From Plasmodiophora brassicae (Eukaryota): a stretch of DNA of 64,000 nt. A model generated the notes under the pieces. The model was not told the DNA's origin, searched no databases, and was given only the letters and a program-made list of their open reading frames with translations. The position numbers and the translations under genes are program-made. Positions 1 to 64,000 of this stretch are shown here, piece after piece. Numbering within the stretch: the first letter of the stretch is position 1; every line of letters begins with the position of its first letter. The DNA is taken from positions 1,054,001 to 1,118,000 of the forward strand of contig CP145416.1 of NCBI GenBank assembly GCA_036867785.1, in the 5' to 3' direction.

Positions 1-36
1 GATATTCGCGCTGCGTTGTGTGCGGGACGGGGAACG

Positions 37-635
37 ATGGACGAGGCGCAGGAAGTGGGCCGGCTGACCGGGCGCCTGGTGGGCAAAGCGGTCAACACGG
101 TGGCCGAGCACGCCGAGAAGGAGCGATGGCCGGACAAGGTCGCGCAGCACACTGCTGCCATCGAGGCGAAATACGAGGAGAAGACCGGGCACCGGTTGCG
201 GACGGACGCGAAGGTAAACCGGTACGGGCTCGACCCCCGTCCTACACGTGTCTAAACGCCTGACCCTTGTCGAAGATCGCATCAGTCGCTGGGGCAGCCG
301 GCATCGGCTTGTCAGTGGCCGCGATGGCGCCCACGATCGGTGCGTTTCTCGCGCAAGAGGACGAGCCGATGCAGCGTTGTTGACCCATGTCGCACATAGC
401 AATCGGGGCCGCTGTCGGTGCCGCCACGTACGAAGTCGCAGCGAACAGCGAGGCCGCCGCCAAAGCCAAGCAGGCGTACGAGACGAACTTGGGTCGCGAT
501 TTCGCTAGAGACAAGGCGACGGTGAAGAGCGGCGCCAAGGCCGGCATCCAGGGCGCCAAGCAGATTGGCAAATCGTTCGTGCAGGGCTATAAGAGCGTGC
601 GTCAACCGCAGGAGGAGCCACGTCAGCCTCAGTAA
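37..635 (+). CDS. Small Ala/Gly-rich hypothetical protein (probably 3 exons)
   Basis: ATG at 37 (MDEAQEVGRL...); GT-AG introns near 214-275 and 340-400 join ORF 16..255 to ORF 387..635; hydrophobic glycine-zipper-like segment AGAAGIGLSVAAMAPTI/AIGAAVGAA. Confidence 0.5.
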
Positions 636-717
636 AACCCCCGGACGAATGAGGCGATGCGTGTTTCGTCTACAGATCTGTATTGCTCGGGGAGATCTCG
701 ACTGACGCGCTCCCGGA

Positions 718-1530
718 TCATATCGGTGCACCACCCTCCAGAAGGCTGCGAAGTCGTTCCTGCGGGAACGAAGGGCGCGTTGAGAGACAACCAAACGAGC
801 GCACTGGAGACGATGCAAACACACCTGGATTGAGCTCTGAAGCTGGTCGACATCGATGGAGGCCGGCGCGTTTGCTGGTCGGTACTGTGGCAGGCTGGCC
901 CGTTTCTCTTCAACGCTGACGGCTTCGTCGGTGTAAATCATGTACTCTTCGGCGGCGTCGGCAGTTGAAGGCGCACCAGCTCCTGATCCCCAAGCGTTGC
1001 CGTACCCAGTTGCACTGCTCGATGATGGGTATGTACCGGACGCATAATAGGTTGTCGGAGCGCCCGACAGAGTGCCGGGCACGACAGGTGCCGTGTCCCG
1101 ATCAGTGGCAGCGGCAGCCGTCGTCGCCGCCGCGACACTTGGAACGTCTGCATCCGGTTTGGGTTTCTTAGGCAGCGGCTGGCCTAACTGTTCGGCCCGT
1201 TTCAGCTCGATGGCATCCTCGGGAACGTTCTGCATACCGAAGACAGCGAGCTCCAGATCATCGCGACCCTTCTTCGCATTGGGGACCCTGAGGCGAACGA
1301 TGAGATCATAGGACATTGGGTTCCGGGTTCGCCCCGTACCCTTTCAGGGTCTCCTTGTGGACCTGGAAGACGTGGACAGTGAGCGAATGCGATGACCCGA
1401 GCTTCTTCTGACAATGCTGGCATTTCCAGTGTTTCGCCTTCTGGTGCGTGACCAGGACCATCTCGTCGTCGAAGACGCGATCGCAGTAGTAGCAGAACGG
1501 CTTCATCTTTGGTTTCGATTTGCGCCCCAT
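718..1530 (-). CDS. ZNF207: BUB3-interacting GLEBS-motif zinc-finger protein (ZNF207/BuGZ), 3 exons
   Basis: N-terminus [44 protein letters not shown]...HVFQVHKE, then [10 protein letters not shown]-terminal GLEBS-like [19 protein letters not shown]; introns inferred. Confidence 0.9.
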
Positions 1531-1848
1531 CACGACGGTGCAGACGCGCACGCCGCACGTCCAGATCGACACTCGTCGCGTCCCGCGCAACTCCGTCGCT
1601 GGTACCGAGGCGATATTTTCCTCGCCGTGTGCACTGTGCCGGCGGCCACACTGACAAGACGACACCCATCCTCACTGACGGATGAACCTGAACGAACGAT
1701 GCCCGGCTGACTGTCACCCCAGCCAGACGTGTTTGCCCAGCTATCTTTCCCCACCGTTAAGCCCATTCCCATGCACGTGGTAGCACACGCATCCGTTTAT
1801 ACAATGATATCAGACCGCGGTTAGGCGGCACGTATATGTATAAGGCCA

Positions 1849-3226
1849 CTAGTCGCGGTGCATGTTCAGACGAGACTCTTGGCGGAGGGCGGCCCCGAAT
1901 TCGAGAGCGTCCGGGCGCTCGGTTCTTTCGGCACTGAAGCAGCGCTTGAGCATGGCCATCAGGTTGTCGCTGATCATGTGGGCCGGAGGTAGCGGTGGGA
2001 CGAATCCTTTGACGATGATCGTCCTCTCCACTTCGTTTGGATGGGCAGTCGACCTGAACCAGGTGTCTCCCGTGATTACCTCGATGGCCATCACCGCTAG
2101 ACTCCAGACGTCGGCTTTGGGGCCCCATCGCCACCCATTCAGCAATTGCTCAGGAGCTGCATACGGGAGAGTGCACTGCAAAGGCGCCCGTCAGTGAGAT
2201 CGATGGGTCACCAGACCGGTTCCATACCGTTGGATCAATAGGCGGTTGAGCGATCGGTCCAATAGATCGGACGTTGCTCAGGTCGCCAATAACGGCATGC
2301 AATTCGCCTGACGGTAACTCGACGACCAGAGCATTGCCAGGCTTGACGTCTCCATGGGCCTGGAGTCGATGGTTAGGACATGCCAGCAATCGTTGCTTAA
2401 ACGCGCTTACCAGCCGTCTCGAATGAATGCCCGCCACGCCCTCACAAACGTCAGCGACAAGCCCGAGCCGTGTACTCATGGGCAACGACCGCGCGAATGC
2501 CCCGTCCAATGTCCCGTGCGGGGCGCGTTCCATAACGAGCAATGGGCTCCCGCTACTGCGGTCGGCAACGCCAATTACCTTCACGACGGAGGGCAGCCCA
2601 ATCATTCTCGAGGCTGCCTCGACCTCAGCCTCAAATGCCTCTTTGTCGGCAAACATCTTCACTGCGACGTCAATGCTACCGTCAAGAGTGGCGCCGTACA
2701 CGTCGCCGGCCGTGCCACGCCCGAGGATCTGCGTTTCCGTGCCATTCGATTCCACGAGGAAGTCTAGCTGATCACGGCTAACCTCCCTCAGGAAAACCGG
2801 TGCAGAGTACGCGACAGCCGCTCTAACAGACAGCATCAGGTGCGGTGGAAGTTCACCATATGACCGCACGAGTTACCTCTTCTGCTCGAGGAGGCTTCGC
2901 AGTGCAACAAGTTCAGCTTTGAGAAGGCCGACTTCACGTCGTGCAGCAGTGACTGTGAGCGACGCATCTATAACCTGCCGCTGGAGCGCTTTGACCTCGT
3001 CTCGCGCGGCATTGGCTGCCATGGACGATTCCATAGCGCCATCAACCGCGCTAGCCAACTCGTTCTCGCACTGCCGGGCCAGGTCCCTCCACTCCATCAA
3101 ATGTCGTTCAAGGCTGTCCTGGTACGCCCGAGGACCACCGAGCGCACTGAACGCTCGCGTGCTGCGCGCCGCGACGGCGGCGACGACGACGACGACGACG
3201 ACAGAGAAGGCGGACGCACCCACCAT
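1849..3226 (-). CDS. Protein kinase with predicted signal peptide and coiled-coil N-terminus (about 4 exons)
   Basis: Motifs LGRGTAGDVY, VAVK, HGDVKPGN, GDLS (in place of DFG), TLPYAAPE, DVWSLA, RP spread over ORFs 2873..3226, 2150..2869 and 1849..2181 joined by GT-AG introns; hydrophobic N-terminus. Confidence 0.75.
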
Positions 3227-4227
3227 GTTCCATTAACCGCCGGCGGCAGAACGCAGACCTGGACCTTGGCGCGACCGACCGATTTGTCGAAATGATCCAA
3301 ACATGTCCGCCCCTGCGCCAGACGACAGGCGGCAATCCCCCGAAGAACCCCGCCGCCCAAAATAGGACCTTGCGAGACCAACCTGACTGGCAGGCCGACA
3401 GTCAACCACTGTGCGGATCGGGATGCGACGCGGAATACCTCGGTGGGAGTCCGCTATCGAAGCTTCAGGTTACCCCCCTCCCTCCCCTCACCCCCAAAAA
3501 AAACATTTGCGGCGATTGGTGCGGTCTGCGAGAAGACCTGTTCTTTAGCAGTGAAGTTGGCTACGATTGTAATCTACCTGTTTCGTTTCGTTATCGCATC
3601 GGATGCTGTACAGGCGACAGTCCGCAGTGAGGTGGGTTCCCGTGGGAATTCAGGTACCCGTGTTAAGGCGATGGAGTGCCCGAGGTTGCAACATGATGAC
3701 GCGAGCCAGGTTGCCAGGAGCCCTGCCGGTAGAACCGGTGCCCCAGACAGCGGTCCATCCGGTTGAGGCCCGGAACCGTTTGAAGCAGGCGACCATGACG
3801 ATGCCACAGAGCAGGTGCGGTCGGTCAGGAACGCACACCACCAGACACGACGCGCGACACGGCTGTATCGGAGGTTGGTCGTCTTGCGCACCTCGTACAG
3901 GTACTGAACCGTGCCAGCCTGGGATTAACACCCATCTCGATTATCCGGGAACATAACGCTCACGAGCACCGATACTGGCGCTGGACGCGATCGTCGCAAT
4001 TGTGTATTGCATCGGTCGCTCATCGCACAGAGCAGCGTAGACCTAGTATGACGATGAGCAACGGCAATGTCATTGCCTGGTGGCAGCAGTGGTGGCCAGA
4101 TCTAAGATCTGCGTCCAGCGATGCACCGAAATAGCATGCCTGCTCGGAAGGCGATCGGAATCTCGTCCTCAAGCCTACCCAGACAAGGCGTGGTGGCGCT
4201 TACAAACTGGGCTTCACACGCCATCGT

Positions 4228-4990
4228 TTATATTCCCTTGATCTGCTTCAAAGCTTTCAGCCTCTGTGCAGTGGGTCAAGTTAGGCACGGCTACGATGGA
4301 GTACACGGCGCGCAAATGGACCTCGGTGATCTCGTCGCGTATCTGCGACTCGAACGGGGCGCTTTGCTTCAGCGATCGCATTTCGTCCAGGAATTTCAGG
4401 CGAGAATCGATTTCCTCCGCGACTGAAACGATGTGTTCAGGGCCGGAACGAGGTAGGCAAGTCTCGACCTACGCTGGTCTTCCATGCTCCGTGTCCCCGA
4501 TGGACCTTTCGTTGGAGTCGTATTGGACATGACGTTCGATAACGCCAGCTTCTCCAGCTTTCTCTGGAAACGGTCCTTTTCTGCCTGCATATCCTTGCCT
4601 GGAAGCAATGTCATGTTAAGGCGTTAGCATCCTGCGATCGCAGGACCTTTGACAGGGAACGGGAATCGAAGTTGGTGGCGTTCCTGTTCGACTTCTAGTG
4701 CAATTTGCGCCTTCGACTTTCGCGGCCCGGTTGGGCGTCGAGTCATTGAAGGACGCCTGGGTTTAACGTACGACTGATAGGTTCCGCCTGGCGTTAACGC
4801 GAGGACGGACCCTGGCGATCCTCCTTTACCTGAGTCACGTCTGGGACACCTGCCGATAGTGGGGACGTTTGGACTTACCCTGCAACGCTTTTCGCATGGC
4901 AATCTTCTGATGCGGCGAGAGCCGATCGGAGAACACGTCGTTGATTAGCTTCTCCATTTTCGAAGGGCGTGGCTGGTCGCGGGTGGTCAT
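4228..4990 (-). CDS. UPF0193 (EVG1/C22orf23-like) protein, multi-exon
   Basis: Exons KDMQAEKDRFQRKL and VAEEIDSRLKFLDEMRSLKQSAPFESQIRDEITE-RLKAL resemble the UPF0193 C-terminal consensus as I recall it. Confidence 0.6.
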
Positions 4991-5085
4991 CGAGCCGACG
5001 AGACGAACGGAAACGTGGCGTACCGTCAAACGATCGCAGACACGCACGGTGAACCGATTAAAGTATAGAACAGGTAGATGTATTA

Positions 5086-7443
5086 TCATTGTGTGTTTGG
5101 GTCGCCAATAGCGTCATAGATAACGGCTAACGCGCTATCAACGTTCCAGTCTGACTGGTCAGCTAGAGCAAGCAGCCGTTGCCGAAAATCACCGACGTCG
5201 AGCAAGAGCTGTGCAACGGGACGTCAGTCGTAGTTAACCTCGAACACTCCAGAATGGAACCTGAGAGGAAATTCTGCTGGAAGAATCAGCAACAACAGTA
5301 CTGCCTTGATGGCTGCCCAATCTTCTAAGCGATGACTCGGTTTGCCGCATAACATCAAGAAGGTCAGAGCACGCTTTGGCATATCGCTCAGCGAGCGACT
5401 CGATAGCCATTCGTCCCAGGGCCGCCCGTTCGTCAGGGGACGAAATCTAACAAATCTAAGATTGATGCCCAGCCAGTAGGGAAACTCTTTCCAGACCTCG
5501 GACATTGCCTGCTCCATAGGTTGGACTAACAATTGCACGTATGGCAGGGGCGCTGTCGGTTTCTGTTGTCCAGTCATGCGGTAGGTCGCCTTAATTCTCG
5601 GTACGGCATCTATGTAGTAATGATTAGTTCCACATGAGGTCATGCGAGTCCCTGAACGTACCAAGGGCTGCTGCGCATCGGTCAACAACGGTTCTTACAG
5701 CGGCATCTTTCAGCTGCTGATGACAGGCTGCCAGCTTGGAGGTCGACTTCTTGAACGCTGACTCGATTACTTCACGCAAGTCATGCACGTGCTCCTGTCC
5801 CTCTTCACTGTCGTGGCCTACATCAAATTAGAAGGTGTGGAATCATTGCAGGACGTAAATGACCTTCCAGACGAGATTTGCATCGGCATTTTAGGTCAGA
5901 CTCAATCCATGCCAGCAGTTTGTCAATGTCAGCTGCAAGCAGAAGGCAGAGTCCAGCGTCTAATCGCCGGCATGCGACTTCGATGAAGGCCGTGTACCGG
6001 TTAACCAGCTGGAGCGCTAGAGCAAAGAATCGGGCCGCTAGTTGGGGAATGAAAACGTTGTCGTCAAAGCAGGACCTGGCCAGCTCTGCGATGACACGAG
6101 TGGCTTCGAGGCTGAACGCAGAAACATTCTTTGACGCTTCACCTTCGCCTCCCTCAAGCACTCTCGTTGGGACGGGCTTAGCCAAAACAATTTCAAGTCG
6201 ATGCACCATCGATTGCAGACGAAGCTGGAAGTATACGTCCAGGTTGAATCTACACGTACACGTTTCAGCTCGCGAACCGAATTTGCACCAGTGTGCTAAC
6301 TTTTGAAGGAATTCCGTTACGTGCGGACAGTCGGCAATGCGAGCGTCTAATGCTTCCAGCTGCGCGACGAAACCGCTGACAGCACTGTAGTTACGATGAA
6401 ACTGATCAGCAACACCAGTTGCGAATATCGCCCTGCTTGTTTGATTCGGCAACAGAAACCGGACAACTTCAACGAAGAAACAGTCACGAAGGAAGGCGTA
6501 ACGGTAACCTCCCGCCTTGTCGAAGAAGGCGCAGCGCTTTGCGAGACCTAATAACGCCTTACTGGATAAGAATTTTACAAGGGCAACCCGGTTCCCTACA
6601 GAATGTCAACCATGGGAGCAATAGCAGACGATCATTACCATACCTATGTTGGGCAGCTGGGGGCGAATGATCGATTCAGCCATATGCAGATGAGCAGCTT
6701 GACTTGATCCACAAGCTGAGGATGCGTCAGCAGACCCGCATCTTGCGAATGAATATGGATATGCACCCGAAAACGATCGTAGGAGAGATGCTGCTGCTGA
6801 TTGTCGGGGAGACGGATCGGCCGTGAACAACGCAGAGAGTTCATCTGTAAGCGCCGACTCCAGGTCGCCGAGGTCGTTCTCGCCCGACAAACTTCGCGAA
6901 ACGGCCCGAGCACGTCGTTCTAGACCACCAAACTCGCCCTCTACGCAGAAGGTATTCAGTACCGATCATGCTATGGCATGCGAGTTCTGTAGCCTAACGC
7001 GTGGGTTCTCTTGCGTTATGTTGCTGGAGTAGCGCTTTATGTTGCGTGTTGCCCTCGAAATCAGCAATACACTGCTTTAAATGCTCGCATTCGCCACTGA
7101 CGACCAGAAACGCTGAGAGAAGACGAGAGCGCGTTTCGTAAAGCGGCGACATGATTTCGTTGACCTGGTCATTCGTCAGAAGTTGTTAACCGCGAAGATA
7201 AACCCGACGGACCAGCGTTTCGGTCCCCTGAAGACTGACGGACAATGATATATACTGTTCGAAATCGTTGTTCAGCATCTGGACGAGTTCGCCTTGCAGG
7301 CGGTTCCCGTATTGCGCCATCGCGTCCGACAGCGACTGAACGGGCGCGACAGCCCTACATCGTCGCACAAATTGCTGTACATCAAACTCGGCGGACCCTC
7401 GTAGCCCGTCGAACAACGAAACGGGTACGTCTCCGGCAATCAT
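5086..7443 (-). CDS. COG2: Conserved oligomeric Golgi complex subunit 2, multi-exon
   Basis: N-terminal FDVQQFV...LQGELVQMLNNDFEQYISLSVSL; middle FNLDVYFQLR; C-terminal TYRMT...PTAPLPYV, all COG2 signatures. Confidence 0.85.
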
Positions 7444-7697
7444 GACCAGACCGTTCTGGTTCCAAAAAAATCAGCGCGCCTTTGATGCGATGGGGAGTTG
7501 CGGGAACGGCCGACCATTTCAAAATCGCTACTAACTCCAGGTCCCCATGAGGTCGCTCTGTCGAATAGGGACACTATGTCACTATTCTCTATAAAGGCAT
7601 AATTCTCCATCGAGGAATGACCTCGGTAAAGTGGGTTTGATCGAAGGTACGCGCTAGGTTGGACGGCACACATTATTAGCAGTCAACTCTCGAAGCA

Positions 7698-9266
7698 ATG
7701 CTCGCATGGTGGACTTTCGCGATTGCGGTGGCCGCGGTTGTTCCCGGGCCTGCACCCGTAAAGAGCGCCATCTCGTTTCCGAACACGGACGTCGCACTGC
7801 TGGCCAAAGTGTCACTTCTGAGCCCAACAATGACGTACTTCCTCGGGCCGCAGGCCTGCGACCCAGGTCCTCCTACTGTGTCGGGCCCTGTTGTAATCTA
7901 TTCCGCGGGAGACAGCTGCGACCCTGCCGCTCTTCCCCCAAGCGTACAAGGTCGAATCGTCTTCCTGAACGTACCGGGAGGCGCATGTTCGTTTGAGGAG
8001 TCCTACCTGCGTTTTTCAGACTTGGGCATATCTGCCATTTTCTGTAAGCTTCGAATAGCCGCCCCTGCTTAAGCGTAAAGTAGACAACTCACTTCTGGTG
8101 CAGCATCCTCCCCGGCCTATCCCGGGTTCAACGCGAACCTGCAGGATGGCACGCGTGGACGCTTGACCAGAGGAAAGTCGATGCTATGGCTCACTGGATT
8201 GTGCACAGAAGAGATTCGCGCAGCGATCATCAGCACGCAAGGGCTGAACGCGACCCTGGTCCCTGATGTCAATCCCTGGACGTCGACGTTCGACTCCTGG
8301 TGCTATCAAGTGTTCGTTCGTATAATCCCAAGTACGATCTGCCTTGGAACCGGAGCCACAGCGTTGGTATTCCTCATTCTACACGTCGCCATCTTCGCGC
8401 ACCGTTACAGTGAGACCACGCCACCGGCATCTCAGTCAATGACCAGACGGGTCCGGTTCGTCCTGCGGGCCTTCGACTTCACACACGTCGCGCTTGCCAT
8501 CGAATTCCCGACCATCACAGCGCTCGGCATTTTCCTTGCTGTTTCAGGGTTCTACTCAACGGACGCGGCCGGCGCCACTGCCGTGAATTTTTTCTCCCCA
8601 GGACTGTCTGGGTTCGGGTTCGCCTGCTCCACTCTGTCTTCGATGTTGTGGTACAAGAAACATGAAGAAATACGGCCGCAGTCATCGCGCCCATCGCTGC
8701 TGCACCGTGTCTTTCGAGGTGATTATCCTGCTGTCACTGCCTGCCTCTGCATCGCGCCTATTTTCCTGGACATACTGATGGGCATCTGCCTTGCCTTCTA
8801 CTTCTACTTTCAGGTAGTACAACTATTTGCGGCGTTCACCTACTTTGTCATGCAATTTCTATTAAGCATCCAGCTCTTCACCCATGTCACTGCGTTCCAC
8901 CGTGATGTCACGAAGGCGACCGCTCTCGTATCGCAAGCGGTCTCGTCAAAGGACTCGGCAATGATGCAGCTCCTTCGTCGGCTTGCAGTTTGTGCGGGCG
9001 GCCTATCCATCTCGATGCTGATGTACTGTGCAGCGACCATCATCATTGCATTCTTCCCCGCTGTTTTCTACTACCCGACACGGTGGACTGTCACTTGGTC
9101 GATCTTCTTCACTGGACGGGCCTTGGACAGTGCATTCCGGGTAGCCATGTTCAAGCCGCGCAAATCGAACAGGGCGCGAAGCTCAGGAGCCGCTTCCTGT
9201 ATCGCTCCCCGAACGGCTGACCTGTTGCCCTCAAGTACGCCAGTCCCGGTTCGGGGCACAACCTGA
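7698..9266 (+). CDS. Signal peptide + PA-like extracellular domain + about 7 TM helices (GPCR-like receptor), 2 exons
   Basis: Exon 1: signal peptide then ...SCDPAALPPSVQGRIVFL...GGACSFEE (PA-domain pattern); intron about 8044-8103; exon 2 has about 7 hydrophobic segments and a Ser/Pro-rich tail. Confidence 0.7.
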
Positions 9267-9983
9267 CGCTACAACCGTTGCGTTCACCGGAACCAACGGC
9301 ACGAAGAGCAGACGCATTCAAGGACGCTACCCGGTCGACGTACACTAAACGAAACCTTCATCAGTACCCTCTACCCAACAGGGCATCGCTCCAAAGAATA
9401 AACCACTCCGTTTCATCTGAAGAGTCCGATCGTGCATTAATGTTCCAGGATTAACGTCATAAAGTTTCAGTACGATACCCGGCATCATCGGCGCCGTCGG
9501 CGTCTGGCGTTGAGCTGGTCGACGACGGCGGCCACGCGATGGCTTTGGCGCTGCGGGTGTCGGCGTCAACGACAGCGTCGTTTTCGGGGATGGCAGCGAC
9601 GTCCTCGTCGCTGGCGGTGCCGGCGTCTTCGTCGTTGCCGATACCGTCACTGGACCAGGACGTACGGGCCCTTGCGGTGTACCTGAATGATGAATATTTG
9701 AAGGCTGATAATTCGTACTTGAAATGGCTCCAAAGTTGTGATTTGGCAGAGAGGCCTCTCGTATCCGGGTTACCGTACGTCCCAGAGTGAGAGGCAACAC
9801 ATCTGTATGGCAGCTACGTAGACTGCTGACGGCGAACCGATTGCACAGCGATATGGCCTCCAAGACATGGACACTACCGCATTGTGGAGCTGCTATCGAA
9901 AAGTTCCAGGTACAACAAGTAGGGGCAGACACCCCACATGGCTGCGAAGTTTGGCCACGTAAATATAAGGGTCGTCAAGCTGT

Positions 9984-10520
9984 GACTGGCGTCACATCGG
10001 ATGCGAAATGACTGCAGACCGGCTGCAGGTTGGATGCAGGAGGACGTTTCTGCAGCCAGTCTGCATCCCCTTCAGGATGCAGATAGGCTGCAGAAACGCC
10101 ATCCGCATCCAGTCTGCATCACCCTGAAGATGCAAAATGACTGCAGACGACGTTTCTGCAGCCACGTTTCGAAATACGTTTCGGAATGGTTGATCGATAT
10201 AAGCCGGCCACATTCTACGAGTACGGATGCATGCAAACGGATGCAAGTAGCGCTGCAGGCGGATGCAGGTAGCGCTGAAGGCGGATGCAGATAGGGCTGC
10301 AGGCGAATGCAGGTAGCGCTGCAGGCGGATGCAGATAGGGCTGCAGGCGAATGCAGGTAGCGCTGCAGATGAATGCAGGTGGTGATGCAGACGGATATTG
10401 CAGGTGGCGATGCAGACGGATGCAGATGGCGATGCAGGCGGATGCAGGTTGTGATGCAGGCGGATGCAGGTTGTGATGCAAAAATGACCGGTCATTTTTG
10501 CATCCGATGTGACGCCAGTG
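9984..10520. mobile_element. Non-autonomous TIR element (MITE-like, CACTG-type end) filled with GATGCAG microrepeats
   Basis: Inverted ends actggcgtcacatcggatgc (from 9985) and gcatccgatgtgacgccagt (to 10519); 3-bp flanking duplication (tgt, or gtg in the alternative register); interior of tandem atgcag/ctgcag units. Confidence 0.75.
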
Positions 10521-10747
10521 TGTTGCTGGCCGGCCTGACTCAGCTGGAACGGAGATACCATTTTTATGTAAATTTAAGATCCCTGAGAGCCCGCTTAGGC
10601 ACAGGTATAGGTACAACGGGTGGAGATGCTCTAAGTGACCATCCCTAAACTGATGGTATGGCGTAGGTAATAAAAGAAGCCAAACCATAGGAACGCGCGC
10701 GGAATACCGAATACGAGCCGCAGGACAGGTTTCAGTACGATCGAAAA

Positions 10748-11831
10748 TCAGACGCGACATCTTCTGGCGGCCCGTGAGTACGCGACATGTACATACCTGA
10801 TAGAGATGAACTTCTCGTCGCACATCGGACATATTACATGCAGAAGCTGAGCCTGGCTGGCCTCTCCCTGCCTGCATGTCAGCTCAACTCCGATAGGCGC
10901 TTGCGCTTGCGCTCTTGCCATCACATGCGTGCCATGCCCTCTTCTAAAGGCATCGAGAGATGCTCGCAGATCTGGTTCGCGAGAACATGCGGCAACCAGC
11001 TCCTGATGTTCCTGTTCTATGGCATCAATATCGTTCCGGGTCCAGCGAACCAGTAGACGGTCAGTGTGCCGGCGAACAACAACACAAAACTGCCTCGGAG
11101 GCAAGATAACAAGTTCTTGCGGAGTGACAGGAGGACGTGGTCAGCGCTGGCGACATTATTCTCGTTGCGTTCTGCAACAATGCTCGAGATACCGGACAGA
11201 GACGACAAGTTGGACCGTGTTGTCGACAACACTGGCGAAGGTCCCTGAACCCATCTCGTCAATGCGGTCATGAACAAACGAACCCATGTCCAGAATACAG
11301 TTCTCGACACGTTGGCGATTGACGCCGAACCAGTGGCATTCCGACAGCAACCACGTCTCGTCGAGTTCGTCAACCTGTTCCATGTTCAACAGCTCACGCC
11401 CTTGGACCTGGTTCAACAATCTGGAGCAAAGGTCGCCAAGCGCCTGACGCTGCATGCTGACGGTCAGTTCGGGACTTTGGATCGTCCTGAAAGTAACCCT
11501 GCAAGTTGCGGCCAATTCGTGTACAACCATCATCATAACCCACCACTCGGGAGGTGGCTTTCACTCGCGTTGTGGGTTTGCGCTTCGCGTCGACCTTCTC
11601 CTCCCTGCCGAGGTGGACGCAGAAGAGGCATTCCACCCCTATGACAACATTCGTGTGTCGCGGGTGGAACTGGGTGGGGCGAACGGCATAATCAACCGGG
11701 TGAAAGGCCTGGAAATCCGTTGGACGCGCTCCCGACGGCATGACAACCACGAAAACTACCCCAACGTGACCTCGCTTATTTACGGACTGACCGCCAGCTT
11801 GATTACGGCGCGCCACGGACTTTGGGGTCAA
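10748..11831 (-). pseudogene. Degenerate transposase relic resembling oomycete-type hAT-related proteins
   Basis: Frameshifted segments VECLFCVHLGREEKVDAKRKPTTRVK, FRTIQSPELTVSMQRQAL and DAIEQEHQELVAACSREPDLRASLD resemble repetitive transposase-like proteins of oomycetes (recognised from memory). Confidence 0.5.
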
Positions 11832-12559
11832 AATCGTACTCCCTCCGTTTCACAAAAAGACCGTGATTCTGGGTTTTGCGCTGTTTCAAAAAAAAGACCA
11901 TGATTGTGGTTCACCGTTCATGGCTTGTCAGCGCCCGCCCAGGCTAGAAATGAATGGCGCCGAGAGGCTATCATAGTAATGGCTGATCGCTGTATGCATT
12001 ACCGAGGCGGAGTGTTGTCATGAACTCTCATAGTCATTCTTGAGTGGACTTCTGCGCGAATTCAGTGACTGCGTCTCGTTCGACGTCGGCGACCCTTTTC
12101 CGCCCAGCACGCCCTCTTTTCAGTGACGGGACCATCGTCATAGGCCTTCCATTGGACAGATTTTCGAGTGCGCGTTTCCACATGACACTGATCGTCTCCG
12201 ATCGCACACCAAACTTCCGATGGCGCCGTAGATGAGTGTTCCAGGAAGTGCTGGGTGCCTCTGCATGGTCATCAGGTACTCAAATACCATCCGTTGTTGG
12301 TCATCAATGAGATTGGGCTTTCTTCTCAACGTCGCATCTGCGTGGCAACCACCGAGGTCAGTGTGTGCATCTGCTCTAGGGACGGAGAGAATCGTTTTCC
12401 GGGGCTGGCTTGTCACGATCAGGCAAGCTGATGCAACGAACGCTTTGACGGACTGGCGAAGTCCCGTCGCGGGGTTCTCGGTTTATTCCGGACAGTCCTC
12501 ACAGAAAAATCCTCTTCTAGCGGTAAGCCTCAGACGGATCCGGGGTAGGAGGCGGACAG

Positions 12560-12990
12560 ACGGACGGACGGTTCGACACGGCGAGCAGACGGTGGACAAA
12601 CGGGTTCAACACGGGCGGCAGACGAATGGACAAACGGATGAGCTGCAGACGGACGGACAACAGATGAGCGGCAGGCGGACGGACAAACAGACGGGCTGGC
12701 AGACGGGCGGCAGACGGACGAGCAACGGATGAGCGGCAGGCGGACGGACAAACAGACGGGCTGGCAGACGGGCGGGCAGACGGACGAGCGGGCAGGTGGC
12801 GCGCGCCTCGGCGACGACGAACGAACAGTCTTGGTCCGGACCGGAATCAGAACGGCGGCGTTCTGAAGGAGCCACCGGATAGACACGGAGGCCAGACGTA
12901 TGGACGGACGGACGAACGGGTACAACACGCGGCGAGCAGACGAGATGCCGAGGCGAGATCGGCACGGACGGACGGACGGGCGGGTAGAGA
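12560..12990. repeat. Low-complexity gacg/ggac repeats including a near-perfect duplication of about 65 bp inside the TRIM-like element
   Basis: gatgagcggcaggcggacggacaaacagacgggctggcagacggg occurs twice (about 12663 and 12729). Confidence 0.8.
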
Positions 12991-13290
12991 CAGCAGGCGG
13001 TCAGAGGAACACCGGTGGCCTGAGAGGCATACAGCACGGCGGGACACGTACTCTGGGACTTGGACCAGGTACGACCGTGGCCTTGACGTTCTGCAGGAGA
13101 TGCCGAGGCGGGATCGACAGGAGGGTGGTGGGAGAGGTAGTCCGTCAAAATGTCACGATCAGGCAAGCTGATGCAACGAACGCTTTGACGGACTGGCGAA
13201 GTCCGTCGCGGGGTTCTCGGTTTATTCCGGACTTATAGATCTGTTAGTTATTTTGGCGTTATATAACGGGCGTTATATAACGTTATGTCA

Positions 13291-14286
13291 GAGCATCTCC
13301 ACCCGGCTAGCCATAGCCATAGCTAAAATGTCCGTTTTGCGGCAATTTTGGCGATAGCTATTTTCCCAATCCCCATCCAGTGATAGCCATAGTTATTTTA
13401 CTGTGCCAGCATTTCGTGCACATTGCACTTGTCGTCGGATGTAATCCTCGATTCCGTTCAATGACAGCACTGGCATCGTTCGAATAGGCTTCTGCGGCGA
13501 ATCTCCAGTTTCTCGAGCTAGTCTGTCGACACCACACGAGCAAGAAGACGCAGAAACCCGTATCTGGTGGGTCCAGACCCTGTCGCAGACCCAATGCTGA
13601 ACGAAACTCTGAATACGGTACGGAACGAAACATTCGCGAATAATTTGCTGCAGGTGCGACGTACAACGAACATCTCTGTTCAGGCGGCGCTTCCGTAGAA
13701 ACCTTTGTTCGCGAGATCATGGGCGGGTTCCTAGGACAAGATCCATGGTTTCAGAAAAGAACCACTCATTCACCGGCGGGCTTCCAGGTATAACTCTGCA
13801 GAAAGTTGTCGCAGCCATGCGAATCATCGCTGTAGACCGGACCGCCAACTAGGCCACGAGAGCAGCTGCTCTCGTGGCCTAGTTGGGCGGTCCGGTAAAC
13901 ATCGCGTACGGGTGTGCTGACGCTTGTAGCTAATACGTTCGTTTGATTTCTGCCCGTTTCTGACACCAGGATCATGGGAAATGTCAACATAGGCACGCGC
14001 CAATGACACGCCCTCCTTTCCGGCCCGCTCCGAGCCTCTACGACCTTTCTTCGCCTCATATCGCCCATGGTTCCCTCGATCAACAGGAACCACGAGGCCG
14101 TCCCCACGATCTCCCAGTCAGACAAAATGTGCGCAACTCCGTGGCTAGAGATTTGCTTGCCTAGCTATTTCGCGCCGAAATGGCGAGGCAAGTCAAAAAA
14201 ATATAGCGATAGCTAGCCCGGGTGGGGCTGTTTTCTAGCTAAAATTTGACTATAGCTAGGGAAATAGCTACGGGTTGGGGATGCTC
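13291..14286. mobile_element. PIF/Harbinger (Tourist-like) non-autonomous element
   Basis: TIR gagcatctccacccg / cgggttggggatgctc; 3-bp TSD TCA at 13288-13290 and 14287-14289; subterminal tagcta motifs. Confidence 0.85.
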
Positions 14287-14530
14287 TCACAGAGGCGTTA
14301 TATAACGCGTTATATTCCATTTATAACGAATAACAGTGTACCGGTCATGTTTCACACCCATCCTGATTCTACGACCACTTCCTCGGTACCAGAGTCGCTG
14401 TAGATCACGTGGTCGTCAATTTCGTTTGGATGCACTACGCGGTCGACCTCGCGATCACAGGCATCTACAAATTCGAAGTCGTCGACAGGATCAATCACGT
14501 CGTCATCTTCGCATCCACCGGCAGCAGATC

Positions 14531-17500
14531 TGTGCTAACGCCGCCGCTGCCCACTACGGGGGCGGTCGGTCGCAAGAGTCGGCGCCTGGTGATATAACGA
14601 ACTGATGTATTTGGACAGGATCGTCACAGCAAGGGCCGCTGCGGGGTCGAGTACGGTCATGATCATGTGACCGGGTGGCAGCAGCATCTGAGCAGCATCA
14701 TCTGAGTACTGGTACTCTGGATGAACACTCCCCGTGTTAGAAATCTGCTAACAGTCGTGAGCAGAGCGGGTCTCCTTCGGCTTGTCGTTCGAGGAAGGCC
14801 CTGACGATATCAGGAACATCGGCCGCCATGACCGAGTAAGGTTCCCATGAATTGTCGGTGGCATCGAATCCGATCCAGTTGATCAGTAGTTCAGTGTCAC
14901 CTGACGTAGAGTTGACTCGAATGTCCTCGACTGCGTTGACTTGGTAAGCCACGCCGGTGAGCGCGATGTTGTGCTTCAGGGAAGAGGTGACATTCAAGTG
15001 CGCATCTGCATAGAACATTAAGCGCTGGGCGTGTACATCTGAGATACGATCAGTCAAGAGATCTCGAACTCGATACACCCAGTCGTTGCTGGTGTCGATA
15101 ATCTGGGCAGGTCCAGTCCAGTTGTACTCGGACTTGGAGTGCTTGCCATGGTTGGCCACGAGAACATAGTCGCCCGTCGTGAAGTTGATCTCGCGAACAT
15201 TGCGTCGGCGACGCCGGGCGCGTTGCTTGAGATCACGTAGATGGGTGCGTGTACGTGCCACTGCTTTGTGCATGTCCTCGAGAGAATCGATAAGTTCCGT
15301 CGTCATTTCCTTGAGACGGTCAGGGGTCAACGGTACGTCGATAACCGCGTCGATGCGTTTGTTGAAGATAATCGAGATAGGTGTCGAGGGTGGCAAACCC
15401 GTAAACATCGTGACAGGCGCGTAGCCCACACTTGATCGAACAGTGTGATTTACCGTCATGTTGATCAGCGGAAGGACATACGGCCAATCCTGGAATGGAA
15501 GATTTAGCTCGGAGAGGAGGGACTTCAGCAGAAAGAGAAGCCGCTTGTTGACAACCTCAACCGTGCCGTTCGCCCAAGGTGTGTAGGCAGTTGTGAAATG
15601 ATGGTTGCAGTGTAACCGGCTATTAAGCTCGGCGATAACCGCGTTTTTGAAGTGTGTGCCGCGGTCAGAGACATGTTGGAAAACAATGCCGAAACGTTTG
15701 AACCAATCCAGAAGAGATTCGGCGACAACGCTGTGATCCGCGAATTGACAAGGAATTAACTCGACGAATGCCGTGGCGTCGTCCTTCAGAACCAGAACAT
15801 AACGAAGTTGATGAGAATCGCCTGGACGAGGTTTGGATAAGAACAGAAAGTCATAGTGGATGACCTTATTGGGCTTGTCCGCATGCATAGCCGTGCCAAA
15901 AGGTCGGGGAATCATCGAATCTTTGTTGCGTAGGCAGTGTAAGCATTTGTCCACAAATGCACGAACAAAGGAATCCAGATCAGGCCACCAGAAGAGTTGT
16001 GCGATGCTCGAAATAGTCGATGCAGCAGGTTGATGACCAGACAGTCCCATATGTGAAATCACTGCGATGCGTAGCTGCAGTGCATGTGATGGTACCCAGA
16101 GTTGATTGTCTGGAGTACGCCAGCCAGATTCCGGGCTAAGGTGGAGAGACATGTCCCCTTCGAGTTGGAGAATATCGGAAACGGCAGATAGGTCGTGTTG
16201 GCGAATGTAGTCGGTCTGAGCGTTACTAATCTCGTCGACAGACGGCCAGATAAACTCATCGGTCATCTTGTAATCGTCGAAGTCAAGATTAATTGCCATA
16301 TGACGAATAGAACGGAACGATGGAGGGGAAAATGAGGAGAGTGGTTGCAGGGCGACGCCCCACCGCGTGGCGAGGTCGGCCCAAACGTTGTCCTCCCCAG
16401 CAATGTGCTCAATGTGAAAATCTAGGTCGATAATCTGAAGTCGCCAGCGCTCCAAGCGATCGCCGGTCGTCCGACTAATTCGTGCAACCGAGGCTGGGTT
16501 CAGAATGAAAACCAAATTACGGTGGTCCGTGAAGATTCGAAGTGCCAACTTTGACATAGATATGAAGTGTCTGAGGCGATAGCAGCCTTCGATGATGGCG
16601 TAGGCCTCCTTCTCAATGGTCGCCCACTTCAATTGAGAACCACGGAATGTCCCCGAGATGAACGACAAAGGTTCGTGGTGTTGCTCACCGTACGGAAGAT
16701 CAATATCTTCCGGAGGGATCTGCGACAGGACAACAGACCAGAAACGGTCACTCGCATCCGGAAAGAGACACATGATCCATTCGTCCTTGGGGTGCGCCAG
16801 CGTCATGGCCTCCGATAGACGATGCTTCAGAGAATTGAAACTGGTGAGATGGTCAGTGGTCCAGCCGATGTCGGCTAAACGAACTCGACGTAGGTGTGAT
16901 TTCTTCAGACTGCTGACAGAACGAGAAGCGGACAGAAGTAGATCCTGTAGCGGATGAACATGTGCCGCGAATTGAGGGATAACAGAACGGACCCAATTGA
17001 GGCCCGAGAGGAACTGTTGGAGATCAGCAGCCGTGATAGGAGTTGATAGATCGTGCAAGGCGTTGAGATACGAGCGATCGAACGACACTCCATCAGCGGA
17101 TATAACGCGACCGCACCATGTCACTGAAGTGAGATATAACTGGCAGCGATCAGGGTTGAGTTTAACTCCAAACTCGTCGAAAGCGTTGAGAAGAGATTCG
17201 AGTGTGTCCATGTAGGCTCCGAATCCAGATACGTAGCCGAGGATATCGTCGATCCAGAGTAGGGCGCAGATATATAGAAGTTTCCCCAACACCTGTTGCA
17301 TTCCCGCCTGGAACGCAAACACGCAATCAGCGATTCCCTGGATGATGCGCCTGGGTGTAAACGTGGCGATGTGCGTCATGAACGAGCAGGCCTCCTGCGA
17401 ATCAGGGTGCAACGGAAATTGCCAATAGCCTTTAAAGGCATCGAACAGCATGAAGATGGTCGCGGAACGTAGGTAGGTCAGGATGATGTCGATGTGAGGC

Positions 17501-19866
17501 ATCGGCCATGCAATGCGTTCGGTCTGTTTGTTGACGGCTTCATTGATGTCGACGGTCAGCCGATGGCCGCGAACCTCCGTGTCCTTCTTGTCGACGACCA
17601 GACACGGCGACGCGTACCTGCTGTGCGGATTGCGGTACACAAAATCGTTTTCCGCCAAGGTTCCTACGTGATCATCCATGAATTTTTGATGTTCGAGGGT
17701 ATACCTTCGTGTTCGGCAACGAACAGGACGAGCATCTGCTTTGAAGTGTAGTTTCAGTGGACTTACTTTCGCAGGTGGATCACGGCCAAGCTTCGTTCGC
17801 CATATGTCTTTGTGTCGATTGACAGTTGTGCGTAGACGCGGGACTTGATCGTTAGGGAAACCGGAGTCAGTTGCACGTTGTATCATCCGGTCTATTGCCC
17901 TGTCCACGTCTGTATCGGAGTGTTCTCCGATTTCGACATCATAGTCGTCACCCGGATCATTGGTGTCCAATTGGGGCTCATGATCGCGAGTTGTTCCACT
18001 TACCTCCGGGTGTCTTACCGCTCTCATCGTGATCCCTTGACCACCTGGGGCGTGACGTTCCGGGGTCGGATCCGCTTCGATGATGATAGGACCATTTGCC
18101 TCGATTAACATCTCCTTCAGTTGTGTAGCTGGATTGATACCCAACGCGTCCAGTTCCGGGGCTCCTAAAAGGACAATGTCATCAGATAGGTCTTCGCGAC
18201 ATACGTTGATTTCCCGCCCGCGTAGATGTGCAGGTTTGCCATGCGAAGGTGGGACAATGGTGATGTCCACGATCGCTGTGGCGACAATTGTTGTCGTAGC
18301 CCCGATCGTTGCAAGTTTCGCCTCCGTTGGATGGTCGAACACTTTGACTGGGACATGCTGGATGGCTTGAATCCGTAGCAGTTGCGATTGCGAAATGACG
18401 GTCTTCGTCGCACCACTATCGGCTTCGAATGGAAGGTCGAGCGAGTTCTGGAAGCGAAGTCTCATAGGGGACGGTGTTGACGGCGACGGCGGGCCCATGC
18501 GCTTTGCCGTGTCTGCGTTGCCCTTACTCTCCTCCTTCTCTTTGCGCTCTTTCTGGAACTTTTCAATGGCAGCTTTGCGTTCTCCTTGAGTTGCCTTCGG
18601 GCACACTTGGACCCAGTGCTGCTCCTTGCAGATTAGGCAACCTGCCTTTGGAGGATCCTTACCTTCGAAACGTTTTCGGATGTGCTCGGGGATGTCCCTC
18701 GATTCGTCTTTCGTTTGCGATGTGGACGATTGAGCTGTCTTCAGTCCGATCGGATTTGTCGGATGCTTGCCGCCATTCCTATTCGGAGCAACAACGTCCT
18801 TACCTTTCTTACCTGCAGGTGGGGACATGGTCTGCGCTGGAGACTTCTTCTTCTCAGCTTGCAGCCGGAAGTGTTTGTCCTGCTCTTTGGCAAGACGGTC
18901 GACGAGGTCGAAGAATTTGAGCTCGTCCTTCTCAGCGTCCCTGCACCCTCCGAACTCGATCGCGCGTTCGACTAGAACCGCAAGGTCAGTGGGACGGATA
19001 CCTCCGCGTAATACCTTGATCTTGCGCTTGGTTCCTTTCGTTCCTTTGGCGTATGTGTCTTGTAGCCCATAGTCGTCGATTAGCTCATCGAACTTGGCGA
19101 AGAAAGACGTGACACGTTCCTCAATACTCTTGATTGACAGGTTCATGACCACTGTCTTCGTGAGAAGCGCCTTGATGTCTGTCGAACTCTCGACATCAGC
19201 CTCCCTGCGTTGGACTGACCTCAAGTAGCTCATGATGTCGCCATCCGTGATCGTGCTGGCGGGTTGACGTAGGCGATATTTCGACATCCCTCTGAGGACG
19301 TCCTCGGTAATGCATGACTTCACCGTTGGCGGATGAATATCCTCCTTGTAGATCAGTCGGCGCTCGTTAACGATCTCGACGTGTTTCCTATATTTCTTGA
19401 GGAAATCGTTAATTCCGTCCTTGGCCGTAAGGCTCAGGGTACGTAGGATGGGCGGTTTCAAAGGCATAAAGATCGGGCTCTTACCGTGCAGGTTTGTTGA
19501 CTGAAGCCCTCGATCGATTTCGTCATCTGTCGACGATTCATGCTCCTTGGCCTCGGCGTCGGAGTTGGTCCTGGCGTCGTCCTCCATCTGTAGACGAACG
19601 GGCGCTCTGCGGCCACCTCCTGCCATTAAGTGAGTTCGTTTGCTTGGGGCTCTTTGCGCAAGAAGCTTCTGTGCTAACGCCGCCGCTGCCCACTACGGGG
19701 GCGGTCGGTCGCAAGAGTCGGCGCCTGGTGATATAACGAACTGATGTATTTGGACAGGATCGTCACAGCAAGGGCCGCTGCGGGGTCGAGTACGGTCATG
19801 ATCATGTGACCGGGTGGCAGCAGCATCTGAGCAGCATCATCTGAGTACTGGTACTCTGGATGAACA
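14531..19866 (-). mobile_element. Full-length Ty3/Gypsy chromodomain-bearing LTR retrotransposon
   Basis: 197-bp LTRs at 14531-14727 and 19670-19866 (TG..CA), identical by eye; 5-bp TSD agatc; single intact ORF. Confidence 0.97.
14737..19626 (-). CDS. Gypsy gag-pol polyprotein (Gag with zinc knuckle, PR, RT, RNase H, IN, chromodomain)
   Basis: CLICKEQHWVQVC knuckle; ADSGA protease; FDAFKGYWQ and LLWIDD in RT; DAS...EKEAYAI...TDHRNL RNase H; HHCC plus SDRGTHF...NGTVE integrase; C-terminal LLINWIGFDATDNSWEP chromodomain. Confidence 0.97.
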   Translation of the reverse strand: MAGGGRRAPVRLQMEDDARTNSDAEAKEHESSTDDEIDRGLQSTNLHGKSPIFMPLKPPILRTLSLTAKDGINDFLKKYRKHVEIVNERRLIYKEDIHPPTVKSCITEDVLRGMSKYRLRQPASTITDGDIMSYLRSVQRREADVESSTDIKALLTKTVVMNLSIKSIEERVTSFFAKFDELIDDYGLQDTYAKGTKGTKRKIKVLRGGIRPTDLAVLVERAIEFGGCRDAEKDELKFFDLVDRLAKEQDKHFRLQAEKKKSPAQTMSPPAGKKGKDVVAPNRNGGKHPTNPIGLKTAQSSTSQTKDESRDIPEHIRKRFEGKDPPKAGCLICKEQHWVQVCPKATQGERKAAIEKFQKERKEKEESKGNADTAKRMGPPSPSTPSPMRLRFQNSLDLPFEADSGATKTVISQSQLLRIQAIQHVPVKVFDHPTEAKLATIGATTTIVATAIVDITIVPPSHGKPAHLRGREINVCREDLSDDIVLLGAPELDALGINPATQLKEMLIEANGPIIIEADPTPERHAPGGQGITMRAVRHPEVSGTTRDHEPQLDTNDPGDDYDVEIGEHSDTDVDRAIDRMIQRATDSGFPNDQVPRLRTTVNRHKDIWRTKLGRDPPAKVSPLKLHFKADARPVRCRTRRYTLEHQKFMDDHVGTLAENDFVYRNPHSRYASPCLVVDKKDTEVRGHRLTVDINEAVNKQTERIAWPMPHIDIILTYLRSATIFMLFDAFKGYWQFPLHPDSQEACSFMTHIATFTPRRIIQGIADCVFAFQAGMQQVLGKLLYICALLWIDDILGYVSGFGAYMDTLESLLNAFDEFGVKLNPDRCQLYLTSVTWCGRVISADGVSFDRSYLNALHDLSTPITAADLQQFLSGLNWVRSVIPQFAAHVHPLQDLLLSASRSVSSLKKSHLRRVRLADIGWTTDHLTSFNSLKHRLSEAMTLAHPKDEWIMCLFPDASDRFWSVVLSQIPPEDIDLPYGEQHHEPLSFISGTFRGSQLKWATIEKEAYAIIEGCYRLRHFISMSKLALRIFTDHRNLVFILNPASVARISRTTGDRLERWRLQIIDLDFHIEHIAGEDNVWADLATRWGVALQPLSSFSPPSFRSIRHMAINLDFDDYKMTDEFIWPSVDEISNAQTDYIRQHDLSAVSDILQLEGDMSLHLSPESGWRTPDNQLWVPSHALQLRIAVISHMGLSGHQPAASTISSIAQLFWWPDLDSFVRAFVDKCLHCLRNKDSMIPRPFGTAMHADKPNKVIHYDFLFLSKPRPGDSHQLRYVLVLKDDATAFVELIPCQFADHSVVAESLLDWFKRFGIVFQHVSDRGTHFKNAVIAELNSRLHCNHHFTTAYTPWANGTVEVVNKRLLFLLKSLLSELNLPFQDWPYVLPLINMTVNHTVRSSVGYAPVTMFTGLPPSTPISIIFNKRIDAVIDVPLTPDRLKEMTTELIDSLEDMHKAVARTRTHLRDLKQRARRRRRNVREINFTTGDYVLVANHGKHSKSEYNWTGPAQIIDTSNDWVYRVRDLLTDRISDVHAQRLMFYADAHLNVTSSLKHNIALTGVAYQVNAVEDIRVNSTSGDTELLINWIGFDATDNSWEPYSVMAADVPDIVRAFLERQAEGDPLCSRLLADF

Positions 19867-20544
19867 AGATCCCACAGAGATTCTGTCCAGGAGTGGAAAC
19901 TGATGAGGTGCTTGAGGAGTCCGTCTATCGGGCGTGCGTCCGGGACCTTTCGCTTGAGTTGGGACGAATTGAAACACACTGCAGTCTGGCGTTCAATATT
20001 CGCGTCTCCAAGTCTGCTTCGAGATGTCAATGCGAGTCCGCCGGAATTCCACGGCCTGTCCGCGCAGTCCGGGCTGTCCGGGGCGGTCTCCAAGCGTCTC
20101 CAAAAAGGGCGTTATATAACCGTTATATAACCGTTATATAACGTTACATAACGTTATATAACGCCCCCCCCCCCCCCCGCCAAGCGTTATATAACAGATC
20201 TATATTCCGGACAGTCCTCACATGGCTGTCATGAAGATCATGACCATTGGTGCTCCGCTATTGTTCGCCCATCGCAGCTACCAGTGGCCGTTCTTTGCCA
20301 AACATGAGAAAGTGACGCAATTTGGGCCCAAATTTTGGACCACGCAGAGCACCTTCAAAATTTAGAACTGGGCGCCTGTATTGCTCTTCTCAAAGTCTTA
20401 CAGAGCATATGCTTCAATACCGTAAATATCTAAGAATGGCCCTAATCTTTCGATGTTTCACAAATCACGGTCTTTTTGTGAAACGGAGGGAGTATATAAA
20501 GAGGCCTGCGGGCTGCGGCCTGCCATACTCTGTTGCTGTTGGAT

Positions 20545-20645
20545 GAAACCACTGACGCAGTTTACGAACGCACTGACGCACCTTTAGGAACGCACTGAAC
20601 GCACATTTACGAACGCACTGACGCACTTCACGAAGCCACCCCGGT
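20545..20645. repeat. Tandem acgaacgcactgacgcac-type repeats, probably subterminal repeats of an older transposon end
   Basis: Four to five imperfect copies of cgcactgacgcac followed by gccaccccgg. Confidence 0.6.
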
Positions 20646-20769
20646 AAATCATGTCTGTCCACCACGGACTTCCGCTACGGACTATGCCACGGAGAGAGGA
20701 GTGCGGACTCAAGTCGGGACAAGCCCAAATTACATCGTTTCATTGTCATCGTCGTACGACGTCATCAGC

Positions 20770-21696
20770 ATGCAGGCGTTCTTCGGGTTCACGGCTCTGG
20801 CGCTGGTCGTTGTCATTGCCGTCGCGGTGACGGGGCAGATTTCGACGGTAGACGTCGAGAACAGCCTCCCTGTATACAGTACTGAGGATCCGGGCACCGT
20901 CGATTCCATTCCGCAAGCTGTTTCCGCCGCCGGAAAACGTATTCCATTCCACACAGTTTTCGACGTGGAGAGTCGCGTGGTAAAGCATGCCTGCAGCAAA
21001 TTGTGCCAAGGTCTTGTGCAACCGGTTCTTTTGGTTGCAGGAACGTTAATGCTGCTAGCCGTTGCCATCGCTGTTGTGTTACCATTCATCGCCATGCTAG
21101 CTGCAGCTGGCGGCGCGTCTGTGGAAGCTCTCCGCACGCACCGCATTTCGTACACGAACGCAGCGGCACGTCAGGCCGTCATCTCTGCCTTTGCCAGTGT
21201 TGGAGCCGCATTTGGGGCACAAATTGCGGCAGCCATCATTCTCACCATCATCTTCACCGTTCTTCCTCTTCGTATCGCATCGGGTGTTTCGAAAACGCTT
21301 GCTCCTTTTCTGCGAGTCGCTGGCTCCTGCGTTAGCGGCATGGCGGCCAGTGCTGCCAATGGCCAGGATGTCGTCATTGGCGCCAAATGTGGCTCCGTGT
21401 ACGGTGCTGCCATGCTAGTCCCTCAACTGTGGACTCAATACTGTATGCCTCAAGACGATAATGGAAAACCTGATCTGTCAGGTCGCGGTTGTCGTTGCCT
21501 GAACCCGTTGTTTTGGATCGACCTGGGAATGTTGACTTCCCAAATCTGGATCGCTATCCTGGCCCTGTTCGTGTCGGTCCCTGGGTATTCGCACAATATG
21601 GTCGGCTCTGGTGCTCTCATGGGTCTCTTTGGCTTGGGAGATATTGCCTGTATTGCCGACAAGTTCCCCGTTCCATCTCTCCCTCCTTCCAACTGA
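20770..21696 (+). CDS. Intronless protein with signal peptide and several hydrophobic segments, unknown family
   Basis: ATG at 20770 (MQAFFGFTALALVVVIAVAVTG); 4-6 Ala/Gly-rich hydrophobic stretches; about 308 aa open frame. Confidence 0.65.
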   Translation: MQAFFGFTALALVVVIAVAVTGQISTVDVENSLPVYSTEDPGTVDSIPQAVSAAGKRIPFHTVFDVESRVVKHACSKLCQGLVQPVLLVAGTLMLLAVAIAVVLPFIAMLAAAGGASVEALRTHRISYTNAAARQAVISAFASVGAAFGAQIAAAIILTIIFTVLPLRIASGVSKTLAPFLRVAGSCVSGMAASAANGQDVVIGAKCGSVYGAAMLVPQLWTQYCMPQDDNGKPDLSGRGCRCLNPLFWIDLGMLTSQIWIAILALFVSVPGYSHNMVGSGALMGLFGLGDIACIADKFPVPSLPPSN

Positions 21697-21789
21697 TCTG
21701 TGATGTAACACCTTTCCTGATCAGTCTCATCAATGTACGTTCTCTCGACAATTTGTTCAAGCTTCCATGCATTCGGGGGGTCTCAGTCC

Positions 21790-22350
21790 CAATACAGAAC
21801 GATTGAACACTAACTCATGGTTTACTATACCATAGATATCGTTGTGGAACTTCTCCCCCAACTTGCCAAAGCAGGTCCGAGGTTCTTCATAATGTGCCAG
21901 ACGCAGAGTGCATATGAACACATACCGGAAACGTAAACTGGATGGCTCTGGCCGTCAACTGGTCTCGAACCGTTAGCATAGCCGACGTCGTTTATTCCTT
22001 GCGCCTGCTTAACATTCCCGTTTGGTGCCATCTTGTTGAGAAGCCCTACCGAGACGGCGAGACCGATGTGTTGACGGTAAAATAACGTAATTGAGGCTGC
22101 TGACTTTGCATATTCCCAATGTTGAACTCTACACGTTTATCGGTATTGATGGCAACTTCGGAATTAAGCAATTGCCGGCGGAAACCAACCGGCGGGACAG
22201 GGACGTCTAATCACCTACATACGATTTCCCGCAACTGCCGACTCGACGCATCTCGTTTTTGGTGGCTGCACAGTGCACACTGCACCCGTGTCCCGTGCAC
22301 CACCCCACTCGGACAAGTCGCCAAGAGACACGCCGCCAGTCAACGTTGCA
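21790..22350 (-). pseudogene. Possible MULE/FAR1-type transposase relic
   Basis: ALCVWHIMKNL (CxxH motif of Mutator transposases) and CTGHGCSVHCAAT (FAR1/WRKY-like) in broken frames. Confidence 0.4.
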
Positions 22351-22482
22351 GACACGTGAACGCAACGCGTACCGAATAAGGGATAGAAGTAGGAAACGAC
22401 GTCTCATGGAGGGCAATTGCGGATGTGCTTCTTGTTATGTATTCAGCGGGCGATTAAGCAACGATTTGGGATATGTAGCAAT

Positions 22483-24993
22483 TTATCGGCGTCCAGCTCT
22501 CGACGTTCGCCGTTTGGTGCGATTAGCCCCAGCTGTGAACAGCGGCGTACCACTGGTTGGACCTGCGTCGGCGGGGAACATACCACCTTGCGGTGCGGCA
22601 TTGAACGAACCCGGACTGCCGAATGCAGGCGCGGGTGCAGCACCAGTGGGCGCGGGGAACGCTGATCCGGGACCGAACGCGGGGGATGCTCCAAATGAGA
22701 AGGACGACGCCGGAGATGCAGCGGCACCAAACGCCGGCTTTGGGGGTTCTGAGGATGTCGCACCCAGCTGGAATTGCGGCGCTTGCCCAGCTGGAAGCGA
22801 AGCACTGCTTGGGGTAGAACTCGAGATTCCGAACCCTGCGGTCGACGTAGACGGGGGAACACCGAACGATGACGTTTGTGGAGCAGATAAAGGTGTCGAC
22901 GACCCATTACCAAATGCTGTGGATGAGCTAGCACCGGAGGCCTGAGGTGCGCCGAACAACGATGAAGCCGCTTGCGGAGCAGGCGGCGCTGCTCCAAACG
23001 AAAACGGGGTGGTTGAAGGCGCTGGCGGGGTCGCCGTTGCACCCGATAATACAGATGGGATAGCGGTTCCGGTTGGTCCTGATCCAGCGCTTGCTTGCGC
23101 ACCAGTATTGCTTCCGAACGACAGCGATGGCTGGTCCTTGGTTGTCGAAGGTGTCGGCTGCGATGATGGCGCTTGCGTACCGGCGGCGCCGAACGAAAAC
23201 GATGACTGGATCGTAGTCGCCGAAGCCTCTGGTTGCGATGGTGGCACTGGAACACCCGTGGCACCGAACGAAAACGTCGGCTGGGTCGTTGCCGCCGCAG
23301 GAGTACGTTGCGATACAGGTGCAGGGGCGGCTGTGACTCCGAACGACAGCGACGGTGCCGATGGAACAGCTCCCGCTGGTGCTTGGGATGCTGAGCCGAA
23401 CAAGGACTGTGGCGGCGGCTGCGATGCATTATCCCTTTTAGCGGCAGGCGTCGATGTAGTGCCTGCTTGATTCGTGTCGGCGGGCACCGGTCCAGCTGGA
23501 GCGGACGAAGCAGGTGCTGGAGTCGTCGCCCCAAACCGGACCGGAGCAGCCTGAGCTGACTCTCCAGTGGGCTTTGCCGATTCCGGTTTCGGTGCATTTG
23601 CAGAGACGGATTGTGGAGGAGCATTCGGGGCAACGTCCTCCTTCGAAGGAACCTGGGGCAACGCGAAGCGGGCAGTAGTAACTTCAGTACCGTTGTCCTT
23701 GCCAGGTAGAGCAGATGTAGAATTCGAACCCAGACCCAGTGGAGCAGGTGCTGACACTCCACGCTTCGCAGGCGATTTGTTTTTCGCGTGGAACGATTCG
23801 AGAATCTCGTACACTTCCTTGTCGTTGCGACGGAACCGAAGCATCACTTCTTCGTCGTCGAACAGCTCCTCAGGAGCGAGCGGTTTCGGATTGCGAAGCG
23901 GTGCCCTTGACAATCTGCGAATCAGGGCATGAGCTACCGTACAGGTGCAGCATTGGCAGCGGACGCGTTACCGTCGATTGTGGAAAATGTCGCTGTGAGG
24001 GAGTTCCTCGACCTCGTCTGGAATTCGCCCATTACCTTCCCAATCCTTATCCTCCACACGAACGCCGATCGGGCTGCTGGGCGGCGCACCGTCGTCCAAT
24101 TCACCTTCCGCAGCCGGCGGCATCTCAATCAAGAGTTCGCCCTCATCAACGTCGCGATCGCTGACGTCGCTTGGAACAGAGGAGGCAACGGCGCGGTCAT
24201 CTGGAACTCGCAATGTCAGAGCGACGTTTTCCCATCGGTTAAGCTGACCAGTCGTACCCATGCGAGTGTCTTCGACCTGAACGCCTTTGGAGGCAAACCC
24301 GTTCGCCTCAAAATTCAGCTCGATGCGGTCGGGCTTGTGACGCTTCCCATCAACTAGCGGCGATACGCCTCGCGACGACACTGCAGGCGAAGGCGGCAGC
24401 ACAAATCGTCGCTTGCGATCGTCCTTCGTTGACGGGAGTGTCCTGGCTTTCTTCGACATTGACGATTCGCCACGCTGGCGCGCAGGGGAACGCCGGCGTG
24501 TCAGTGGAGCAGTAGCATTCAGGGTGGATGACGACGCGAAGCCGTCAAAGTTGCCAGGAGATGCCCGCGGGCGGGCGGGTGGCGATGTCGTCCACTGAAC
24601 TATCGGGGCAGACGACGATGCCGTTTTCGACAGCATCTGTGGTGGAGGGCGACTCGCCATCATAGGAGGCAGAGGAGGCGGCGATGCTGGCATGGCAGCA
24701 TACCCCGGTGCTGAGGATTTCTGATTCCGGTGTCGTTCAGCGGCTATTCTCAAAGACGATGCAACCGCTGACGGGCGCGAGGGCGGAGGTGACGTCTTCC
24801 GGGCAGAAATGACGGTTACACGAGACGACGACGGGCGCGGCGTCACACGCGGACACAACCGATCGAGTTCTGCAATGGATCGAGCATGCCGGGTCGCCCG
24901 TGCCCGCCTCCGGACCCACTGTTGCACGTACCGGCCGGCAGCGACAAGCGCGACCGTCGCTGCCAGCAGAGCGCCAATCACGACCAGGAACAT
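22483..24993 (-). CDS. FG-repeat nucleoporin with an N-terminal transmembrane segment (POM121/Nup1-like), 2 exons
   Basis: ATG at 24993 (MFLVVIGALLAATVALVAAG); in-frame GT-AG intron 23971-23915 joins the two ORFs; many FSFG/SLFG/AFG repeats; basic C-terminus FTAGANRTKRRTSRAGRR. Confidence 0.75.
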
Positions 24994-25563
24994 CGATCTC
25001 TGGATGAGCGAGCCCACGGCCTCCGCCCGCGGCGTCGCCCGATTGCGACCTCGACGCAGTCGTCGCACTCAGAAGTGCAGCAGCTGCCGAGCATCGGACA
25101 ATCCGCAGCACTGTACAGCAACAACGGCGCAATCCAGCACATGGTTGCAGTGGACATTTGAGATGCTCGACATTGCTGTATGTACTACTTGCCGCTGTGC
25201 AATTTGCGTGTCCACGTCGCGGTTGCTGTCTCGATAATCGCCCGGTCTGGACATCTTATCGGCTGTCGCTACAGACGGCGTTATAGGTCGCGGTCTGCCG
25301 GCGCACCTCGGTCGTTTAGCTGTGCCGAATGCCAAATGCGGATTGCCGCGTGCGGCGGCCTGCATGCGGGCTAATTCCTCGCGGCGCCCAAAAAAACGCG
25401 TGCAAAATCGGACCTCCAGGCAGGCTATTTTCGAGCACATGGCCGCACACAAATAGACACTCGGATCGTCAAACCTCGACTGCTGATCGGCTCCAGGGTC
25501 GTCGCTGCTGCGTGTGCGAGCGTCGGTCACCCAGCGGGCGCGGGCGCGGGCGCCACCAACACG

Positions 25564-26304
25564 ATGGACGCTGCGAAAGATGGGAAGCCCGGGTCGCCGG
25601 CGCTTCCCGTTAAAATCGTTGTCGTGGGCGACGGTGCTGTGGGCAAGACGACCTTGCTGTCAGAGCTCGCTCCTGCCTCAGTATAGCTAGCCATCGTTGA
25701 CGATGTGTTCACAGTCTCAGATATGTCGAGAATCGGTTCCCTGAAACCTACGTGCCGACCGTTTTCGAGAACTACTACCGGGACGTCGTCGTTGAGGGCA
25801 TTGCTGTCAACATGGGGCTTTGGGGTACGCTGCTCCCCCGGACAGGCTTGCAGTACCCATCTAAACGCTCTTGATATAGATACCGCCGGGCAGGAGGATT
25901 TTGACCGTTTGCGATCCCTGTCGTACAATGACACCGACCTGGTCCTGATCGTATTCTCGATCGATGCGCCGACGTCGCTGGCGAACGTATCCTCGAAGTG
26001 GGTCCCAGAGATCCAACACCACTGCGAAGGTGTCCCATTCCTGCTGGTCGGGACAAAGAGCGACCTGCGAAACGACGAGCAGACGCTGGAGAAGCTTCGC
26101 GCCCGAAACCAGAAGGTCGTCGAGCTTTCCGATGCGAACGCTGTCGGGAAGGAGATCGGTGCACAGGCGATCCTGGAGTGTTCGGCCCTAACCGGTGCTG
26201 GCATCAAGGAGGTGTTCGACCAGGCGCTCAAAGTCGTCCTCGTGAAGAAGGGCCTTTTAAAGACAGAGAAACCTCAATCGACATCGTGCTGCACTCTAAT
26301 GTAA
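25564..26304 (+). CDS. Rho-family small GTPase, 3 exons
   Basis: KIVVVGDGAVGKT, YVPTVFENY, DTAGQEDFDRLR, GTKSDLR, ECSA and C-terminal CAAX CTLM. Confidence 0.95.
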
Positions 26305-26484
26305 CCAGGTTGTACATGCCATCAGTGTGCCATCATCCCCCGTGTCTCCTGGTACCATGTCGACGCCAATATCAGGACGCTGTTGTCATCTAGAATGAGT
26401 CACCTCGTCTGATGATCACCTTGACTCACGCCACGATACGCCCGGGCGGAAGACAGGCCTCATTGCGGTTATTCGCCTGGAATC

Positions 26485-27000
26485 ATGAGATTCCCATGGG
26501 TTCGTTCCAGCCTTGCTGTTGCGATTGCTGTGATGGCGATCACCTGCGTTGTCGCTGAACCACGAGCGCTTCGACACCGGAAGGCGTCACCACCGGCCGT
26601 CAACCCGACGGTCATTCCCACGAGGAAACCGACATCCCAGACGCTGATCCTTCCATCGCGAAACAGCCGCAGGCGGCGCGCGTCAAGCGCCACGACCACA
26701 TTTCAGGGTGCGCCCTCTCCAGCGGTGGCCAGCGTCCACACTCGATCGCGGAAACGATTCGTCGCCCAGCAAGCTGACGACCAGGATGAACACGGCCCGG
26801 TATCGTTTGGGGCGAACGGCGGCGCGAGTTTGCAGCGGTTAGACAGACAGGGGAGCGCCCAGATGCGAGACAACCTCTGCGCCTCTGTCTGTTCCGATCC
26901 AAATACGTCAGACGCGTGCCGGAAGTGCAAGTCCAGGCAGGCCGCCGTGAAGAGCGGGTCGTTGCGCCCCGAGGGGTTCCTCAAGCGGAACGTCGGGTGA
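26485..27000 (+). CDS. Small secreted basic protein (effector candidate)
   Basis: Signal peptide MRFPWVRSSLAVAIAVMAITCVVA; Arg-rich; 4-Cys cluster near the C-terminus; 171 aa. Confidence 0.6.
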   Translation: MRFPWVRSSLAVAIAVMAITCVVAEPRALRHRKASPPAVNPTVIPTRKPTSQTLILPSRNSRRRRASSATTTFQGAPSPAVASVHTRSRKRFVAQQADDQDEHGPVSFGANGGASLQRLDRQGSAQMRDNLCASVCSDPNTSDACRKCKSRQAAVKSGSLRPEGFLKRNVG

Positions 27001-27568
27001 GCGGGAGGACCATCCATGCGTATGCACATAAATGATTGGCATGCTCTATTTGTCGGTCCTCGTTCAAGTCGGCATGTAATGCTATTGCGGGGACATCGAT
27101 GTCGGAGATGGCGCCGCTGATGACGGGTCAGGGGACGACGCCGAATTGGTGGCGTCTGGCGCATTATCCCCAATTTCAGTACGAGGCTGGGCACTGCGAC
27201 GCGTCCCCATCTGTCTCGCAGCAAGATGCCGTTGGGTGGACTTGGCCACTTGCGAATATACGGATGCCGCCGACGTGTGCACCATGAAGCTGTACGTACG
27301 TGAACTGCAGCGCGAATGTGGGACAGCGACGGCGCACGCGTCCCCCCACTGCACGTACCAAAAATAGATATTTCCTGGTTTGACGAATGGCCAACTTCAT
27401 TCCAGATCGTTCTGGATCGAGTGCAGGCCCGGTTCGACGATGCACACAACGTTTCACCGGCAGAGACTGCGCCTCCGTTCCATGGGTCCTTGAAACGCGG
27501 TTGTGCTCGGCCATGTCGAAAATGTGGCGAGGAATCACCCGAAATGCCCAGAGACGTTTTTTGGGGTG

Positions 27569-27994
27569 ATGTCGTCAGCGGCGAAGGGCGCTGCGATCAG
27601 GTTCTCGCCGTTGCTACGCGAGATACGCTTGCATTTCTGCCAGACGTCGGCGTCGTCCGCCGGAATCCGCTCGTTCGTCGTCGACAACTACTGGGCGCTG
27701 AGGCGCGCCAACCCGGACGTGTCCATTCTTGTCCGCGAATGTCATGGCATTAAGCCACGCATCGTGACGCGCTTCCGTATGCTGACATGTCCATGCCGCC
27801 GCTGCTGTGGATCTAACCGATTCGCCGCAGATATGACACCTGAGCAGGACTACAATGTGGAATCGTTCGCAGCGGGCGAAATCGCCGACGTCGTCAAGAA
27901 CGTCACGCAAGCTATTCCAGGGGTGGGCGAATCGGCCCCTATCGTTGTCGATGCGAACCCGACTGCAGGCAAAGCCGGCCACCCTAGCCTATAG
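27569..27994 (+). CDS. NDUFA2: Complex I subunit B8 (NDUFA2)
   Basis: LREIRLHFCQTSASSAGIRSFV...ANPDVSILVRECHGIKPRI matches the CI-B8 domain; one intron near 27777-27830. Confidence 0.85.
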   Translation: MSSAAKGAAIRFSPLLREIRLHFCQTSASSAGIRSFVVDNYWALRRANPDVSILVRECHGIKPRIVTRFRMLTCPCRRCCGSNRFAADMTPEQDYNVESFAAGEIADVVKNVTQAIPGVGESAPIVVDANPTAGKAGHPSL

Positions 27995-28024
27995 AAGTAT
28001 ATATACTGTTGCGATCATTTTTTA

Positions 28025-30857
28025 TCACGATCGGTCAGGGTCTTGATTCCTGTCGCCCGCACCGAGGGATTTCACGTCTGCAATCAGCTCGGGTGGGACA
28101 TCCGACTCGGGAGTTCGCGACCTGATGGCCTCCTGAAGCGCACGAATCTTCACCAGCTCATCCTCGGATGCCTTGAGCACGATGACCAGGGAGTCGATGC
28201 ACTGACTAGGAGCGTGAAGGACGATACCACGACTACGCGCATGCGCAAGGATGACAGCCAGCAGCAGGACCGCCTCGGGTCGTGATTCCGCTCGCAGTTG
28301 GTCTTGCAACTGTTTGCGAAGGCCAAAGACAACGAGCTTGATACGTTTGCGAGTGGATTCTTTGACTAAAATATCGGTCTTTGCAGCGATATCCCTGGCT
28401 GCGTTCAGGCAAGCCGACGCCGGCATCGACAACATTGCCGTCAGCTCCTGCGAGATGACGGGTGCAACCTTTGACAGCAATTCGGAGCGTAGTTCAGGAG
28501 TTAGATCACCCTGGGAGATCATTGGTTCCTAAGACACAGCGGTATTAAGCCCTCCCTATAACCTACTTTTGCACTTTCTGGAAGGTCGACACCGTTGAGC
28601 AGGATCTGAATCCGCAACAGGGTATCGGCAAGATTCGAGCCAACGGTCTTGACGAGATACTTGTCGAGAGCGGTAATGAGCCCTCCGTCTACATTAGGCA
28701 CTGCGTTAAGCTCCTGAATAGCTTCAAGAAAGACCTAAGCACTGTCAGCAGATATCGCACATGCGGGTAGTCCTAGTACTTGATAATGCTCGAGCAGGAC
28801 CAGGATCGTCTGAGTGAACTCCTTAAGAAGCTTGCGCCTTTGTGGGACACCAGTAGGTGCTTCCACGTTTTCCCCGCCCGCCATGATAAACGGGGAGTCG
28901 CGAATCTGCATCCGATTGCTAAATAACATTCCAGTGTGCGTACACGAATGACCTTACCTGTTCAAATTGAGTCTTGAAGGAAGGCGCAATAATACTCACG
29001 ATCCCGTTGATGAGCATGTCGTCACACTGACTGTGAATCTGCGACAGCTCATCTCGCAGAACGTTGGTATCGAGAACTGGTCTCCCTAACACTGTACGGG
29101 AGAATGATTACGAGTTAAGCCGTCCAGTACAGTCTAAAACGTATACCAAATTGCTCTTCCAGATCGGCATCTGCTCTGCGAGAACTCCGCTTCTTCGACG
29201 TCGACCCTTGTTCGGAATCATTGTCCTGTCCTTTCTTCCCAGACCTTTTCTTGGACTTCTTAGCATCATTCTCAGGAGATACTAGTGCAGCAGCAGGCCG
29301 GTTCTTCGACGCAGAGTGGACAGCAATAGCCGCTTGCTTGGCAAGATCCAGAACAGTGGGTTCGACATGTGTCGCACAGGCTCGAAGAAACACGCTCGAA
29401 ACTACATAGTACTGGAGACCGATTGAATTCCCGAATCAATGACGTCGAGCAATGATTCACCTTGGACACATGATGACATTTCTGCGATACATCATTTGCA
29501 GCCGAGTTGACAGCGTTGACAACGTTTTCCACGATGGGCGGCACGTCAGAATGTGCCAGATGTTCAGGAACTATCGTCCGCATATCAGTCCACGTGCCGG
29601 CAGCGATTAGGTCTTCGATGGCACATCGCACCTACCACATATCGTGTGAACGGGTTATTACCAACGTCAATACGCGATACGCATACGGTTTCAACGACAG
29701 CTGGAGACACAAAGACTCGCGGGAATGCGATCCCACTCGGGAACAGTTGCGTCAAGTAGGGTACTGGCTTGGAGATGCCGATTTCAGTCAGCCGACTAAG
29801 CTCAATAAAGCTGACACGCAGTAAGGTTCCTCCATTGGCAACCATCCTTCCAAATTCCTTACTTGTTCTGCGTGTAAAAGGACCGAACTGATTTCTCCTG
29901 AGCGCGGCACCAAATCTCAGGCGTGTAAAGCCCTAAGATTGATACGTGAGCATATTCGTCATACGTGAAAAGAACGTGTGACTACCAAGTCCACTCGTAC
30001 TGCCAGACAGCGTGCCGGGCAACTGTCCAGATTCCACCGCTGACTGCACGTATTGTCGAAACATCTTTTCATTCAGCGAATACGTCGAAACAAGAGACTG
30101 CAATGACGTAGGTTTGGTGCACGCCGTCAATAGACCGCGAACCTGTTCATGTACATTAACGTAGGCCTTCCGGCAACGTGCTGTATCACGTACCTTAGCG
30201 TTATGTGTCGCGACGTACGAATCAGTGAAAACGGTCTGATTCTGGACATGGAACGCGGGACCGTCCGTTAGCGTTCCTAGCCGCTCGGTCAACGCCGACG
30301 TTATCAGAGCAACTGGTAGGCCGTATTGCTGCGACAATGACGACGCCGTGAGCAACCCGGCCTCCTCAACGTCTGACGTGATATAACTGTCAATGCGGAT
30401 GCATCGAGATGACACCGAGCGGTGTGATCAAACCATGGGCAATTTCTTGGCAGATAGCATCAATGTACGATTTGTGGATCAGGTCGCCCGCAATAAGAGA
30501 TATAGCAGACGAAGCAGCAAGCTCGTGTACAGCCTTCTCAATATTAACCAGGTCAACATTCAGCAGCTCCGGCAGATCAGTCATCGAAAGACGCCCGCCA
30601 TTGGATCGGACCTCTTCAATGATTTCCGAACGCAAACGACCAGGCGTCACGAACTAAAGCGCCCGTCAAGTCGAGGATGTCTGTCCGATTCCCGAACCCC
30701 GCACCTCTTTGCCCGTTGACGACGACAGGACTCTGATTCGCTCCGTGGCGATCAGCCTAAGGACGATCTCGATACAGTTGCGCTCCGATAAGCGCTGCAC
30801 GACGTCGGCGCATTGCGCCCGCTCGAACTCGGCCTGCAACGCCGCCAACTCATCCAT
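28025..30857 (-). CDS. UFL1: E3 UFM1-protein ligase 1, multi-exon
   Basis: MDELAALQAEFERAQ...QRLSERNCIEIV; GGRLSMTDLPELLNVD; K-rich loop KKSKKRSGKKG; C-terminal LLLAVIL...LHAP. Confidence 0.92.
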
Positions 30858-30888
30858 CGTCGTCGTCGCCGCGGAACTGCAATAAAAA

Positions 30889-33800
30889 GAGTGTTGCGAA
30901 AAAAGTTCGTACGAACTTACGAACTTCGGTACAAAAAAAATGACCTTTACGAACTTCGGTACAAAAAATGACCTTTACGAACTTCGGTACAAAAAAAATG
31001 ACCTTTACGAACTTCGGCATAAAAAATATACCTTTATGAACTTCGGTGTATAAAACCTTGGCGAACACTGACGTACTTAAGGTATGTAGTTTGGCGGGCT
31101 TCGGGAGGGTGCCTACAATGAACCACATGCAATCGTACCGTCAATGCCAGCGACGGAATTGTGCCCGTCTCGGCGCAGACAGATAACGGACGGATTCGTT
31201 CGGCGAAAAGAACAGCTTTGAAAGATTAACCGCGTAGCGCAAACGTATTCACAGCACTATAAGGTCTGTATTGAACAGGCCGAAACCGCAGGAAACATCC
31301 GACAAGACACGATCACTTACGTTCGTTCAACAGGCTGTTTCTTGTTCGCCATTAACGGCGCGCTGGCGGGATCGAAGGGAGGACAGGGGGTTCGTGTTTC
31401 GCGCCGATCGCGCTCCTCATGCCTGGACAGTCATAGGTCCATCAACTGTCACCCACAATGTCATTCCGAGGTACCCAGTCCCGGCCAGCTGGGTGCGCAA
31501 AATATCGTCTGCTTCCAGCAATGTCGTCAGCTCTACCTTCTGAGCAGCTGTCAGCCCCGTCGTCAGGCATTCGTCCGCCAAATGGTACGACAGCTGCTTA
31601 TTCCATTGACGCAGCTCGTTTCGGGTTACAATAACCAACCGGCGCTGGTCCCGCTCTATGGCGTTCCCGCAGGTTTGGCAAAGCGGCTTAGGGCCTCTGA
31701 CCGAAACCTGTTGAACAGACATCCCCAGCGGATAACGTTTGCGCCTCTGTTGACCACGTTGCTCGCTTCTCTGATCGCTGGTCCCAGGTGACCGCCCCTG
31801 ATCACTGATCAGACATGGTGGGGAAAACTGACGGCAACGTTTCCGAAGGTGTAGGCGGATCATTTCGACTGTCGGGGGGCACAACGCGGGTAGCAGGACG
31901 GGGGGTTTGCTCTGAACTCGTATCCGCATTTCGAGCCGGTCGATCAGTCTTAAGATACCATAAGCGCCCGAGCACGTGTCCATTCAGCGTTCTACTATCC
32001 GCCTTGCGCACACAGGGACTCATCATGCCGTCGTAATACACAAATTCCCCTCTCAGGAGGACGAGCGATGCGAAGTGGTTTCGGCGACAATTGCGCACGA
32101 CCATGGCGGCAAGGTCATATTGCCATGCTCCGAAGGTCAGTGTCACCGGTTGTGGAGTATTCCACGCGGCGCTGCGTTGTGGTAAGTCGGAGTGAAGAAT
32201 AATTTCTACCAGTGGCGGATAGTGCTGGATGACGTAAGATTGCAGCGACAAAGACCCTGAGCAGGCAGCAACGTGAGATTCCTGCGGATCGACACAGGTC
32301 ATGTCGATTGCGCTGCATGTCAGGAACCCATTTTGGGAATCGAAATCCCTGCCGAGGTATGCATCAACCATCGCCTGGGTTACAGCCGAAGAGCTCAGCT
32401 GCATGATGTTCCGGGAATCAAAGTCCAGTAGAGCGCACTCCCGAGTCCTTAGTGCAACTCGGTTGTGGCACGAAGAATTCGAACACAGTAGCCGATCCGC
32501 GATAACCATCCTGAACAAGTCTGGAACAACATTGGAGAAATTGTCTCCAAAGTTGTTCCACATGTCGTGGTGGCCGGTTGACGGATAGCCTAGGCACCGC
32601 GTTGCCCACAGGAATCGGGCTTCCTCATGAGAGCCTTGCCCAATAAGGGTAACTGCTTCCAGCAATTGGGGGTGGCTTGCAGGTATATGTAGACCCCAGT
32701 ATTTCTATGAAAATATCGGTATCCATCGACGGTCAGCGAGGCGCAGTCGCAGCACGAGTGAAAACGTACATGTAAGATGAACACCGTCATTAGGCCTGTG
32801 TCCACCGCGCAGGTGTTGACTGCGTCAAAGGCTCTGGACATGAAACATCAACTGCCGTTCGCTTCTGTGTTAACTGCCAACTGCTTACCCGTAACGGAAT
32901 CCCCAAGGAAGACTGTGTCGTGACAACGCGTCATGATGCACAGGAGGCGGATCATCCAATGCCTCAACAGGCGACATGACCTTTTCTGCTGGAGGAGAAC
33001 GAGGGCCTTTAGGCACTATCGTCGGCAGCAGCAGATCTGCACCTTCGTCGCGCCTAGACGGAATCGGACTTGATGGCGGCACAGTCTGATCGGGTTGATA
33101 CCAAACGCGGCACACTTTGGAGTGGCGGAACTTCTCCTTTTCGGGCCGCGTCTTAAGCCACACTAGTTTTGTTTTCGACATACCATCATAGAACAAGCAG
33201 GCACCCCCAATGTAGATAATGGACGTGAAATGTCCCCCCGAACCGAATATGACTGCTGCTAACCGGAATGTCGTGCCGTTCAACGTGATGGTACAGGATG
33301 GCTTAGCTATGCAAGCGCGAGGCACGTACTCGAATTCAAGTATCAAAGGTGGCCCAATCACGAACTTCCAGCGGGAGAGCGTGCGCACCCCCGAACACAT
33401 GTATGCGCCCCCCTGGTTATCGTCCAGCACGCGAAATGCACTATCAGGCTTCGAAAGCCTAAATGCTTCGTCCACACTCTGCGTGCAGCGCGTGACCCTG
33501 TCGCCAATCAATGAATCCACCATAGATTGTTGAACAGTCATGGAAGAATCGTCGACGTCAAGGTCCTCTGGAATTACTTCGAAACCTGGTCGGCGCATCT
33601 CAACGCGATTCGATCGCTCTGGACAGTGCTCGGATGTGCAGTCAGACTTTTGCACAACGGTAAAAAGAACAAATTCGGGACGAAGCGATGCACAATATCT
33701 TCCACAGTGCCAAACAGGTCCACAATATTGGACTTCGGTATCGTCGGCACGTGATTGCCTGCGAGCCACAGCAGACGCGCCTCATTATTCCTCTCCTGTG

Positions 33801-36391
33801 AAATAAGATCCATGACCTGACCGAGCACAGGACTGTCGTTGTCACCTGACGGCAACCGAAGCTTCCCGTACTCGAAGAGCAGGTAGAGAGTCATGAGGCC
33901 CGTGTCCATCGGGCACGTATTGGTAAACCGGACACCGTTCGAGGTGAACCCCCATGGGATACCGAATGTTTTCCAATCCACTAATGATCCAAGTTTGGGT
34001 ATCGTATTCGTGCTCCCAGGTGGGCGCCCTCGTAGTTTCTTGATGGCGTTGACCGATGCAGATCGATGAACCGATTCCTTTTGACGTTCGCTCCGCTTTC
34101 GAAGAAGGTCTTTCGTTGTATCCGGGGGCCTGCCATCAGACCGAGTCTTCTTTGTAGATCTAGATCTACTAGGATTGTACCGCTCCTGAATGCCAAGACA
34201 AGCATTGGTGTATGCCTGCGCGATTTGTTTGACGAACAAGTATATGGGGGGAATGACGGTGACGATGGATTGTTTTCCGTTGCAGCAGCGTTTTAGACTG
34301 CCGCCAACGCTTTCCTGCGCGTTCGTGTTATTTGGCAACAGCGAGATGTCCCCTGTTGCCAGAGCCGGAAAGATGTGTCGACCTCTCAGCTCGTGGAGAT
34401 GCCAATCGAGCCATCGCCGTGCTTTCGGAAATCGCTGATACAGAAACTGTAGCCGGTTCGCGAAATCAATCGGGTCGACTACAATCGTGAGCGACAAAAC
34501 TGTTTCGTAAAATAATGCCTTGTCATCAGGGTGGATGACACCAGCGTTTCGAGATACACGGCTTAGGGTCCGCTTAAAATGCACGTCGCAATAGCGGTAG
34601 AAATGATCGAGCGCCAGAACGGCATTATCATCCAAATGACAGTGCGCCCTGAGAGCTGCCTCAAACCCAGCACGTTCAGCGTCTGAAAAGTCGCTGGTGT
34701 TGCCCGGGAATTGGTGTTCCCATGCGTCCACATCTACCGGCATTTCCATTGTGCTGAAGAGAGTCAGGAAGTGCCGGCGGTAATGTGCAGCACTCTTGCC
34801 AGTCAGGATCGATATCAATAACGGGACGTGACGCGAAAGCATTGGACAGTATGCAGTCGTCATCGTTACGTTTGCGTCAGGAAGTATGGGATCGACAAGG
34901 ATGCCTTCGATGGAATCGGACTGCATCGGAGATTCGCAAGCCCTTGCCCTCTCCTGCATGAACGCTGTCTGCAGACAAAGCGCATCGGAACCGATACATA
35001 CGAACAACTTTTCACCGATTTCCTTTTCAAACGCTAGTACTTCAGACAAGGATGAAGTGGGCGGCTTAATGAGTTTGGTCTTGATGTACCTGAGGCGGTC
35101 AATGTTCGCCAGGCTGTGATGAATCTCACCTGATGCTGGTCGAGTCATTGTACCCATCTGTAGCTGCTTGGGAGTGAGTTCGGGCGCCGTATGAATGATA
35201 TGAGCGAGTTCATCCATTGCTTGGGCACTTGGTCGTATGGCTTCCGGTTTGCGATGACGATGGTATCCCTGATGAATGAACGTAATGATATGGGGGTTGT
35301 CGCTAGTTTTCTCGATGATTAAAATTGCCCGACATGCAATATGAGAAACTGGACGATTGTGCACAGAGCATGTCGCAGGACAAGGCGCAGGACGACAGTG
35401 TTTTGAGCGCCGCTTGGGCAGTTGGGGACGAACGGTGAACCCGCATCCGTCCACTGGGCAGACAAACACCCCCAGACATGACTTCTTCACTCGTACAGAG
35501 GAGGTACTGAACCGCGCCATGGACCAAGATGTGTTCAGGTATGAAACCTTCGATTCGTCAGTGGGTACAGATATGGTGTACGAAATGTTTCCATCCGGCC
35601 ACTCTGGATTGATCTCGGCTGGCGTAGCAACCTCGTGCACGGGATGCTGTCGCAGATGATGGGTTCGCCCAGCAGGAAGGGGCAAGTGGGGGTCTCGCGA
35701 ATCCTGCTCGGCCGCTGAAGTATGGACGTCGTCGTTCGCGCTGGTACCCCGCAATGTATGTAGAGGAACGGCCAAGTGCCGGTCCCGCGAGTCGTGTTCG
35801 GCCGCCAAAGTATGGCCGTCGTCAGCTGGCGTCAAATCACGATCGTGTGTCCTGGCAGTACCGTTATGCCGCTCAGCTACACCAGCCACTGCACGTCGCG
35901 AGTCTGACAGCAAGTGGCTTCGCAGAAAAGAATCCACCCGAGCGTTCCACTCACCGTTGACGTCATTTGCCAAGAGCAGATCCAAAGCCAGACGGCATAC
36001 AAGAAACTTCGTAAATTCGTCTGTCTTCGACGCCATCAGCCCTTGCTGCCGACAGGCACGCCTGCAAGAATAGATCGAGACCAGCTCCTTAGTACGGTGG
36101 GACGATTCCATGCATAGAGAAGCTGGGTTATGTACTCTGTATGCTCAATCTCCTGTAGATTACATGATTTTTGTTAGCCTGCGTAGAAGCAGTGTTCGCG
36201 TGTACATGCCGTTGTAAACTCAACTGTTTTACACCGAAGTTCATAAAGGTATATTTTTTATGCCGAAGTTCGTAAAGGTCATTTTTTTGTACCGAAGTTC
36301 GTAAAGGTCATTTTTTTGTACCGAAGTTCGTAAAGGTCATTTTTTTTGTACCGAAGTTCGTAAGTTCGTACGAACTTTTTTCCATACACCC
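30889..36391 (-). mobile_element. Mutator-like (MULE) DNA transposon with long TIRs
   Basis: 9-bp TSD caataaaaa (30880-30888 and 36392-36400); TIRs of about 165 bp built from about 29-bp tandem units acctttacgaacttcggtacaaaaaaatg and a terminal palindrome aagttcgtacgaactt. Confidence 0.92.
31417..36111 (-). CDS. MULE transposase: GCM domain + DDE core + two USP/papain-like protease domains + PARP-type zinc finger (spliced; one frame break near 33665)
   Basis: EWPDG..SWSM..KKSCLGVFVC..RP..IACR..GYHRHRKPE (GCM); SDS..SDFSDAE..YCDVHF..NTNAQES (D, D, CxxH, E); two copies of NTCxxDTGL...HFxS..YDG; CQTC..YHLADEC. Confidence 0.75.
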
Positions 36392-36682
36392 CAATAAAAA
36401 TCCCACCGTGATTTCCAATGTATTATACGTCAACCGAATCACCCACACGTAGCCTCCAACTGTGCCGTGGTGTGTCGACCTGCAGCGGAAAATGGGCACA
36501 GCCACTTGGCCATTTGCGAAGGGTGAGGTTTGGGAACGGGGCAGCAGCTGCCGAGTGCCGCGAGACGGGTAGTGCGTGAGATCCTGGACAGGACGAGGTC
36601 GTCGCGCCGAGCCAGCGATGCAGGGGGCCGTTGCCCGCCCGCAGCCGCCGTTACTCCACAGTCACAGATATCTGTGCTGTCG

Positions 36683-38308
36683 ATGGTGAACTGGCGCGAT
36701 CTCATCCGTCGCCCGTCGAAGAAGCACGACGACGCAAGTCGTGCGGTCGAGGAGGAAGCGCTGGCAATAGTGCCCTGTAAACGGTTCGAAGATCGGTAAG
36801 GGAGACGATGCGTACGCCATCATTACCCATATTTCATACGTTGTTTCACGCAGAGTCGCCGCATTTGAATCGTGTTTAATGAGCCCTGTAATACCGCTGA
36901 ATGTCTTCCGGTCTCTTGCCTTCAACGGTGTCCCAGAAAAGAACGGTCTTAGATCCATCTGCTGGAAGGTACACTACGTGTTATTGCTAACGGCTTCTGC
37001 GGCTCATGACCTATGTGGCATAGATCCTTCTGGGCTACATGCCACTGGATCGGAGCGAACGTGCTGAGTCCCTGCAGACTCAACGGGGGCATTACTACAA
37101 ATTCGCCCTGGAACTGCTTGTTAACCCGTTCCAGGATCGCACGCCTCGTGCGGTTGCTGTCGAGCCCGTCCCCGAGCAGATTGAGAATCCTTTGCTGGAG
37201 ACATCGGGTGGGACGTCGGAGCGATCCGGTGTATGGAGTCAGTTCTTTGACGACAAATACCTGCACGGCGAGATCACGAAGGACGTCCACCGGACACATT
37301 CCGGTATCCACTTCTTCTCACAACAGATCGATTACTCTGTTTTCATGCCGCGCGCGTCGTTCGGAGAGAAAGGTGAACTCCTAGACAAGACGAAGCGGCA
37401 GTTTGAGACTCACCACGACGTTATATCGCGGATTCTTCTTTTGTATGCCAAGGTTCGCTCGGAATATCCCATGTTGTCGGATAGCGTTTGACCGTCTGGA
37501 ATAGCTGAACCCGGGCGTACGATACGTCCAGGGCATGAACGAGATACTGGCGCCCATCTACTATGTTTTCGCGCAAGATCCGGACCCATCTTTCAGGATG
37601 CACGCGGAACCCGATGCCTTCTTTTGTTTTACACTGGTCATGTCGGAACTGAAGGTTCGTAAGGTCCTAACTATTGGGTGCTGCATCTTTATATCGTGGC
37701 AGGATCGTTTTCTTGCGAGCATGGACGGCACGGATTCAGGAATCGGCTCCTGCATCGAAGAGTACAAGGATGTCTTACGACGAGCCGACCCGGAACTATT
37801 CCTTCATCTCGAAATGCATCATGTCGATGCGAGGTACTATAGCCTCAGGTATGGTTATCTTTTCGTTGCTATGATCGGTACTGACGTCCTGGGTAAGATG
37901 GTTTACTCTGCTCTGTAGTCAGGAATTCCATCTCCCGGACGTGTTGAGACTATGGGATTCGCTATTCGCGGATCCATACCGGTTCGACTTTCTACAATAC
38001 TATTGCTGTGCAATGACCATGTTGGCTGTCGCTCGGGCGATCGTCATGTCCCCCTCCTTTTAACGGAGTCTGTTTTCAGATGTATTCGGTCCCGTCTATT
38101 ATCTATGGGATATTCGGAAATGCTCCAGACGCTGCAGCGATACCCTCAAATAGGTATGCACGCTTATTCAGGTATATATTTATCTCACCATACCGTGTAT
38201 GTAGATATGCTGGAGGTTCTGAACAAAGCAGTGCATTTGAGGACCCACATGACGGGGCATCGCGTTTCGTTTTCGGAGAATATTCCATACACGCACAGAG
38301 GTCCTTAG
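36683..38308 (+). CDS. TBC1D13: TBC-domain Rab GTPase-activating protein (TBC1D13-like), multi-exon
   Basis: GVPEKNGLRSICWK-ILLGY; EITKDVHRTH (Arg finger); LNPGVRYVQGMNEILAPIYYVF (Gln finger); EPDAFFCF. Confidence 0.88.
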
Positions 38309-38536
38309 ATGTCCCAGCATCACGCTTGACGTTTGGATCTGTGTACAAAGACATATGTTTACCGCGACGTATCAGTTGCAGAAGGGGGAGCAAGCAACGG
38401 ATTCGGATACGTCGTCAACCAATATTCAGTATTCTGCGTTTGCAACTTCGTAATCCCGCATTATTTCGCCAAAAGGGGGGGCACCTTCCAACTTTGGATC
38501 AGCACAGAGACTCTGGACGTGAGGAACGGCGTTGCG

Positions 38537-39839
38537 ATGCGGAGACAGGTGGAAGCGATCTTGGAGGAGATAGCGGCGCTTCCCAAAGTCGAACTCCACC
38601 GTCATCTTGATGGCGGCATTCGCGACCAGTTGCTGTTCGACACGGCCCGGCGACGTAATATGAAGCTGCCCGATGCCGTTACGTGTGCAGATGACCTCGC
38701 CGCGTACACCTCCGCGGGAGAGACATGTCAATCACTAACGGAATTTCTCCAGGTACGTTCCTCGTTGGATACAAACTCGTGTGCCTGTGTTATAACAGGC
38801 TGGCCGTCAGACGTTTATCTTCTTTACCCCGATCGTACGGGGCGATCGTATTGCTCTTCGTCAAATGGCTCTCGATACTTGTGAGGACCTGGCGTCCAAT
38901 AACATTGTACGCCTCAGTTGCCCCATGACTTGCATTTGCGGATGTTGACCTGTCGACGTAGATCTACGCTGAGCTACGATACTCGCCTCATTTGCTTGCC
39001 GACGATAACCTTTCCGCCAGTGAGGTGGTCGCCCTGATATGCGACGCAGTTCGTGAAGGCTCAGCTCGGTTTGGTATTCGGGCGACAACGATACTGTGTG
39101 CCATGCGTCATTTCCCAGAGTGGACCTCCGAGGTGGTTGACCTGGCCCACCAGTTCAGAAATAACGGTGTCGTTGGTATCGACATCGCAGGCGACGAGAG
39201 GTAGGTACGCGTTGCCGTCTGTGCAATGCGCGGGCCAATAACGTGGTGTCCAGGCATTCCTGTCTTCCTCATCGCAAGGAATTCGCGCGCGCCAAATCTC
39301 TGGGTCTCAAGATCACAGCGCACGCTAGCGAGGCCGGACCTGCCCACGTACGCTATCAGCAACGGGGTTGCAACGTTTCTGACAATTGACTACTGCTGCA
39401 CCAGGAGATCGTTAACGCCGTTGAGCATCTGCACGCCGAGCGTATCGGACACGGATATCACTGCGTCCACGACGAGGCGGTCTACAAGTTCGTCCGGGAT
39501 CAACGCCTACATCTGGAATGCTGTGTAACATCTTCTCTGCTGACCAACGCCGTTCTGGTGCCGGTCGATCAACATCCGGTGCGGCTGTTCAGCGCCGACG
39601 GCGTATCGTTCTCGTTGAGCACGGACGACCCGAGCGTGTGTCGGACCACATTGAACCGCGAGCTTCAGGTCGCCGCTGAGCACGTCGGCCTGTCCTTTGA
39701 CGATATTGTCCGGGCCATGGTTAACGCCGCCCAAGCCGCGTTCCTGCCCGAATCCGACCGACAGCAACTCGTCGATACGATCACGAAGCACGCTGCGCTG
39801 GCAGCCACGCGAATCCTTTCTGCAAGCCCTTCGTCATAA
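38537..39839 (+). CDS. ADA: Adenosine deaminase, multi-exon
   Basis: LPKVELHRHLDG; VVGIDIAGDE; ERIGHG; HPVR; SLSTDDP. Confidence 0.92.
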
Positions 39840-40471
39840 CGGGGCCTCCCTGACCGTATACGTTCGAATGCACTCGTCAGATTCCCTGGGGGTGCTATTG
39901 CAACAGCTAGAACGACATGTACTTTGTTGGCGAGGGCGCTACGCGCCAACAGCATCAACGACAATGAACTTGGACTGGCCGGCATCGGCAACTTCCTGAA
40001 GGCGCCTGACATGGGCATTGGTGTACGTGTTGTCGCGTCGAGCGTCCATGTTCAGCAGGCCGCCCCTCGGCCGAAACTGTAGAGGAACGCGGCTCTACCC
40101 CGACCGGATGCGATACAAAGACGACCGTTCCGTCGATCCCGACAACTTCGTCACGTCCATCGACCGCAGCTCCGGCGTTGTCGTCGCGAAACCGACCAGG
40201 TCGCCACTATCCCTCTTCTTGCCGTACACAACAACCCGCAGTGGGACAGGCACCCTACGAATCGGAACGGGTAACAAAGGCTCAGCGTCCTCGCACGACA
40301 CAGTTACATGGCGGCGCTTCGCTGGTCGGCGCATCGCTGCTGGCATCGGTCCGGCACTCCACGAAGCCGGCGCCGGGATGCCGCTCAGCGTAGCGGGCGA
40401 TACGACGTCAGGTAGGGTGGGTACGGGCGGTCGGAACCGGTGGAAACAGCCGCGTCCGTACGAGGCGAAGC

Positions 40472-40900
40472 TCATCGAGTAGCCAGGGCAACTATCTGCA
40501 CCATTTCAGTGATCCGCTGCGACAGAGACGAGTGGCCGAAATAGTCGACAGATTGGGCAGACGGATGAGCGGATCGCATCAGCAATGGGCATAATAAGCG
40601 CTCAAGCATTGCTCGATCTGTTTGGACACGGTCAGTGTTCCAAATAGTTGGCAGCGAATAACCATACAACGACAGGCTTTTGCATACGCCAGATACAGCC
40701 GGCTCAACTTCGTCGTTGTGGCCACTGCCCATCTGGAACGTGAACGAACGAATCATTCCGTCCTCGTTGGCCGCCTTATACATGGAATTCAAGGTCCTCC
40801 CGCCAAGGACAGGCGTAAGCATTTTGTATTTGACCGTCTTCATCGTATCGTCCAAAGATGCGAGTCATCTGCGTTAGTTCAACCAAACACAAATGGCCAA
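40472..40900 (-). pseudogene. Fragment of a DDE transposase-like core
   Basis: DDTMK...NEDGMIRSF...SLSLYGYSLP..WNTDRV..DRAMLE resembles the DxTFK..NExGEIR..YTD pattern of fungal Mutator-related transposases; no termini found. Confidence 0.4.
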
Positions 40901-41002
40901 CTACATTGCCGGAACGGGCAGGCATTCAATGTCAAACAGACTGGTATAAGGACAGCACGGCCATCGGCGCCATTGTTTCAGAATCTGGGGTGTATCTGTG
41001 CA

Positions 41003-43570
41003 TTAGAACCGCCGATGTTTGCGGCGATGCGTGTTCTGGGCCGATTTCCTGGCCTTTGTCGAATGGATGGCCCTTCGGGTCCGCTTCGACAGCTGCGAAT
41101 CCGTCCGTTTCTTTTGAAGCGACTTGCTGAACTTGGTCAGCATGAACGGCTTCTTGCGGTTCTTCTCCTCGTTGGTCGCGCTGTTGCCTCCCTTCTTGCC
41201 ACCCGGGGCGAACATCGCCTTCCGCTGCACCCCAACAAATTAGAACCGTCGCATGACGCCACACGGGAATCACAACCGCCAACCTCTTCCTTGTTTGCTT
41301 TCATGAGCTCGATGCGCTCTTCCAGTCGACGACGCTTCTGCTTGGTAGATGCTTCCAGCTCCATCGGGTCGACAGTGTGCCCTTCTTCCCGACTACGCCG
41401 CTTGCTGGACAACCCAGCGGCCACTTCCTGCTTACGCATTGCTTCAAGTCGCTCAAAGTCCTGTACACACATCCTATTACGACAGGGAAAGAGTAACGAC
41501 ATTCAGGGAATACCTTTGGCGTCAGAATCTCTACGGCGCCCAGAGGAACGGTCGCCTGCTTCTGCATTTCAAGGCCAGCAGCAACCATTTCACGAAGAGC
41601 GGCCGCCTCGTCTTCGTCGACCAGCATCGGCGGCTCTTCATCGTCGTCCTCCTGGTCAGACTCGTCCGCATCACTGTCCGTCATGGGAACGTCCTCATCC
41701 ACGCTCCATTCGTCGGACGAGCCGGCCTGTTCGTCCTCATCGTCCTGCAGACGCAACAAATGTGCACCAGGGACGTCTGTGGCAACCTGTTCCTCGCCAA
41801 AGTCCAACGGCGCCTATCACGATCTCAGGCCAACGTTGTAACAATGAACGCTGTATACAACGGTCTAACCTGTTGGGGTAATCCATTCGGACGTCCACGA
41901 TCTTTCTTGTCCAGGAGCATGGGGTTGATTTCACGGTACAGCGATAGAAGCGATCTCGCCGCCATGATCACGCCTTTGTCGCGATGCGACTTGTACAGGA
42001 CAAGATCTTGAAGTAGTTCGCCTGACATGGCCAGTGGCTGCCGGGCGCATATACCACTGTAAAGACGCAATGGGAAACAGATTGTCGAGCAAGGGCACAA
42101 CAAGACAGTACCGAATACAATTGAGCCCGACCGCCATGGATTCCGGACTTGACCGGTCGCTGACGAACTGGTCGGCGATCGCTTTCACGATGGGCTCTAG
42201 AACGTCAGGCGGGACTTTGCTATGGCAGGACTGAACCAGGAAGGACATGACGGCAGTCACATTTTTCACATGCGCATTCAGGTACCGCTACATGACAGAT
42301 GAGGGGATGTCAACCTTGTCAGCAACGAAGAAAGGCGTACCTGCAGGAATGAGTACAGATTCAACAGCATCAGGTTGTGCTCGTTTACGAGCCTGGATAT
42401 AACGTTCATTTGCAGCTGGCGAACAGAGAACGGGTCTTTCGATGCCCTCAGTTTGGAGAAAAGACGCTCTGCAAAGCCCTGCGGGTCGTAGATCAGCGTG
42501 ATCGGGCCTTGCTCAATGGTTGGCCCCAGCGCCGACTTCGCTTCCGCCTTCTTCATCTTGTTCTTTGCGCTACCAAGGTGTTAGATAGATACCTGACGGA
42601 TTCACTGATGCGAAGCTGACCGTTCCATTGCTCGTTCATGTTTCTTCTTATTCGTGCTGACCTTTGCGCCAGTTGCGTTCTCGCGAATGGATTTCATGGC
42701 TTCTCGAACAACCGCTGTGCGGTACTCTTCGTTGTCCTCGTCGTCATCATCTGTGAACGCATCGCACAACAGGAACCTCAATGCACCAGTCGAAATCTTC
42801 GACCTCGAGGAGAACACAGCCTCGGCAATGACGTTAGCCGTCTTGGCGTCGCGCCAGGCGTTCTTTCGGAAGAGTTCGATGGCAATGCCGAGCGCCTTCA
42901 ACGACTGGAATTCCGAGTGGGCCGACGACGAGATCACGTCAAAGACGAAACGTTGGTGCGCACGCTTCTGTGCACTGGTGCCTGTCGACTCGATTTTGGC
43001 GATGGTGGCGACAATGTCACCGAAGACTAGCACACGGAGAGCCTTGTCGGGAACCTCGAACAAGCAGAAGAGGATCGGCATGAGCGCGATGGATGACTGG
43101 ATTCCTGCAGAGGAAGCGCACGCGTCACACTCCACTTCTGTGGCTAGATACTGGCCAAACGAACCTCGGTTTCGCAGCAGGGTGATGGCCTGGACGAGTG
43201 CCTTCCGAAGAATGGGCGAAATAGAAGCGGCACGCGTCCGAAGCATATTACAGAGGGCCGCAGGGACAGACGTTACATGCGAAGCAAACGCCGGATTATC
43301 CCTAAACAGAGGAAGGCAGTGCGAGACGAATCCACACACATCAGAGAAGTGCCGATCCTCCTGCAACTGTGCACGAGCCGCACTCGTGTGCTCCGGGGTA
43401 TCGCCAGCAATATCATCAACGGCGCTCAGACCGTGGACGGACACCAGCGAGTGAAAATGCGCAAGTTGCTGGGTGAATTCCGCTTCATATGCAGCAGGAT
43501 CGCGCTTGAGCACATTCCGAAGACTAAGCAGATCGGAGCAATCGGACGCCAGGTACTGCTTCGTTGCCAT
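41003..43570 (-). CDS. SDA1: SDA1 ribosome biogenesis protein, multi-exon
   Basis: LRNVLKRDPAAYEAEF; IYDPQGFAERLF; QSCHSKVPPD; HRDKGVIMAARSLLSLYREINP; STNEEKNRKKPFM. Confidence 0.95.
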
Positions 43571-43924
43571 AGCGTTCCAGGCCACCTCTGCGGGGTCCGC
43601 CACGGACTCCGCGCAACGGGCACGGGGACCACGAACTGACTCGCGTATGGTCTTATAGCCCGTGCTCATCTCAGTACAGAACCTGGGGAAGATATCGAAT
43701 GTATGCATATCTTGGGTTGTTCGACTACCATAACCTATACTGCCCAGGCTGTATCGAGCATTACTGGCCGCTCAACCATGAATCGGCTCACGAGCTTCGC
43801 GCGAATCGCTTTCCGAATCATGGCTGGTCAGATAGTCCACTGCATTTTTTGCTCTTTCATCAGTCGTCGATTGGAGGGGGCACCCTGTTCCCATCAGAGC
43901 CTGCGAGGCGCTGGACGCGGCGAC

Positions 43925-44290
43925 ATGTCGGAGCGCTGGCGTAAACATCCCATGCTGACGGGGATCACGAAGGCCCCGCATATTATACCTGGGTGGCGGT
44001 GGGGCGTATCGGCGTTCCTGCTGGTGTCTGCCTACGAGTACCTTGAAGGAGTCGTGAGTTCGAGAATCCTGGTGTCCTTCCAGTCGTAGGCACTACCCAC
44101 TGATTTGATGCAGGTCGATCGGCAGCGACAGCGCGAAGCAGGAACGCTTCCGGATCACGGCCACGGTCACCACAACGACGAGGTCGAGCACGAACCTCCG
44201 CGCCGGTACATCATCAAGAAACAGCTGGGGGAGCCGCCGACCGTCGAGCCCAACCCAGACTACAAGCCGGTCCACTATGGAGGTCACTGA
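43925..44290 (+). CDS. NDUFB3: Complex I subunit B12 (NDUFB3-like), 2 exons
   Basis: WRKHPML...PGWRWGVSAF single-TM motif like plant/algal B12; His-rich tail. Confidence 0.7.
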
Positions 44291-44337
44291 CGCCAGTCGA
44301 TCGGAACACATGGTATGGAACCTGTGGGCGTGTATTT

Positions 44338-46361
44338 CTATCTGCTTTGTAACACGAAGTCGGTCAGGAGCTGGGCGCCGAAACCCTGCCGACACGCGAA
44401 TCAATGATCTCAGCTGTGAAACGAATGAATAACCGCATTACAGTTCCGCCCTGGGGCATGTGGTTGACCGCCTTGGAGTACATTGCAGGACCGGCAATGT
44501 CGATATGGGCCCACTTCTGCCCTTCGTCGATGAATTTCGACAAGAATGCGGCCGCCGTACACGCTCTGGGCGAGACTGTTCAGGTTTGCTGATCACCGGT
44601 CACACTCCGCACACACGTACCCTCCATATCTGTTCCGGCCGCATGAGACCATGTCAGTCTGCTTGCCGTCAAGCTCCTCGACGTGCTCCGGGAGGATAGG
44701 CATATGCCAGCACCGTTCAAACGATTTACGACCCGTCGCAACCAGGCGATCTGCCAAGTCGTCGTTGTTTGAGAACACCCCCGCTGCGTATTCGCCTGCG
44801 GAAGCACGTAAGGGGACGAACTGGGCACGTTGTGCGAGACAGCCAAAGCCATACCGAGAGCCACGACGCAGGCACCCGTCAGCGTCGCAATGTCAATTAT
44901 AGTCGACGGTTTGTAGTTCGCTTGAATGTACGACAAGGCGTCTGCCAAGCATAACCTCCTACGGTACAAAGGTCAATAACGCCGGGTGCAAGTAGACACA
45001 CGTAACGTACCCCTCAGCATCTGTGTTTGACACTTGAACAGTGCCTTTGGCAGAAGGCAAGATGGTATGCGGTTTGTAGGCGTTCGACCCGATTGCATTC
45101 TCCGCCAGAGCAAGGACGGCTACGACTGGACGCGGGCATTTAACGATCGCCAGGGACCGAAGGGCACCGATGACGGCCGCGGACCCGGACATATCCATGT
45201 GCATCGTCTCGATGCTGCCGGTAGGTTTGAGGTTCAGACCGCCGGTGTCGAAGGTGACGCCTTTGCCCACAAGGGCAACTGGTTCAGATCCGTCGCTTCG
45301 TTCAGGAATGTATTCGAGGACGACCAGCCTGCCAGTAGGGAATCAGGGCAAAGGTTGAGATACGTACAGAGTTGCATTAGATAGACCTTGGCGGTATGGA
45401 GGCGGCTTGGCCAACAGCGGCAAGCATGGACAAACCGCTTTGTCGAAGAGCGTCGACTCCTTTGACTGTGCGGCACTGGAACGTGCTGCTGGAGAACGCA
45501 TCGGACATGGATCGAGCCAGTTGCTCGATATACTCAGGGGTGACAATGTCCGCCCTTTCATTTGCCAGCTCACGCGCCAAGATCGTCCCTAAGCAACGTT
45601 AGCCATCAAGCGGGTTGTCCGCAAAGCGCGTTTACCTTCAGCGATTGCTTGCTCGATTGGGATTTGTTGTTCAACGTCTCGCACGCGCTGCTGGCTGGCT
45701 GACACGTCGTCTCCAGCGAGGTCTAGAATCTGCAGGTTCTCAACTTGCGGAGGCGCCTCCTTCGAGCGCCGAGCGAACCCATGCGTGGACTGGACCGCAA
45801 CTCGAATCAGCGCCCTGATGTCTTCCTTTGTAGTCGACTCTGGCAAGATGAACGACACATTCTGCAAGCAACGCCCACGTTCAAGTACGCCACACCGCAC
45901 CCTGATTGAACTGGTTATACCTTGCATCGAACCGATGCGGCGGCTTTCAACGACTGGTGCAATGCTTTGCGGAGCGTAGAGGGGCGGTCAGACCCTTTGT
46001 CATCGATAGGCTGAACAATAACGCATGTCGACGACGCGAAAAGCGGGCGCGGTTTGTCCTTGATCGATGCCACCGCCACAGACCGTAGCAAGTCGTCCGC
46101 GGGCGTATTCGTGATTGCCTCGAGCCGCCCACCAGAAACGTGCCCTAACAGCGTCGACCCCGTCGCGCCGTCCTTGATCAACGACCGACGAACAGGGAGG
46201 ACAACGGCATCCGGCTTCGGATCCCCAGCGGCGACCCCCGCCGACAGGCGAAGCCCCGTGCACCCTGGCGTTGTCGACGTCGCGATCCGCAGAGCCAGGT
46301 CGCCCGATGCGGCCAGCGTCGACAGACGCCGGCACAACGACGCACGGCCGACCCTCCACAT
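44338..46361 (-). CDS. M17 leucyl aminopeptidase with probable mitochondrial transit peptide, multi-exon
   Basis: [45 protein letters not shown]; Arg/Ser-rich N-terminus. Confidence 0.93.
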
Positions 46362-46580
46362 GAGATGCCCCCCGGTCCGGTCCGCAGCAAAGCAATGGCG
46401 GGCTGCACAGTGCACTGGGCGCCGTTTGTCTGCCTGCCCATTTTGCCACCCACAAGTGCCATCGCGGGCGCGTATTAACGACCAAATCCTCGTTGCCAAC
46501 GTGAAGATGCGACGTTTAACGGAAGGTGGGGGTTCGTCCAGCGCATGTCGACGACAAGCGGCGATAGGCGGGCGCGCACA

Positions 46581-47380
46581 CTAATCAGCGGCGGTTGTAT
46601 CTAACGACATGTACGACCGGAGAGGGTCCGTCCAGAGGTTCTCCCGGATGACATCGGCGACGGATTCCAGCTGGCTGTCCTGGTCGAAGAACAGGACGAA
46701 GAACGACGACGGATTGGTGGTCGGGAACGATGGGTCGCTCCAGGTTATGTCGGTGGACACAACGCGTAAGTCGCCTGACGACACGGTGTCATCGACGCGA
46801 TGGGTCGGTGGACCAGGGTGAGTCAAACCTTCGTCACTGAACTGAAACTCCTTCGCCAGTTCAGTATTCTCGAAGAACGGGTTCTTGCCGAACAGCATCT
46901 TGATCGTATACCCGGATTTGATGTCCTCTTGTTCCACGATACGCACCTCAGATAAGTGGTCCAGAATCTGCAAGTCCACTGGGTCGAGGACGGTCCTGAG
47001 CTCCTCATGGCTCTGGAACTGAATCATATCGAATGAGTGCCATGACTTGACACAGCAATTCTAGATCGTGAACTCCTACAGCTAACGACCAGAACCGGGG
47101 AATGCCCTTGATAACTTGTTGTCGTTCCGCGTACACAGGTTGCCGCAGAGCGTTGTATCGTCGTTCAACCATCAGGATCTCGGCTGCGACCTAAACGGCC
47201 GCACGGTGAGCAAGCAACGCCGACGTCACGAGCGGGCGGTTCTGCGTCGCCAACGCTGACCTCGTCGTTGAACCGCTCCAGCTCGTTCTGCAGTCGGTCC
47301 AGTTCTTCCAGCCTGGATACCACGTCGTCCTCCTGTCGCGCCTTCTTCGCAGGACGGCCGTTGGACGCCGCTTGCGCCAT
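46581..47380 (-). CDS. NAP-family histone chaperone (SET/NRP-like), multi-exon
   Basis: LDRLQNELERFNDE; IPRFW; SGYTIKMLFGKNPFFENTELAKEF; SSFF; VADVIRENLWTDPL. Confidence 0.88.
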
Positions 47381-47650
47381 TGCTATTGTCCGACAGCCGA
47401 CCTGCGCACTGTCCTTCGCACGTACTGTGCCTACCTATTAGCGTCCGAGTCGACCTTCCAGGCCAAACGACGGCCCCGGTGGATAATCGATCGTGCAGAT
47501 GATCACCCCCCGTTGCTGATGGCTATTACTGTCGTCGGTCAGCAGTGAACGCCACCGTCTGTTTTGGGTTCGGTGCTGTTGGCGGTTCATCAAAGGGGAG
47601 CGACACGAATTTGGGAACCCGCGTCCCGTTGCGCGGACCGTGACGAAACG

Positions 47651-49057
47651 ATGGCGACCGTCGTCGTGTGGCCTAGGTCGCTGCTGGCGGTCGTTGCTGC
47701 GCTGCTGGTGGGCGAATGTGCCCTGTGCGCGTTCATCATCGCCCGTATCCCATGTAACGCGTGCACGGCGCGTCCTTGCGGTTGGGGGTGTGCGCCGCCT
47801 GACGGCAGGATTCAGATACGGAGATCGACTGGGAGGCGTACATGGAGCAAGTCAAGACGACGTTGGGCGGCGAAAGGGATTACCTGAACATCCGCGGCGG
47901 GACTGGCCCGCTTGTGTACCCTGCTGGGTGTGTACCCGTCTGCGATTCGCATGCCGACATCTGATGTGCCGCCTGGCAGGTTCCTGTACGTGTTCTCGTT
48001 GCTGTATTACGTGACGGGTCATGGCGTGAATATCCGCCTTGGGCAATACATCTTCGCTGGCGTGTACCTGCTGACGCAGGCGCTGCTGATGAAGACGCTG
48101 GGTCACGCCGCCTTGCACGCGCGCCAACCGGCTTGGCGAATTGCTGCCATGATGATCATGATGACGTTGTCTCGGCGACTGCATTCGCTCTATGTCTTAC
48201 GTTTATTCAACGACTGCGTTGCCATGCTGCTCTTCCACGTGTCCGTGTTCCTGATCGTATGCCGTCGTCGTTGGGCACTGGCCTGCCTGTTCTTCTCATT
48301 GGCGGTATCCGTCAAGATGAACATTCTGTTGTTTGCCCCAGCCCTTCTCATCATCTTGCTGTACCATTTCCCGGGCGGTCGAACCGCTCCGTACTTGGCA
48401 CTGTGTGCGGCGGTCCAATTGCTGATCGGCTTGCCGTTCCTGCTGGAATTCCCTGTTTCCTACGTGCGGAAAGCGTTCGAGTTCGACAGGCAGTTCTTCT
48501 TCAAGTGGTCTGTCAACTTTCAGTTCTTTGCCGAGGGCACCTTTCTGTCAAAAGGCCTCGCTGTCACACTGTTGCTCGGGCACGTTTCCACTCTGGCGTT
48601 GTTCACGCGCCAGCACTGGGTACGCCAGGCTGGTGGTGTGATGCCTCTCATCAGGAACCGAAAGCCCATGCCTTTGACTCCTGCGCAGATCGTCGACATT
48701 CTCTTTATCGCTAACTTCATCGGGATCGTTTTCTCAAGGACGATCCATTTTCAGTAAGGGTGTCGTTGAGAGCAAGACCGTTGTGCCAAACGCTAAGTAC
48801 TGAGTGCTTGCAGGTTCTATACATGGTACGGGCATCATCTGTCGTGGTTGCTGATGCGGAGCGCGCTACCGCTTCCTGTTCAGATCGCTACGTGGATTGC
48901 CATTGAGGTTGTCTACAATGTCTACCCGCCCACTGCCATTGCTAGTCTCGTCCTGCAAACCTGTCATGCACTACTGCTCCTTGGGCTGTACTTGAAGCCG
49001 TTCCCGCTGTCCGATATAGGCCGACCTCGACGATCCGAACGACTGAAGCAGCAATGA
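47651..49057 (+). CDS. ALG3: Dol-P-Man alpha-1,3-mannosyltransferase ALG3, multi-exon
   Basis: [51 protein letters not shown]. Confidence 0.95.
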
Positions 49058-49206
49058 TGCGACCAGGTGGCATTCCTCATCAGGCCCGCTTCGTGCACTG
49101 TAGTCATGTGATGTCTCCCTGTAACCGACGTCGTGTGCGAACGTAGCGCTGGAACCATTGTTAAAACAATTTCCTTTGATGTATTATGAGGTATGCTAGG
49201 AGGCAA

Positions 49207-50079
49207 TCAGCTTTTCTTTGCACGCTTCGACGGTGGTGCAATGATCTCGCTCGGGTCCTTCTTGAACGTTAAGAGAACGGGGTAAATCAGCTCGAACGCC
49301 TCGTAGATTTGATCGCGCGTTTTCGCTCCAGTCAGCACGACCTTACCGGACACGAAGATCAGGAGCACAACCTAAAGACATTCCGATGGGCGTTCCAGCA
49401 ATAGAAAACGGAAGAAACCGCACCTTGGGAGATATCATTCTGTATATCAAGCCGGGGAACAGCTCAGGTTCATAGCTCGCGTGATCCTCGTGCTCATATG
49501 CCAGACCCTGTAGAAAAAGCCCACATAAGTATGCCCAGTCTCTGGATACGGTTAAAACGTAGATAACCTCGAGACGAATGGGGAATTTGACATCGCACGA
49601 GCCGACAATGTTCTGAACCTTGAAATCCTTGAACTTGACTTCGAACCCGATCCTGTTGACGACACGCGCGATTTTCTGCGCCGCTTTCTTCGATAATTCC
49701 TCGGTCCTGGCACCGGTGCAAACCATCTTGCCGCTAGAAAATATGAGTGCTGTCGCTTTCGGCTCTCGTATACGCATGATGACGGCGGCGAAGCGCTGTG
49801 ACAGGCGCACGGGAGGAATAAATTACAAACAGTATGCGACAACGTCACACTACTAACCCGGGGGTTATATTCAGCATTTCTAGCTTTCAACGCGATAGTC
49901 TTCAAATCCAATTTACAGCACAGGTCGACAGTCGAGACAATATTTCTGCGCAAAGCAGTAACGCTGAATCGATGCGTACGTATGCAGGCCTGCAAACCGT
50001 GTCCCTACTGTAGAGTGGGGACGATCCCGGACGGGTGCTTCGACCGGTCGACCGGCTCATCTGTCGATGAGGACGCCAT
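49207..50079 (-). CDS. TBP: TATA-box binding protein, multi-exon
   Basis: [15 protein letters not shown]...[37 protein letters not shown]...[13 protein letters not shown]...[14 protein letters not shown]. Confidence 0.97.
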
Positions 50080-50365
50080 CCTGGCTGCTCCGCCGGCAGA
50101 TGATCTCGCTGCAGGGCCGGTTGAAATCTGATCCAACGCCCCGCACTTTTTATATTGCAGGCGTCCGTCCGGAGCGCAGCCCACTCGCAGCTGGCATGGT
50201 CACTGTGGTCAGCGGTCAGCCTCGCCGCCTCGGATCCGCCGCCCGCAAAATATCGAGCGCACGTTTTCGTTCCTGTCCTGAGCGTGATAACGATACCCGC
50301 TCGCACGATTCGTACGGCGTGCGGTGTACCTCGTTGTGGCGTTCATTAGCGACCAGCCGGTATCA

Positions 50366-50703
50366 ATGTCGTCAACGCTGACGAAGATGGAAGAGGAAAT
50401 CGCTCGGAAGAATATGTATGCAGATGCGAGAAAGAGATGCGACGACGCTATCCGGACGTTCGCCACATGTGCTGCAGGTTGGTGGGTATGGTTTCCGATT
50501 CCGACTCTCTGCAGGAATCTGAATGTTTGTATGTGTTGGCAGAGAGGTCCATTAGCGTAGTGTGGGCTTGCCGTCAGCTGAACAAAGATATGAACGAATG
50601 TCTTCATCAGTACACGACTGATGAGGAATTGGAGAAGTGGAAGGAGCAGTATGCGGCCAAAAAGAAGAGTGCCGGCGTTGCCTCGAACAAATTTTCTGTT
50701 TAA
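50366..50703 (+). CDS. CMC1: Twin CX9C mitochondrial COX-assembly protein (Cmc1-like), 2 exons
   Basis: ARKRCDDAIRTFATC-...SVVWACRQLNKDMNECL. Confidence 0.85.
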
Positions 50704-51091
50704 ACCTCAGCAGTTGGCAGTTAGGAAGGCATTTACCATCTGAGCGAGCATGAGCTAACGGTGCGTTGTCAAATTGCTGAACATATGGAGGGGTTTTCAG
50801 CATCAGGCCACGATTTACACGGCTGTTTGTCGGCTGAATGACTGTTGGTCGTAAACTCACCTGCTAACTATTTGGAAAGGGATCTCCGAATTTCGTTGGA
50901 TCAGTATCTCGGTAGGCCAAAGCACCGCAACGGGCCAGTGGGCGACCATCTTTACGGGAGAGTCGGTGCTGTCATAGCGGATGATTGTGTATCTGGTCCT
51001 CATAACGCCCGAGGGCAATCTCCGAATTCGCCGCGTATGCATTTCACAGACGATGGCGGTGTATTGATGAATGATGTATAGAAGTGATGCA

Positions 51092-51607
51092 TCATGGGCG
51101 AGACAACTTTGTGGCGGGACCGCTAACCTCGCAGATCACTGGGAACTTGTGGTCCTCGAGAAGGTCGGCGAGGACGACATAGCCATCATCACCCGGCCAC
51201 TTCGGATACATGAACATGTGCGTGCCATTGTAGGTATCGCCGTTCCAGCTCGCGATCCAAGAACCATTCACAGGAGGGTTGCAGGAGACAATCAGGGCGC
51301 TCAGCTCGGCGAAGTTGCCCGTGTTGGCACCGGCAACGACAGCCCCGGCTTCTGCACATTCCGTGACAGCATTGATGTACGGCTCAACTTTGGCGATGCC
51401 CGAGCACGTGGGGATCGCGTACACGCCATGCGAACAATTTGGCGTGGTCACGATCGAGTTCACCTTGACAGGACCCTCTGCGACATGGCCTGTCAGCATG
51501 TCGGTCTGCTTCACCAGCTTGTCCATCGCCAACGCCCCCTTGCCGACGCCAACCACACAGGCCAACAGGATGCCCACCATCGCGATCGACCCGATCAACT
51601 TCTCCAT
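51092..51607 (-). CDS. Small secreted lectin-like protein, paralogue A
   Basis: ATG at 51607; signal peptide; AVTECAEAGAVVA..NF..CNPPVNGSWIASWNGDTY..FPVIC; intronless. Confidence 0.75.
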   Translation of the reverse strand: MEKLIGSIAMVGILLACVVGVGKGALAMDKLVKQTDMLTGHVAEGPVKVNSIVTTPNCSHGVYAIPTCSGIAKVEPYINAVTECAEAGAVVAGANTGNFAELSALIVSCNPPVNGSWIASWNGDTYNGTHMFMYPKWPGDDGYVVLADLLEDHKFPVICEVSGPATKLSRP

Positions 51608-52662
51608 GTTGACACAACCAACCCAATTGCAGAATGACTCCCGGGTGGGGAGTTCTATGCATTTAAGTTGGCGGGCGAAGGGGGTGAATTTCGGGGACTT
51701 TCGCGATGCATGTAACACGGACGACTCACCGAAATCCCGTGTCCCCCATGGGACTACTGTGCGTCTGTCGTGGCTCGTGAGTGGTGACTCAAGAGTCGTG
51801 AGAGTCATTACTGGGCGCATAAATTACCGCTGGTAGTTAGGTACGGCGCGTCTTCGCACCACTGTCCCTGTTGGCTCCGCACTTCTTTCGGGTAACCCCC
51901 TTTAGTTCTATATTGTCACGACCGTGCTGAAACTGCAACAGCAGGCGAACGGAGGCGGTCCCTGGCGGTGGGCACGGCTTCCTGGCGTCGTCGCAAGTAC
52001 GGGACGCGAAAGGAGGGGGATGATCCCCGCCCATAGCCGTCATATATGGTCCGGCCTCGGTCGTCGGGCTGGCAGTCGAGGGACGCCTGCGACCCGCGAT
52101 CAGTCAGCAGAGCCTCCGGGCCGGACGCCTGGGGCGCCCTGTGCGGCCCCTGCGATCGGTTGCGATGCGCTCGAACGTGCGACCTGGTCGAAACGGGCCT
52201 GAACTGTGCGACCCTTTGTCCAGGGCTCGCCGCAGGATCTATACGTGATGGGGTCCCTGGAGGAACAGGACGACGTGGGCAGGGGCGTCCTGACCCGCTC
52301 GCTGTCCGGCCTGCCCACTGGCAGTTACAACGGTGTACCCTTGCTTGCGTCCGGCCAGGTGCCGCGCCCAGCACCGTTGTTATCGTCAGGCACGTCGCCA
52401 ATTGGCCATTCTCGGCGTCGTCGTCTTGTAATTTGTCTGCTGCTTCGAGTTTCATTATTGCTGAAACGGTCGCGTCGACTGTACTGTCAGATTAAAATGG
52501 CAACGTGAGGGTGTGGAGGCATAACTGGTGCTGGCATGTGGGAACGATTTGTGCAGCTCGTTCCTTCACGCTTCAAAGTTCTGACTGCACTTGCGGAATT
52601 CGATGCACATGATGTATTGAGCCGAAGCCGTATAACAGTGTGACGGGCGCTCTGCGAGGCAT

Positions 52663-53124
52663 CTACGTGGTGCGGTTAACCTGACAGATCACTGGGAACT
52701 TGTGGCTGTGGAAGATATCGGCGAGTATAACGTAGCCGTCATGGCCTGGCCACTTCGGATACATTAACAGGTGTTCGTCAAAGAAGGTGTCGCCGTTCCA
52801 GCTTGCGATCCAGGAACCGTTCACCGGAGGGTGGCAGGAGACGATCAGGGCGCTGAGCTCGGCGAAGTTGTTATAGTTGGCACCGGCGACGACAGCTCCA
52901 GCGTTGACACACTCGTTGACAGCCTTGTGATACGGCTCGACCTTGGCGATACCACTTGCGTTGGTTGGGATCACGTACATACCATGCGAGCAGTTTGGTG
53001 TGGTTACGATCGCGTTCACTTTGACTTGGTGCAACGTGTCCACCGCCCGGTCCGCGATACCGACGTCGACCACGCAGGCTACCAGGAAGCCCACCATCGC
53101 AACGAACACGACCGAGTTCTCCAT
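52663..53124 (-). CDS. Small secreted lectin-like protein, paralogue B
   Basis: Signal peptide; highly similar to 51092..51607 (NFAELSALIVSCHPPVNGSWIASWNGDT, YPKWPG, HKFPVIC). Confidence 0.78.
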   Translation of the reverse strand: MENSVVFVAMVGFLVACVVDVGIADRAVDTLHQVKVNAIVTTPNCSHGMYVIPTNASGIAKVEPYHKAVNECVNAGAVVAGANYNNFAELSALIVSCHPPVNGSWIASWNGDTFFDEHLLMYPKWPGHDGYVILADIFHSHKFPVICQVNRTT

Positions 53125-53982
53125 GTTAACTCAAGCAATGCAGTTGCAGAATGACGCCCTGGTGGTAAGTTCTACACAGTGAAATTGGGCTCTGGGAGGG
53201 GAAATTTGGGGAGTTTCGCCGTGCATGTAACACCAACATCACGCGTGATTCCTGGGCAATTGCGCGACTGGTTACGAAGTCGACGCGTCCGCTGCCCGAG
53301 CTGGCTCTGAAATTCTCCCGATATACCTGGGTCCGGTATGATCATACAAAGTTCGATTCATCGATCGTCTGAACGGACGGTGAAGGGGAGAAAGCAAATG
53401 TCGACGTAGCTATGCGGACGCACCGGTTACCGAGGAAGTCTGCACATGGGAGCTGATATGGTCGTATTTCATCGGAGAATCCGGCGGAAATGACCATTGC
53501 GTCATTGCCTCCTAGCTTGACAGCACTGGAAAAATCTTCGGCCGGGCTATGTCGTCGTGCACGTCGCTCACGCTGGAGAGGTGACGACGGTCATGTTGAC
53601 AGCTTCGCACGGCGGTGTGGCTACACGCACCCCAAACCAGCTTCACATACGCCCTCTCGTTGCCGTCGACAACGCAGGCCAGAGGCATCTTTTCGCGCCC
53701 GCCCTTCCCCGTCCAGCCCATTTCCAAATGACGCCTGGTGGGGTTTCTGCAACAATTGTTCCGTTGGTGTGAAGATCGAGAAATGTGGCTGTCAGGTGGA
53801 GGATCGCACAGCAATTCCAGCGGCGAATGTTGATTGGCATACAGCGCATAGTTGATTAACCGGTGGTATCCAGCCATGGTGATGTGTGTGCCGGTGCGGC
53901 TGCAAAGTGTAGAGTGGGGCCATTGACCCGTCGCAGTCCGCAGACCTCAGTTCGTGCGTGTCGCTGACGCGTACAGGTCGCG

Positions 53983-55148
53983 ATGGCGGAGCGGAAGGTC
54001 GGTGATGAGACGGGAGAGAAACGGGTGATGGTTTTGACGATACGCGCAGGCTGTAAACAAATGGTACCCGCCAGACTGGGACCCGTCCAAGGGTATATCG
54101 TTGCGCGTGTCGCGTCTCGTTCGTCCCTGCCTAATCCGTGCTCGTGTGCTGTGATGAGGCTCCATCAATCAGTATCGGGGACAGCATCCGCTAAGGGATC
54201 GGGCTCGGAAGCTCGACCAGGGCATTCTCGTTATCCGCTTCGAAATGCCATTCAATATCTGGTGCGGCCAGTGTGAACGCATGATCGCCAAGGGCGTCCG
54301 TTTCAATGCTGAAAAGAAATGTAATAACTGCTGCATCGCCGTCACATGACATATTCCTAATTTCAAGTTCTCTGGCAGGTGTGGGCAAATATTTTACAAC
54401 AAAGATCTGGGAATTCACGATGAAATGCCCATCGTGCTCGAACGTCATCACGGTGCAGACGGATCCTAAGAACACGGAATATGTCGTTGTCGGTGGCGGC
54501 CGGCGCAAGGTCGAAGATTTCGATGTGGACGATGCGGAGGTCATTGAGTTCATGGACGACGAGACGCGCGCGAAGATCAACGCAGATCCAATGTTTGCCT
54601 TGGATGTTCGTGGGTCGCACAAGCTCAAAGCGGATCTCGACGCCGAACGCATTAGGGAACTGATTGACCTGCAATCTCAATTTGAAGATGACTACGCGAC
54701 GTCTCGAAAACTTCGATCCGATTTTCGAACCGCGAAGCGCGTTCGACTTGAGGAAGCCAAGGAGGCCCATCGCGACAATCTTCCATACCCGTTGCTACCA
54801 GCGTCTAAGACCGACGAGCTGGAAAGCACTCGCGTATGGTTTGGCAATGAGAAGCCGTCGCCGAACCATCACCTGGAACGACTGTCGAAGAGGCATGCCA
54901 CCATTTTGCCTGTCGCATCGTCAACGTCTGGCTCCCGAAAAGTTCATAGCCGATCTGCTGCTATCGAATTAGCAGCGCGACGAGGCATCAACATCTCGAG
55001 CTTCCGGAAGCACTCCCCGTCGTTATCAACATCCCATCCTCCGTCGTCGACTATCCGTGTGACCAGAAAGCAAAGATCAAAATCGCCATCCAACGGATCC
55101 GCCTCCCTTCTCGGGTCCCAATACGATGACGACGACGACGACGACTGA
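53983..55148 (+). CDS. CCDC130: Splicing factor CWC16 family (CCDC130/YJU2B), multi-exon
   Basis: [62 protein letters not shown]. Confidence 0.92.
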
Positions 55149-55255
55149 TTGGCATTGTGTCTTAATGTTATTTATTGCATGTTTCATTGAGATCGGGCAA
55201 CATGCGCTCAACATGTAATGACGGCATTAGCGATTCAACCAATATCTTATGTGCT

Positions 55256-56669
55256 TTACCATTTCGTAAGAAGGGCGTCTGGCTTGGGTACTGCTCGGAA
55301 GGATGTATGTGCAAAGTCGCGCGCTGCTGTGGATCCTGGGCCATCCCCTACCCATTCTTCGTACCAGCGCTGTGCACCGAGGCTCGGATCGCGAATTTCA
55401 ACGCCATTTCGGTACGACGCACGAACAGCATCGAGGGTGACACCTCGAATTTGTCCACCGCCGTTAAGGCACCCGGATGGGCACGCCATCACTTCAACGT
55501 AGTGATACGGGCAAGATCCGGAGCGAATCTTTCGAACAAGGTTCTGGATGTTCCTGAACCCGTATGCTCTTGCGAATCGCAGAACGGGTCGTCCGTCAAC
55601 AACCAGGCTAGTCTCCTGGAAGTCGGCATTGCGACCGACTTGCTTAAATTGCAGAGGCGACCCGTCCAGTTCAACATTGAACAACTCACGAGCCGCATGC
55701 TTGAACACGTTGTCAAGATATCCTCCAGATGACCCACTGTCTTCTGCAGCCGTTATTACAGGCGACGCGTCATCGTCCTCGGGCACGACCTTGCCGAGGT
55801 CTTCGACTCTTTCTTCAATGAGGCCGGCAACCTCCAGCGTTGTCAGGACTAGGTCGACATCGCTTTGGAACTCGCTTCTTGACGCTTCCAGCTTCTTGTC
55901 GGCACAAGGCATTACGGTGACGTGATACACATTCGTGTCAGGATCGGACTGGAATCGCTTCACGAAAGCTCCCATGATCTGTTGTGGACTACGCACGGTA
56001 CTCATGTAAGGAAGAATGAGCTCCTGCGTCTTCTCCGCATAGCAGACCCATCCAGGGCACTCCGATGTCAGCACAGGCAGGTTACCAGTTGGACTGCCGG
56101 AGGCTTTGGCTGCTTGGAACCGCTTGACGAACTCGTGGCGAGCCTCAGTGAGGGCGAGGTCCGCTGCGAACGATGAGTCAAAGACGGAAGCAGCGCCAAG
56201 CTCGCGCTTGAAGAAAGTGCTTAGGCGTTTGGCGGCCGAAGGAGTCGACAAGCCGAACCGCGCAGCAAGCGAGGCGCGAGAGTGCGGTGAGATGGAAACA
56301 ATGAGCGTCTTCGAGCCGGCGTTAACGACACGAAGGAGTTCAGCGACGGATTGGGCCTCGACCAGGACTGTCTCAGCTGAAGTGATACAGCCGCTACATG
56401 CCAGACAATCGTTAAGCGTTATCTTGGCCGTCGACTGACGAGGCACGATCTGGCCGAAGCGATTCTCGACAGCAATCTGGACGGCTGGTCCATCCGTTTC
56501 GAACTGAACCACGACGTTGAGTCAAATTGCTATCATTGAACACAACGCGCACGTTTACCTTCAACCCAGACTGACTGTCCTGAGGCTTGATGGGCAGAAC
56601 GCATTCCACCGCTGGTGAAATGAAATCGTCAACGTCAGCGATACGGAGCGTGGCGCTGAAATCCGCCAT
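55256..56669 (-). CDS. NAR1: Cytosolic Fe-S assembly factor NAR1/NARFL (hydrogenase-like), 2 exons
   Basis: DDFISPAVEC; ITLNDCLACSGCITSAE; SECPGW; MPCADKKLEA; AYGFRNIQ; EVMACPSGCLNGGGQ; terminal W. Confidence 0.96.
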
Positions 56670-56833
56670 CTGCGAAAGTCCGTGACAGTGACCACTGGTA
56701 CGTAGGATGCCGCTCTGACTTAAATGCGCCGAAAGTTTCCAGCCACGTGCGCTCGGCTTTGCGTACGAAGGTTTAGCATAGGTAAACATAAGTATGCATT
56801 AGCGGCATATTCGACATGCGGTCGTGAATCCAT

Positions 56834-59800
56834 TCAGGATCGGAAGAGGGAATCCAGGATTGCGCTCGCAGTTCGCGGGCTCCTCTTGTGCAGGCGGTTT
56901 TGCTGAGGGACCGGTACCGTGTACTCCTTGTACATGTCGAACAGGGTGACGGTAATACCAGCTAGCAATGGCCTACAGTCAAACGTTACATTAATACAAA
57001 TAACCGACAATTGTCGTATTACCCAGCAACGATTCCCTCTGGCCCAAACACGTACACGCCCATGACAACGCTTAGCCCGACAAAGTAGCTGTTGCCAGGT
57101 ATATACGACCGTATGATAGTGTCAACATAGATATCAGCAAACAGATGGGATACGACAATGATCAAACTGCGGACGTGATACGAGTTGAAGGCCACCCCTA
57201 TGGAGGCTGGAACCCAAATGATCTGGCGGGGCATCGTCAAAGCACGAACAGCGCACGAAATATTAAGATCACTCTACCCAAGTGCCCATGACCGGCATGA
57301 TTGACAGGATGCCGGTCAAGCAGGAGAGAATTGATTCAAGCAGTTCGAAGCGCTTAGGAAAGTGAAAGTCCCCAGTGTATCTAACGTGGGGGAAGCCGAC
57401 GTCCCCATGACGTCGCACACACAGTGGCACGGTCGCCACTGTGCACCAGTTGCGTCACGTCGTCGTGACTCATGGGTCGGCCACTGTCGCTAGCCTTCCC
57501 ATTATGAATCAGCCGCCCTAAGGCGCCAGCGACAGGTCCACCCGACCCATCCCGGCCGCCCTCTTCATGACCTCCACAGGTTCACGAGTGGTCGGCTTGG
57601 TGAGCGCGTCCGCCGGATTGTTCTTTGACGCCACGCGCTCGAACCGGAGCAGTCCCTCCTGGACGCACTCTCGCACATAGTGCCATTTCACCCGAATGTG
57701 CTTGTTCCGGTCCGTGACCCCGAGCGTCTTCACCATCTGCTCGGCAGCCGTGTTGTCCTCCAGCACAATCGACGGGTCCGTCAGAGTGAACCCGATGTCG
57801 GTGAGGAGCATCCGGACCCACACTACTTCACGCGCCAGCTCGCTGGCCGCCACGTACTCCGCGTGCGCTGAGGAGGTCGCCACCAGGCTTTGCTGCTTCG
57901 ATCGCCAGCTCACAGCTGCGTCCATCAGCGTGACGATGAATCCCGTGACCGACTTGGATGTGTCCGGGTCCATCGCAAAGTCCGAGTCGACCGCCGCCCG
58001 GGGCTCCGACTCCTTCACGTTGTCTTTGTTCAGTGCCATCGGGTCGAATTCAGTCGCCGGTGTCTTGCTCTTCGCGTAGATGATGCCGACATCCGTGTTG
58101 TTCTGGACATATCGCAGCACGTGGAGCATCGCCTCGAAATGCTCCCGACCCGGGTTGTTCAGGTGACGCGACAGCTGCGACACCGCGTGCGTGATTGTCG
58201 GCATCGTGCCGATCGACAGATGCGCCAGGCAACCAACGCCCTCGCGGTACCGCTCATGCTGGTGCGGAACACCGTCGGTTCGCCGGGGCATAATCTGCCC
58301 GACAGGCAGAGCCGTGGCCGGCGCGCGCAAGCGGCGCCCGGCGGCTGCCTCGTCGATGTCGGTCTGGAACCGCGCGACCACCTCCTTGGCGTACTGCTGT
58401 TGGTCGATCGTGATGCGCGTTGCCTCCTGCTTGATGCGCATCCCCAGGATCCATCTCGCGATGCCGAGGTCCTTCATCTTGAACTTCTTGCCCAACGCTG
58501 CCTTGACGTACTCGATGACGTCGGGATCCGTGCCAAACATCATAAAGTCGTCCACGAACACCCCGAGGATCGTGATCTGTCTGCGGCCGTCCTTCGTCGT
58601 GAACATAACGAACAGGCACGGGTCGCCGGTCACCCTTGTGAAGCCGATTTCGAACAGAACTGATACGAGCTTATCGTACCAGAGCTTCGGCGCCTCGACC
58701 AGGCCGTACAGCGCCTTCAGGAGCTTCATCACCTTGCCGCGTCCTCCGACCACGAAGTTCTTCGGCTGTTCACAGTAGATCGGGTACGGCAGGTCTCCAT
58801 TCAGGAACGCCGTCTTAACGTCCAGCTGGTGGATGACCACGCCCAGCATGGCCGCCAGCGCCACCATGATGCGCAACGTCGCATACCGGAGCGTCGGCGA
58901 GTACGTCTCCTTCTGGCCCTTGAACTTGTCGCAGCATCCCTTGACGCAGAAGCGGGCCTTGTGGCGCGTGATCTCCCCGTCCTCGTCGCGCTTCGTCGTG
59001 TGCACGAACATTGTTGGCAGCACTTGAGCGTCGGTCGGGCGGTCCACGATCTCATACGTGCCCGCTTCCTTCAGCGACTGCATCTCCTCGACCTGCGCCG
59101 CCAGGTACTTGTCCCGGTCAGGCCCGTTCTCGGCCTCGTACTCAGTGAGGAACGCGTTGCCAGCGTCCTCCTCCTCCAGGTAGCTGTCCTCGTTCTCGAG
59201 CGCCTCGTCCTGGTTGACCTGGTCCTCGTTGTCCGGGTCGTCGTTGGCCTCGTTGTCGTGGTCGACAGCATCTGCTGCTGCCGCCTGGTCGACGTTGTCG
59301 GCAGCCCCTGCTGCCGCCCTGGCGCTGGCCGCCCTCTGGCGCCGCGCTTCGCCGTCGTAGTCCACGTCGGCAAACCGAGCGGGCGCTCCTCTGATGCGCG
59401 TCGACCGCCTCGGTTCAGGGACGCCTTGAGCAGCAGGTCCTCGATCCCCGCCGCCCTGAGCTGCTTGCTCATCGCGTCCGTCATGCCGGTCTTCACCGGC
59501 ACCTGCGAGTTCCCTGGCACGGTCGTCCCCGCCGCCGCCTCGCTGAATGGCGCGGCCATCCTGGCCGCCGCCCTGTTGTTGACCGACGCGACCTTCTCGA
59601 TCGCCGTCGTCTTGTCGTGCGACGCGATCGTCCCGACCGCCGTCGTCTTCTTGCCCATGACGATCGTCTTGACCGCCATCGCCGCCTCCTTGCAGCTGGG
59701 CTTGCGCCGTCTCTTGGCGCTTGCGGGTCTCCTCTCCGCGGGAGCCGCTGTCATCCTTGAACGGGAATTCGTTGGGGAAGAAGACCACGTCCGAAGACTC

Positions 59801-62800
59801 GATCATCTTGCGGCTGTGCCACAGCAGCAGCCGGTACGCCTTCTTGTCGATGCACACCCCCATGTGGACCGCGCGCTCGGCCCTGGCGTCCAGCTTGCAC
59901 TTCTTTTGCCGCCGGATCCTGACCCACGCCTCGCAACCGAATGGCATCGCCCTCGACAGGTCTGCTTGTTCCCCCGTCAGTTCCTCGATTGGCGTCGTCC
60001 GGTGGCCGTGTCGTTGGAGCGGCACGCGGTTGGCTACCCACGTCTGATGCCGCCCGTTCTCGGTCCAGTACTTGCGCGGGACGCCTGACTGGACACGAGC
60101 TGCGCGCATCATCTTGACAATCTTGCCACCGAACGTCTCCGCGAGACCGTTCTGGTGCGGGCGGTCCGTGTCGCTGAACTCCTGTGCGATTCCCCGCTCG
60201 CGCAGCAGCTTCGCCAGGCGCGTCGAGGTGAACTCGCCGCCCTGGTCGGCGCGGAACGTGTCGACGCGTGTGCCGCCCATGACCTCGAGCCGGGTCAGCA
60301 CGTCCATGACGACTTGCTCCTGGTCACCCTTATTTGCCAGGTTGACCGTGGCACCGACACCAGTCGCGTGGTCAACGTAGCACGCCATGTACGTCTTTCC
60401 GTCATGCGACCTGGTGTCGAACGTCTGCAGGTCCGCCCCGACGATCTGCAGCTTCGAGAGCACCGTCCGTGTCCGTCTCCGCGGGATCGCCGTTCGGTTG
60501 AGGTTGGCCTCGATGCACACCTTGCACCTGGGCACCTCGTCGCTCGCCAGGTCGGCCTCGTCGATGTTGAGACCGGTGATTGCCCCGTTCTTGACTGCCT
60601 TTCTGATCGTGATCGTGGACAGGTGGCCGCACCTCGCGTGCGCCTCCGCCAATGATATCGTTCTGTCGCGCTTTACGTCCGCGGGCTTGCGCGTTTCCTT
60701 CTTCTCGGCCGGCTCCTCCTTGCTCGGGCTCTTGTTTTCTGGCTGGTTTGGATGATCGTGATCGGGGGCGGCCAGCGCCACCCCCGCTACTCGAAATCCT
60801 GGACCTTGTGCAGATCCAGGTAGTACAGGCCCTTGCGGACCGTACTGGTCACGATCGTCCTTCCGGCCCCGTCCAGGAGCCGGGCTGAGCGCGTCTGCTC
60901 ATGGTGCTCCGCGCCCGTCTTGCCGTCCTTGCCGAGCTGCAGGAGTGCCGAACGCACCGCGAAGATGTTCGCGGATGCATCTGGCGCGTACGCGACGTTT
61001 GTCAGCGTGATCGACTTGCCGTTAGCCAGCTTGAGGCGGACGTTGCCCCTGGCATGGACCTTGATTCGCTGCGGGCCGATGCCGCCGATCGTCGGCCGGT
61101 CCTTGTCGGCGATGAAGTCCAGCTCCTCGAAGTGCGCCTTGTGGGTGGACACGTGGCCGCACGTCGCCGCGTTGTCGACGATGAAGTCGCGGATGCCCTT
61201 CCGCGGCGCGTCCTCGACGCCCGCCAGGCTCGTCAGGAGCGCGATCGACGCCGAACCGCCTTCCTCTTTGCCCCCCTTCCGCTTGCCGTTCCTGGCCTTG
61301 CCGCGCTCGGCGTTGCCGGTCTTCTTGCGGCTACGGCAGTCGGCCGCCCTGTGTCCAGCCTTTCCACAGTTGAAGCACTTGCCGGAGAACCCCGTCGTCG
61401 TCATGGCCGCCGAGGAGCCGCTGTCGTCGTCGCCGCGCTCTATCGCTCCCCGCTTGTACTGAGCGAGCACTTCTGCGCGGACCTTGCTTTGCGTCAGCTC
61501 TCCGATGGGACCGCGCAGCATCGCGTTGACTAAGTCCTTGTACTCGGTGTATGGCAGCGAGATAAGGACCTTCGTCGCCATGTCCGACTCAGTCTTCGTC
61601 CGATTCGGATCCGCCCGGGCCAGGTTGATGCCCAGGTCGCGCATCGCCGTCAGGTGCGCCTTGGTCTCCGTGAGGTCGGCGCCCGCCTTAAGCTTTGTTG
61701 TTGACAGAAGAATGTCGAACATCGCCAGGTCCGTGCCCGTTTGGCCGGAATACTCCGTCTGGATGGCGCTCCACGCCAGGTCCGGACGGTCGTCGGGTAT
61801 GTCGAGTATCAAGGGAAGTTCGTCTTCATGCACGTTCTTCTTGATAGCGTACATTGCGTGGAGCCTCTCTTGCTCCGACGCCGGCTCTTCGTTGTGCCCG
61901 CGCGTCGCGGGCTCCACGGCCTTTTGCAGGCCCGACTTCTTGAGCATCGTCGTCATCGACGACGCCCAGACCAGGTAATTGTCCTTGCCCTTCAGCTGGA
62001 CGGAGATCTTGATGCCGGACTCCTTCAGGCCCGTCAGCCTTTCCTTCTGCGCAGCTTCCAGCCGCGCCAGACGATCCTTGAGCGCCGCGTTCTCGCGCTG
62101 GCCGGTCCCGCTCCCGGCCGCCGCTGCTTGCAGACGTTCAACCTCCGCCTCCAGCCGATCCTGCTGCCGCTGGGCCTCGGACAGCGCAGCGCTTATCTGG
62201 GCGATCACGGCCTCTGCTTGGGCCAGGTCGGCTGGGATGCTTGGGATCGTCGCCATCAGAGAGTGGGACTCTTAATCTGATTCAAGCAGTTCGAAGCGCT
62301 TAGGAAAGTGAAAGTCCCCAGTGTATCTAACGTGGGGGAAGCCGACGTCCCCATGACGTCGCACACACAGTGGCACGGTCGCCACTGTGCACCAGTTGCG
62401 TCACGTCGTCGTGACTCATGGGTCGGCCACTGTCGCTAGCCTTCCCATTATGAATCAAGAATGAGCGTGAACTGGATGCCGCAGATCTGAAAGGTTACAT
62501 ATGTTATGATTGCGTGCACAACGCCTATGCAAAGGTCAGGAAACGCCAGTCTAGGCGCTGACATCCACGTACCGATCAAAAGCGAGCACACGACTGTGCG
62601 AACGACGCTCCTCTTGAGACTCTTCACTAGGTTCCTCGTATCTGCCTCAGAGAACGGTGACAAGTCCTCGATCGTGCCCATGTGTGGCTCCGTCAGCAAG
62701 TAGAACAGGAACGACAGGAACGTGACAAATGCGACAATTGCATTGCTTGTACGACTGTCCAGAAAATATATCAATAAGTTCCTGAACCTCCAACAATATG

Positions 62801-63769
62801 CTTGTCATCAACCTGACTAGCGACAACGACACGTTGAGAAACGTTGAGACATGCTGGCCGGCCCAGGCAACCAAAGCAATCGCCTAAAAGATATTGGTCC
62901 AAATGATATAAAAGCTCAATATGCACCAATTCAAGATATACCTGCTCCTTTGCACGATCAGCGTCCCACGGGGGAATTTGCATGCCCCAGGATTTCGCAT
63001 AGGAGACAACGGTCTTGTAGATAGACGACGAGCCAAAGTCGGCAAGAATTTGTTTGATCTCCTCATTGCTTCCGACAAACTCTTGAATGGCTGAAACCAT
63101 AGTGTTTACCTGATTCAAATAATAGCAAATCGATATTGTGGAACGCAGAGACTATGACAGAATTACCTCATCAGCTCCATTTTTCAGAATGATTGCCAAT
63201 GGCATAACGATAAGGAATATAACCAGAACTAAGAGAAGCGATCCGACGACAGTGGCAGAATTCCCGACTAAGAAGAAGATTGCAGCCAGCAAGGTTATGG
63301 TCCAGACGATAACACTGAACAGCGACGGATCGATAGCAATGATGCCCAAGTAGATAGGCAGCAATGCTGCGATAATAAAAGGTCTGTATGGGACAATATA
63401 TGAGGTTGCCCGATGATGCAGATCCATTAGAACTGTTACGAGACAATCAGCTGCGTCTGTAGCGACAATCGCTGCAATAATGAGCTTACAATCCCGAGGC
63501 TTGGCCAGAATCATGAACCAGGTTATAGCCCAGAATAAAGCACCGAGATGTGGCCAGATAATAAGCAGATCGTAGTACAGGACCAGGCCGACAACAATAC
63601 ATATGGCCATCTGCGACAGCTGGTGGAACGTTTTCTGTACCTTCTGACGTTTAACGTCCTCCTCCGTCAGCGCTGTCGCGTTCGTCTCTCCAGACGACAT
63701 CGAATCCGCTGCCAGTCCATCGTCAAACTGCTCCAGCACCTCATCGATCACCGTCTCCGGGCCCGACAT
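56834..63769 (-). CDS. TMEM245: TMEM245-like (AI-2E family) multipass membrane protein, interrupted by a Copia insertion
   Basis: Multi-exon hydrophobic ORFs at 63769-62460 and 57331-56834; C-terminal SYFVGLSVVMGVYVFGPEGIVAG-PLL; frame restored across the TSD (TLILSCLTGILSIMPVMG). Confidence 0.75.
57518..60799 (-). CDS. Copia ORF2: integrase + reverse transcriptase + RNase H, in the -1 frame relative to ORF1
   Basis: HARCGH..CKVC; DQGGEF..NGLAE; HQLDVKTAFLNG, LYGL, VFVDD; DSDFA..EDN..ADALTK; no ATG in front of the HHCC domain. Confidence 0.92.
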   Translation of the reverse strand, partial: GFRVAGVALAAPDHDHPNQPENKSPSKEEPAEKKETRKPADVKRDRTISLAEAHARCGHLSTITIRKAVKNGAITGLNIDEADLASDEVPRCKVCIEANLNRTAIPRRRTRTVLSKLQIVGADLQTFDTRSHDGKTYMACYVDHATGVGATVNLANKGDQEQVVMDVLTRLEVMGGTRVDTFRADQGGEFTSTRLAKLLRERGIAQEFSDTDRPHQNGLAETFGGKIVKMMRAARVQSGVPRKYWTENGRHQTWVANRVPLQRHGHRTTPIEELTGEQADLSRAMPFGCEAWVRIRRQKKCKLDARAERAVHMGVCIDKKAYRLLLWHSRKMIESSDVVFFPNEFPFKDDSGSRGEETRKRQETAQAQLQGGGDGGQDDRHGQEDDGGRDDRVARQDDGDREGRVGQQQGGGQDGRAIQRGGGGDDRARELAGAGEDRHDGRDEQAAQGGGDRGPAAQGVPEPRRSTRIRGAPARFADVDYDGEARRQRAASARAAAGAADNVDQAAAADAVDHDNEANDDPDNEDQVNQDEALENEDSYLEEEDAGNAFLTEYEAENGPDRDKYLAAQVEEMQSLKEAGTYEIVDRPTDAQVLPTMFVHTTKRDEDGEITRHKARFCVKGCCDKFKGQKETYSPTLRYATLRIMVALAAMLGVVIHQLDVKTAFLNGDLPYPIYCEQPKNFVVGGRGKVMKLLKALYGLVEAPKLWYDKLVSVLFEIGFTRVTGDPCLFVMFTTKDGRRQITILGVFVDDFMMFGTDPDVIEYVKAALGKKFKMKDLGIARWILGMRIKQEATRITIDQQQYAKEVVARFQTDIDEAAAGRRLRAPATALPVGQIMPRRTDGVPHQHERYREGVGCLAHLSIGTMPTITHAVSQLSRHLNNPGREHFEAMLHVLRYVQNNTDVGIIYAKSKTPATEFDPMALNKDNVKESEPRAAVDSDFAMDPDTSKSVTGFIVTLMDAAVSWRSKQQSLVATSSAHAEYVAASELAREVVWVRMLLTDIGFTLTDPSIVLEDNTAAEQMVKTLGVTDRNKHIRVKWHYVRECVQEGLLRFERVASKNNPADALTKPTTREPVEVMKRAAGMGRVDLSLAP
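60787..62256 (-). CDS. Copia ORF1: Gag (zinc knuckle) + aspartic protease
   Basis: LKGKDNYLVWASSM; CFNCGKAGHRAADC; FIVDNAATCGH...LTNVAYAP...GLYYLD; ends with TAG. Confidence 0.9.
   Translation of the reverse strand: MATIPSIPADLAQAEAVIAQISAALSEAQRQQDRLEAEVERLQAAAAGSGTGQRENAALKDRLARLEAAQKERLTGLKESGIKISVQLKGKDNYLVWASSMTTMLKKSGLQKAVEPATRGHNEEPASEQERLHAMYAIKKNVHEDELPLILDIPDDRPDLAWSAIQTEYSGQTGTDLAMFDILLSTTKLKAGADLTETKAHLTAMRDLGINLARADPNRTKTESDMATKVLISLPYTEYKDLVNAMLRGPIGELTQSKVRAEVLAQYKRGAIERGDDDSGSSAAMTTTGFSGKCFNCGKAGHRAADCRSRKKTGNAERGKARNGKRKGGKEEGGSASIALLTSLAGVEDAPRKGIRDFIVDNAATCGHVSTHKAHFEELDFIADKDRPTIGGIGPQRIKVHARGNVRLKLANGKSITLTNVAYAPDASANIFAVRSALLQLGKDGKTGAEHHEQTRSARLLDGAGRTIVTSTVRKGLYYLDLHKVQDFE
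62258..62277 (-). promoter_or_regulatory. Primer-binding site complementary to the anticodon arm of tRNA-Lys(CUU)
   Basis: GATTAAGAGTCCCAC immediately after the 5' LTR; its complement TGGGACTCTTAATC matches the eukaryotic tRNA-Lys CTT anticodon stem-loop as I recall it. Confidence 0.75.
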
Positions 63770-64000
63770 CGCCTATATCACCCGTCGCCGCGGGCGCTGC
63801 CAGCGTATCGTGCAGCAGCAAAACCGGGCACACACGACCCGTGTTGAAAATAGTGTCGCGGTCCAGACTCCATCACGTTCGGCAGGACGTCAAGGCAGTC
63901 CCAGGAAAGAATTTATTTTTCAGAAGGCGAAGAGGCGATCAGGGGACGCTGCGAAGCGCATTGGAGGTCGGCTTCGGGGCGACGACGACGACGGGCCCGC

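Follow-up and report, generated by a model that had tools for sequence, protein, structure and literature searches.

A miniature non-coding LTR retroelement of Plasmodiophora brassicae with a putative Tf1-type self-primer binding site

Self-primed and miniature LTR elements

Tf1 and Tf2 of Schizosaccharomyces pombe, Tj1, Maggy, Skippy, Cft-1, Boty and the Tcn1 clade are LTR elements without a primer binding site (PBS) of the tRNA type. In this Tf1/sushi group, an 11-nt PBS beside the 5' LTR is complementary to the part of the element's own LTR at which its RNA should begin, and a U5 stem-loop lies within the resulting fold-back. The 5' end of the RNA and its cleavage by RNase H have been established for Tf1, for which Lin and Levin have reportedly described the U5-IR structure in detail. 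The self-priming of Tj1 was inferred from the same kind of complementarity (PMC4600332), and a list of fungal elements with sequence-inferred self-priming appears in another article (PMC6934838). In plants, according to a survey, self-priming was predicted from sequence complementarity for the Tcn1 (chromovirus) and TAR (Ty1/copia) lineages, and for 12% of the elements surveyed (PMC6317226).

A different set of LTR elements has been described under the names TRIM and SMART from plants, ants, bivalves and cestodes. These are shorter than 1 kb, multicopy and dependent on helpers, and they possess short terminal direct repeats, a 5-bp TSD and a non-coding interior between PBS and purine tract (PMC6934838 and PMC10886601). 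As defined in the former source, TRIMs have LTRs of 100-250 bp and a PBS that is complementary to a tRNA (PMC6934838). Helenus, Ajax and Cassandra are likewise small, non-autonomous LTR elements, with a PBS type that mirrors that of the helper; their LTRs contain pol III promoters that are tRNA-like or 5S-like, and no LTR-to-PBS complementarity was found in them (PMC10886601). The same text describes priming from an internal tRNA segment for copia, Ty5 and the fungal Helenus TRIMs (PMC10886601).

The mini element considered here lies in a 64-kb stretch of Plasmodiophora brassicae DNA, referred to as the window. It resembles the Tf1/sushi group in lacking a tRNA-type PBS, in having an 11-nt candidate PBS beside the 5' LTR that is complementary to the expected RNA start in its own LTR, and in having a U5 stem-loop, in this case a predicted one, within the fold-back. 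However, Tf1/sushi elements are autonomous chromoviruses of at least 5 kb with LTRs of several hundred bp, whereas the mini element is rhizarian, gene-less and 832 bp long, with 92-nt LTRs. Because it is gene-less, with neither Gag-Pol nor a chromodomain integrase, it cannot belong to the Tf1/sushi chromoviruses, and while cleavage and RNA 5' end are established for Tf1, they are putative in the mini element. Complementarity is also the sole basis on which the plant TAR and Tcn1 elements have been proposed to self-prime, but those elements are autonomous.

When compared with TRIMs, the mini element falls below the 1000-bp limit (~832 bp), is without coding capacity, has a 5-bp TSD and probably depends on a helper, while its LTRs, at 92 and 93 nt, are just under the range of the definition, and its candidate PBS matches its own LTR and lacks the TGG that would pair with a tRNA 3' end. 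Relative to Helenus, Ajax and Cassandra the situation is reversed, as LTR-to-PBS complementarity is present and searches with ARAGORN and Rfam revealed neither tRNA-like nor 5S-like sequence in the mini element region; ARAGORN found no tRNA gene within the 64-kb window.

No description of a self-primed TRIM was found in the open-access literature, and the bivalve TRIM paper, where it cites self-primers, does so as an analogy (PMC6934838). Nor did the open-access literature yield a report of self-priming reverse transcription in Rhizaria, or anything on small LTR elements of P. brassicae. A preprint in which the term 'self-priming' occurs applies it to siRNA production, which is a different sense (10.1101/2022.10.17.512609). 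The available part of a P. brassicae pangenome preprint gives a transposable element content of 11-14%, with Gypsy and Copia dominant, contains no detail on elements of this kind, and reports that transposon-rich regions are hotspots of structural variation (10.64898/2026.10.14.759018). Self-priming and TRIMs are each already known; their combination was not found described in open-access texts, and it is one to be expected wherever self-priming helpers exist.

Anatomy, surroundings and abundance of the mini element

The mini element is a real LTR retroelement on the minus strand, spanning 20222 to 12411 and measuring ~832 bp once a nested insertion has been subtracted (Table 1). It is bounded by paired terminal direct repeats ending in TG..CA (TGTGA...GTGACA), 92 nt long at the 5' end and 93 nt at the 3' end, which are a single indel apart: 12411-12493 and 13151-13232 are 98.8% identical over 83 columns, with an extra G in the 3' copy that is absent from one contig of run X4 (place 12463). 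The first-pass annotation had taken the locus for a TRIM-like LTR element, about 830 bp in size, without coding sequence and with LTRs of 93 bp. The element and its direct repeats are indeed there, but that annotation overlooked the fact that the upstream copy is interrupted. Only 82 nt of the 5' LTR are contiguous (13232->13151), and the one complete 93-nt LTR is that at 12411-12503. The missing first 20 nt sit 7 kb off, at 20222->20203, where a blastn comparison of the element with the window matched them to the start of the 3' LTR (12484-12503) with 20/20 identity (E 3e-4).

Recognition of the split LTR also alters the flanks. With the borders of the first-pass annotation, these differ, reading CTATA on one side and AGCCA on the other, and no TSD is apparent; the TSD becomes perfect because the split 5' LTR is recognised and its 20-nt start rejoined, which places AGCCA at both 20227->20223 and 12410->12406, a length within the 4-6 bp criterion for a TSD. 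The purine tract, 9 nt long, is found 6 nt away from the 3' LTR rather than abutting it, and it has been kept among variant copies. A reading with the plus strand as sense, prompted by a purine-rich stretch before 13151 on that strand, was rejected because the complementarity described below would then be without a role and there would be no TATA-like motif.

Table 1. Features of the mini element and of the insertion within its 5' LTR (window coordinates)
Feature	Position	Strand	Basis or remark
3' TSD copy, AGCCA	12406..12410	-	3' flank begins AGCCA, same as the 5 nt that precede the LTR start (20222)
Intact 3' LTR, 93 nt, TGTGA...GTGACA, contains AGTCCGTCAAA at 12454->12444	12411..12503	-	Direct repeat
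Internal domain, 647 nt, non-coding	12504..13150	-	26/27-nt and 65-nt tandem repeats, part of ~155-nt unit; open frames only; 0 Pfam
Polypurine tract AGAAGAGGA, 6 nt upstream of 3' LTR	12510..12518	-	Other copies have AGAAGGGGA or AGAAGAGGA (variants at 12504-12513; loose end 13227)
Putative self-primer binding site TTTGACGGACT, 1 nt past 5' LTR	13139..13149	-	Complementarity to LTR
Split 5' LTR, downstream 82 nt (LTR nt 11-92)	13151..13232	-	Direct repeat with 3' LTR
U5 hairpin AUCAG-CUUGC-CUGAU, within primer-PBS helix	13158..13172	-	Predicted in minimum-energy and centroid structures
Putative primer AGTCCGTCAAA, LTR nt 49-59, proposed transcript 5' end	13184..13194	-	Complementarity
GACGGACT in U3, 8-nt alternative partner of primer (5-nt loop)	13200..13207	-	Read from sequence
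AATAAA, TATA-like motif, putative function	13221..13226	-	Ends 27 nt upstream of putative start; kept in variant LTR (loose end 13227)
Nested insertion splitting 5' LTR, 6.97 kb, TIR-type DNA element	13233..20202		Ends TAGATCTGTTA, subterminal GGCGTTATATAACG repeats; holds ~1-kb element and chromovirus
First 20 nt of split 5' LTR, TGTGAGGACTGTCCGGAATA	20203..20222	-	20/20 identity to 12484-12503
5' TSD copy, AGCCA	20223..20227	-	5' flank ends ...GACAGCCA

Tandem repeats of 26/27 nt and 65 nt make up much of the interior of the mini element. Its frames are open, though of low complexity, and no Pfam family was detected in any of the six tested (6/6); the flanking open frames were equally without a Pfam family (9/9 tested). 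A unit of ~155 nt from the interior (window 12942-13119) appears to be tandemly amplified elsewhere in the runs described below, where it is seen as back-joints 13086->12944 and as loose ends at 12942 and 13116, and this repetition explains a peak of depth at 12884-13095, the highest of the region. The unit may be a satellite that was derived from the mini element or one that was captured by it. Two weak microRNA-like Rfam matches in the region 12000-14600 fall at hairpins of nested elements and were dismissed as chance, being far under the gathering scores.

The interruption of the 5' LTR is the work of a TIR-type DNA element that inserted in U3 and later took two further insertions. On the minus strand, the 20-nt LTR start runs into TAGATCTGTTA, and the same 11 nt, inverted, stand directly before the 82-nt remainder at 13232. 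From 7 to 10 nt of LTR sequence are duplicated either side of the TIR element, the exact length of this TSD being ambiguous. The TIR element is non-autonomous and has a poly-G run near 20165-20180. One of the insertions that it holds is a ~1-kb element (13288-14286) with imperfect inverted ends of ~16 nt, which is absent from one contig each in runs X2 and X4 (joint 13287->14287). A perfect 42-nt palindrome at the center of this ~1-kb element (13845-13886) is of elevated depth in X16, X2 and X4, three of the four runs compared, and gave a weak, sub-threshold Rfam match to a microRNA precursor family (29.6 bits versus a gathering score of 124).

The second insertion is a chromovirus (14531-19866, minus strand) that is apparently intact and is separate from the mini element, with its own identical 197-nt LTRs and the TSD GATCT. 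Its Gag-Pol is encoded by a single ORF of 1629 aa with RT, RNase H, integrase and chromodomain, and only 43 nt separate LTR and ATG. The window also contains a copia-type element (57332-62457, minus strand) with identical 180-nt LTRs, the TSD ATTCT, and ORFs for gag (60787-62256) and pol (57518-60781); here the gap from LTR to gag ATG is only 21 nt. The product of an ORF at 55256-56512 has 100% identity to a protein that bears the name of P. brassicae. Two other features of the window were recorded. At 10045-10502, about ten 22-nt tandem repeats with short inverted repeats flanking them overlap a 220-aa open frame without a Pfam family, and on the minus strand at 33574-36111, an 845-aa ORF weakly resembles the GCM DNA-binding domain (33 bits against a gathering score of 25, E 6.7e-8). 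The GCM domain is otherwise typical of animals and is unexpected in a plasmodiophorid.

The mini element family is repeated. Nineteen of the 24 public runs listed hold at least half of the sampled words of 12380-13260, and these 19 represent eight studies, one of which is possibly the source of the window itself. The share was 0.20 in a soil metatranscriptome (X20) and 0.00 in runs X21-X24. Contigs were compared from four runs, namely X16, which is labelled DNA, and X2, X4 and X6, the kind of which was guessed (mostly 'RNA?'). Summed depth, which is not equivalent to copy number, amounted in X16 to 60,948-962,107 in bins 12460-13201 versus 39-553 in bins 11400-12035. The contig with the PBS had a depth of 485 in X2, 295 in X4 and 322 in X6, versus 36, 20 and 12, respectively, for the flank contig ending at 12439.

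Several variant copies were recovered as well. An internal variant with the joint 12552->12736 and 25 other letters was present in X4 and X6, X4 held a copy that passes into unrelated sequence at 13014, and majority variants were located at 12985-13078. A variant LTR start that is 5 nt shorter (loose end 13227, X4 and X6) has kept TGTGA, AATAAA and the purine tract. The ends of contigs at 12439 and 13180 had been considered as proof of many copies, an argument that was dropped because the element's own two LTRs give the same branching.

Complementarity between the LTR and the putative primer binding site

On the minus strand, TTTGACGGACT (13149->13139) starts one base beyond the end of the 5' LTR at 13151, and its exact complement, AGTCCGTCAAA, occurs within the same LTR (13194->13184), with a third site in the other LTR (12454->12444). 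The two arms, 13139-13149 and 13184-13194, are 11 nt long, 100% complementary and spaced 34 nt apart. A TGG-type tRNA PBS is absent from the first bases past the LTR, and the 25 nt that follow it show no second candidate for a PBS. The motif AATAAA (13226->13221, minus strand; LTR nt 17-22) ends 27 nt ahead of the A at 13194, a spacing that is usual for TATA boxes. On all of these points, the first-pass annotation had made corresponding claims, i.e., an exact 11-nt complementarity one base after the LTR at these coordinates, of the position and length known from Tf1, the absence of a TGG-type PBS, and an AATAAA about 27 nt upstream of the LTR motif, and each agrees with the sequence, with 11/11 nt pairing exactly. 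The only AATAAA of the element is in U3 and, because of this, R is possibly very short.

How improbable is this arrangement? The 11-mer occurs three times in the window, versus 0.05 expected (100 shuffles). Short-range inverted repeats of at least 11 nt are not rare in the window, which has 11 versus 0.75 in shuffles. An inverted repeat alone therefore means little, because such repeats are common in this transposon-rich window, and it is the placement that is improbable: by arithmetic, the chance of finding, within a 92-nt LTR, the exact complement of an 11-mer that starts 0-3 nt past it is ~8e-5. When the LTR and the 25 nt that follow it were tested for RNA duplex formation, the energy was -22.6 kcal/mol, a value equalled by one of 500 shuffles of these 25 nt.

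The same test gave ordinary results for the two larger LTR elements of the window, as 391 of 500 shuffles bound as well for the chromovirus and 182 of 500 for the copia element. The chromovirus has no complement of at least 6 nt between its own LTR and the 25 nt after it and has no TGG PBS, and the only TGG near the copia LTR overlaps the start codon; in neither of these elements does a TGG lie 5 nt or less from the LTR. In blastn comparisons, neither was similar to the mini element. Both were rejected as the autonomous self-priming partner that the first-pass annotation had postulated for the mini element, having no LTR-PBS complementarity and no sequence in common with it.

Folding predictions are consistent with a primer-PBS helix. 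A 65-nt RNA that starts at 13194 is predicted to form a helix of 12 bp (11 Watson-Crick pairs and one G-U) along with an inner hairpin, with an energy of -23.7 kcal/mol and a z of -4.64 that none of 200 shuffles equalled. The inner hairpin, of 5 bp in U5 (13172->13158), is predicted in both the minimum-energy and the centroid fold. The primer bases 13187-13194 can also pair with GACGGACT (13200-13207) to give a hairpin of 8 bp and a 5-nt loop that spans the border proposed between U3 and R, and this hairpin is interrupted in the 3' LTR by the extra G. The primer 11-mer may, by way of this second partner in U3, be part of another structure as well. When U3 is added to the RNA, the primer-PBS helix persists in the predicted fold, which still favors it over the pairing with GACGGACT.

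The contigs spanning the PBS (13019-13180 or 13179) contain no differences in the three runs listed (X2, X4 and X6), and neither 11-mer varies among the variants listed in contigs of the four runs. This lack of variation is neutral with respect to self-priming, as the PBS would be recopied from the primer in each cycle and young copies are expected to be perfectly complementary. A metagenome scan with the 20-nt LTR end gave no matches. Four metagenome loci (L001-L004) that fit the primer-gap-PBS pattern all proved to be unrelated hairpins of 26-40% GC and are silent on the mini element family.

Proposed priming, rival explanations and significance

Taken with moderate confidence, the preferred reading of this locus is that of a repeated, non-autonomous, TRIM-like LTR retrotransposon that is probably self-primed in the manner of Tf1. 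Transcription would start at LTR nt 49 (13194), the A of AGTCCGTCAAA, which is ~27 nt past the TATA-like AATAAA. The first 11 nt of the RNA would fold back across a 34-nt U5 segment, which has a predicted hairpin of its own, and would pair with TTTGACGGACT one base beyond the LTR. The RNase H of a helper element would cut behind nt 11, and the freed 3' end would prime minus-strand synthesis across U5 and R, with Gag, protease, RT/RNase H and integrase supplied by an autonomous element. At a later time, a DNA transposon entered U3 of this copy, and the 1-kb element and the chromovirus then entered the transposon. All of the priming steps are inferred from sequence, including where transcription starts, the RNase H cut, the need for a helper and the extent of R.

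Other explanations of the complementarity have to be weighed against Tf1-type self-priming. A TRIM-like element might be primed by a fragment of a host tRNA, either the anticodon stem-loop or a half-tRNA, the complement in the LTR being a coincidence or a decoy. Precedents exist, as one study documents that non-autonomous LTR elements and the copia elements that partner them prime from the tRNA anticodon loop (PMC10886601), and another does so for plant copia lineages (PMC6317226). Priming by the 3' CCA end of a tRNA is impossible, however, because a primer complementary to the PBS would end in AAA, and, judged by the rules for U33 and purine 37, a single register would seem to fit an anticodon loop, at the cost of an unusual base 32. 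When the low chance that all 11 nt pair exactly with the element's own LTR (~8e-5) is considered in addition, priming by a tRNA fragment is unlikely. A somewhat less improbable, though still doubtful, alternative is that the inverted repeat is a structural RNA of the leader with a role in packaging, dimerisation or positioning of RT, comparable to the retroviral U5-leader stem, or is a motif acting at the DNA level, and that the primer is something else. The pairing of the 11-mer with the 8-nt segment of U3 is in keeping with this idea, since it means that several helices are possible. The same is true of the two other LTR elements of the window. These lack both self-complementarity and a TGG 5 nt or less from the LTR, which suggests that priming of an unusual type may be frequent in this genome; both features are likewise missing from the Skipper elements of dictyostelids (PMC5006619). 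Against it, the complement sits exactly at the position of a PBS, 1 nt past U5, and has the length known from Tf1, the distance to the TATA-like motif would make the 11-mer the 5' end of the RNA, and the first 25 nt offer no alternative PBS candidate.

That the locus was never mobile, and represents a local duplication containing a chance hairpin, could be argued from the first-pass coordinates, on which CTATA and AGCCA provide no TSD. With the split LTR recognised, the TSD is perfect, and the TG..CA ends, the purine tract, the very high depth and the variant copies with other flanks (4/4 runs compared) make a local duplication extremely improbable.

If the preferred reading of a self-primed, TRIM-like element is correct, every cis signal for self-primed reverse transcription fits within the 92 nt of an LTR and a further 12 nt. 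Self-priming would then be open to a non-autonomous element, and such an element would constitute a very small natural substrate for the recognition and cutting of a fold-back primer by RT/RNase H. A further proposal, which is speculative and has a low probability, is that the primer, the U5 hairpin and the PBS form a self-contained, tRNA-free module of 56 nt that lets differently primed helpers, for example the chromovirus and copia elements of this genome, copy a gene-less element of 832 bp. This would make it the first TRIM that primes itself, as well as the first indication of self-priming retroelements in Rhizaria. Copying by differently primed helpers is conceivable because the module needs no tRNA. 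LTR finders that demand a tRNA PBS would miss or misclassify the mini element family. Self-priming in P. brassicae, if true, would widen the range of this mechanism, which so far comprises fungi, vertebrates and some plants, to a rhizarian.

Follow-up and report, generated by a model that had tools for sequence, protein, structure and literature searches.

Transposons are known to carry proteases of the Ulp1, OTU and VTD types, although the reason why they do so is unsettled. Cysteine proteases acting on ubiquitin or SUMO, either Ulp1 (C48) or OTU, are described C-terminal to the DDE transposase of MULE, CACTA and Ginger elements (PMC2836005, PMC1702500), and the putative protease modules of the element analysed here are similarly placed. 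Ulp1 and OTU, however, belong to another protease clan and have another residue order, whereas the modules of our element show Cys...His...Asp together with a four-Cys ribbon, matching the C19 USPs at the level of family profiles. Helitron/Helentron elements likewise encode deubiquitinases, of the VTD and OTU types, which are reported to be active in vitro (Erven et al., 2022, PMC9741609), and the same report describes one zebrafish element with two tandem VTD domains. These are rolling-circle elements, and the VTD motif reads Asp-x-His, in contrast to the His...Asp order of the modules studied here. A USP-type protease on a DNA transposase has a precedent in the Trichomonas vaginalis protein XP_001314237.1 (transposase_11 plus Peptidase C19), cited by Bao et al. 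(2010, PMC2836005); compared by that description alone, it is IS5-like rather than Mutator, and a GCM domain, a PARP finger and a second module go unmentioned.

With respect to the transposase itself, the closest described elements are those of the MuDRF branch of Mutator (MuDR), comprising Repbase MuDRF-1_PSt and its relatives, in which a GCM domain and a DDE core likewise share one protein and insertion is accompanied by a 9-bp target duplication (Cantu et al., 2011, PMC3164196); elements of this branch are reported there also outside the fungi, in Naegleria. The description of these elements mentions neither a protease nor a PARP-type finger, and the main text of that paper, on which our comparison is based, uses the words 'protease', 'ubiquitin' and 'zinc' 0 times. 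We found no description in the literature of USP-like modules and a PARP-like finger on a MuDRF transposon. The suggestion in a preliminary description of this DNA that the whole architecture is undescribed hence fails for the GCM domain joined to a Mutator core, which is MuDRF, and holds for the protease and PARP-finger addition, which appears in no paper that we found. Transposon-borne ubiquitin-like proteases as such were known already; what is new is the occurrence of USP-like modules and a PARP-like finger on MuDRF, by which the USP type would become a fourth class, in a little-studied branch of Mutator.

The element and its probable place in MuDRF

The window, i.e. the whole stretch of 64,000 nucleotides of Plasmodiophora brassicae DNA that was analysed, contains a 5.5-kb element at 30889-36391, with its gene on the minus strand, flanked by a UFL1-like gene and a RabGAP-TBC gene of the host. 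Identical copies of the 9-bp target site duplication CAATAAAAA lie at 30880-30888 and 36392-36400, directly outside the inverted ends, and the duplication is exactly 9 bp, identity being lost with one more base on either side. The left terminal inverted repeat (30889-31055, plus strand) starts GAGTGTT and holds 4.5 copies of a 30-bp subterminal repeat, while the right one (36227-36391, minus strand) has the outer end GGGTGTA on the minus strand and holds 4.5 copies of a 29-bp repeat. Within these ends of about 165 nt, the inverted-repeat arms measure 78-81 nt and are 89-98% identical, and the core of the subterminal repeat occurs 9 times in the window, against 0.01 expected, with all 9 occurrences in the two element ends. 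The exact flanking repeat and the long inverted ends bear out the earlier proposal of a MULE with a 9-bp duplication.

The GCM-type zinc-finger DNA-binding domain occupies ORF residues 181-304 (35233-35604, minus strand) and matches Pfam PF03615 with an E-value of 6.8e-8 and 33 bits (cut-off 25), in agreement with the GCM domain that had been placed at about 35240-35605; the family profile A3 in addition matches mouse GCM1 (1ODH) with E 1e-7 over 137 residues. The DDE core (residues ~385-645; 34177-34959, minus strand) was delimited by the invariant columns of alignment A3, namely D399/D407, D474, C508-x2-H511, W567, W570 and E600, and thus contains, between the second Asp and the Glu, the Mutator/hAT-type CxxH and conserved Trp, a motif described for MULEs (PMC5225508). 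Pfam gave no MULE match in the window protein, and Transposase_mut was matched in 1 of the 10 proteins scanned (P0027, E 0.098). The homologue P0050, which finds the window protein with E 7e-80, has as its nearest Atlas cluster one in which 84% of members carry PF10551 MULE (score 0.93, 185/256 features). With the GCM domain, the 9-bp duplication, the long terminal inverted repeats and the CxxH/Trp DDE core all present, the element probably belongs among the cut-and-paste transposons of the Mutator superfamily, and there to the MuDRF branch, for which the combination of GCM and Mutator core is already described. This would extend the range of MuDRF to a rhizarian plant parasite, and the GCM finger of the element is of interest for the question of how the animal GCM factors arose.

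Proposed role of the USP-like modules

The order GCM, DDE, module 1, module 2 and finger, as initially proposed, stands. Taken as a whole, the locus is in our view probably a MuDRF transposon whose single four-exon gene adds to the GCM finger and the DDE core an AT-hook-like motif, two divergent modules of USP type with a presumed protease role and, last, a PARP-like finger. The modules may be active proteases of ubiquitin or of a ubiquitin-like modifier; carried along by the transposase, they would then work in cis where transposition takes place. There they could either keep the transposase from being removed in a ubiquitin-dependent manner or alter the ubiquitin or SUMO marks of chromatin and repair factors. 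The finger, in turn, would help to keep the C-terminal part bound to DNA that is broken or distorted.

The USP-like module is always preceded by the DDE core and followed by a PARP-like finger, with its putative catalytic residues kept across distant elements, and this pairing of module and finger suggests that transposition, the recognition of DNA breaks and ubiquitin-type signalling are linked in a concrete way that is open to testing. More speculatively, the conserved C-terminal unit of USP-type isopeptidase and PARP-like finger might constitute a break-targeted deubiquitinase that steers or mutes the host damage response at the transposon's own cut sites, each module of the two-module element being directed at a different modifier or chain type; we advance this only tentatively. 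The finger would in that case bind at nicks, hairpins or double-strand breaks left by Mutator-type excision, where the protease would free chromatin or repair factors of their ubiquitin or SUMO marks.

Some Medicago MULE transposases have an OTU domain fused to them, for which a part in polyprotein processing has been suggested (Babu et al., 2006, PMC1702500), and following this precedent the USP-like modules could instead cut the long protein that contains them into a transposase and C-terminal pieces. The length of the intact reading (1538 residues) and the low-complexity linkers between the modules would suit such self-processing. We nevertheless consider it unlikely, as USPs cut after the Gly-Gly tail of ubiquitin-type modifiers, whereas the linkers in alignments A2-A4, inspected by eye, showed no Gly-Gly that is conserved, and most relatives have a single module without an obvious cleavage motif.

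Identity of the modules and of the C-terminal finger

Module 1 (33090-33969, minus strand) comprises NTCPMD (C733), a four-Cys ribbon, GGHFTS (H961) and YDG (D976), and the putative triad of module 2 consists of C1083 (NTCAVD), H1306 and D1321, all numbered by the 1538-residue reading. Both modules thus show NTC, HF and YDG in the order Cys-His-Asp, and the two motif sets were found where they had been reported. Compared with solved structures, the family profile A4 had USP46, USP12 and USP15 as the best 8 of 11 matches (best E 0.0075), and profile A6 had USP12, USP46 and CYLD as the best 8 of 10 (USP12, E 9e-4). The catalytic domains of USP12 and USP46 (PDB 5k1b, 5l8h and others) match colinearly over the Cys box, ribbon, His box and Asp, with E-values from 9e-4 to 0.02, the Cys box reading NTC-x2-D-T in the element modules versus NTC-[YF]-x-N-S in these USPs.

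Such matches could in principle reflect short motifs in modules that are not USP enzymes but another Cys/His zinc fold or an inactive ubiquitin-binding scaffold. This would agree with the lack of any Pfam UCH match in the 31 modules at E-values up to 10, with the first profile, A1, which had 0 matches among solved structures, with the single searches of window modules 1 and 2, which found no USP, and with E-values that are at best 9e-4 to 0.0075. We regard it as improbable, however, given that USPs hold the top 8 places in two profile searches and that the matches keep the same order from the Cys box through the second ribbon half and the His box to the Asp, in the case of USP46 over about 290 residues in one stretch (A6 positions 25-279 to residues 29-321, from Cys box to Asp, E 0.0073). 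Moreover, among 74 module pieces, some of them redundant, the putative triad is kept as Cys in 37 of the 39 that cover it (Arg in 2), as His in 61/61 and as Asp in 61/61, a conservation that an inactive scaffold would not need. Alignment of A6 with P0003 and P0004 by hhalign gave probabilities <1%. Between the modules of L008 and L013, dN was 0.23 and dS 1.4, the latter being saturated. We therefore take the modules as a putative USP-type (C19-like) cysteine isopeptidase fold, supported at the level of family profiles. Of the earlier assignment, the Cys-His-Asp, USP/C19 type is upheld by the profile matches to USP12 and USP46, while the likeness to USPL1/C98 is not: PF15499 matched 1 of the 31 modules (P0037, E 0.02, 15 bits against a cut-off of 27), and the matches among solved structures are C19 USPs.

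The finger core, C-x2-C-x28-H-x4-C, lies at 31567-31680 (minus strand) and was defined by alignment A5, in which C23, C26, H55 and C60 are invariant. As a profile, A5 matches the PARP1 fingers with E 1.8e-4 (F1+F2) and 2.5e-4, and has in common with them the C-x2-C, a basic stretch with a conserved Arg and then [YF]H...C; it differs in the spacing H-x4-C, which is H-x2-C in PARP1. Pfam scores for zf-PARP (PF00645) all lie below the 39.3-bit cut-off, with sub-threshold matches in P0018, L014, L024 and P0050, the best being 19.7 bits (P0018), and no match in the window finger; at E-values up to 1, DUF7576 was matched in 4 of 10 and zf-PARP in 1 of 10. The PARP-like finger proposed at the outset is accordingly retained in part, CQTC...YHLADEC being in place and the profile matching PARP1, although no element finger reaches the Pfam cut-off.

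A single USP-like module was present in 19 of 29 metagenome relatives and two modules in none of the 29; of the 10 loci extending as far as the finger, 9 have exactly one module between DDE core and finger. Modules 1 and 2 of the window are 31% identical, and each is nearer to modules of other elements than to its neighbour, so that the simple duplication assumed previously had to be rejected. Module 2 may rather stem from another MuDRF lineage than from a recent duplication.

Gene structure, transcripts and state of the window copy

The gene starts with an ATG at 36111 and runs on the minus strand. Exon 1 (32889-36111) encodes the N-terminal region, the GCM finger, the DDE core, an AT-hook-like RGRP and module 1, and RNA contigs covering 33487-35775 show no joint within it. 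Intron 1 (32834-32888; 55 nt, GT-AG), at the boundary of the two modules, is recognisable in the sequence itself and spliced in a contig of run X13, with the same join in gene model P0006. It is followed by exon 2 (32770-32833), with the Cys box of module 2, by intron 2 (32705-32769; 65 nt, GTACGT...TAG) inside module 2, spliced in contigs of X12 and X13, and by exon 3 (31474-32704), with the remainder of module 2, a linker and the finger. Intron 3 (31422-31473; 52 nt), after the finger, is spliced in an X12 contig and likewise in P0006, and exon 4 (31317-31421) holds the stop codon of the spliced reading. The in-frame GT-AG intron of the preliminary description is thus real, but it is one of three, all spliced in RNA contigs. 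The RNA-like runs X12, X13 and X18 splice an adjoining host intron as well as element introns, and the element family is transcribed. The join of module 1 to module 2 is transcribed and spliced (X13); a single mRNA from transposase to finger is presumed, the X12 and X13 contigs leaving 32946-33486 uncovered.

The ORF of the window copy ends at residue 845 because the frame breaks in a run of five T (33662-33666, minus strand) inside module 1, and a 7-nt tandem duplication (31798-31804, minus strand) shifts the frame again before the finger. Owing to these two frameshifts, this copy encodes no single continuous protein, contrary to the intact fusion of transposase, proteases and finger first envisaged; when both sites are given the state found in other copies, an open reading of 1538 residues results. 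The 7-nt duplication is absent from the DNA run X3 and the RNA-like run X18 and present in X12 and X13. At the T run, contigs of all three RNA-like runs carry one extra base (place 33661) at full depth, compared with 0 of 758.6 in X3. This difference between RNA-like runs on the one hand and the window and X3 on the other could suggest that the window copy is alive and that polymerase slippage supplies the missing base at the RNA level, but we consider this very improbable. The same RNA contigs carry a linked G>A at 33641 that is lacking in X3, suggesting that they derive from a different copy or strain. Five T are few for polymerase slippage, contigs lose rare variants, the depth of X3 over the element is ~2.6-2.8x that of its flanks, and the 7-nt duplication would break the frame before the finger anyway.

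In each of the four runs the contigs are interrupted at 33487 and at 35771-35775, and as their loose ends have no counterpart in the window, variant copies exist. It is nevertheless hardly credible that the assembly fused two such variants into a chimeric two-module layout, since the sequence left of 33487 by itself includes the His-box half of module 1 and the whole of module 2, the end of module 1 runs on into the Cys box of module 2 both in an X13 RNA contig and, independently, in gene model P0006, and the summed X3 depth reaches 994.6 in the bin over 33487, which fits an unlisted bridging piece. In L003, L007 and L016 the inverted ends surround one long ORF, and L003 and L007 offer compact, intron-free natural examples for assays.

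Ends, gene structure and lesions of the element

A Mutator-type element lies in the window; its gene is transcribed and spliced, and the putative triad that it encodes is conserved. The element (30889-36391) is delimited by inverted repeats with arms of 78-81 nt that are 89-98% complementary, the outermost bases being GAGTGTT on the left and GGGTGTA (minus strand) on the right. The suggestion in a preliminary description that a MULE bounded by a 9-bp target-site duplication lies here is borne out by an exact direct repeat, CAATAAAAA, which abuts the element at 30880-30888 and 36392-36400 and loses identity one base further on either side. A subterminal repeat of 29-30 bp stands in 4.5 copies at each end, and its core occurs nine times in the window, always within the two element ends (expected 0.01). 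No Rfam match was found over 30000-37500.

On the minus strand, the transposon ORF begins with an ATG at 36111 and is stop-free to 33577, encoding a GCM domain, followed by a core with the motifs SDSIEG, DFSDAE, CDVH, RWLDWH and NTNAQES, an RGRP motif and then a first cysteine box, NTCPMDTGL. At a run of five Ts (33662-33666) the reading resumes in another frame (TVVQKSDCTSEHC, then GGHFTS and YDG), and, judged by comparison with module 2 and with relatives, this break is a one-base frameshift rather than an intron. Further downstream, intron 1 (32888-32834, minus strand, 55 nt, GT-AG) joins ...LPWGFRYG to AFDAVNTCAVDTGL and intron 2 (32769-32705, minus strand, 65 nt, GTACGT...TAG) joins ...VFILH to KYWGLHIP; across each of the two joins the reading is again colinear with module 1. 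Intron 1 is spliced in a contig of the RNA-like run X13, intron 2 in contigs of X12 and X13, and intron 3 (31473-31422, minus strand) in a contig of X12; the 55-nt intron of the preliminary description is thus real, but it is not the only one. All three introns (31422-32888) fall within or after module 2, the first exon of 3.2 kb being intron-free, and the ORFs of metagenome relatives are uninterrupted, unlike the three-intron gene of the window.

Past module 2 a stop closes the frame at 31802 and the zinc finger lies in a different one, the shift ahead of it coinciding with a 7-nt tandem duplication. Spliced as it stands, the window copy reaches a stop at residue 845, while introduction of both variant states from other copies gives an open reading of 1538 residues, with CxxH at 508, NAQE at 597, RGRP at 694, cysteine boxes at 731 and 1081, HF at 961 and 1306, YDG at 975 and 1320, and the finger at 1436. 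The domain order originally proposed was confirmed along the minus-strand reading, but one continuous transposase-protease-finger protein is not what this copy encodes: with two frameshifts, at the T run and at the 7-nt duplication, it is a broken member of its family.

Transcripts and other copies

Runs X12, X13 and X18 come from three studies and were initially only guessed to be RNA; we treated them as such because their contigs splice the host intron 30654-30704. The RNA contigs have no joint inside 33487-35775, and those of X12 and X13 leave 32946-33486 uncovered. In all three runs an extra base follows 33661 in the T run, restoring the frame, and is linked with a G>A change at 33641; neither occurs in DNA run X3 or in the window. 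Slippage at the RNA level would place the extra base in RNA runs only, as observed, but given the linked substitution we hold this origin to be very improbable, and 33641A together with the extra base most simply represents a different, expressed copy. The 7-nt duplication is present in X12 and X13 and absent from X3 and X18. Neither lesion of the window copy is therefore shared by all copies.

Word depth in X3 is about 690-760 over the element vs about 270 on its flanks, and in every one of the four runs, whether of DNA or of RNA, contigs break at 33487 and 35771-35775, with loose ends that match nowhere in the window; several copies and structural variants must therefore exist. The copies seem to be mosaics, in which the transposase part is common and the N-terminus and protease part differ. 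When translated in frame, the loose end at 33487 extends module 1 by a different sequence. The low-complexity N-terminal part (35573-35975), which has an internal repeat of DSRD-HL-PL type, varies in length among copies, with skips of 109 and 249 nt in X3, the latter also in X13. A gene model, P0006 (Plasmodiophora brassicae according to NCBI and UniRef), shows full identity to the window at the end of module 1 and also has the join from module 1 to module 2; two differing residues were noticed, so that P0006 derives from another copy or strain. The source of the window is therefore probably this species or one close to it rather than a fungus.

A MuDRF-type transposase with additional domains

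The N-terminal domain scores 33 bits against Pfam GCM (cut-off 25; E 6.8e-8), which upholds the GCM domain of the preliminary description. A search with the family profile also finds the mouse GCM1 domain among solved structures (E 1e-7, 137 residues aligned). As portrayed in passages of Cantu et al. (2011; PMC3164196), who gave the name MuDRF to a 'distant branch' within the MuDR superfamily, these elements have a 9-bp duplication and a single protein, in which a DDE transposase is combined with a GCM domain 'specific for MuDRF elements'. They occur in Basidiomycota and Naegleria, and four rounds of PSI-BLAST led from them to the other transposases of MuDR type. In the literature searched, a single paper uses 'MuDRF' as the name of a transposon. 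The window element likewise combines a GCM domain, a DDE core and a 9-bp duplication, and fits the MuDRF definition. Pfam gave no match for its DDE core, and Transposase_mut was detected in one of ten relatives scanned (E 0.098). Invariant in A3, the transposase alignment, are D474, C508-x2-H511, W567, W570 and E600, of which the CxxH and the tryptophans match a pattern described, in the part of PMC5225508 consulted, for MULEs and hAT. The homologue P0050 shares 30% identity with the window over 670 residues (E 7e-80), and its nearest cluster in an Atlas feature search consists to 84% of PF10551 MULE members (0.93, 185/256 features), a lead towards MULE kinship rather than proof.

An exhaustive search of 1.84 billion representatives, for which the query was the half of protease module 1 that holds the His box, returned only 34 proteins at E <=0.001, two of them identical to the window and each with a single matched stretch; a word-index search with A2, a further family alignment, added only two proteins, and a viral contig collection yielded no relatives. 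A2 was too diverse as a locus query and A3 was used instead. Among the resulting 29 metagenome loci, one module follows the DDE core in 19 and two modules in none, and the contigs of 9 others end in or just past the core. The finger is reached in ten loci, nine of which place a single module between it and the DDE core. In L026 (7076-8860) the GCM domain and DDE core are followed directly by the finger, so the finger may be older than the protease in the MuDRF branch, or the protease may have been lost in L026. Inverted ends enclose one long uninterrupted ORF in L003, L007 and L016; in L003 the arms measure 136 nt (93%) and the termini, GGGTAAC and GAGTAAAC, resemble those of the window element, and a clean target duplication was sought at its ends and not found.

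The two modules of the window had been taken for a duplication, but nothing points to a fresh one: 77 of 247 aligned residues are identical (31%, score 235; 25% by BLASTP of the two His-box ORFs), and each module scores higher with those of other elements, module 1 with L003 (381) and P0002 (366), module 2 with P0019 (345) and P0027 (281), the last two being transposase fragments themselves. In a FastTree phylogeny the window pair are not placed as sisters, though with support <0.6. We infer that module 2 came in from a different MuDRF lineage, or else goes back to an old duplication since lost in other elements.

In the module alignments A1, A4 and A6 the order is a cysteine box ([FY]-x-A-x-N-T-C-x-x-D-T-x-L), a four-cysteine ribbon, Y-x-L-A-A-x-x-Y-x-x-G-x-H-F, F-Y-D-G and W-Y. 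The 74 module pieces compared were drawn from proteins, loci and the window and are partly redundant; in those that cover them, the putative triad columns hold C in 37/39 (R in 2/39), H in 61/61 and D in 61/61. Against solved structures, the best eight of 11 matches of A4 are USP46, USP12 and USP15 (best E 0.0075), aligned in two colinear stretches, the cysteine box and the ribbon-to-Asp region; the best eight of ten matches of A6 are USP12, USP46 and CYLD (best E 9e-4), with USP46 aligned in a single stretch (profile 25-279, residues 29-321). The A1 profile had no matches, and as single sequences neither the window modules nor that of P0004 found a USP; Pfam UCH matched 0/31 modules, and the P0050 Atlas search with MULE families left out gave no protease match. 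We read the modules, on these profile alignments, as real but remote homologues of C19 USPs; nothing favours the USPL1/C98-like type first suggested, Peptidase_C98 being sub-threshold in one of 31 modules. Between the modules of L008 and L013, dN is 0.23 and dS 1.4 (saturated), which agrees with purifying selection, acting less strongly here than on the DDE core. Two distant relatives, P0003 (residues 700-822) and P0004 (670-1017), have tails at the same position with a more canonical USP cysteine box. The P0003 tail matches Pfam UCH at E 0.023, and all 24 of its matches to solved structures are USP7/USP47 cysteine boxes (E 0.3-1). As a bridge from the main-family module to USPs these tails were rejected, hhalign of A6 with P0003 and with P0004 giving <1% probability.

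For the C-terminal finger, we aligned the last 90 residues of ten elements (A5), in which G, P, C-x2-C, H and C are invariant. PARP1 accounts for six of the seven best matches of this profile to solved structures, the best being fragments that include its F1 and F2 fingers (E 1.8e-4 and 2.5e-4). Pfam zf-PARP appears below cut-off in P0018 (19.7 bits), L014, L024 and P0050; at E <=1, DUF7576 is found in four of ten fingers and zf-PARP in one. The family spacing is H-x4-C, compared with H-x2-C in PARP1. The label 'PARP-like' thus seems a fair one by profile similarity, qualified by the sub-threshold Pfam scores and the spacing.

Possible function and genomic neighbourhood

In the mechanism that we propose, the GCM finger would bind the repeats in the element ends and the DDE core would do the cutting and pasting, while the USP-type module or modules could act on the transposase, or on chromatin and repair proteins close by, and strip them of ubiquitin or a similar modifier, and the PARP-like finger might keep the C-terminal part where DNA is broken or distorted. 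Precedents, in the portions of the sources consulted, include fusions of transposases to Ulp1 (PMC2836005) and OTU (PMC1702500), mention of a C19-transposase_11 fusion in Trichomonas (PMC2836005), and active Helitron VTD deubiquitinases, including a tandem pair (PMC9741609). In the literature searched, no description was found of a USP-type module or a PARP-type finger in a Mutator element, MuDRF included. The GCM domain, DDE core and 9-bp duplication are already known as MuDRF, and the USP-type module and PARP-type finger are an addition undescribed in that literature.

Two divergent host genes enclose the element: a RabGAP-TBC gene on the plus strand on one flank and, on the other, a minus-strand gene for a UFL1-like E3 UFM1 ligase (28028-30880; Pfam E3_UFM1_ligase in three exon ORFs, plus UFL1_C). 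The ATG of the latter lies near 30857, leaving about 31 nt to the end of the element upstream, and part of the promoter or 5' leader of this gene may have given way to the insertion. RNA contigs of the UFL1-like gene stop at 30844-30881, the element edge. Elsewhere in the window, two LTR-retrotransposon polyprotein ORFs lie on the minus strand (14740-19692 and 57521-62271), one of Gypsy type (RVT_1, RNase H and integrase; 1651 aa open) and the other of Copia type (RVT_2 and rve), with a gag zinc knuckle upstream.

What the first reader, a model, noticed from the sequence alone, without database searches (positions are those of the whole stretch)
60763..60799. Candidate -1 programmed ribosomal frameshift between protease and integrase in a Copia element
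Seen on the - strand: ORF1 ends CAG GAT TTC GAG TAG and ORF2 (IN-RT-RH) is in the -1 frame with no ATG before the HHCC domain. The heptamer G_GAT_TTC (60799-60793) is followed, after a 6-nt spacer, by a 10-bp GC-rich hairpin CGGGGGTGGC-GCTG-GCCGCCCCCG (60786-60763, one G-U pair). The loop could also pair with a downstream CCAGC to form a pseudoknot. Known: G_GAU_UUU-type slippery sites with a structure 5-9 nt downstream drive -1 PRF in plant RNA viruses; Copia elements typically use a single ORF, a +1 shift (Ty1), splicing or readthrough, with the break before PR. Inference: this element makes abundant Gag-PR and only a minor Gag-PR-IN-RT-RH product. Identical LTRs argue against decay as the cause of the frame break.
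Basis: partly seen in the sequence, partly recalled or inferred. Interest (0 to 1): 0.85.

Follow-up and report, generated by a model that had tools for sequence, protein, structure and literature searches.

The report
Frameshift signal in a Copia retrotransposon
A recently active Copia-type jumping gene carries a conserved slippery site and RNA hairpin that most likely make ribosomes slip back one base after the protease, so that integrase and reverse transcriptase are made only as a minor product.

Summary
On the minus strand an intact Copia element (57332-62457; identical 180-nt LTRs, 5-bp target duplication) has ORF1 (Gag, zinc knuckle, protease) ending CAG GAT TTC GAG TAG. ORF2 (integrase, RT, RNase H) lies in the -1 frame and has no Met before the HHCC finger. 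GGATTTC is followed after 6 nt by a 10-bp GC hairpin, the most stable 30-nt fold in the element.

The break is not private decay. Contigs from 4 runs (4 studies) carry the identical sequence with no internal joint. Of 25 related ORF1 proteins with Q-D-F at the aligned end (28-54% identical in the aligned subset), 23 stop within one residue of it. The one related DNA locus (L001, 46% aa identity) has GGATTTT, a 6-nt spacer holding the stop, a 9-10 bp hairpin at the same place with one compensatory pair, and a -1 overlap of only 16 nt.

Best reading: -1 programmed ribosomal frameshifting (about 0.85), giving abundant Gag-PR and scarce Gag-PR-IN-RT-RH. That layout recalls alpharetroviruses, and the cassette resembles the pea enation mosaic virus site. 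The proposed pseudoknot is not supported. I call it a new variant of a known kind. No frameshift product has been measured, and hairpin conservation rests on two DNA sequences.

The parts
62278..62457 (-). 5' LTR, 180 nt, ends TGATTCA...TGAATCA
   Evidence: 100% identical pair; termini read directly.
62458..62462 (-). Target-site duplication ATTCT, upstream copy
   Evidence: In one search the empty-site joint 57326->62458 has 5 letters shared by both sides.
62263..62277 (-). PBS-like stretch directly after the LTR; only 21 nt separate the LTR from the Gag ATG
   Evidence: by position only. No primer tRNA was identified (no tRNA gene in the window).
60787..62256 (-). ORF1: Gag, CCHC knuckle and retropepsin-like PR; 489 aa plus the TAG stop
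   Evidence: P0003 = 489 aa. PR fold.
60793..60799 (-). Slippery heptamer G_GAU_UUC (codons Asp-Phe of the invariant Q-D-F)
   Evidence: conserved as G_GAU_UUU in L001; Q-D-F in 25 of 47 proteins that reach the profile end.
60787..60792 (-). 6-nt spacer GAG UAG, which holds the ORF1 stop codon
   Evidence: L001 has CGU UGA in the same place.
60763..60786 (-). Stimulatory hairpin: 10 bp (one U-G pair), loop GCUG
   Evidence: compared with L001.
57518..60793 (-). ORF2 as read after the shift: linker, IN (HHCC, rve, SH3), RT (RVT_2), RNase H (ADALTK end); 1091 codons plus stop
   Evidence: translation starts RVAGVALAAP....
57332..57511 (-). 3' LTR
57327..57331 (-). Target-site duplication ATTCT, downstream copy

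Best explanation
The element is an intact, transcribed, recently mobile Ty1/Copia LTR retrotransposon whose pol is split after the protease. Most ribosomes translate Gag-CCHC-PR and stop at UAG 60789-60787. A minority meet the 10-bp GC hairpin at the mRNA entry channel while tRNA-Asp and tRNA-Phe occupy GAU UUC. These slip back one base to GGA UUU and continue in the -1 frame, which yields a polyprotein of about 1579 aa (Gag-PR-IN-RT-RH).

Shown: the frames, the heptamer, the spacer, the hairpin and their conservation, the retropepsin fold, and the integrity and polymorphic insertion of the element. Inferred: that ribosomes actually shift there, the efficiency, and that the stop one codon after the heptamer adds to the effect as reported for pea enation mosaic virus RNA2.
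For: 1. The anatomy fits a -1 PRF cassette: ORF2 is at -1, there is no Met before HHCC, and the single in-frame G_GAU_UUN lies 6 nt before a hairpin of -24 kcal/mol.

2. The hairpin is the top-ranked local fold in the element and also in L001 (-24.0, next -13.4). Both have z about -3.6, with 0 of 200 shuffles as good.

3. Related DNA L001 (PR 46% identical) has CAG GAT TTT CGT TGA followed by a 9-10 bp hairpin of the same total length. Its -1 frame is closed by TGA at 525-527, so the only shared stretch is 16 nt, and that stretch holds the heptamer.

4. Stem comparison: 7 pairs invariant, 1 changed on both sides (C-G to G-C), 1 U-G to C-G, 1 lost; 95% of cells are paired against 45-70% when the partner is slid.

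5. Profile search of 1.84 billion proteins: 47 proteins reach the profile end. Of these, 25 have Q-D-F there; 19 stop one residue later, 4 stop at once, 1 stops after 4 residues, and 1 (P0011) runs on.

6. P0011 is 73% identical to P0008 up to Q-D-F. It then reads LLRGG... into the IN finger, which is what the -1 frame of a 'F-C-stop' tail would encode.

7. Two ORF1/ORF2 pairs that appear to share a contig (equal contig lengths) fit only a -1 overlap and no +1 overlap.

8. ORF2 calls of relatives (P0154-P0158) carry IN and RT domains only. More distant Copia proteins (P0159-P0163) carry gag, PR, IN and RT in one protein.

9. Both DNA sequences use the minor codon GAT, which the shift needs: window 20 GAT against 101 GAC, L001 6 against 14.

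10. The break is real: 4 of 4 laid runs give one 4976-nt contig with 0 differences and no internal joint.

11. G_GA-type shift sites are on record for umbraviruses, dianthoviruses, insect flaviviruses and mesoniviruses. [quoted passage not shown]
Against: No protein, ribosome-profiling or reporter data exist. Only two DNA sequences carry the hairpin, so covariation has no statistical weight: 250 of 500 shuffles reach each observed value, and one pair is lost in L001. GGA is a non-canonical P-site triplet. Over 106 nt the fold z-score is only -1.9.

Q-D-F conservation could partly reflect a protein constraint at the PR C-terminus. One relative (P0009) ends QPYFR, and 5 others end nearby without Q-D-F. 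In the relative P0006/P0156 a start codon overlaps the ORF1 stop, so another route to ORF2 is conceivable there. Contigs collapse copies and drop rare variants, so a minor spliced or in-frame form cannot be excluded.
Confidence: 0.85

Rival explanations
1. ORF2 is expressed by another route: termination-reinitiation at the ORF1 stop, non-AUG or internal initiation, or a minor spliced or subgenomic RNA. In that case IN-RT-RH would be made without Gag-PR attached.
For: In the relative P0006/P0156 the ORF2 call starts at an AUG or GUG that overlaps the ORF1 stop. Contigs cannot show rare RNA forms.
Against: The window and L001 have no AUG near the stop or before HHCC. This route does not explain an invariant Q-D-F with the minor codon GAU, or the strongest hairpin of the element sitting 6 nt after it in both sequences. 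No joint inside the element was seen in 4 of 4 runs. IN-RT-RH not linked to Gag would lack the usual route into the particle (general knowledge).
Confidence: 0.08
2. The break is a private indel or an assembly error in a decaying copy, and the element normally has one continuous ORF.
For: Most Copia elements have a single ORF (passages of PMC5580714). 16 of the 47 end-reaching homologs run on in frame. One lineage member, P0011, is fused.
Against: The LTRs are identical and the target duplication is intact. The sequence is identical in 4 runs from 4 studies. Empty sites in 3 of those 4 runs show recent insertion. The ORF1 end is the same in 23 of 25 Q-D-F relatives and in L001. The in-frame homologs are the distant ones (E 2e-45 and weaker).
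Confidence: 0.02
3. Transcriptional slippage or RNA editing adds one base in the U run, so that a share of the mRNAs carries the two ORFs in frame.
For: P0011 looks like a copy with one extra base in the run. Some relatives may have longer U runs (the 'F-C' tails).
Against: The run is only 3 T in the window and 4 in L001, which is short for polymerase stuttering (general knowledge). It would not need a hairpin at PRF spacing. No inserted-base variant was seen in 4 of 4 runs, with the caveat that contigs drop rare variants.
Confidence: 0.03

Closest known systems
Pea enation mosaic virus RNA2 (umbravirus) and dianthovirus -1 PRF sites, G_GAU_UUU
   Same: The same non-canonical G_GA P-site triplet with a UUU A-site triplet and structure just downstream. 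In PEMV a stop codon lies one codon after the heptamer and is needed for full frameshifting (passages of PMC5009743; search listing and abstract start of PMC4737148). The window, L001 and 19 related proteins have the same 'heptamer, one codon, stop' layout.
   Different: Here the host element is a retrotransposon and not a plus-strand RNA virus. Z is C in the window. The stimulator seen here is a simple local hairpin; no long-range element was sought or found.
Retroviral -1 PRF with protease upstream of the shift: Rous sarcoma virus gag-pol, HTLV-1 and MMTV pro-pol
   Same: A -1 shift near the end of the upstream ORF, close to its stop, with downstream structure. RSV efficiency is about 5% (passage of PMC5009743). 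A pro-pol shift exists in HTLV-1 (search listing and abstract start of PMC7075266). That RSV PR lies in the gag frame, so that PR is equimolar with Gag, is recalled and comes from no call.
   Different: A different superfamily and domain order (here PR-IN-RT-RH), a different heptamer, and a hairpin where RSV and HTLV-1 use pseudoknot-type stimulators.
Ty1/Ty2/Ty4 +1 frameshifting, Tca2 readthrough, copia/EVD/BARE splicing (the known Copia ways to lower Pol)
   Same: The same superfamily and the same need for an excess of Gag over Pol (passages of PMC5580714 and PMC5009743).
   Different: Those breaks lie between gag and PR, or the ORF is single. The direction is +1, or the means is a stop codon or splicing. 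Here the shift is -1 and lies after PR.
Sirevirus gag-pol junction hairpin (11-bp stem, 4-nt loop, covariant)
   Same: A Copia-superfamily element with a conserved GC hairpin at the ORF junction (passage of PMC5009743).
   Different: In Sireviruses pol is in the +1 frame or follows a stop, the junction lies before PR, and the mechanism is unresolved.

Membership tests
-1 programmed ribosomal frameshift cassette | Downstream ORF in the -1 frame, overlapping ORF1, with no start codon of its own | tested here: met
   window; L001, 16-nt overlap.
-1 programmed ribosomal frameshift cassette | Slippery heptamer in the ORF1 register that allows both tRNAs to re-pair | tested here: met
   G_GAU_UUC and G_GAU_UUU. 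The A site is perfect; the P site is the G_GA type recorded for umbra- and dianthoviruses. It is not the canonical XXX.
-1 programmed ribosomal frameshift cassette | Stable structure 5-9 nt downstream | tested here: met
   Spacer 6 nt (5-6 in L001); -24.3 and -24.0 kcal/mol, rank 1 in each sequence; z about -3.6.
-1 programmed ribosomal frameshift cassette | Signal conserved in diverged relatives | tested here: met
   L001 DNA; 23 of 25 Q-D-F proteins stop within one residue of it. Hairpin conservation rests on 2 DNA sequences only.
-1 programmed ribosomal frameshift cassette | Transframe product made at a set ratio | not testable with these tools
   Needs a reporter assay, mass spectrometry or ribosome profiling.
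H-type pseudoknot stimulator | Loop bases pair with a downstream stretch, and the pairing is conserved | tested here: not met
   CAGC lies 17 nt downstream in the window, but the pairing would take the whole 4-nt loop. L001 has no complement, not even a 4-mer, within 100 nt.
Ty1/Copia (Pseudoviridae) LTR retrotransposon | Domain order gag-PR-IN-RT-RH with an RVT_2 reverse transcriptase | tested here: met
   the ADALTK end of RNase H is seen (motif as described in PMC5445492).
Ty1/Copia (Pseudoviridae) LTR retrotransposon | LTRs with TG...CA ends and a 5-bp target duplication | tested here: met
Retropepsin (aspartic protease of retroelements) | Retropepsin fold | tested here: met
   AF2 model pLDDT 87. 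Best PDB matches are XMRV PR (Z 6.6, rmsd 4.3, 101 aligned) and HIV-1 PR (Z 5.4). Z is middling. Pfam Pol_BBD E = 2e-10.
Retropepsin (aspartic protease of retroelements) | Catalytic D-T/S-G motif | tested here: inconclusive
   The Asp is invariant, but the motif is D-N-A here and D-[NGSTH]-[AG] in the lineage. D-T-G occurs only in P0014 and P0016. Activity is untested.

The most novel reading that the evidence does not exclude
This is the first recognised member of a widespread, so far unnamed Copia clade. It is known only from metagenome and transcriptome contigs, with no named protein among the 10 looked up. The whole clade has moved the Gag/Pol expression switch to the PR-IN junction, so that protease is made in the same amount as Gag. 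It uses an umbravirus-like cassette (G_GAU_UUY, one codon, stop, GC hairpin) in which the adjacent stop codon is part of the signal.
Probability: 0.5. Interest if true: 0.7.

Novelty: new variant of a known kind. Interest (0 to 1): 0.6.

Why it matters
Retroelements must make far more Gag than Pol. The Copia superfamily was known to achieve this by +1 shifting, readthrough, splicing or protein decay, and always upstream of the protease. A conserved -1 signal after the protease would add a fourth layout to the superfamily, convergent with alpharetroviruses. It would show that the G_GAU_UUY-stop-hairpin cassette works outside RNA viruses. It would also offer a compact 45-nt natural signal, in an element that is transcribed and has moved recently, for testing how a nearby stop codon and a simple hairpin set frameshift efficiency. 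Finally, it warns annotators that such elements are intact and not broken.

Tried and rejected
- No whole genome is held for this window, and the window has a single copy, so sibling copies could not be aligned.
- Earlier-findings look-ups gave nothing.
- More related DNA was sought without success: viral contigs with A2 (17 pattern matches, none a relative); genome contigs with A1 (131 matches, none a relative). A cassette pattern scan gave 3 viral and 120 prokaryotic stretches. In one search, tblastn with 5 lineage proteins over all 124 loci then held matched none of them; the only match was L001.
- No RNA holder was listed on record. That the laid runs are RNA is my inference from two short GT..AG skips in the flanking contigs.
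- The pseudoknot was rejected.
- The MAFFT alignment of 160 nt around the site misplaced the 3' arm, so an ungapped 45-nt alignment was used instead.
- The host gene's exons gave no Pfam hit.
- Gao et al. 2003 (PMC1370496) is not held. I know it only through two reviews' passages, and supplements are closed, so a Copia element with this layout in its tables, or in Additional file 1 of PMC2806351, cannot be excluded.
- Literature searches listed no paper describing a -1 shift between PR and IN in a Copia element.
- The Copia clade was not placed by phylogeny, because no reference set was at hand.
Full report
**What is there.** The finding lies in a complete LTR retrotransposon on the minus strand, 57332-62457 (5126 nt).
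- The two LTRs are 180 nt and 100% identical. They end TGATTCA...TGAATCA and are flanked by a 5-bp duplication ATTCT.
- ORF1 (ATG 62256 to TAG 60789-60787, 489 aa) matches Retrotran_gag_2, zf-CCHC and Pol_BBD.
- ORF2 (open 60898-57518) matches rve, SH3_retrovirus and RVT_2, and ends with the ADALTK motif.
- ORF2 is in the -1 frame relative to ORF1, and the two overlap by 112 nt. It has no Met before the H-x4-H...C-x2-C finger.
- The window holds one copy, and no whole genome is held.

**The observation.**
- The heptamer is at 60799-60793, the spacer is 6 nt and contains the stop, and the stem is 10 bp with one U-G pair.
- Within the overlap this is the only site whose A-site triplet is U or A.
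- In all 1585 codons of the two ORFs it is the only in-frame G_GAT_TTN, and no canonical X_XXY_YYZ is in frame.
- The Asp codon is the minor GAT (20 against 101 GAC; GC3 0.83). The shift needs it, because position 4 must be U for tRNA-Phe to re-pair.
- The hairpin is the most stable 30-nt fold of the element (-24.3 kcal/mol, next -19.7). From the heptamer on, z = -3.56 and 0 of 200 shuffles fold as well. Over 106 nt the z-score is only -1.9.

**Is the break real?** In one search, 20 of the 24 listed runs (9 studies, 4 coded organism labels) hold all sampled words of the element. I laid 4 of those 24 runs, one per organism label, from 4 studies.
- Each gave one 4976-nt contig (internal part plus one LTR) with 0 differences and no joint inside the element.
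- The flanking contigs skip 55 nt (57223-57277) and 48 nt (62524-62571) with GT..AG ends on the minus strand. I read these as introns, so the runs are RNA and the element is transcribed at full length. The tool itself marks 'RNA' as a guess.
- Three of the 4 runs join 57326 to 62458, which is an empty site with the 5-nt duplication. The fourth run reads from the host exon into the LTR. The insertion is therefore polymorphic and recent.
- Contigs collapse copies and drop rare variants, so a minor form cannot be excluded.

**Relatives: protein level.** A near-length search found two ORF1 relatives (41-42% identical). Both end at the same column as the window...QDFE...QDFQ...QDFA. A profile search of 1.84 billion representatives gave 40 hits at E <= 1e-30. 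Among the 150 best hits plus the window's own proteins, 47 reach the end of the profile:

| Group | Count | Notes |
|---|---|---|
| Q-D-F, stop one residue later | 19 | includes the window's own P0003 |
| Q-D-F, stop at once | 4 | P0012, P0017, P0020, P0030 |
| Q-D-F, stop after 4 residues | 1 | P0010 |
| Q-D-F, runs on | 1 | P0011 |
| No Q-D-F, ends within 30 residues | 6 | P0009 ends QPYFR |
| No Q-D-F, runs on in frame into integrase | 16 | 499-2469 aa, E 2e-45 or weaker; ordinary single-ORF Copia |

- P0011 is 73% identical to P0008 up to Q-D-F. It then reads LLRGG... into the IN finger. That is the -1 reading of an 'F-C-stop' tail, so it looks like a copy with one extra base.
- ORF2 calls of relatives (P0154-P0158, 46-55% identical) carry only IN and RT domains. 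More distant proteins carry gag, PR, IN and RT together.
- Two ORF1/ORF2 pairs have equal contig lengths and so probably share a contig. Back-translation of their tail and head allows only a -1 overlap and no +1 overlap.
- All 10 lineage members looked up come from ENA, JGI or Logan contigs of 1.7-15 kb. None has an informative name.

**Relatives: DNA level.** One metagenome locus, L001 (1143 nt; PR part 46% identical), was found.
- Its ORF1 ends CAG GAT TTT CGT TGA. It is followed by GGGGGGCGG-CAGAAA-CCGCCCCCC, which becomes 10 bp if the A of the stop pairs.
- Integrase follows in the -1 frame. A TGA at 525-527 closes that frame, so the overlap is only 16 nt and contains the heptamer and little else. 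This fixes the shift site.
- The hairpin is again the top local fold (-24.0, next -13.4), with z = -3.58.
- On an ungapped 45-nt alignment, 7 pairs are invariant, 1 changes on both sides (C-G to G-C), 1 goes from U-G to C-G, and 1 is lost. 95% of cells are paired, against 45-70% for slid partners.
- With two sequences the shuffle control has no power: 250 of 500 shuffles reach each observed value.
- L001 also uses the minor codons GAT (6 against 14 GAC) and TTT (3 against 10 TTC).
- In the -1 frame, the window, L001, P0011, P0154 and P0156 read A/R/G-G two to four codons after Phe and Pro a few codons later. P0157, whose call starts at about that place, reads G-G then Pro. This fits a G run and a C run, but it is an inference.

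**Protease.** A model of ORF1 residues 340-494 (pLDDT 87) matches XMRV protease best (Foldseek probability 1.00, E 5e-3; VIA Z 6.6, rmsd 4.3, 101 aligned). HIV-1 protease follows at Z 5.4. The Z values are middling, but retropepsins fill the top of the list. The catalytic Asp is invariant. The motif is D-N-A here and D-[NGSTH]-[AG] in the lineage, with D-T-G only in two distant members.

**Mechanism.** The best-supported reading is -1 programmed ribosomal frameshifting at G_GAU_UUC, stimulated by the hairpin 6 nt downstream. The stop one codon after the site may contribute.
- Passages of the Atkins et al. review (PMC5009743) record G_GA shift sites in umbraviruses, dianthoviruses, insect flaviviruses and mesoniviruses.
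- They also record that the PEMV site G_GAU_UUU_UGG_UAG depends on its nearby stop, and that RSV gag-pol shifting is about 5%.
- Search listings show the same heptamer proposed for fungal and yeast totiviruses.
- The result would be abundant Gag-PR and scarce Gag-PR-IN-RT-RH. That layout is known from alpharetroviruses (recalled) and from pro-pol shifts of HTLV-1 (search listing and abstract start).

**Rivals.**
- Private decay is contradicted.
- Reinitiation, other initiation or a minor spliced RNA cannot be excluded. However, the window and L001 have no AUG there, and these routes do not explain the heptamer and hairpin.
- Transcriptional slippage is unlikely on a run of 3-4 U.
It would use the whole 4-nt loop, and L001 has no complement within 100 nt.
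- Both MFE folds add a 3-4 bp lower helix that includes the last heptamer bases. I attach no role to it.

**Novelty.** Searches listed no paper describing a -1 shift between PR and IN in a Copia element.
- The passages read say that Copia elements use a single ORF, +1 shifting, readthrough or splicing (PMC5580714). They also say that the 2003 survey found -1 gag-pol arrangements mainly in animal elements (PMC5009743).
- The survey itself is not held and supplements are closed, so prior mention in tables cannot be ruled out.
- I rate the finding a new variant of a known kind: the mechanism and heptamer type are known, while the position in the superfamily and the clade-wide conservation appear new.

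Noticed in passing
57223-57331 and 62458-62757, minus strand: The element sits inside a transcribed minus-strand host gene with 55-nt and 48-nt GT..AG introns. Three of 4 laid runs have the empty site, and the fourth reads from the exon into the LTR. The host exons gave no Pfam hit.
   Followed up: partly
14740-19692, minus strand: A Ty3/Gypsy element with one continuous 1651-aa ORF (RVT_1, RNase H, Integrase_H2C2, rve). Unlike the Copia element it has no frame break.
   Followed up: no
61180-61200, minus strand (ORF1 residues about 361-365): The protease motif is D-N-A-A-T instead of D-S/T-G-A. This is conserved in L001 and the nearest relatives; D-T-G occurs only in distant lineage members.
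   Followed up: partly
62257-62277, minus strand: Only 21 nt separate the 5' LTR from the Gag ATG. The PBS-like 15 nt after the LTR does not look like the usual tRNA-iMet 3'-end site (recalled). It may bind an internal part of a tRNA, as in copia. There is no tRNA gene in the window.
   Followed up: no
60755-60799, minus strand; L001 531-575: A lower 3-4 bp helix (UCG/CGA in the window; UUCG/CGAA in L001) brackets the hairpin in both MFE folds and includes the last bases of the heptamer.
   Followed up: no
relatives P0006/P0156 (no DNA held): The ORF2 call begins at an AUG or GUG that overlaps the ORF1 stop by back-translation. This is a possible stop-start arrangement in that relative only.
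   Followed up: partly
62087-62357 (run X8, record 14): A 292-nt contig with 25 mismatches and 25 gap letters. It is a diverged second family member covering the LTR and the start of gag in one organism label.
   Followed up: no
33577-36144, minus strand: An 856-aa ORF with a GCM-motif hit (E = 7e-8). Other ORFs in the window match a kinase, COG2, Ras, adenosine deaminase, SDA1, ALG3, Yju2 and a Nar1-like Fe-hydrogenase. This indicates a gene-dense eukaryote with short introns and 55.7% GC.
   Followed up: no
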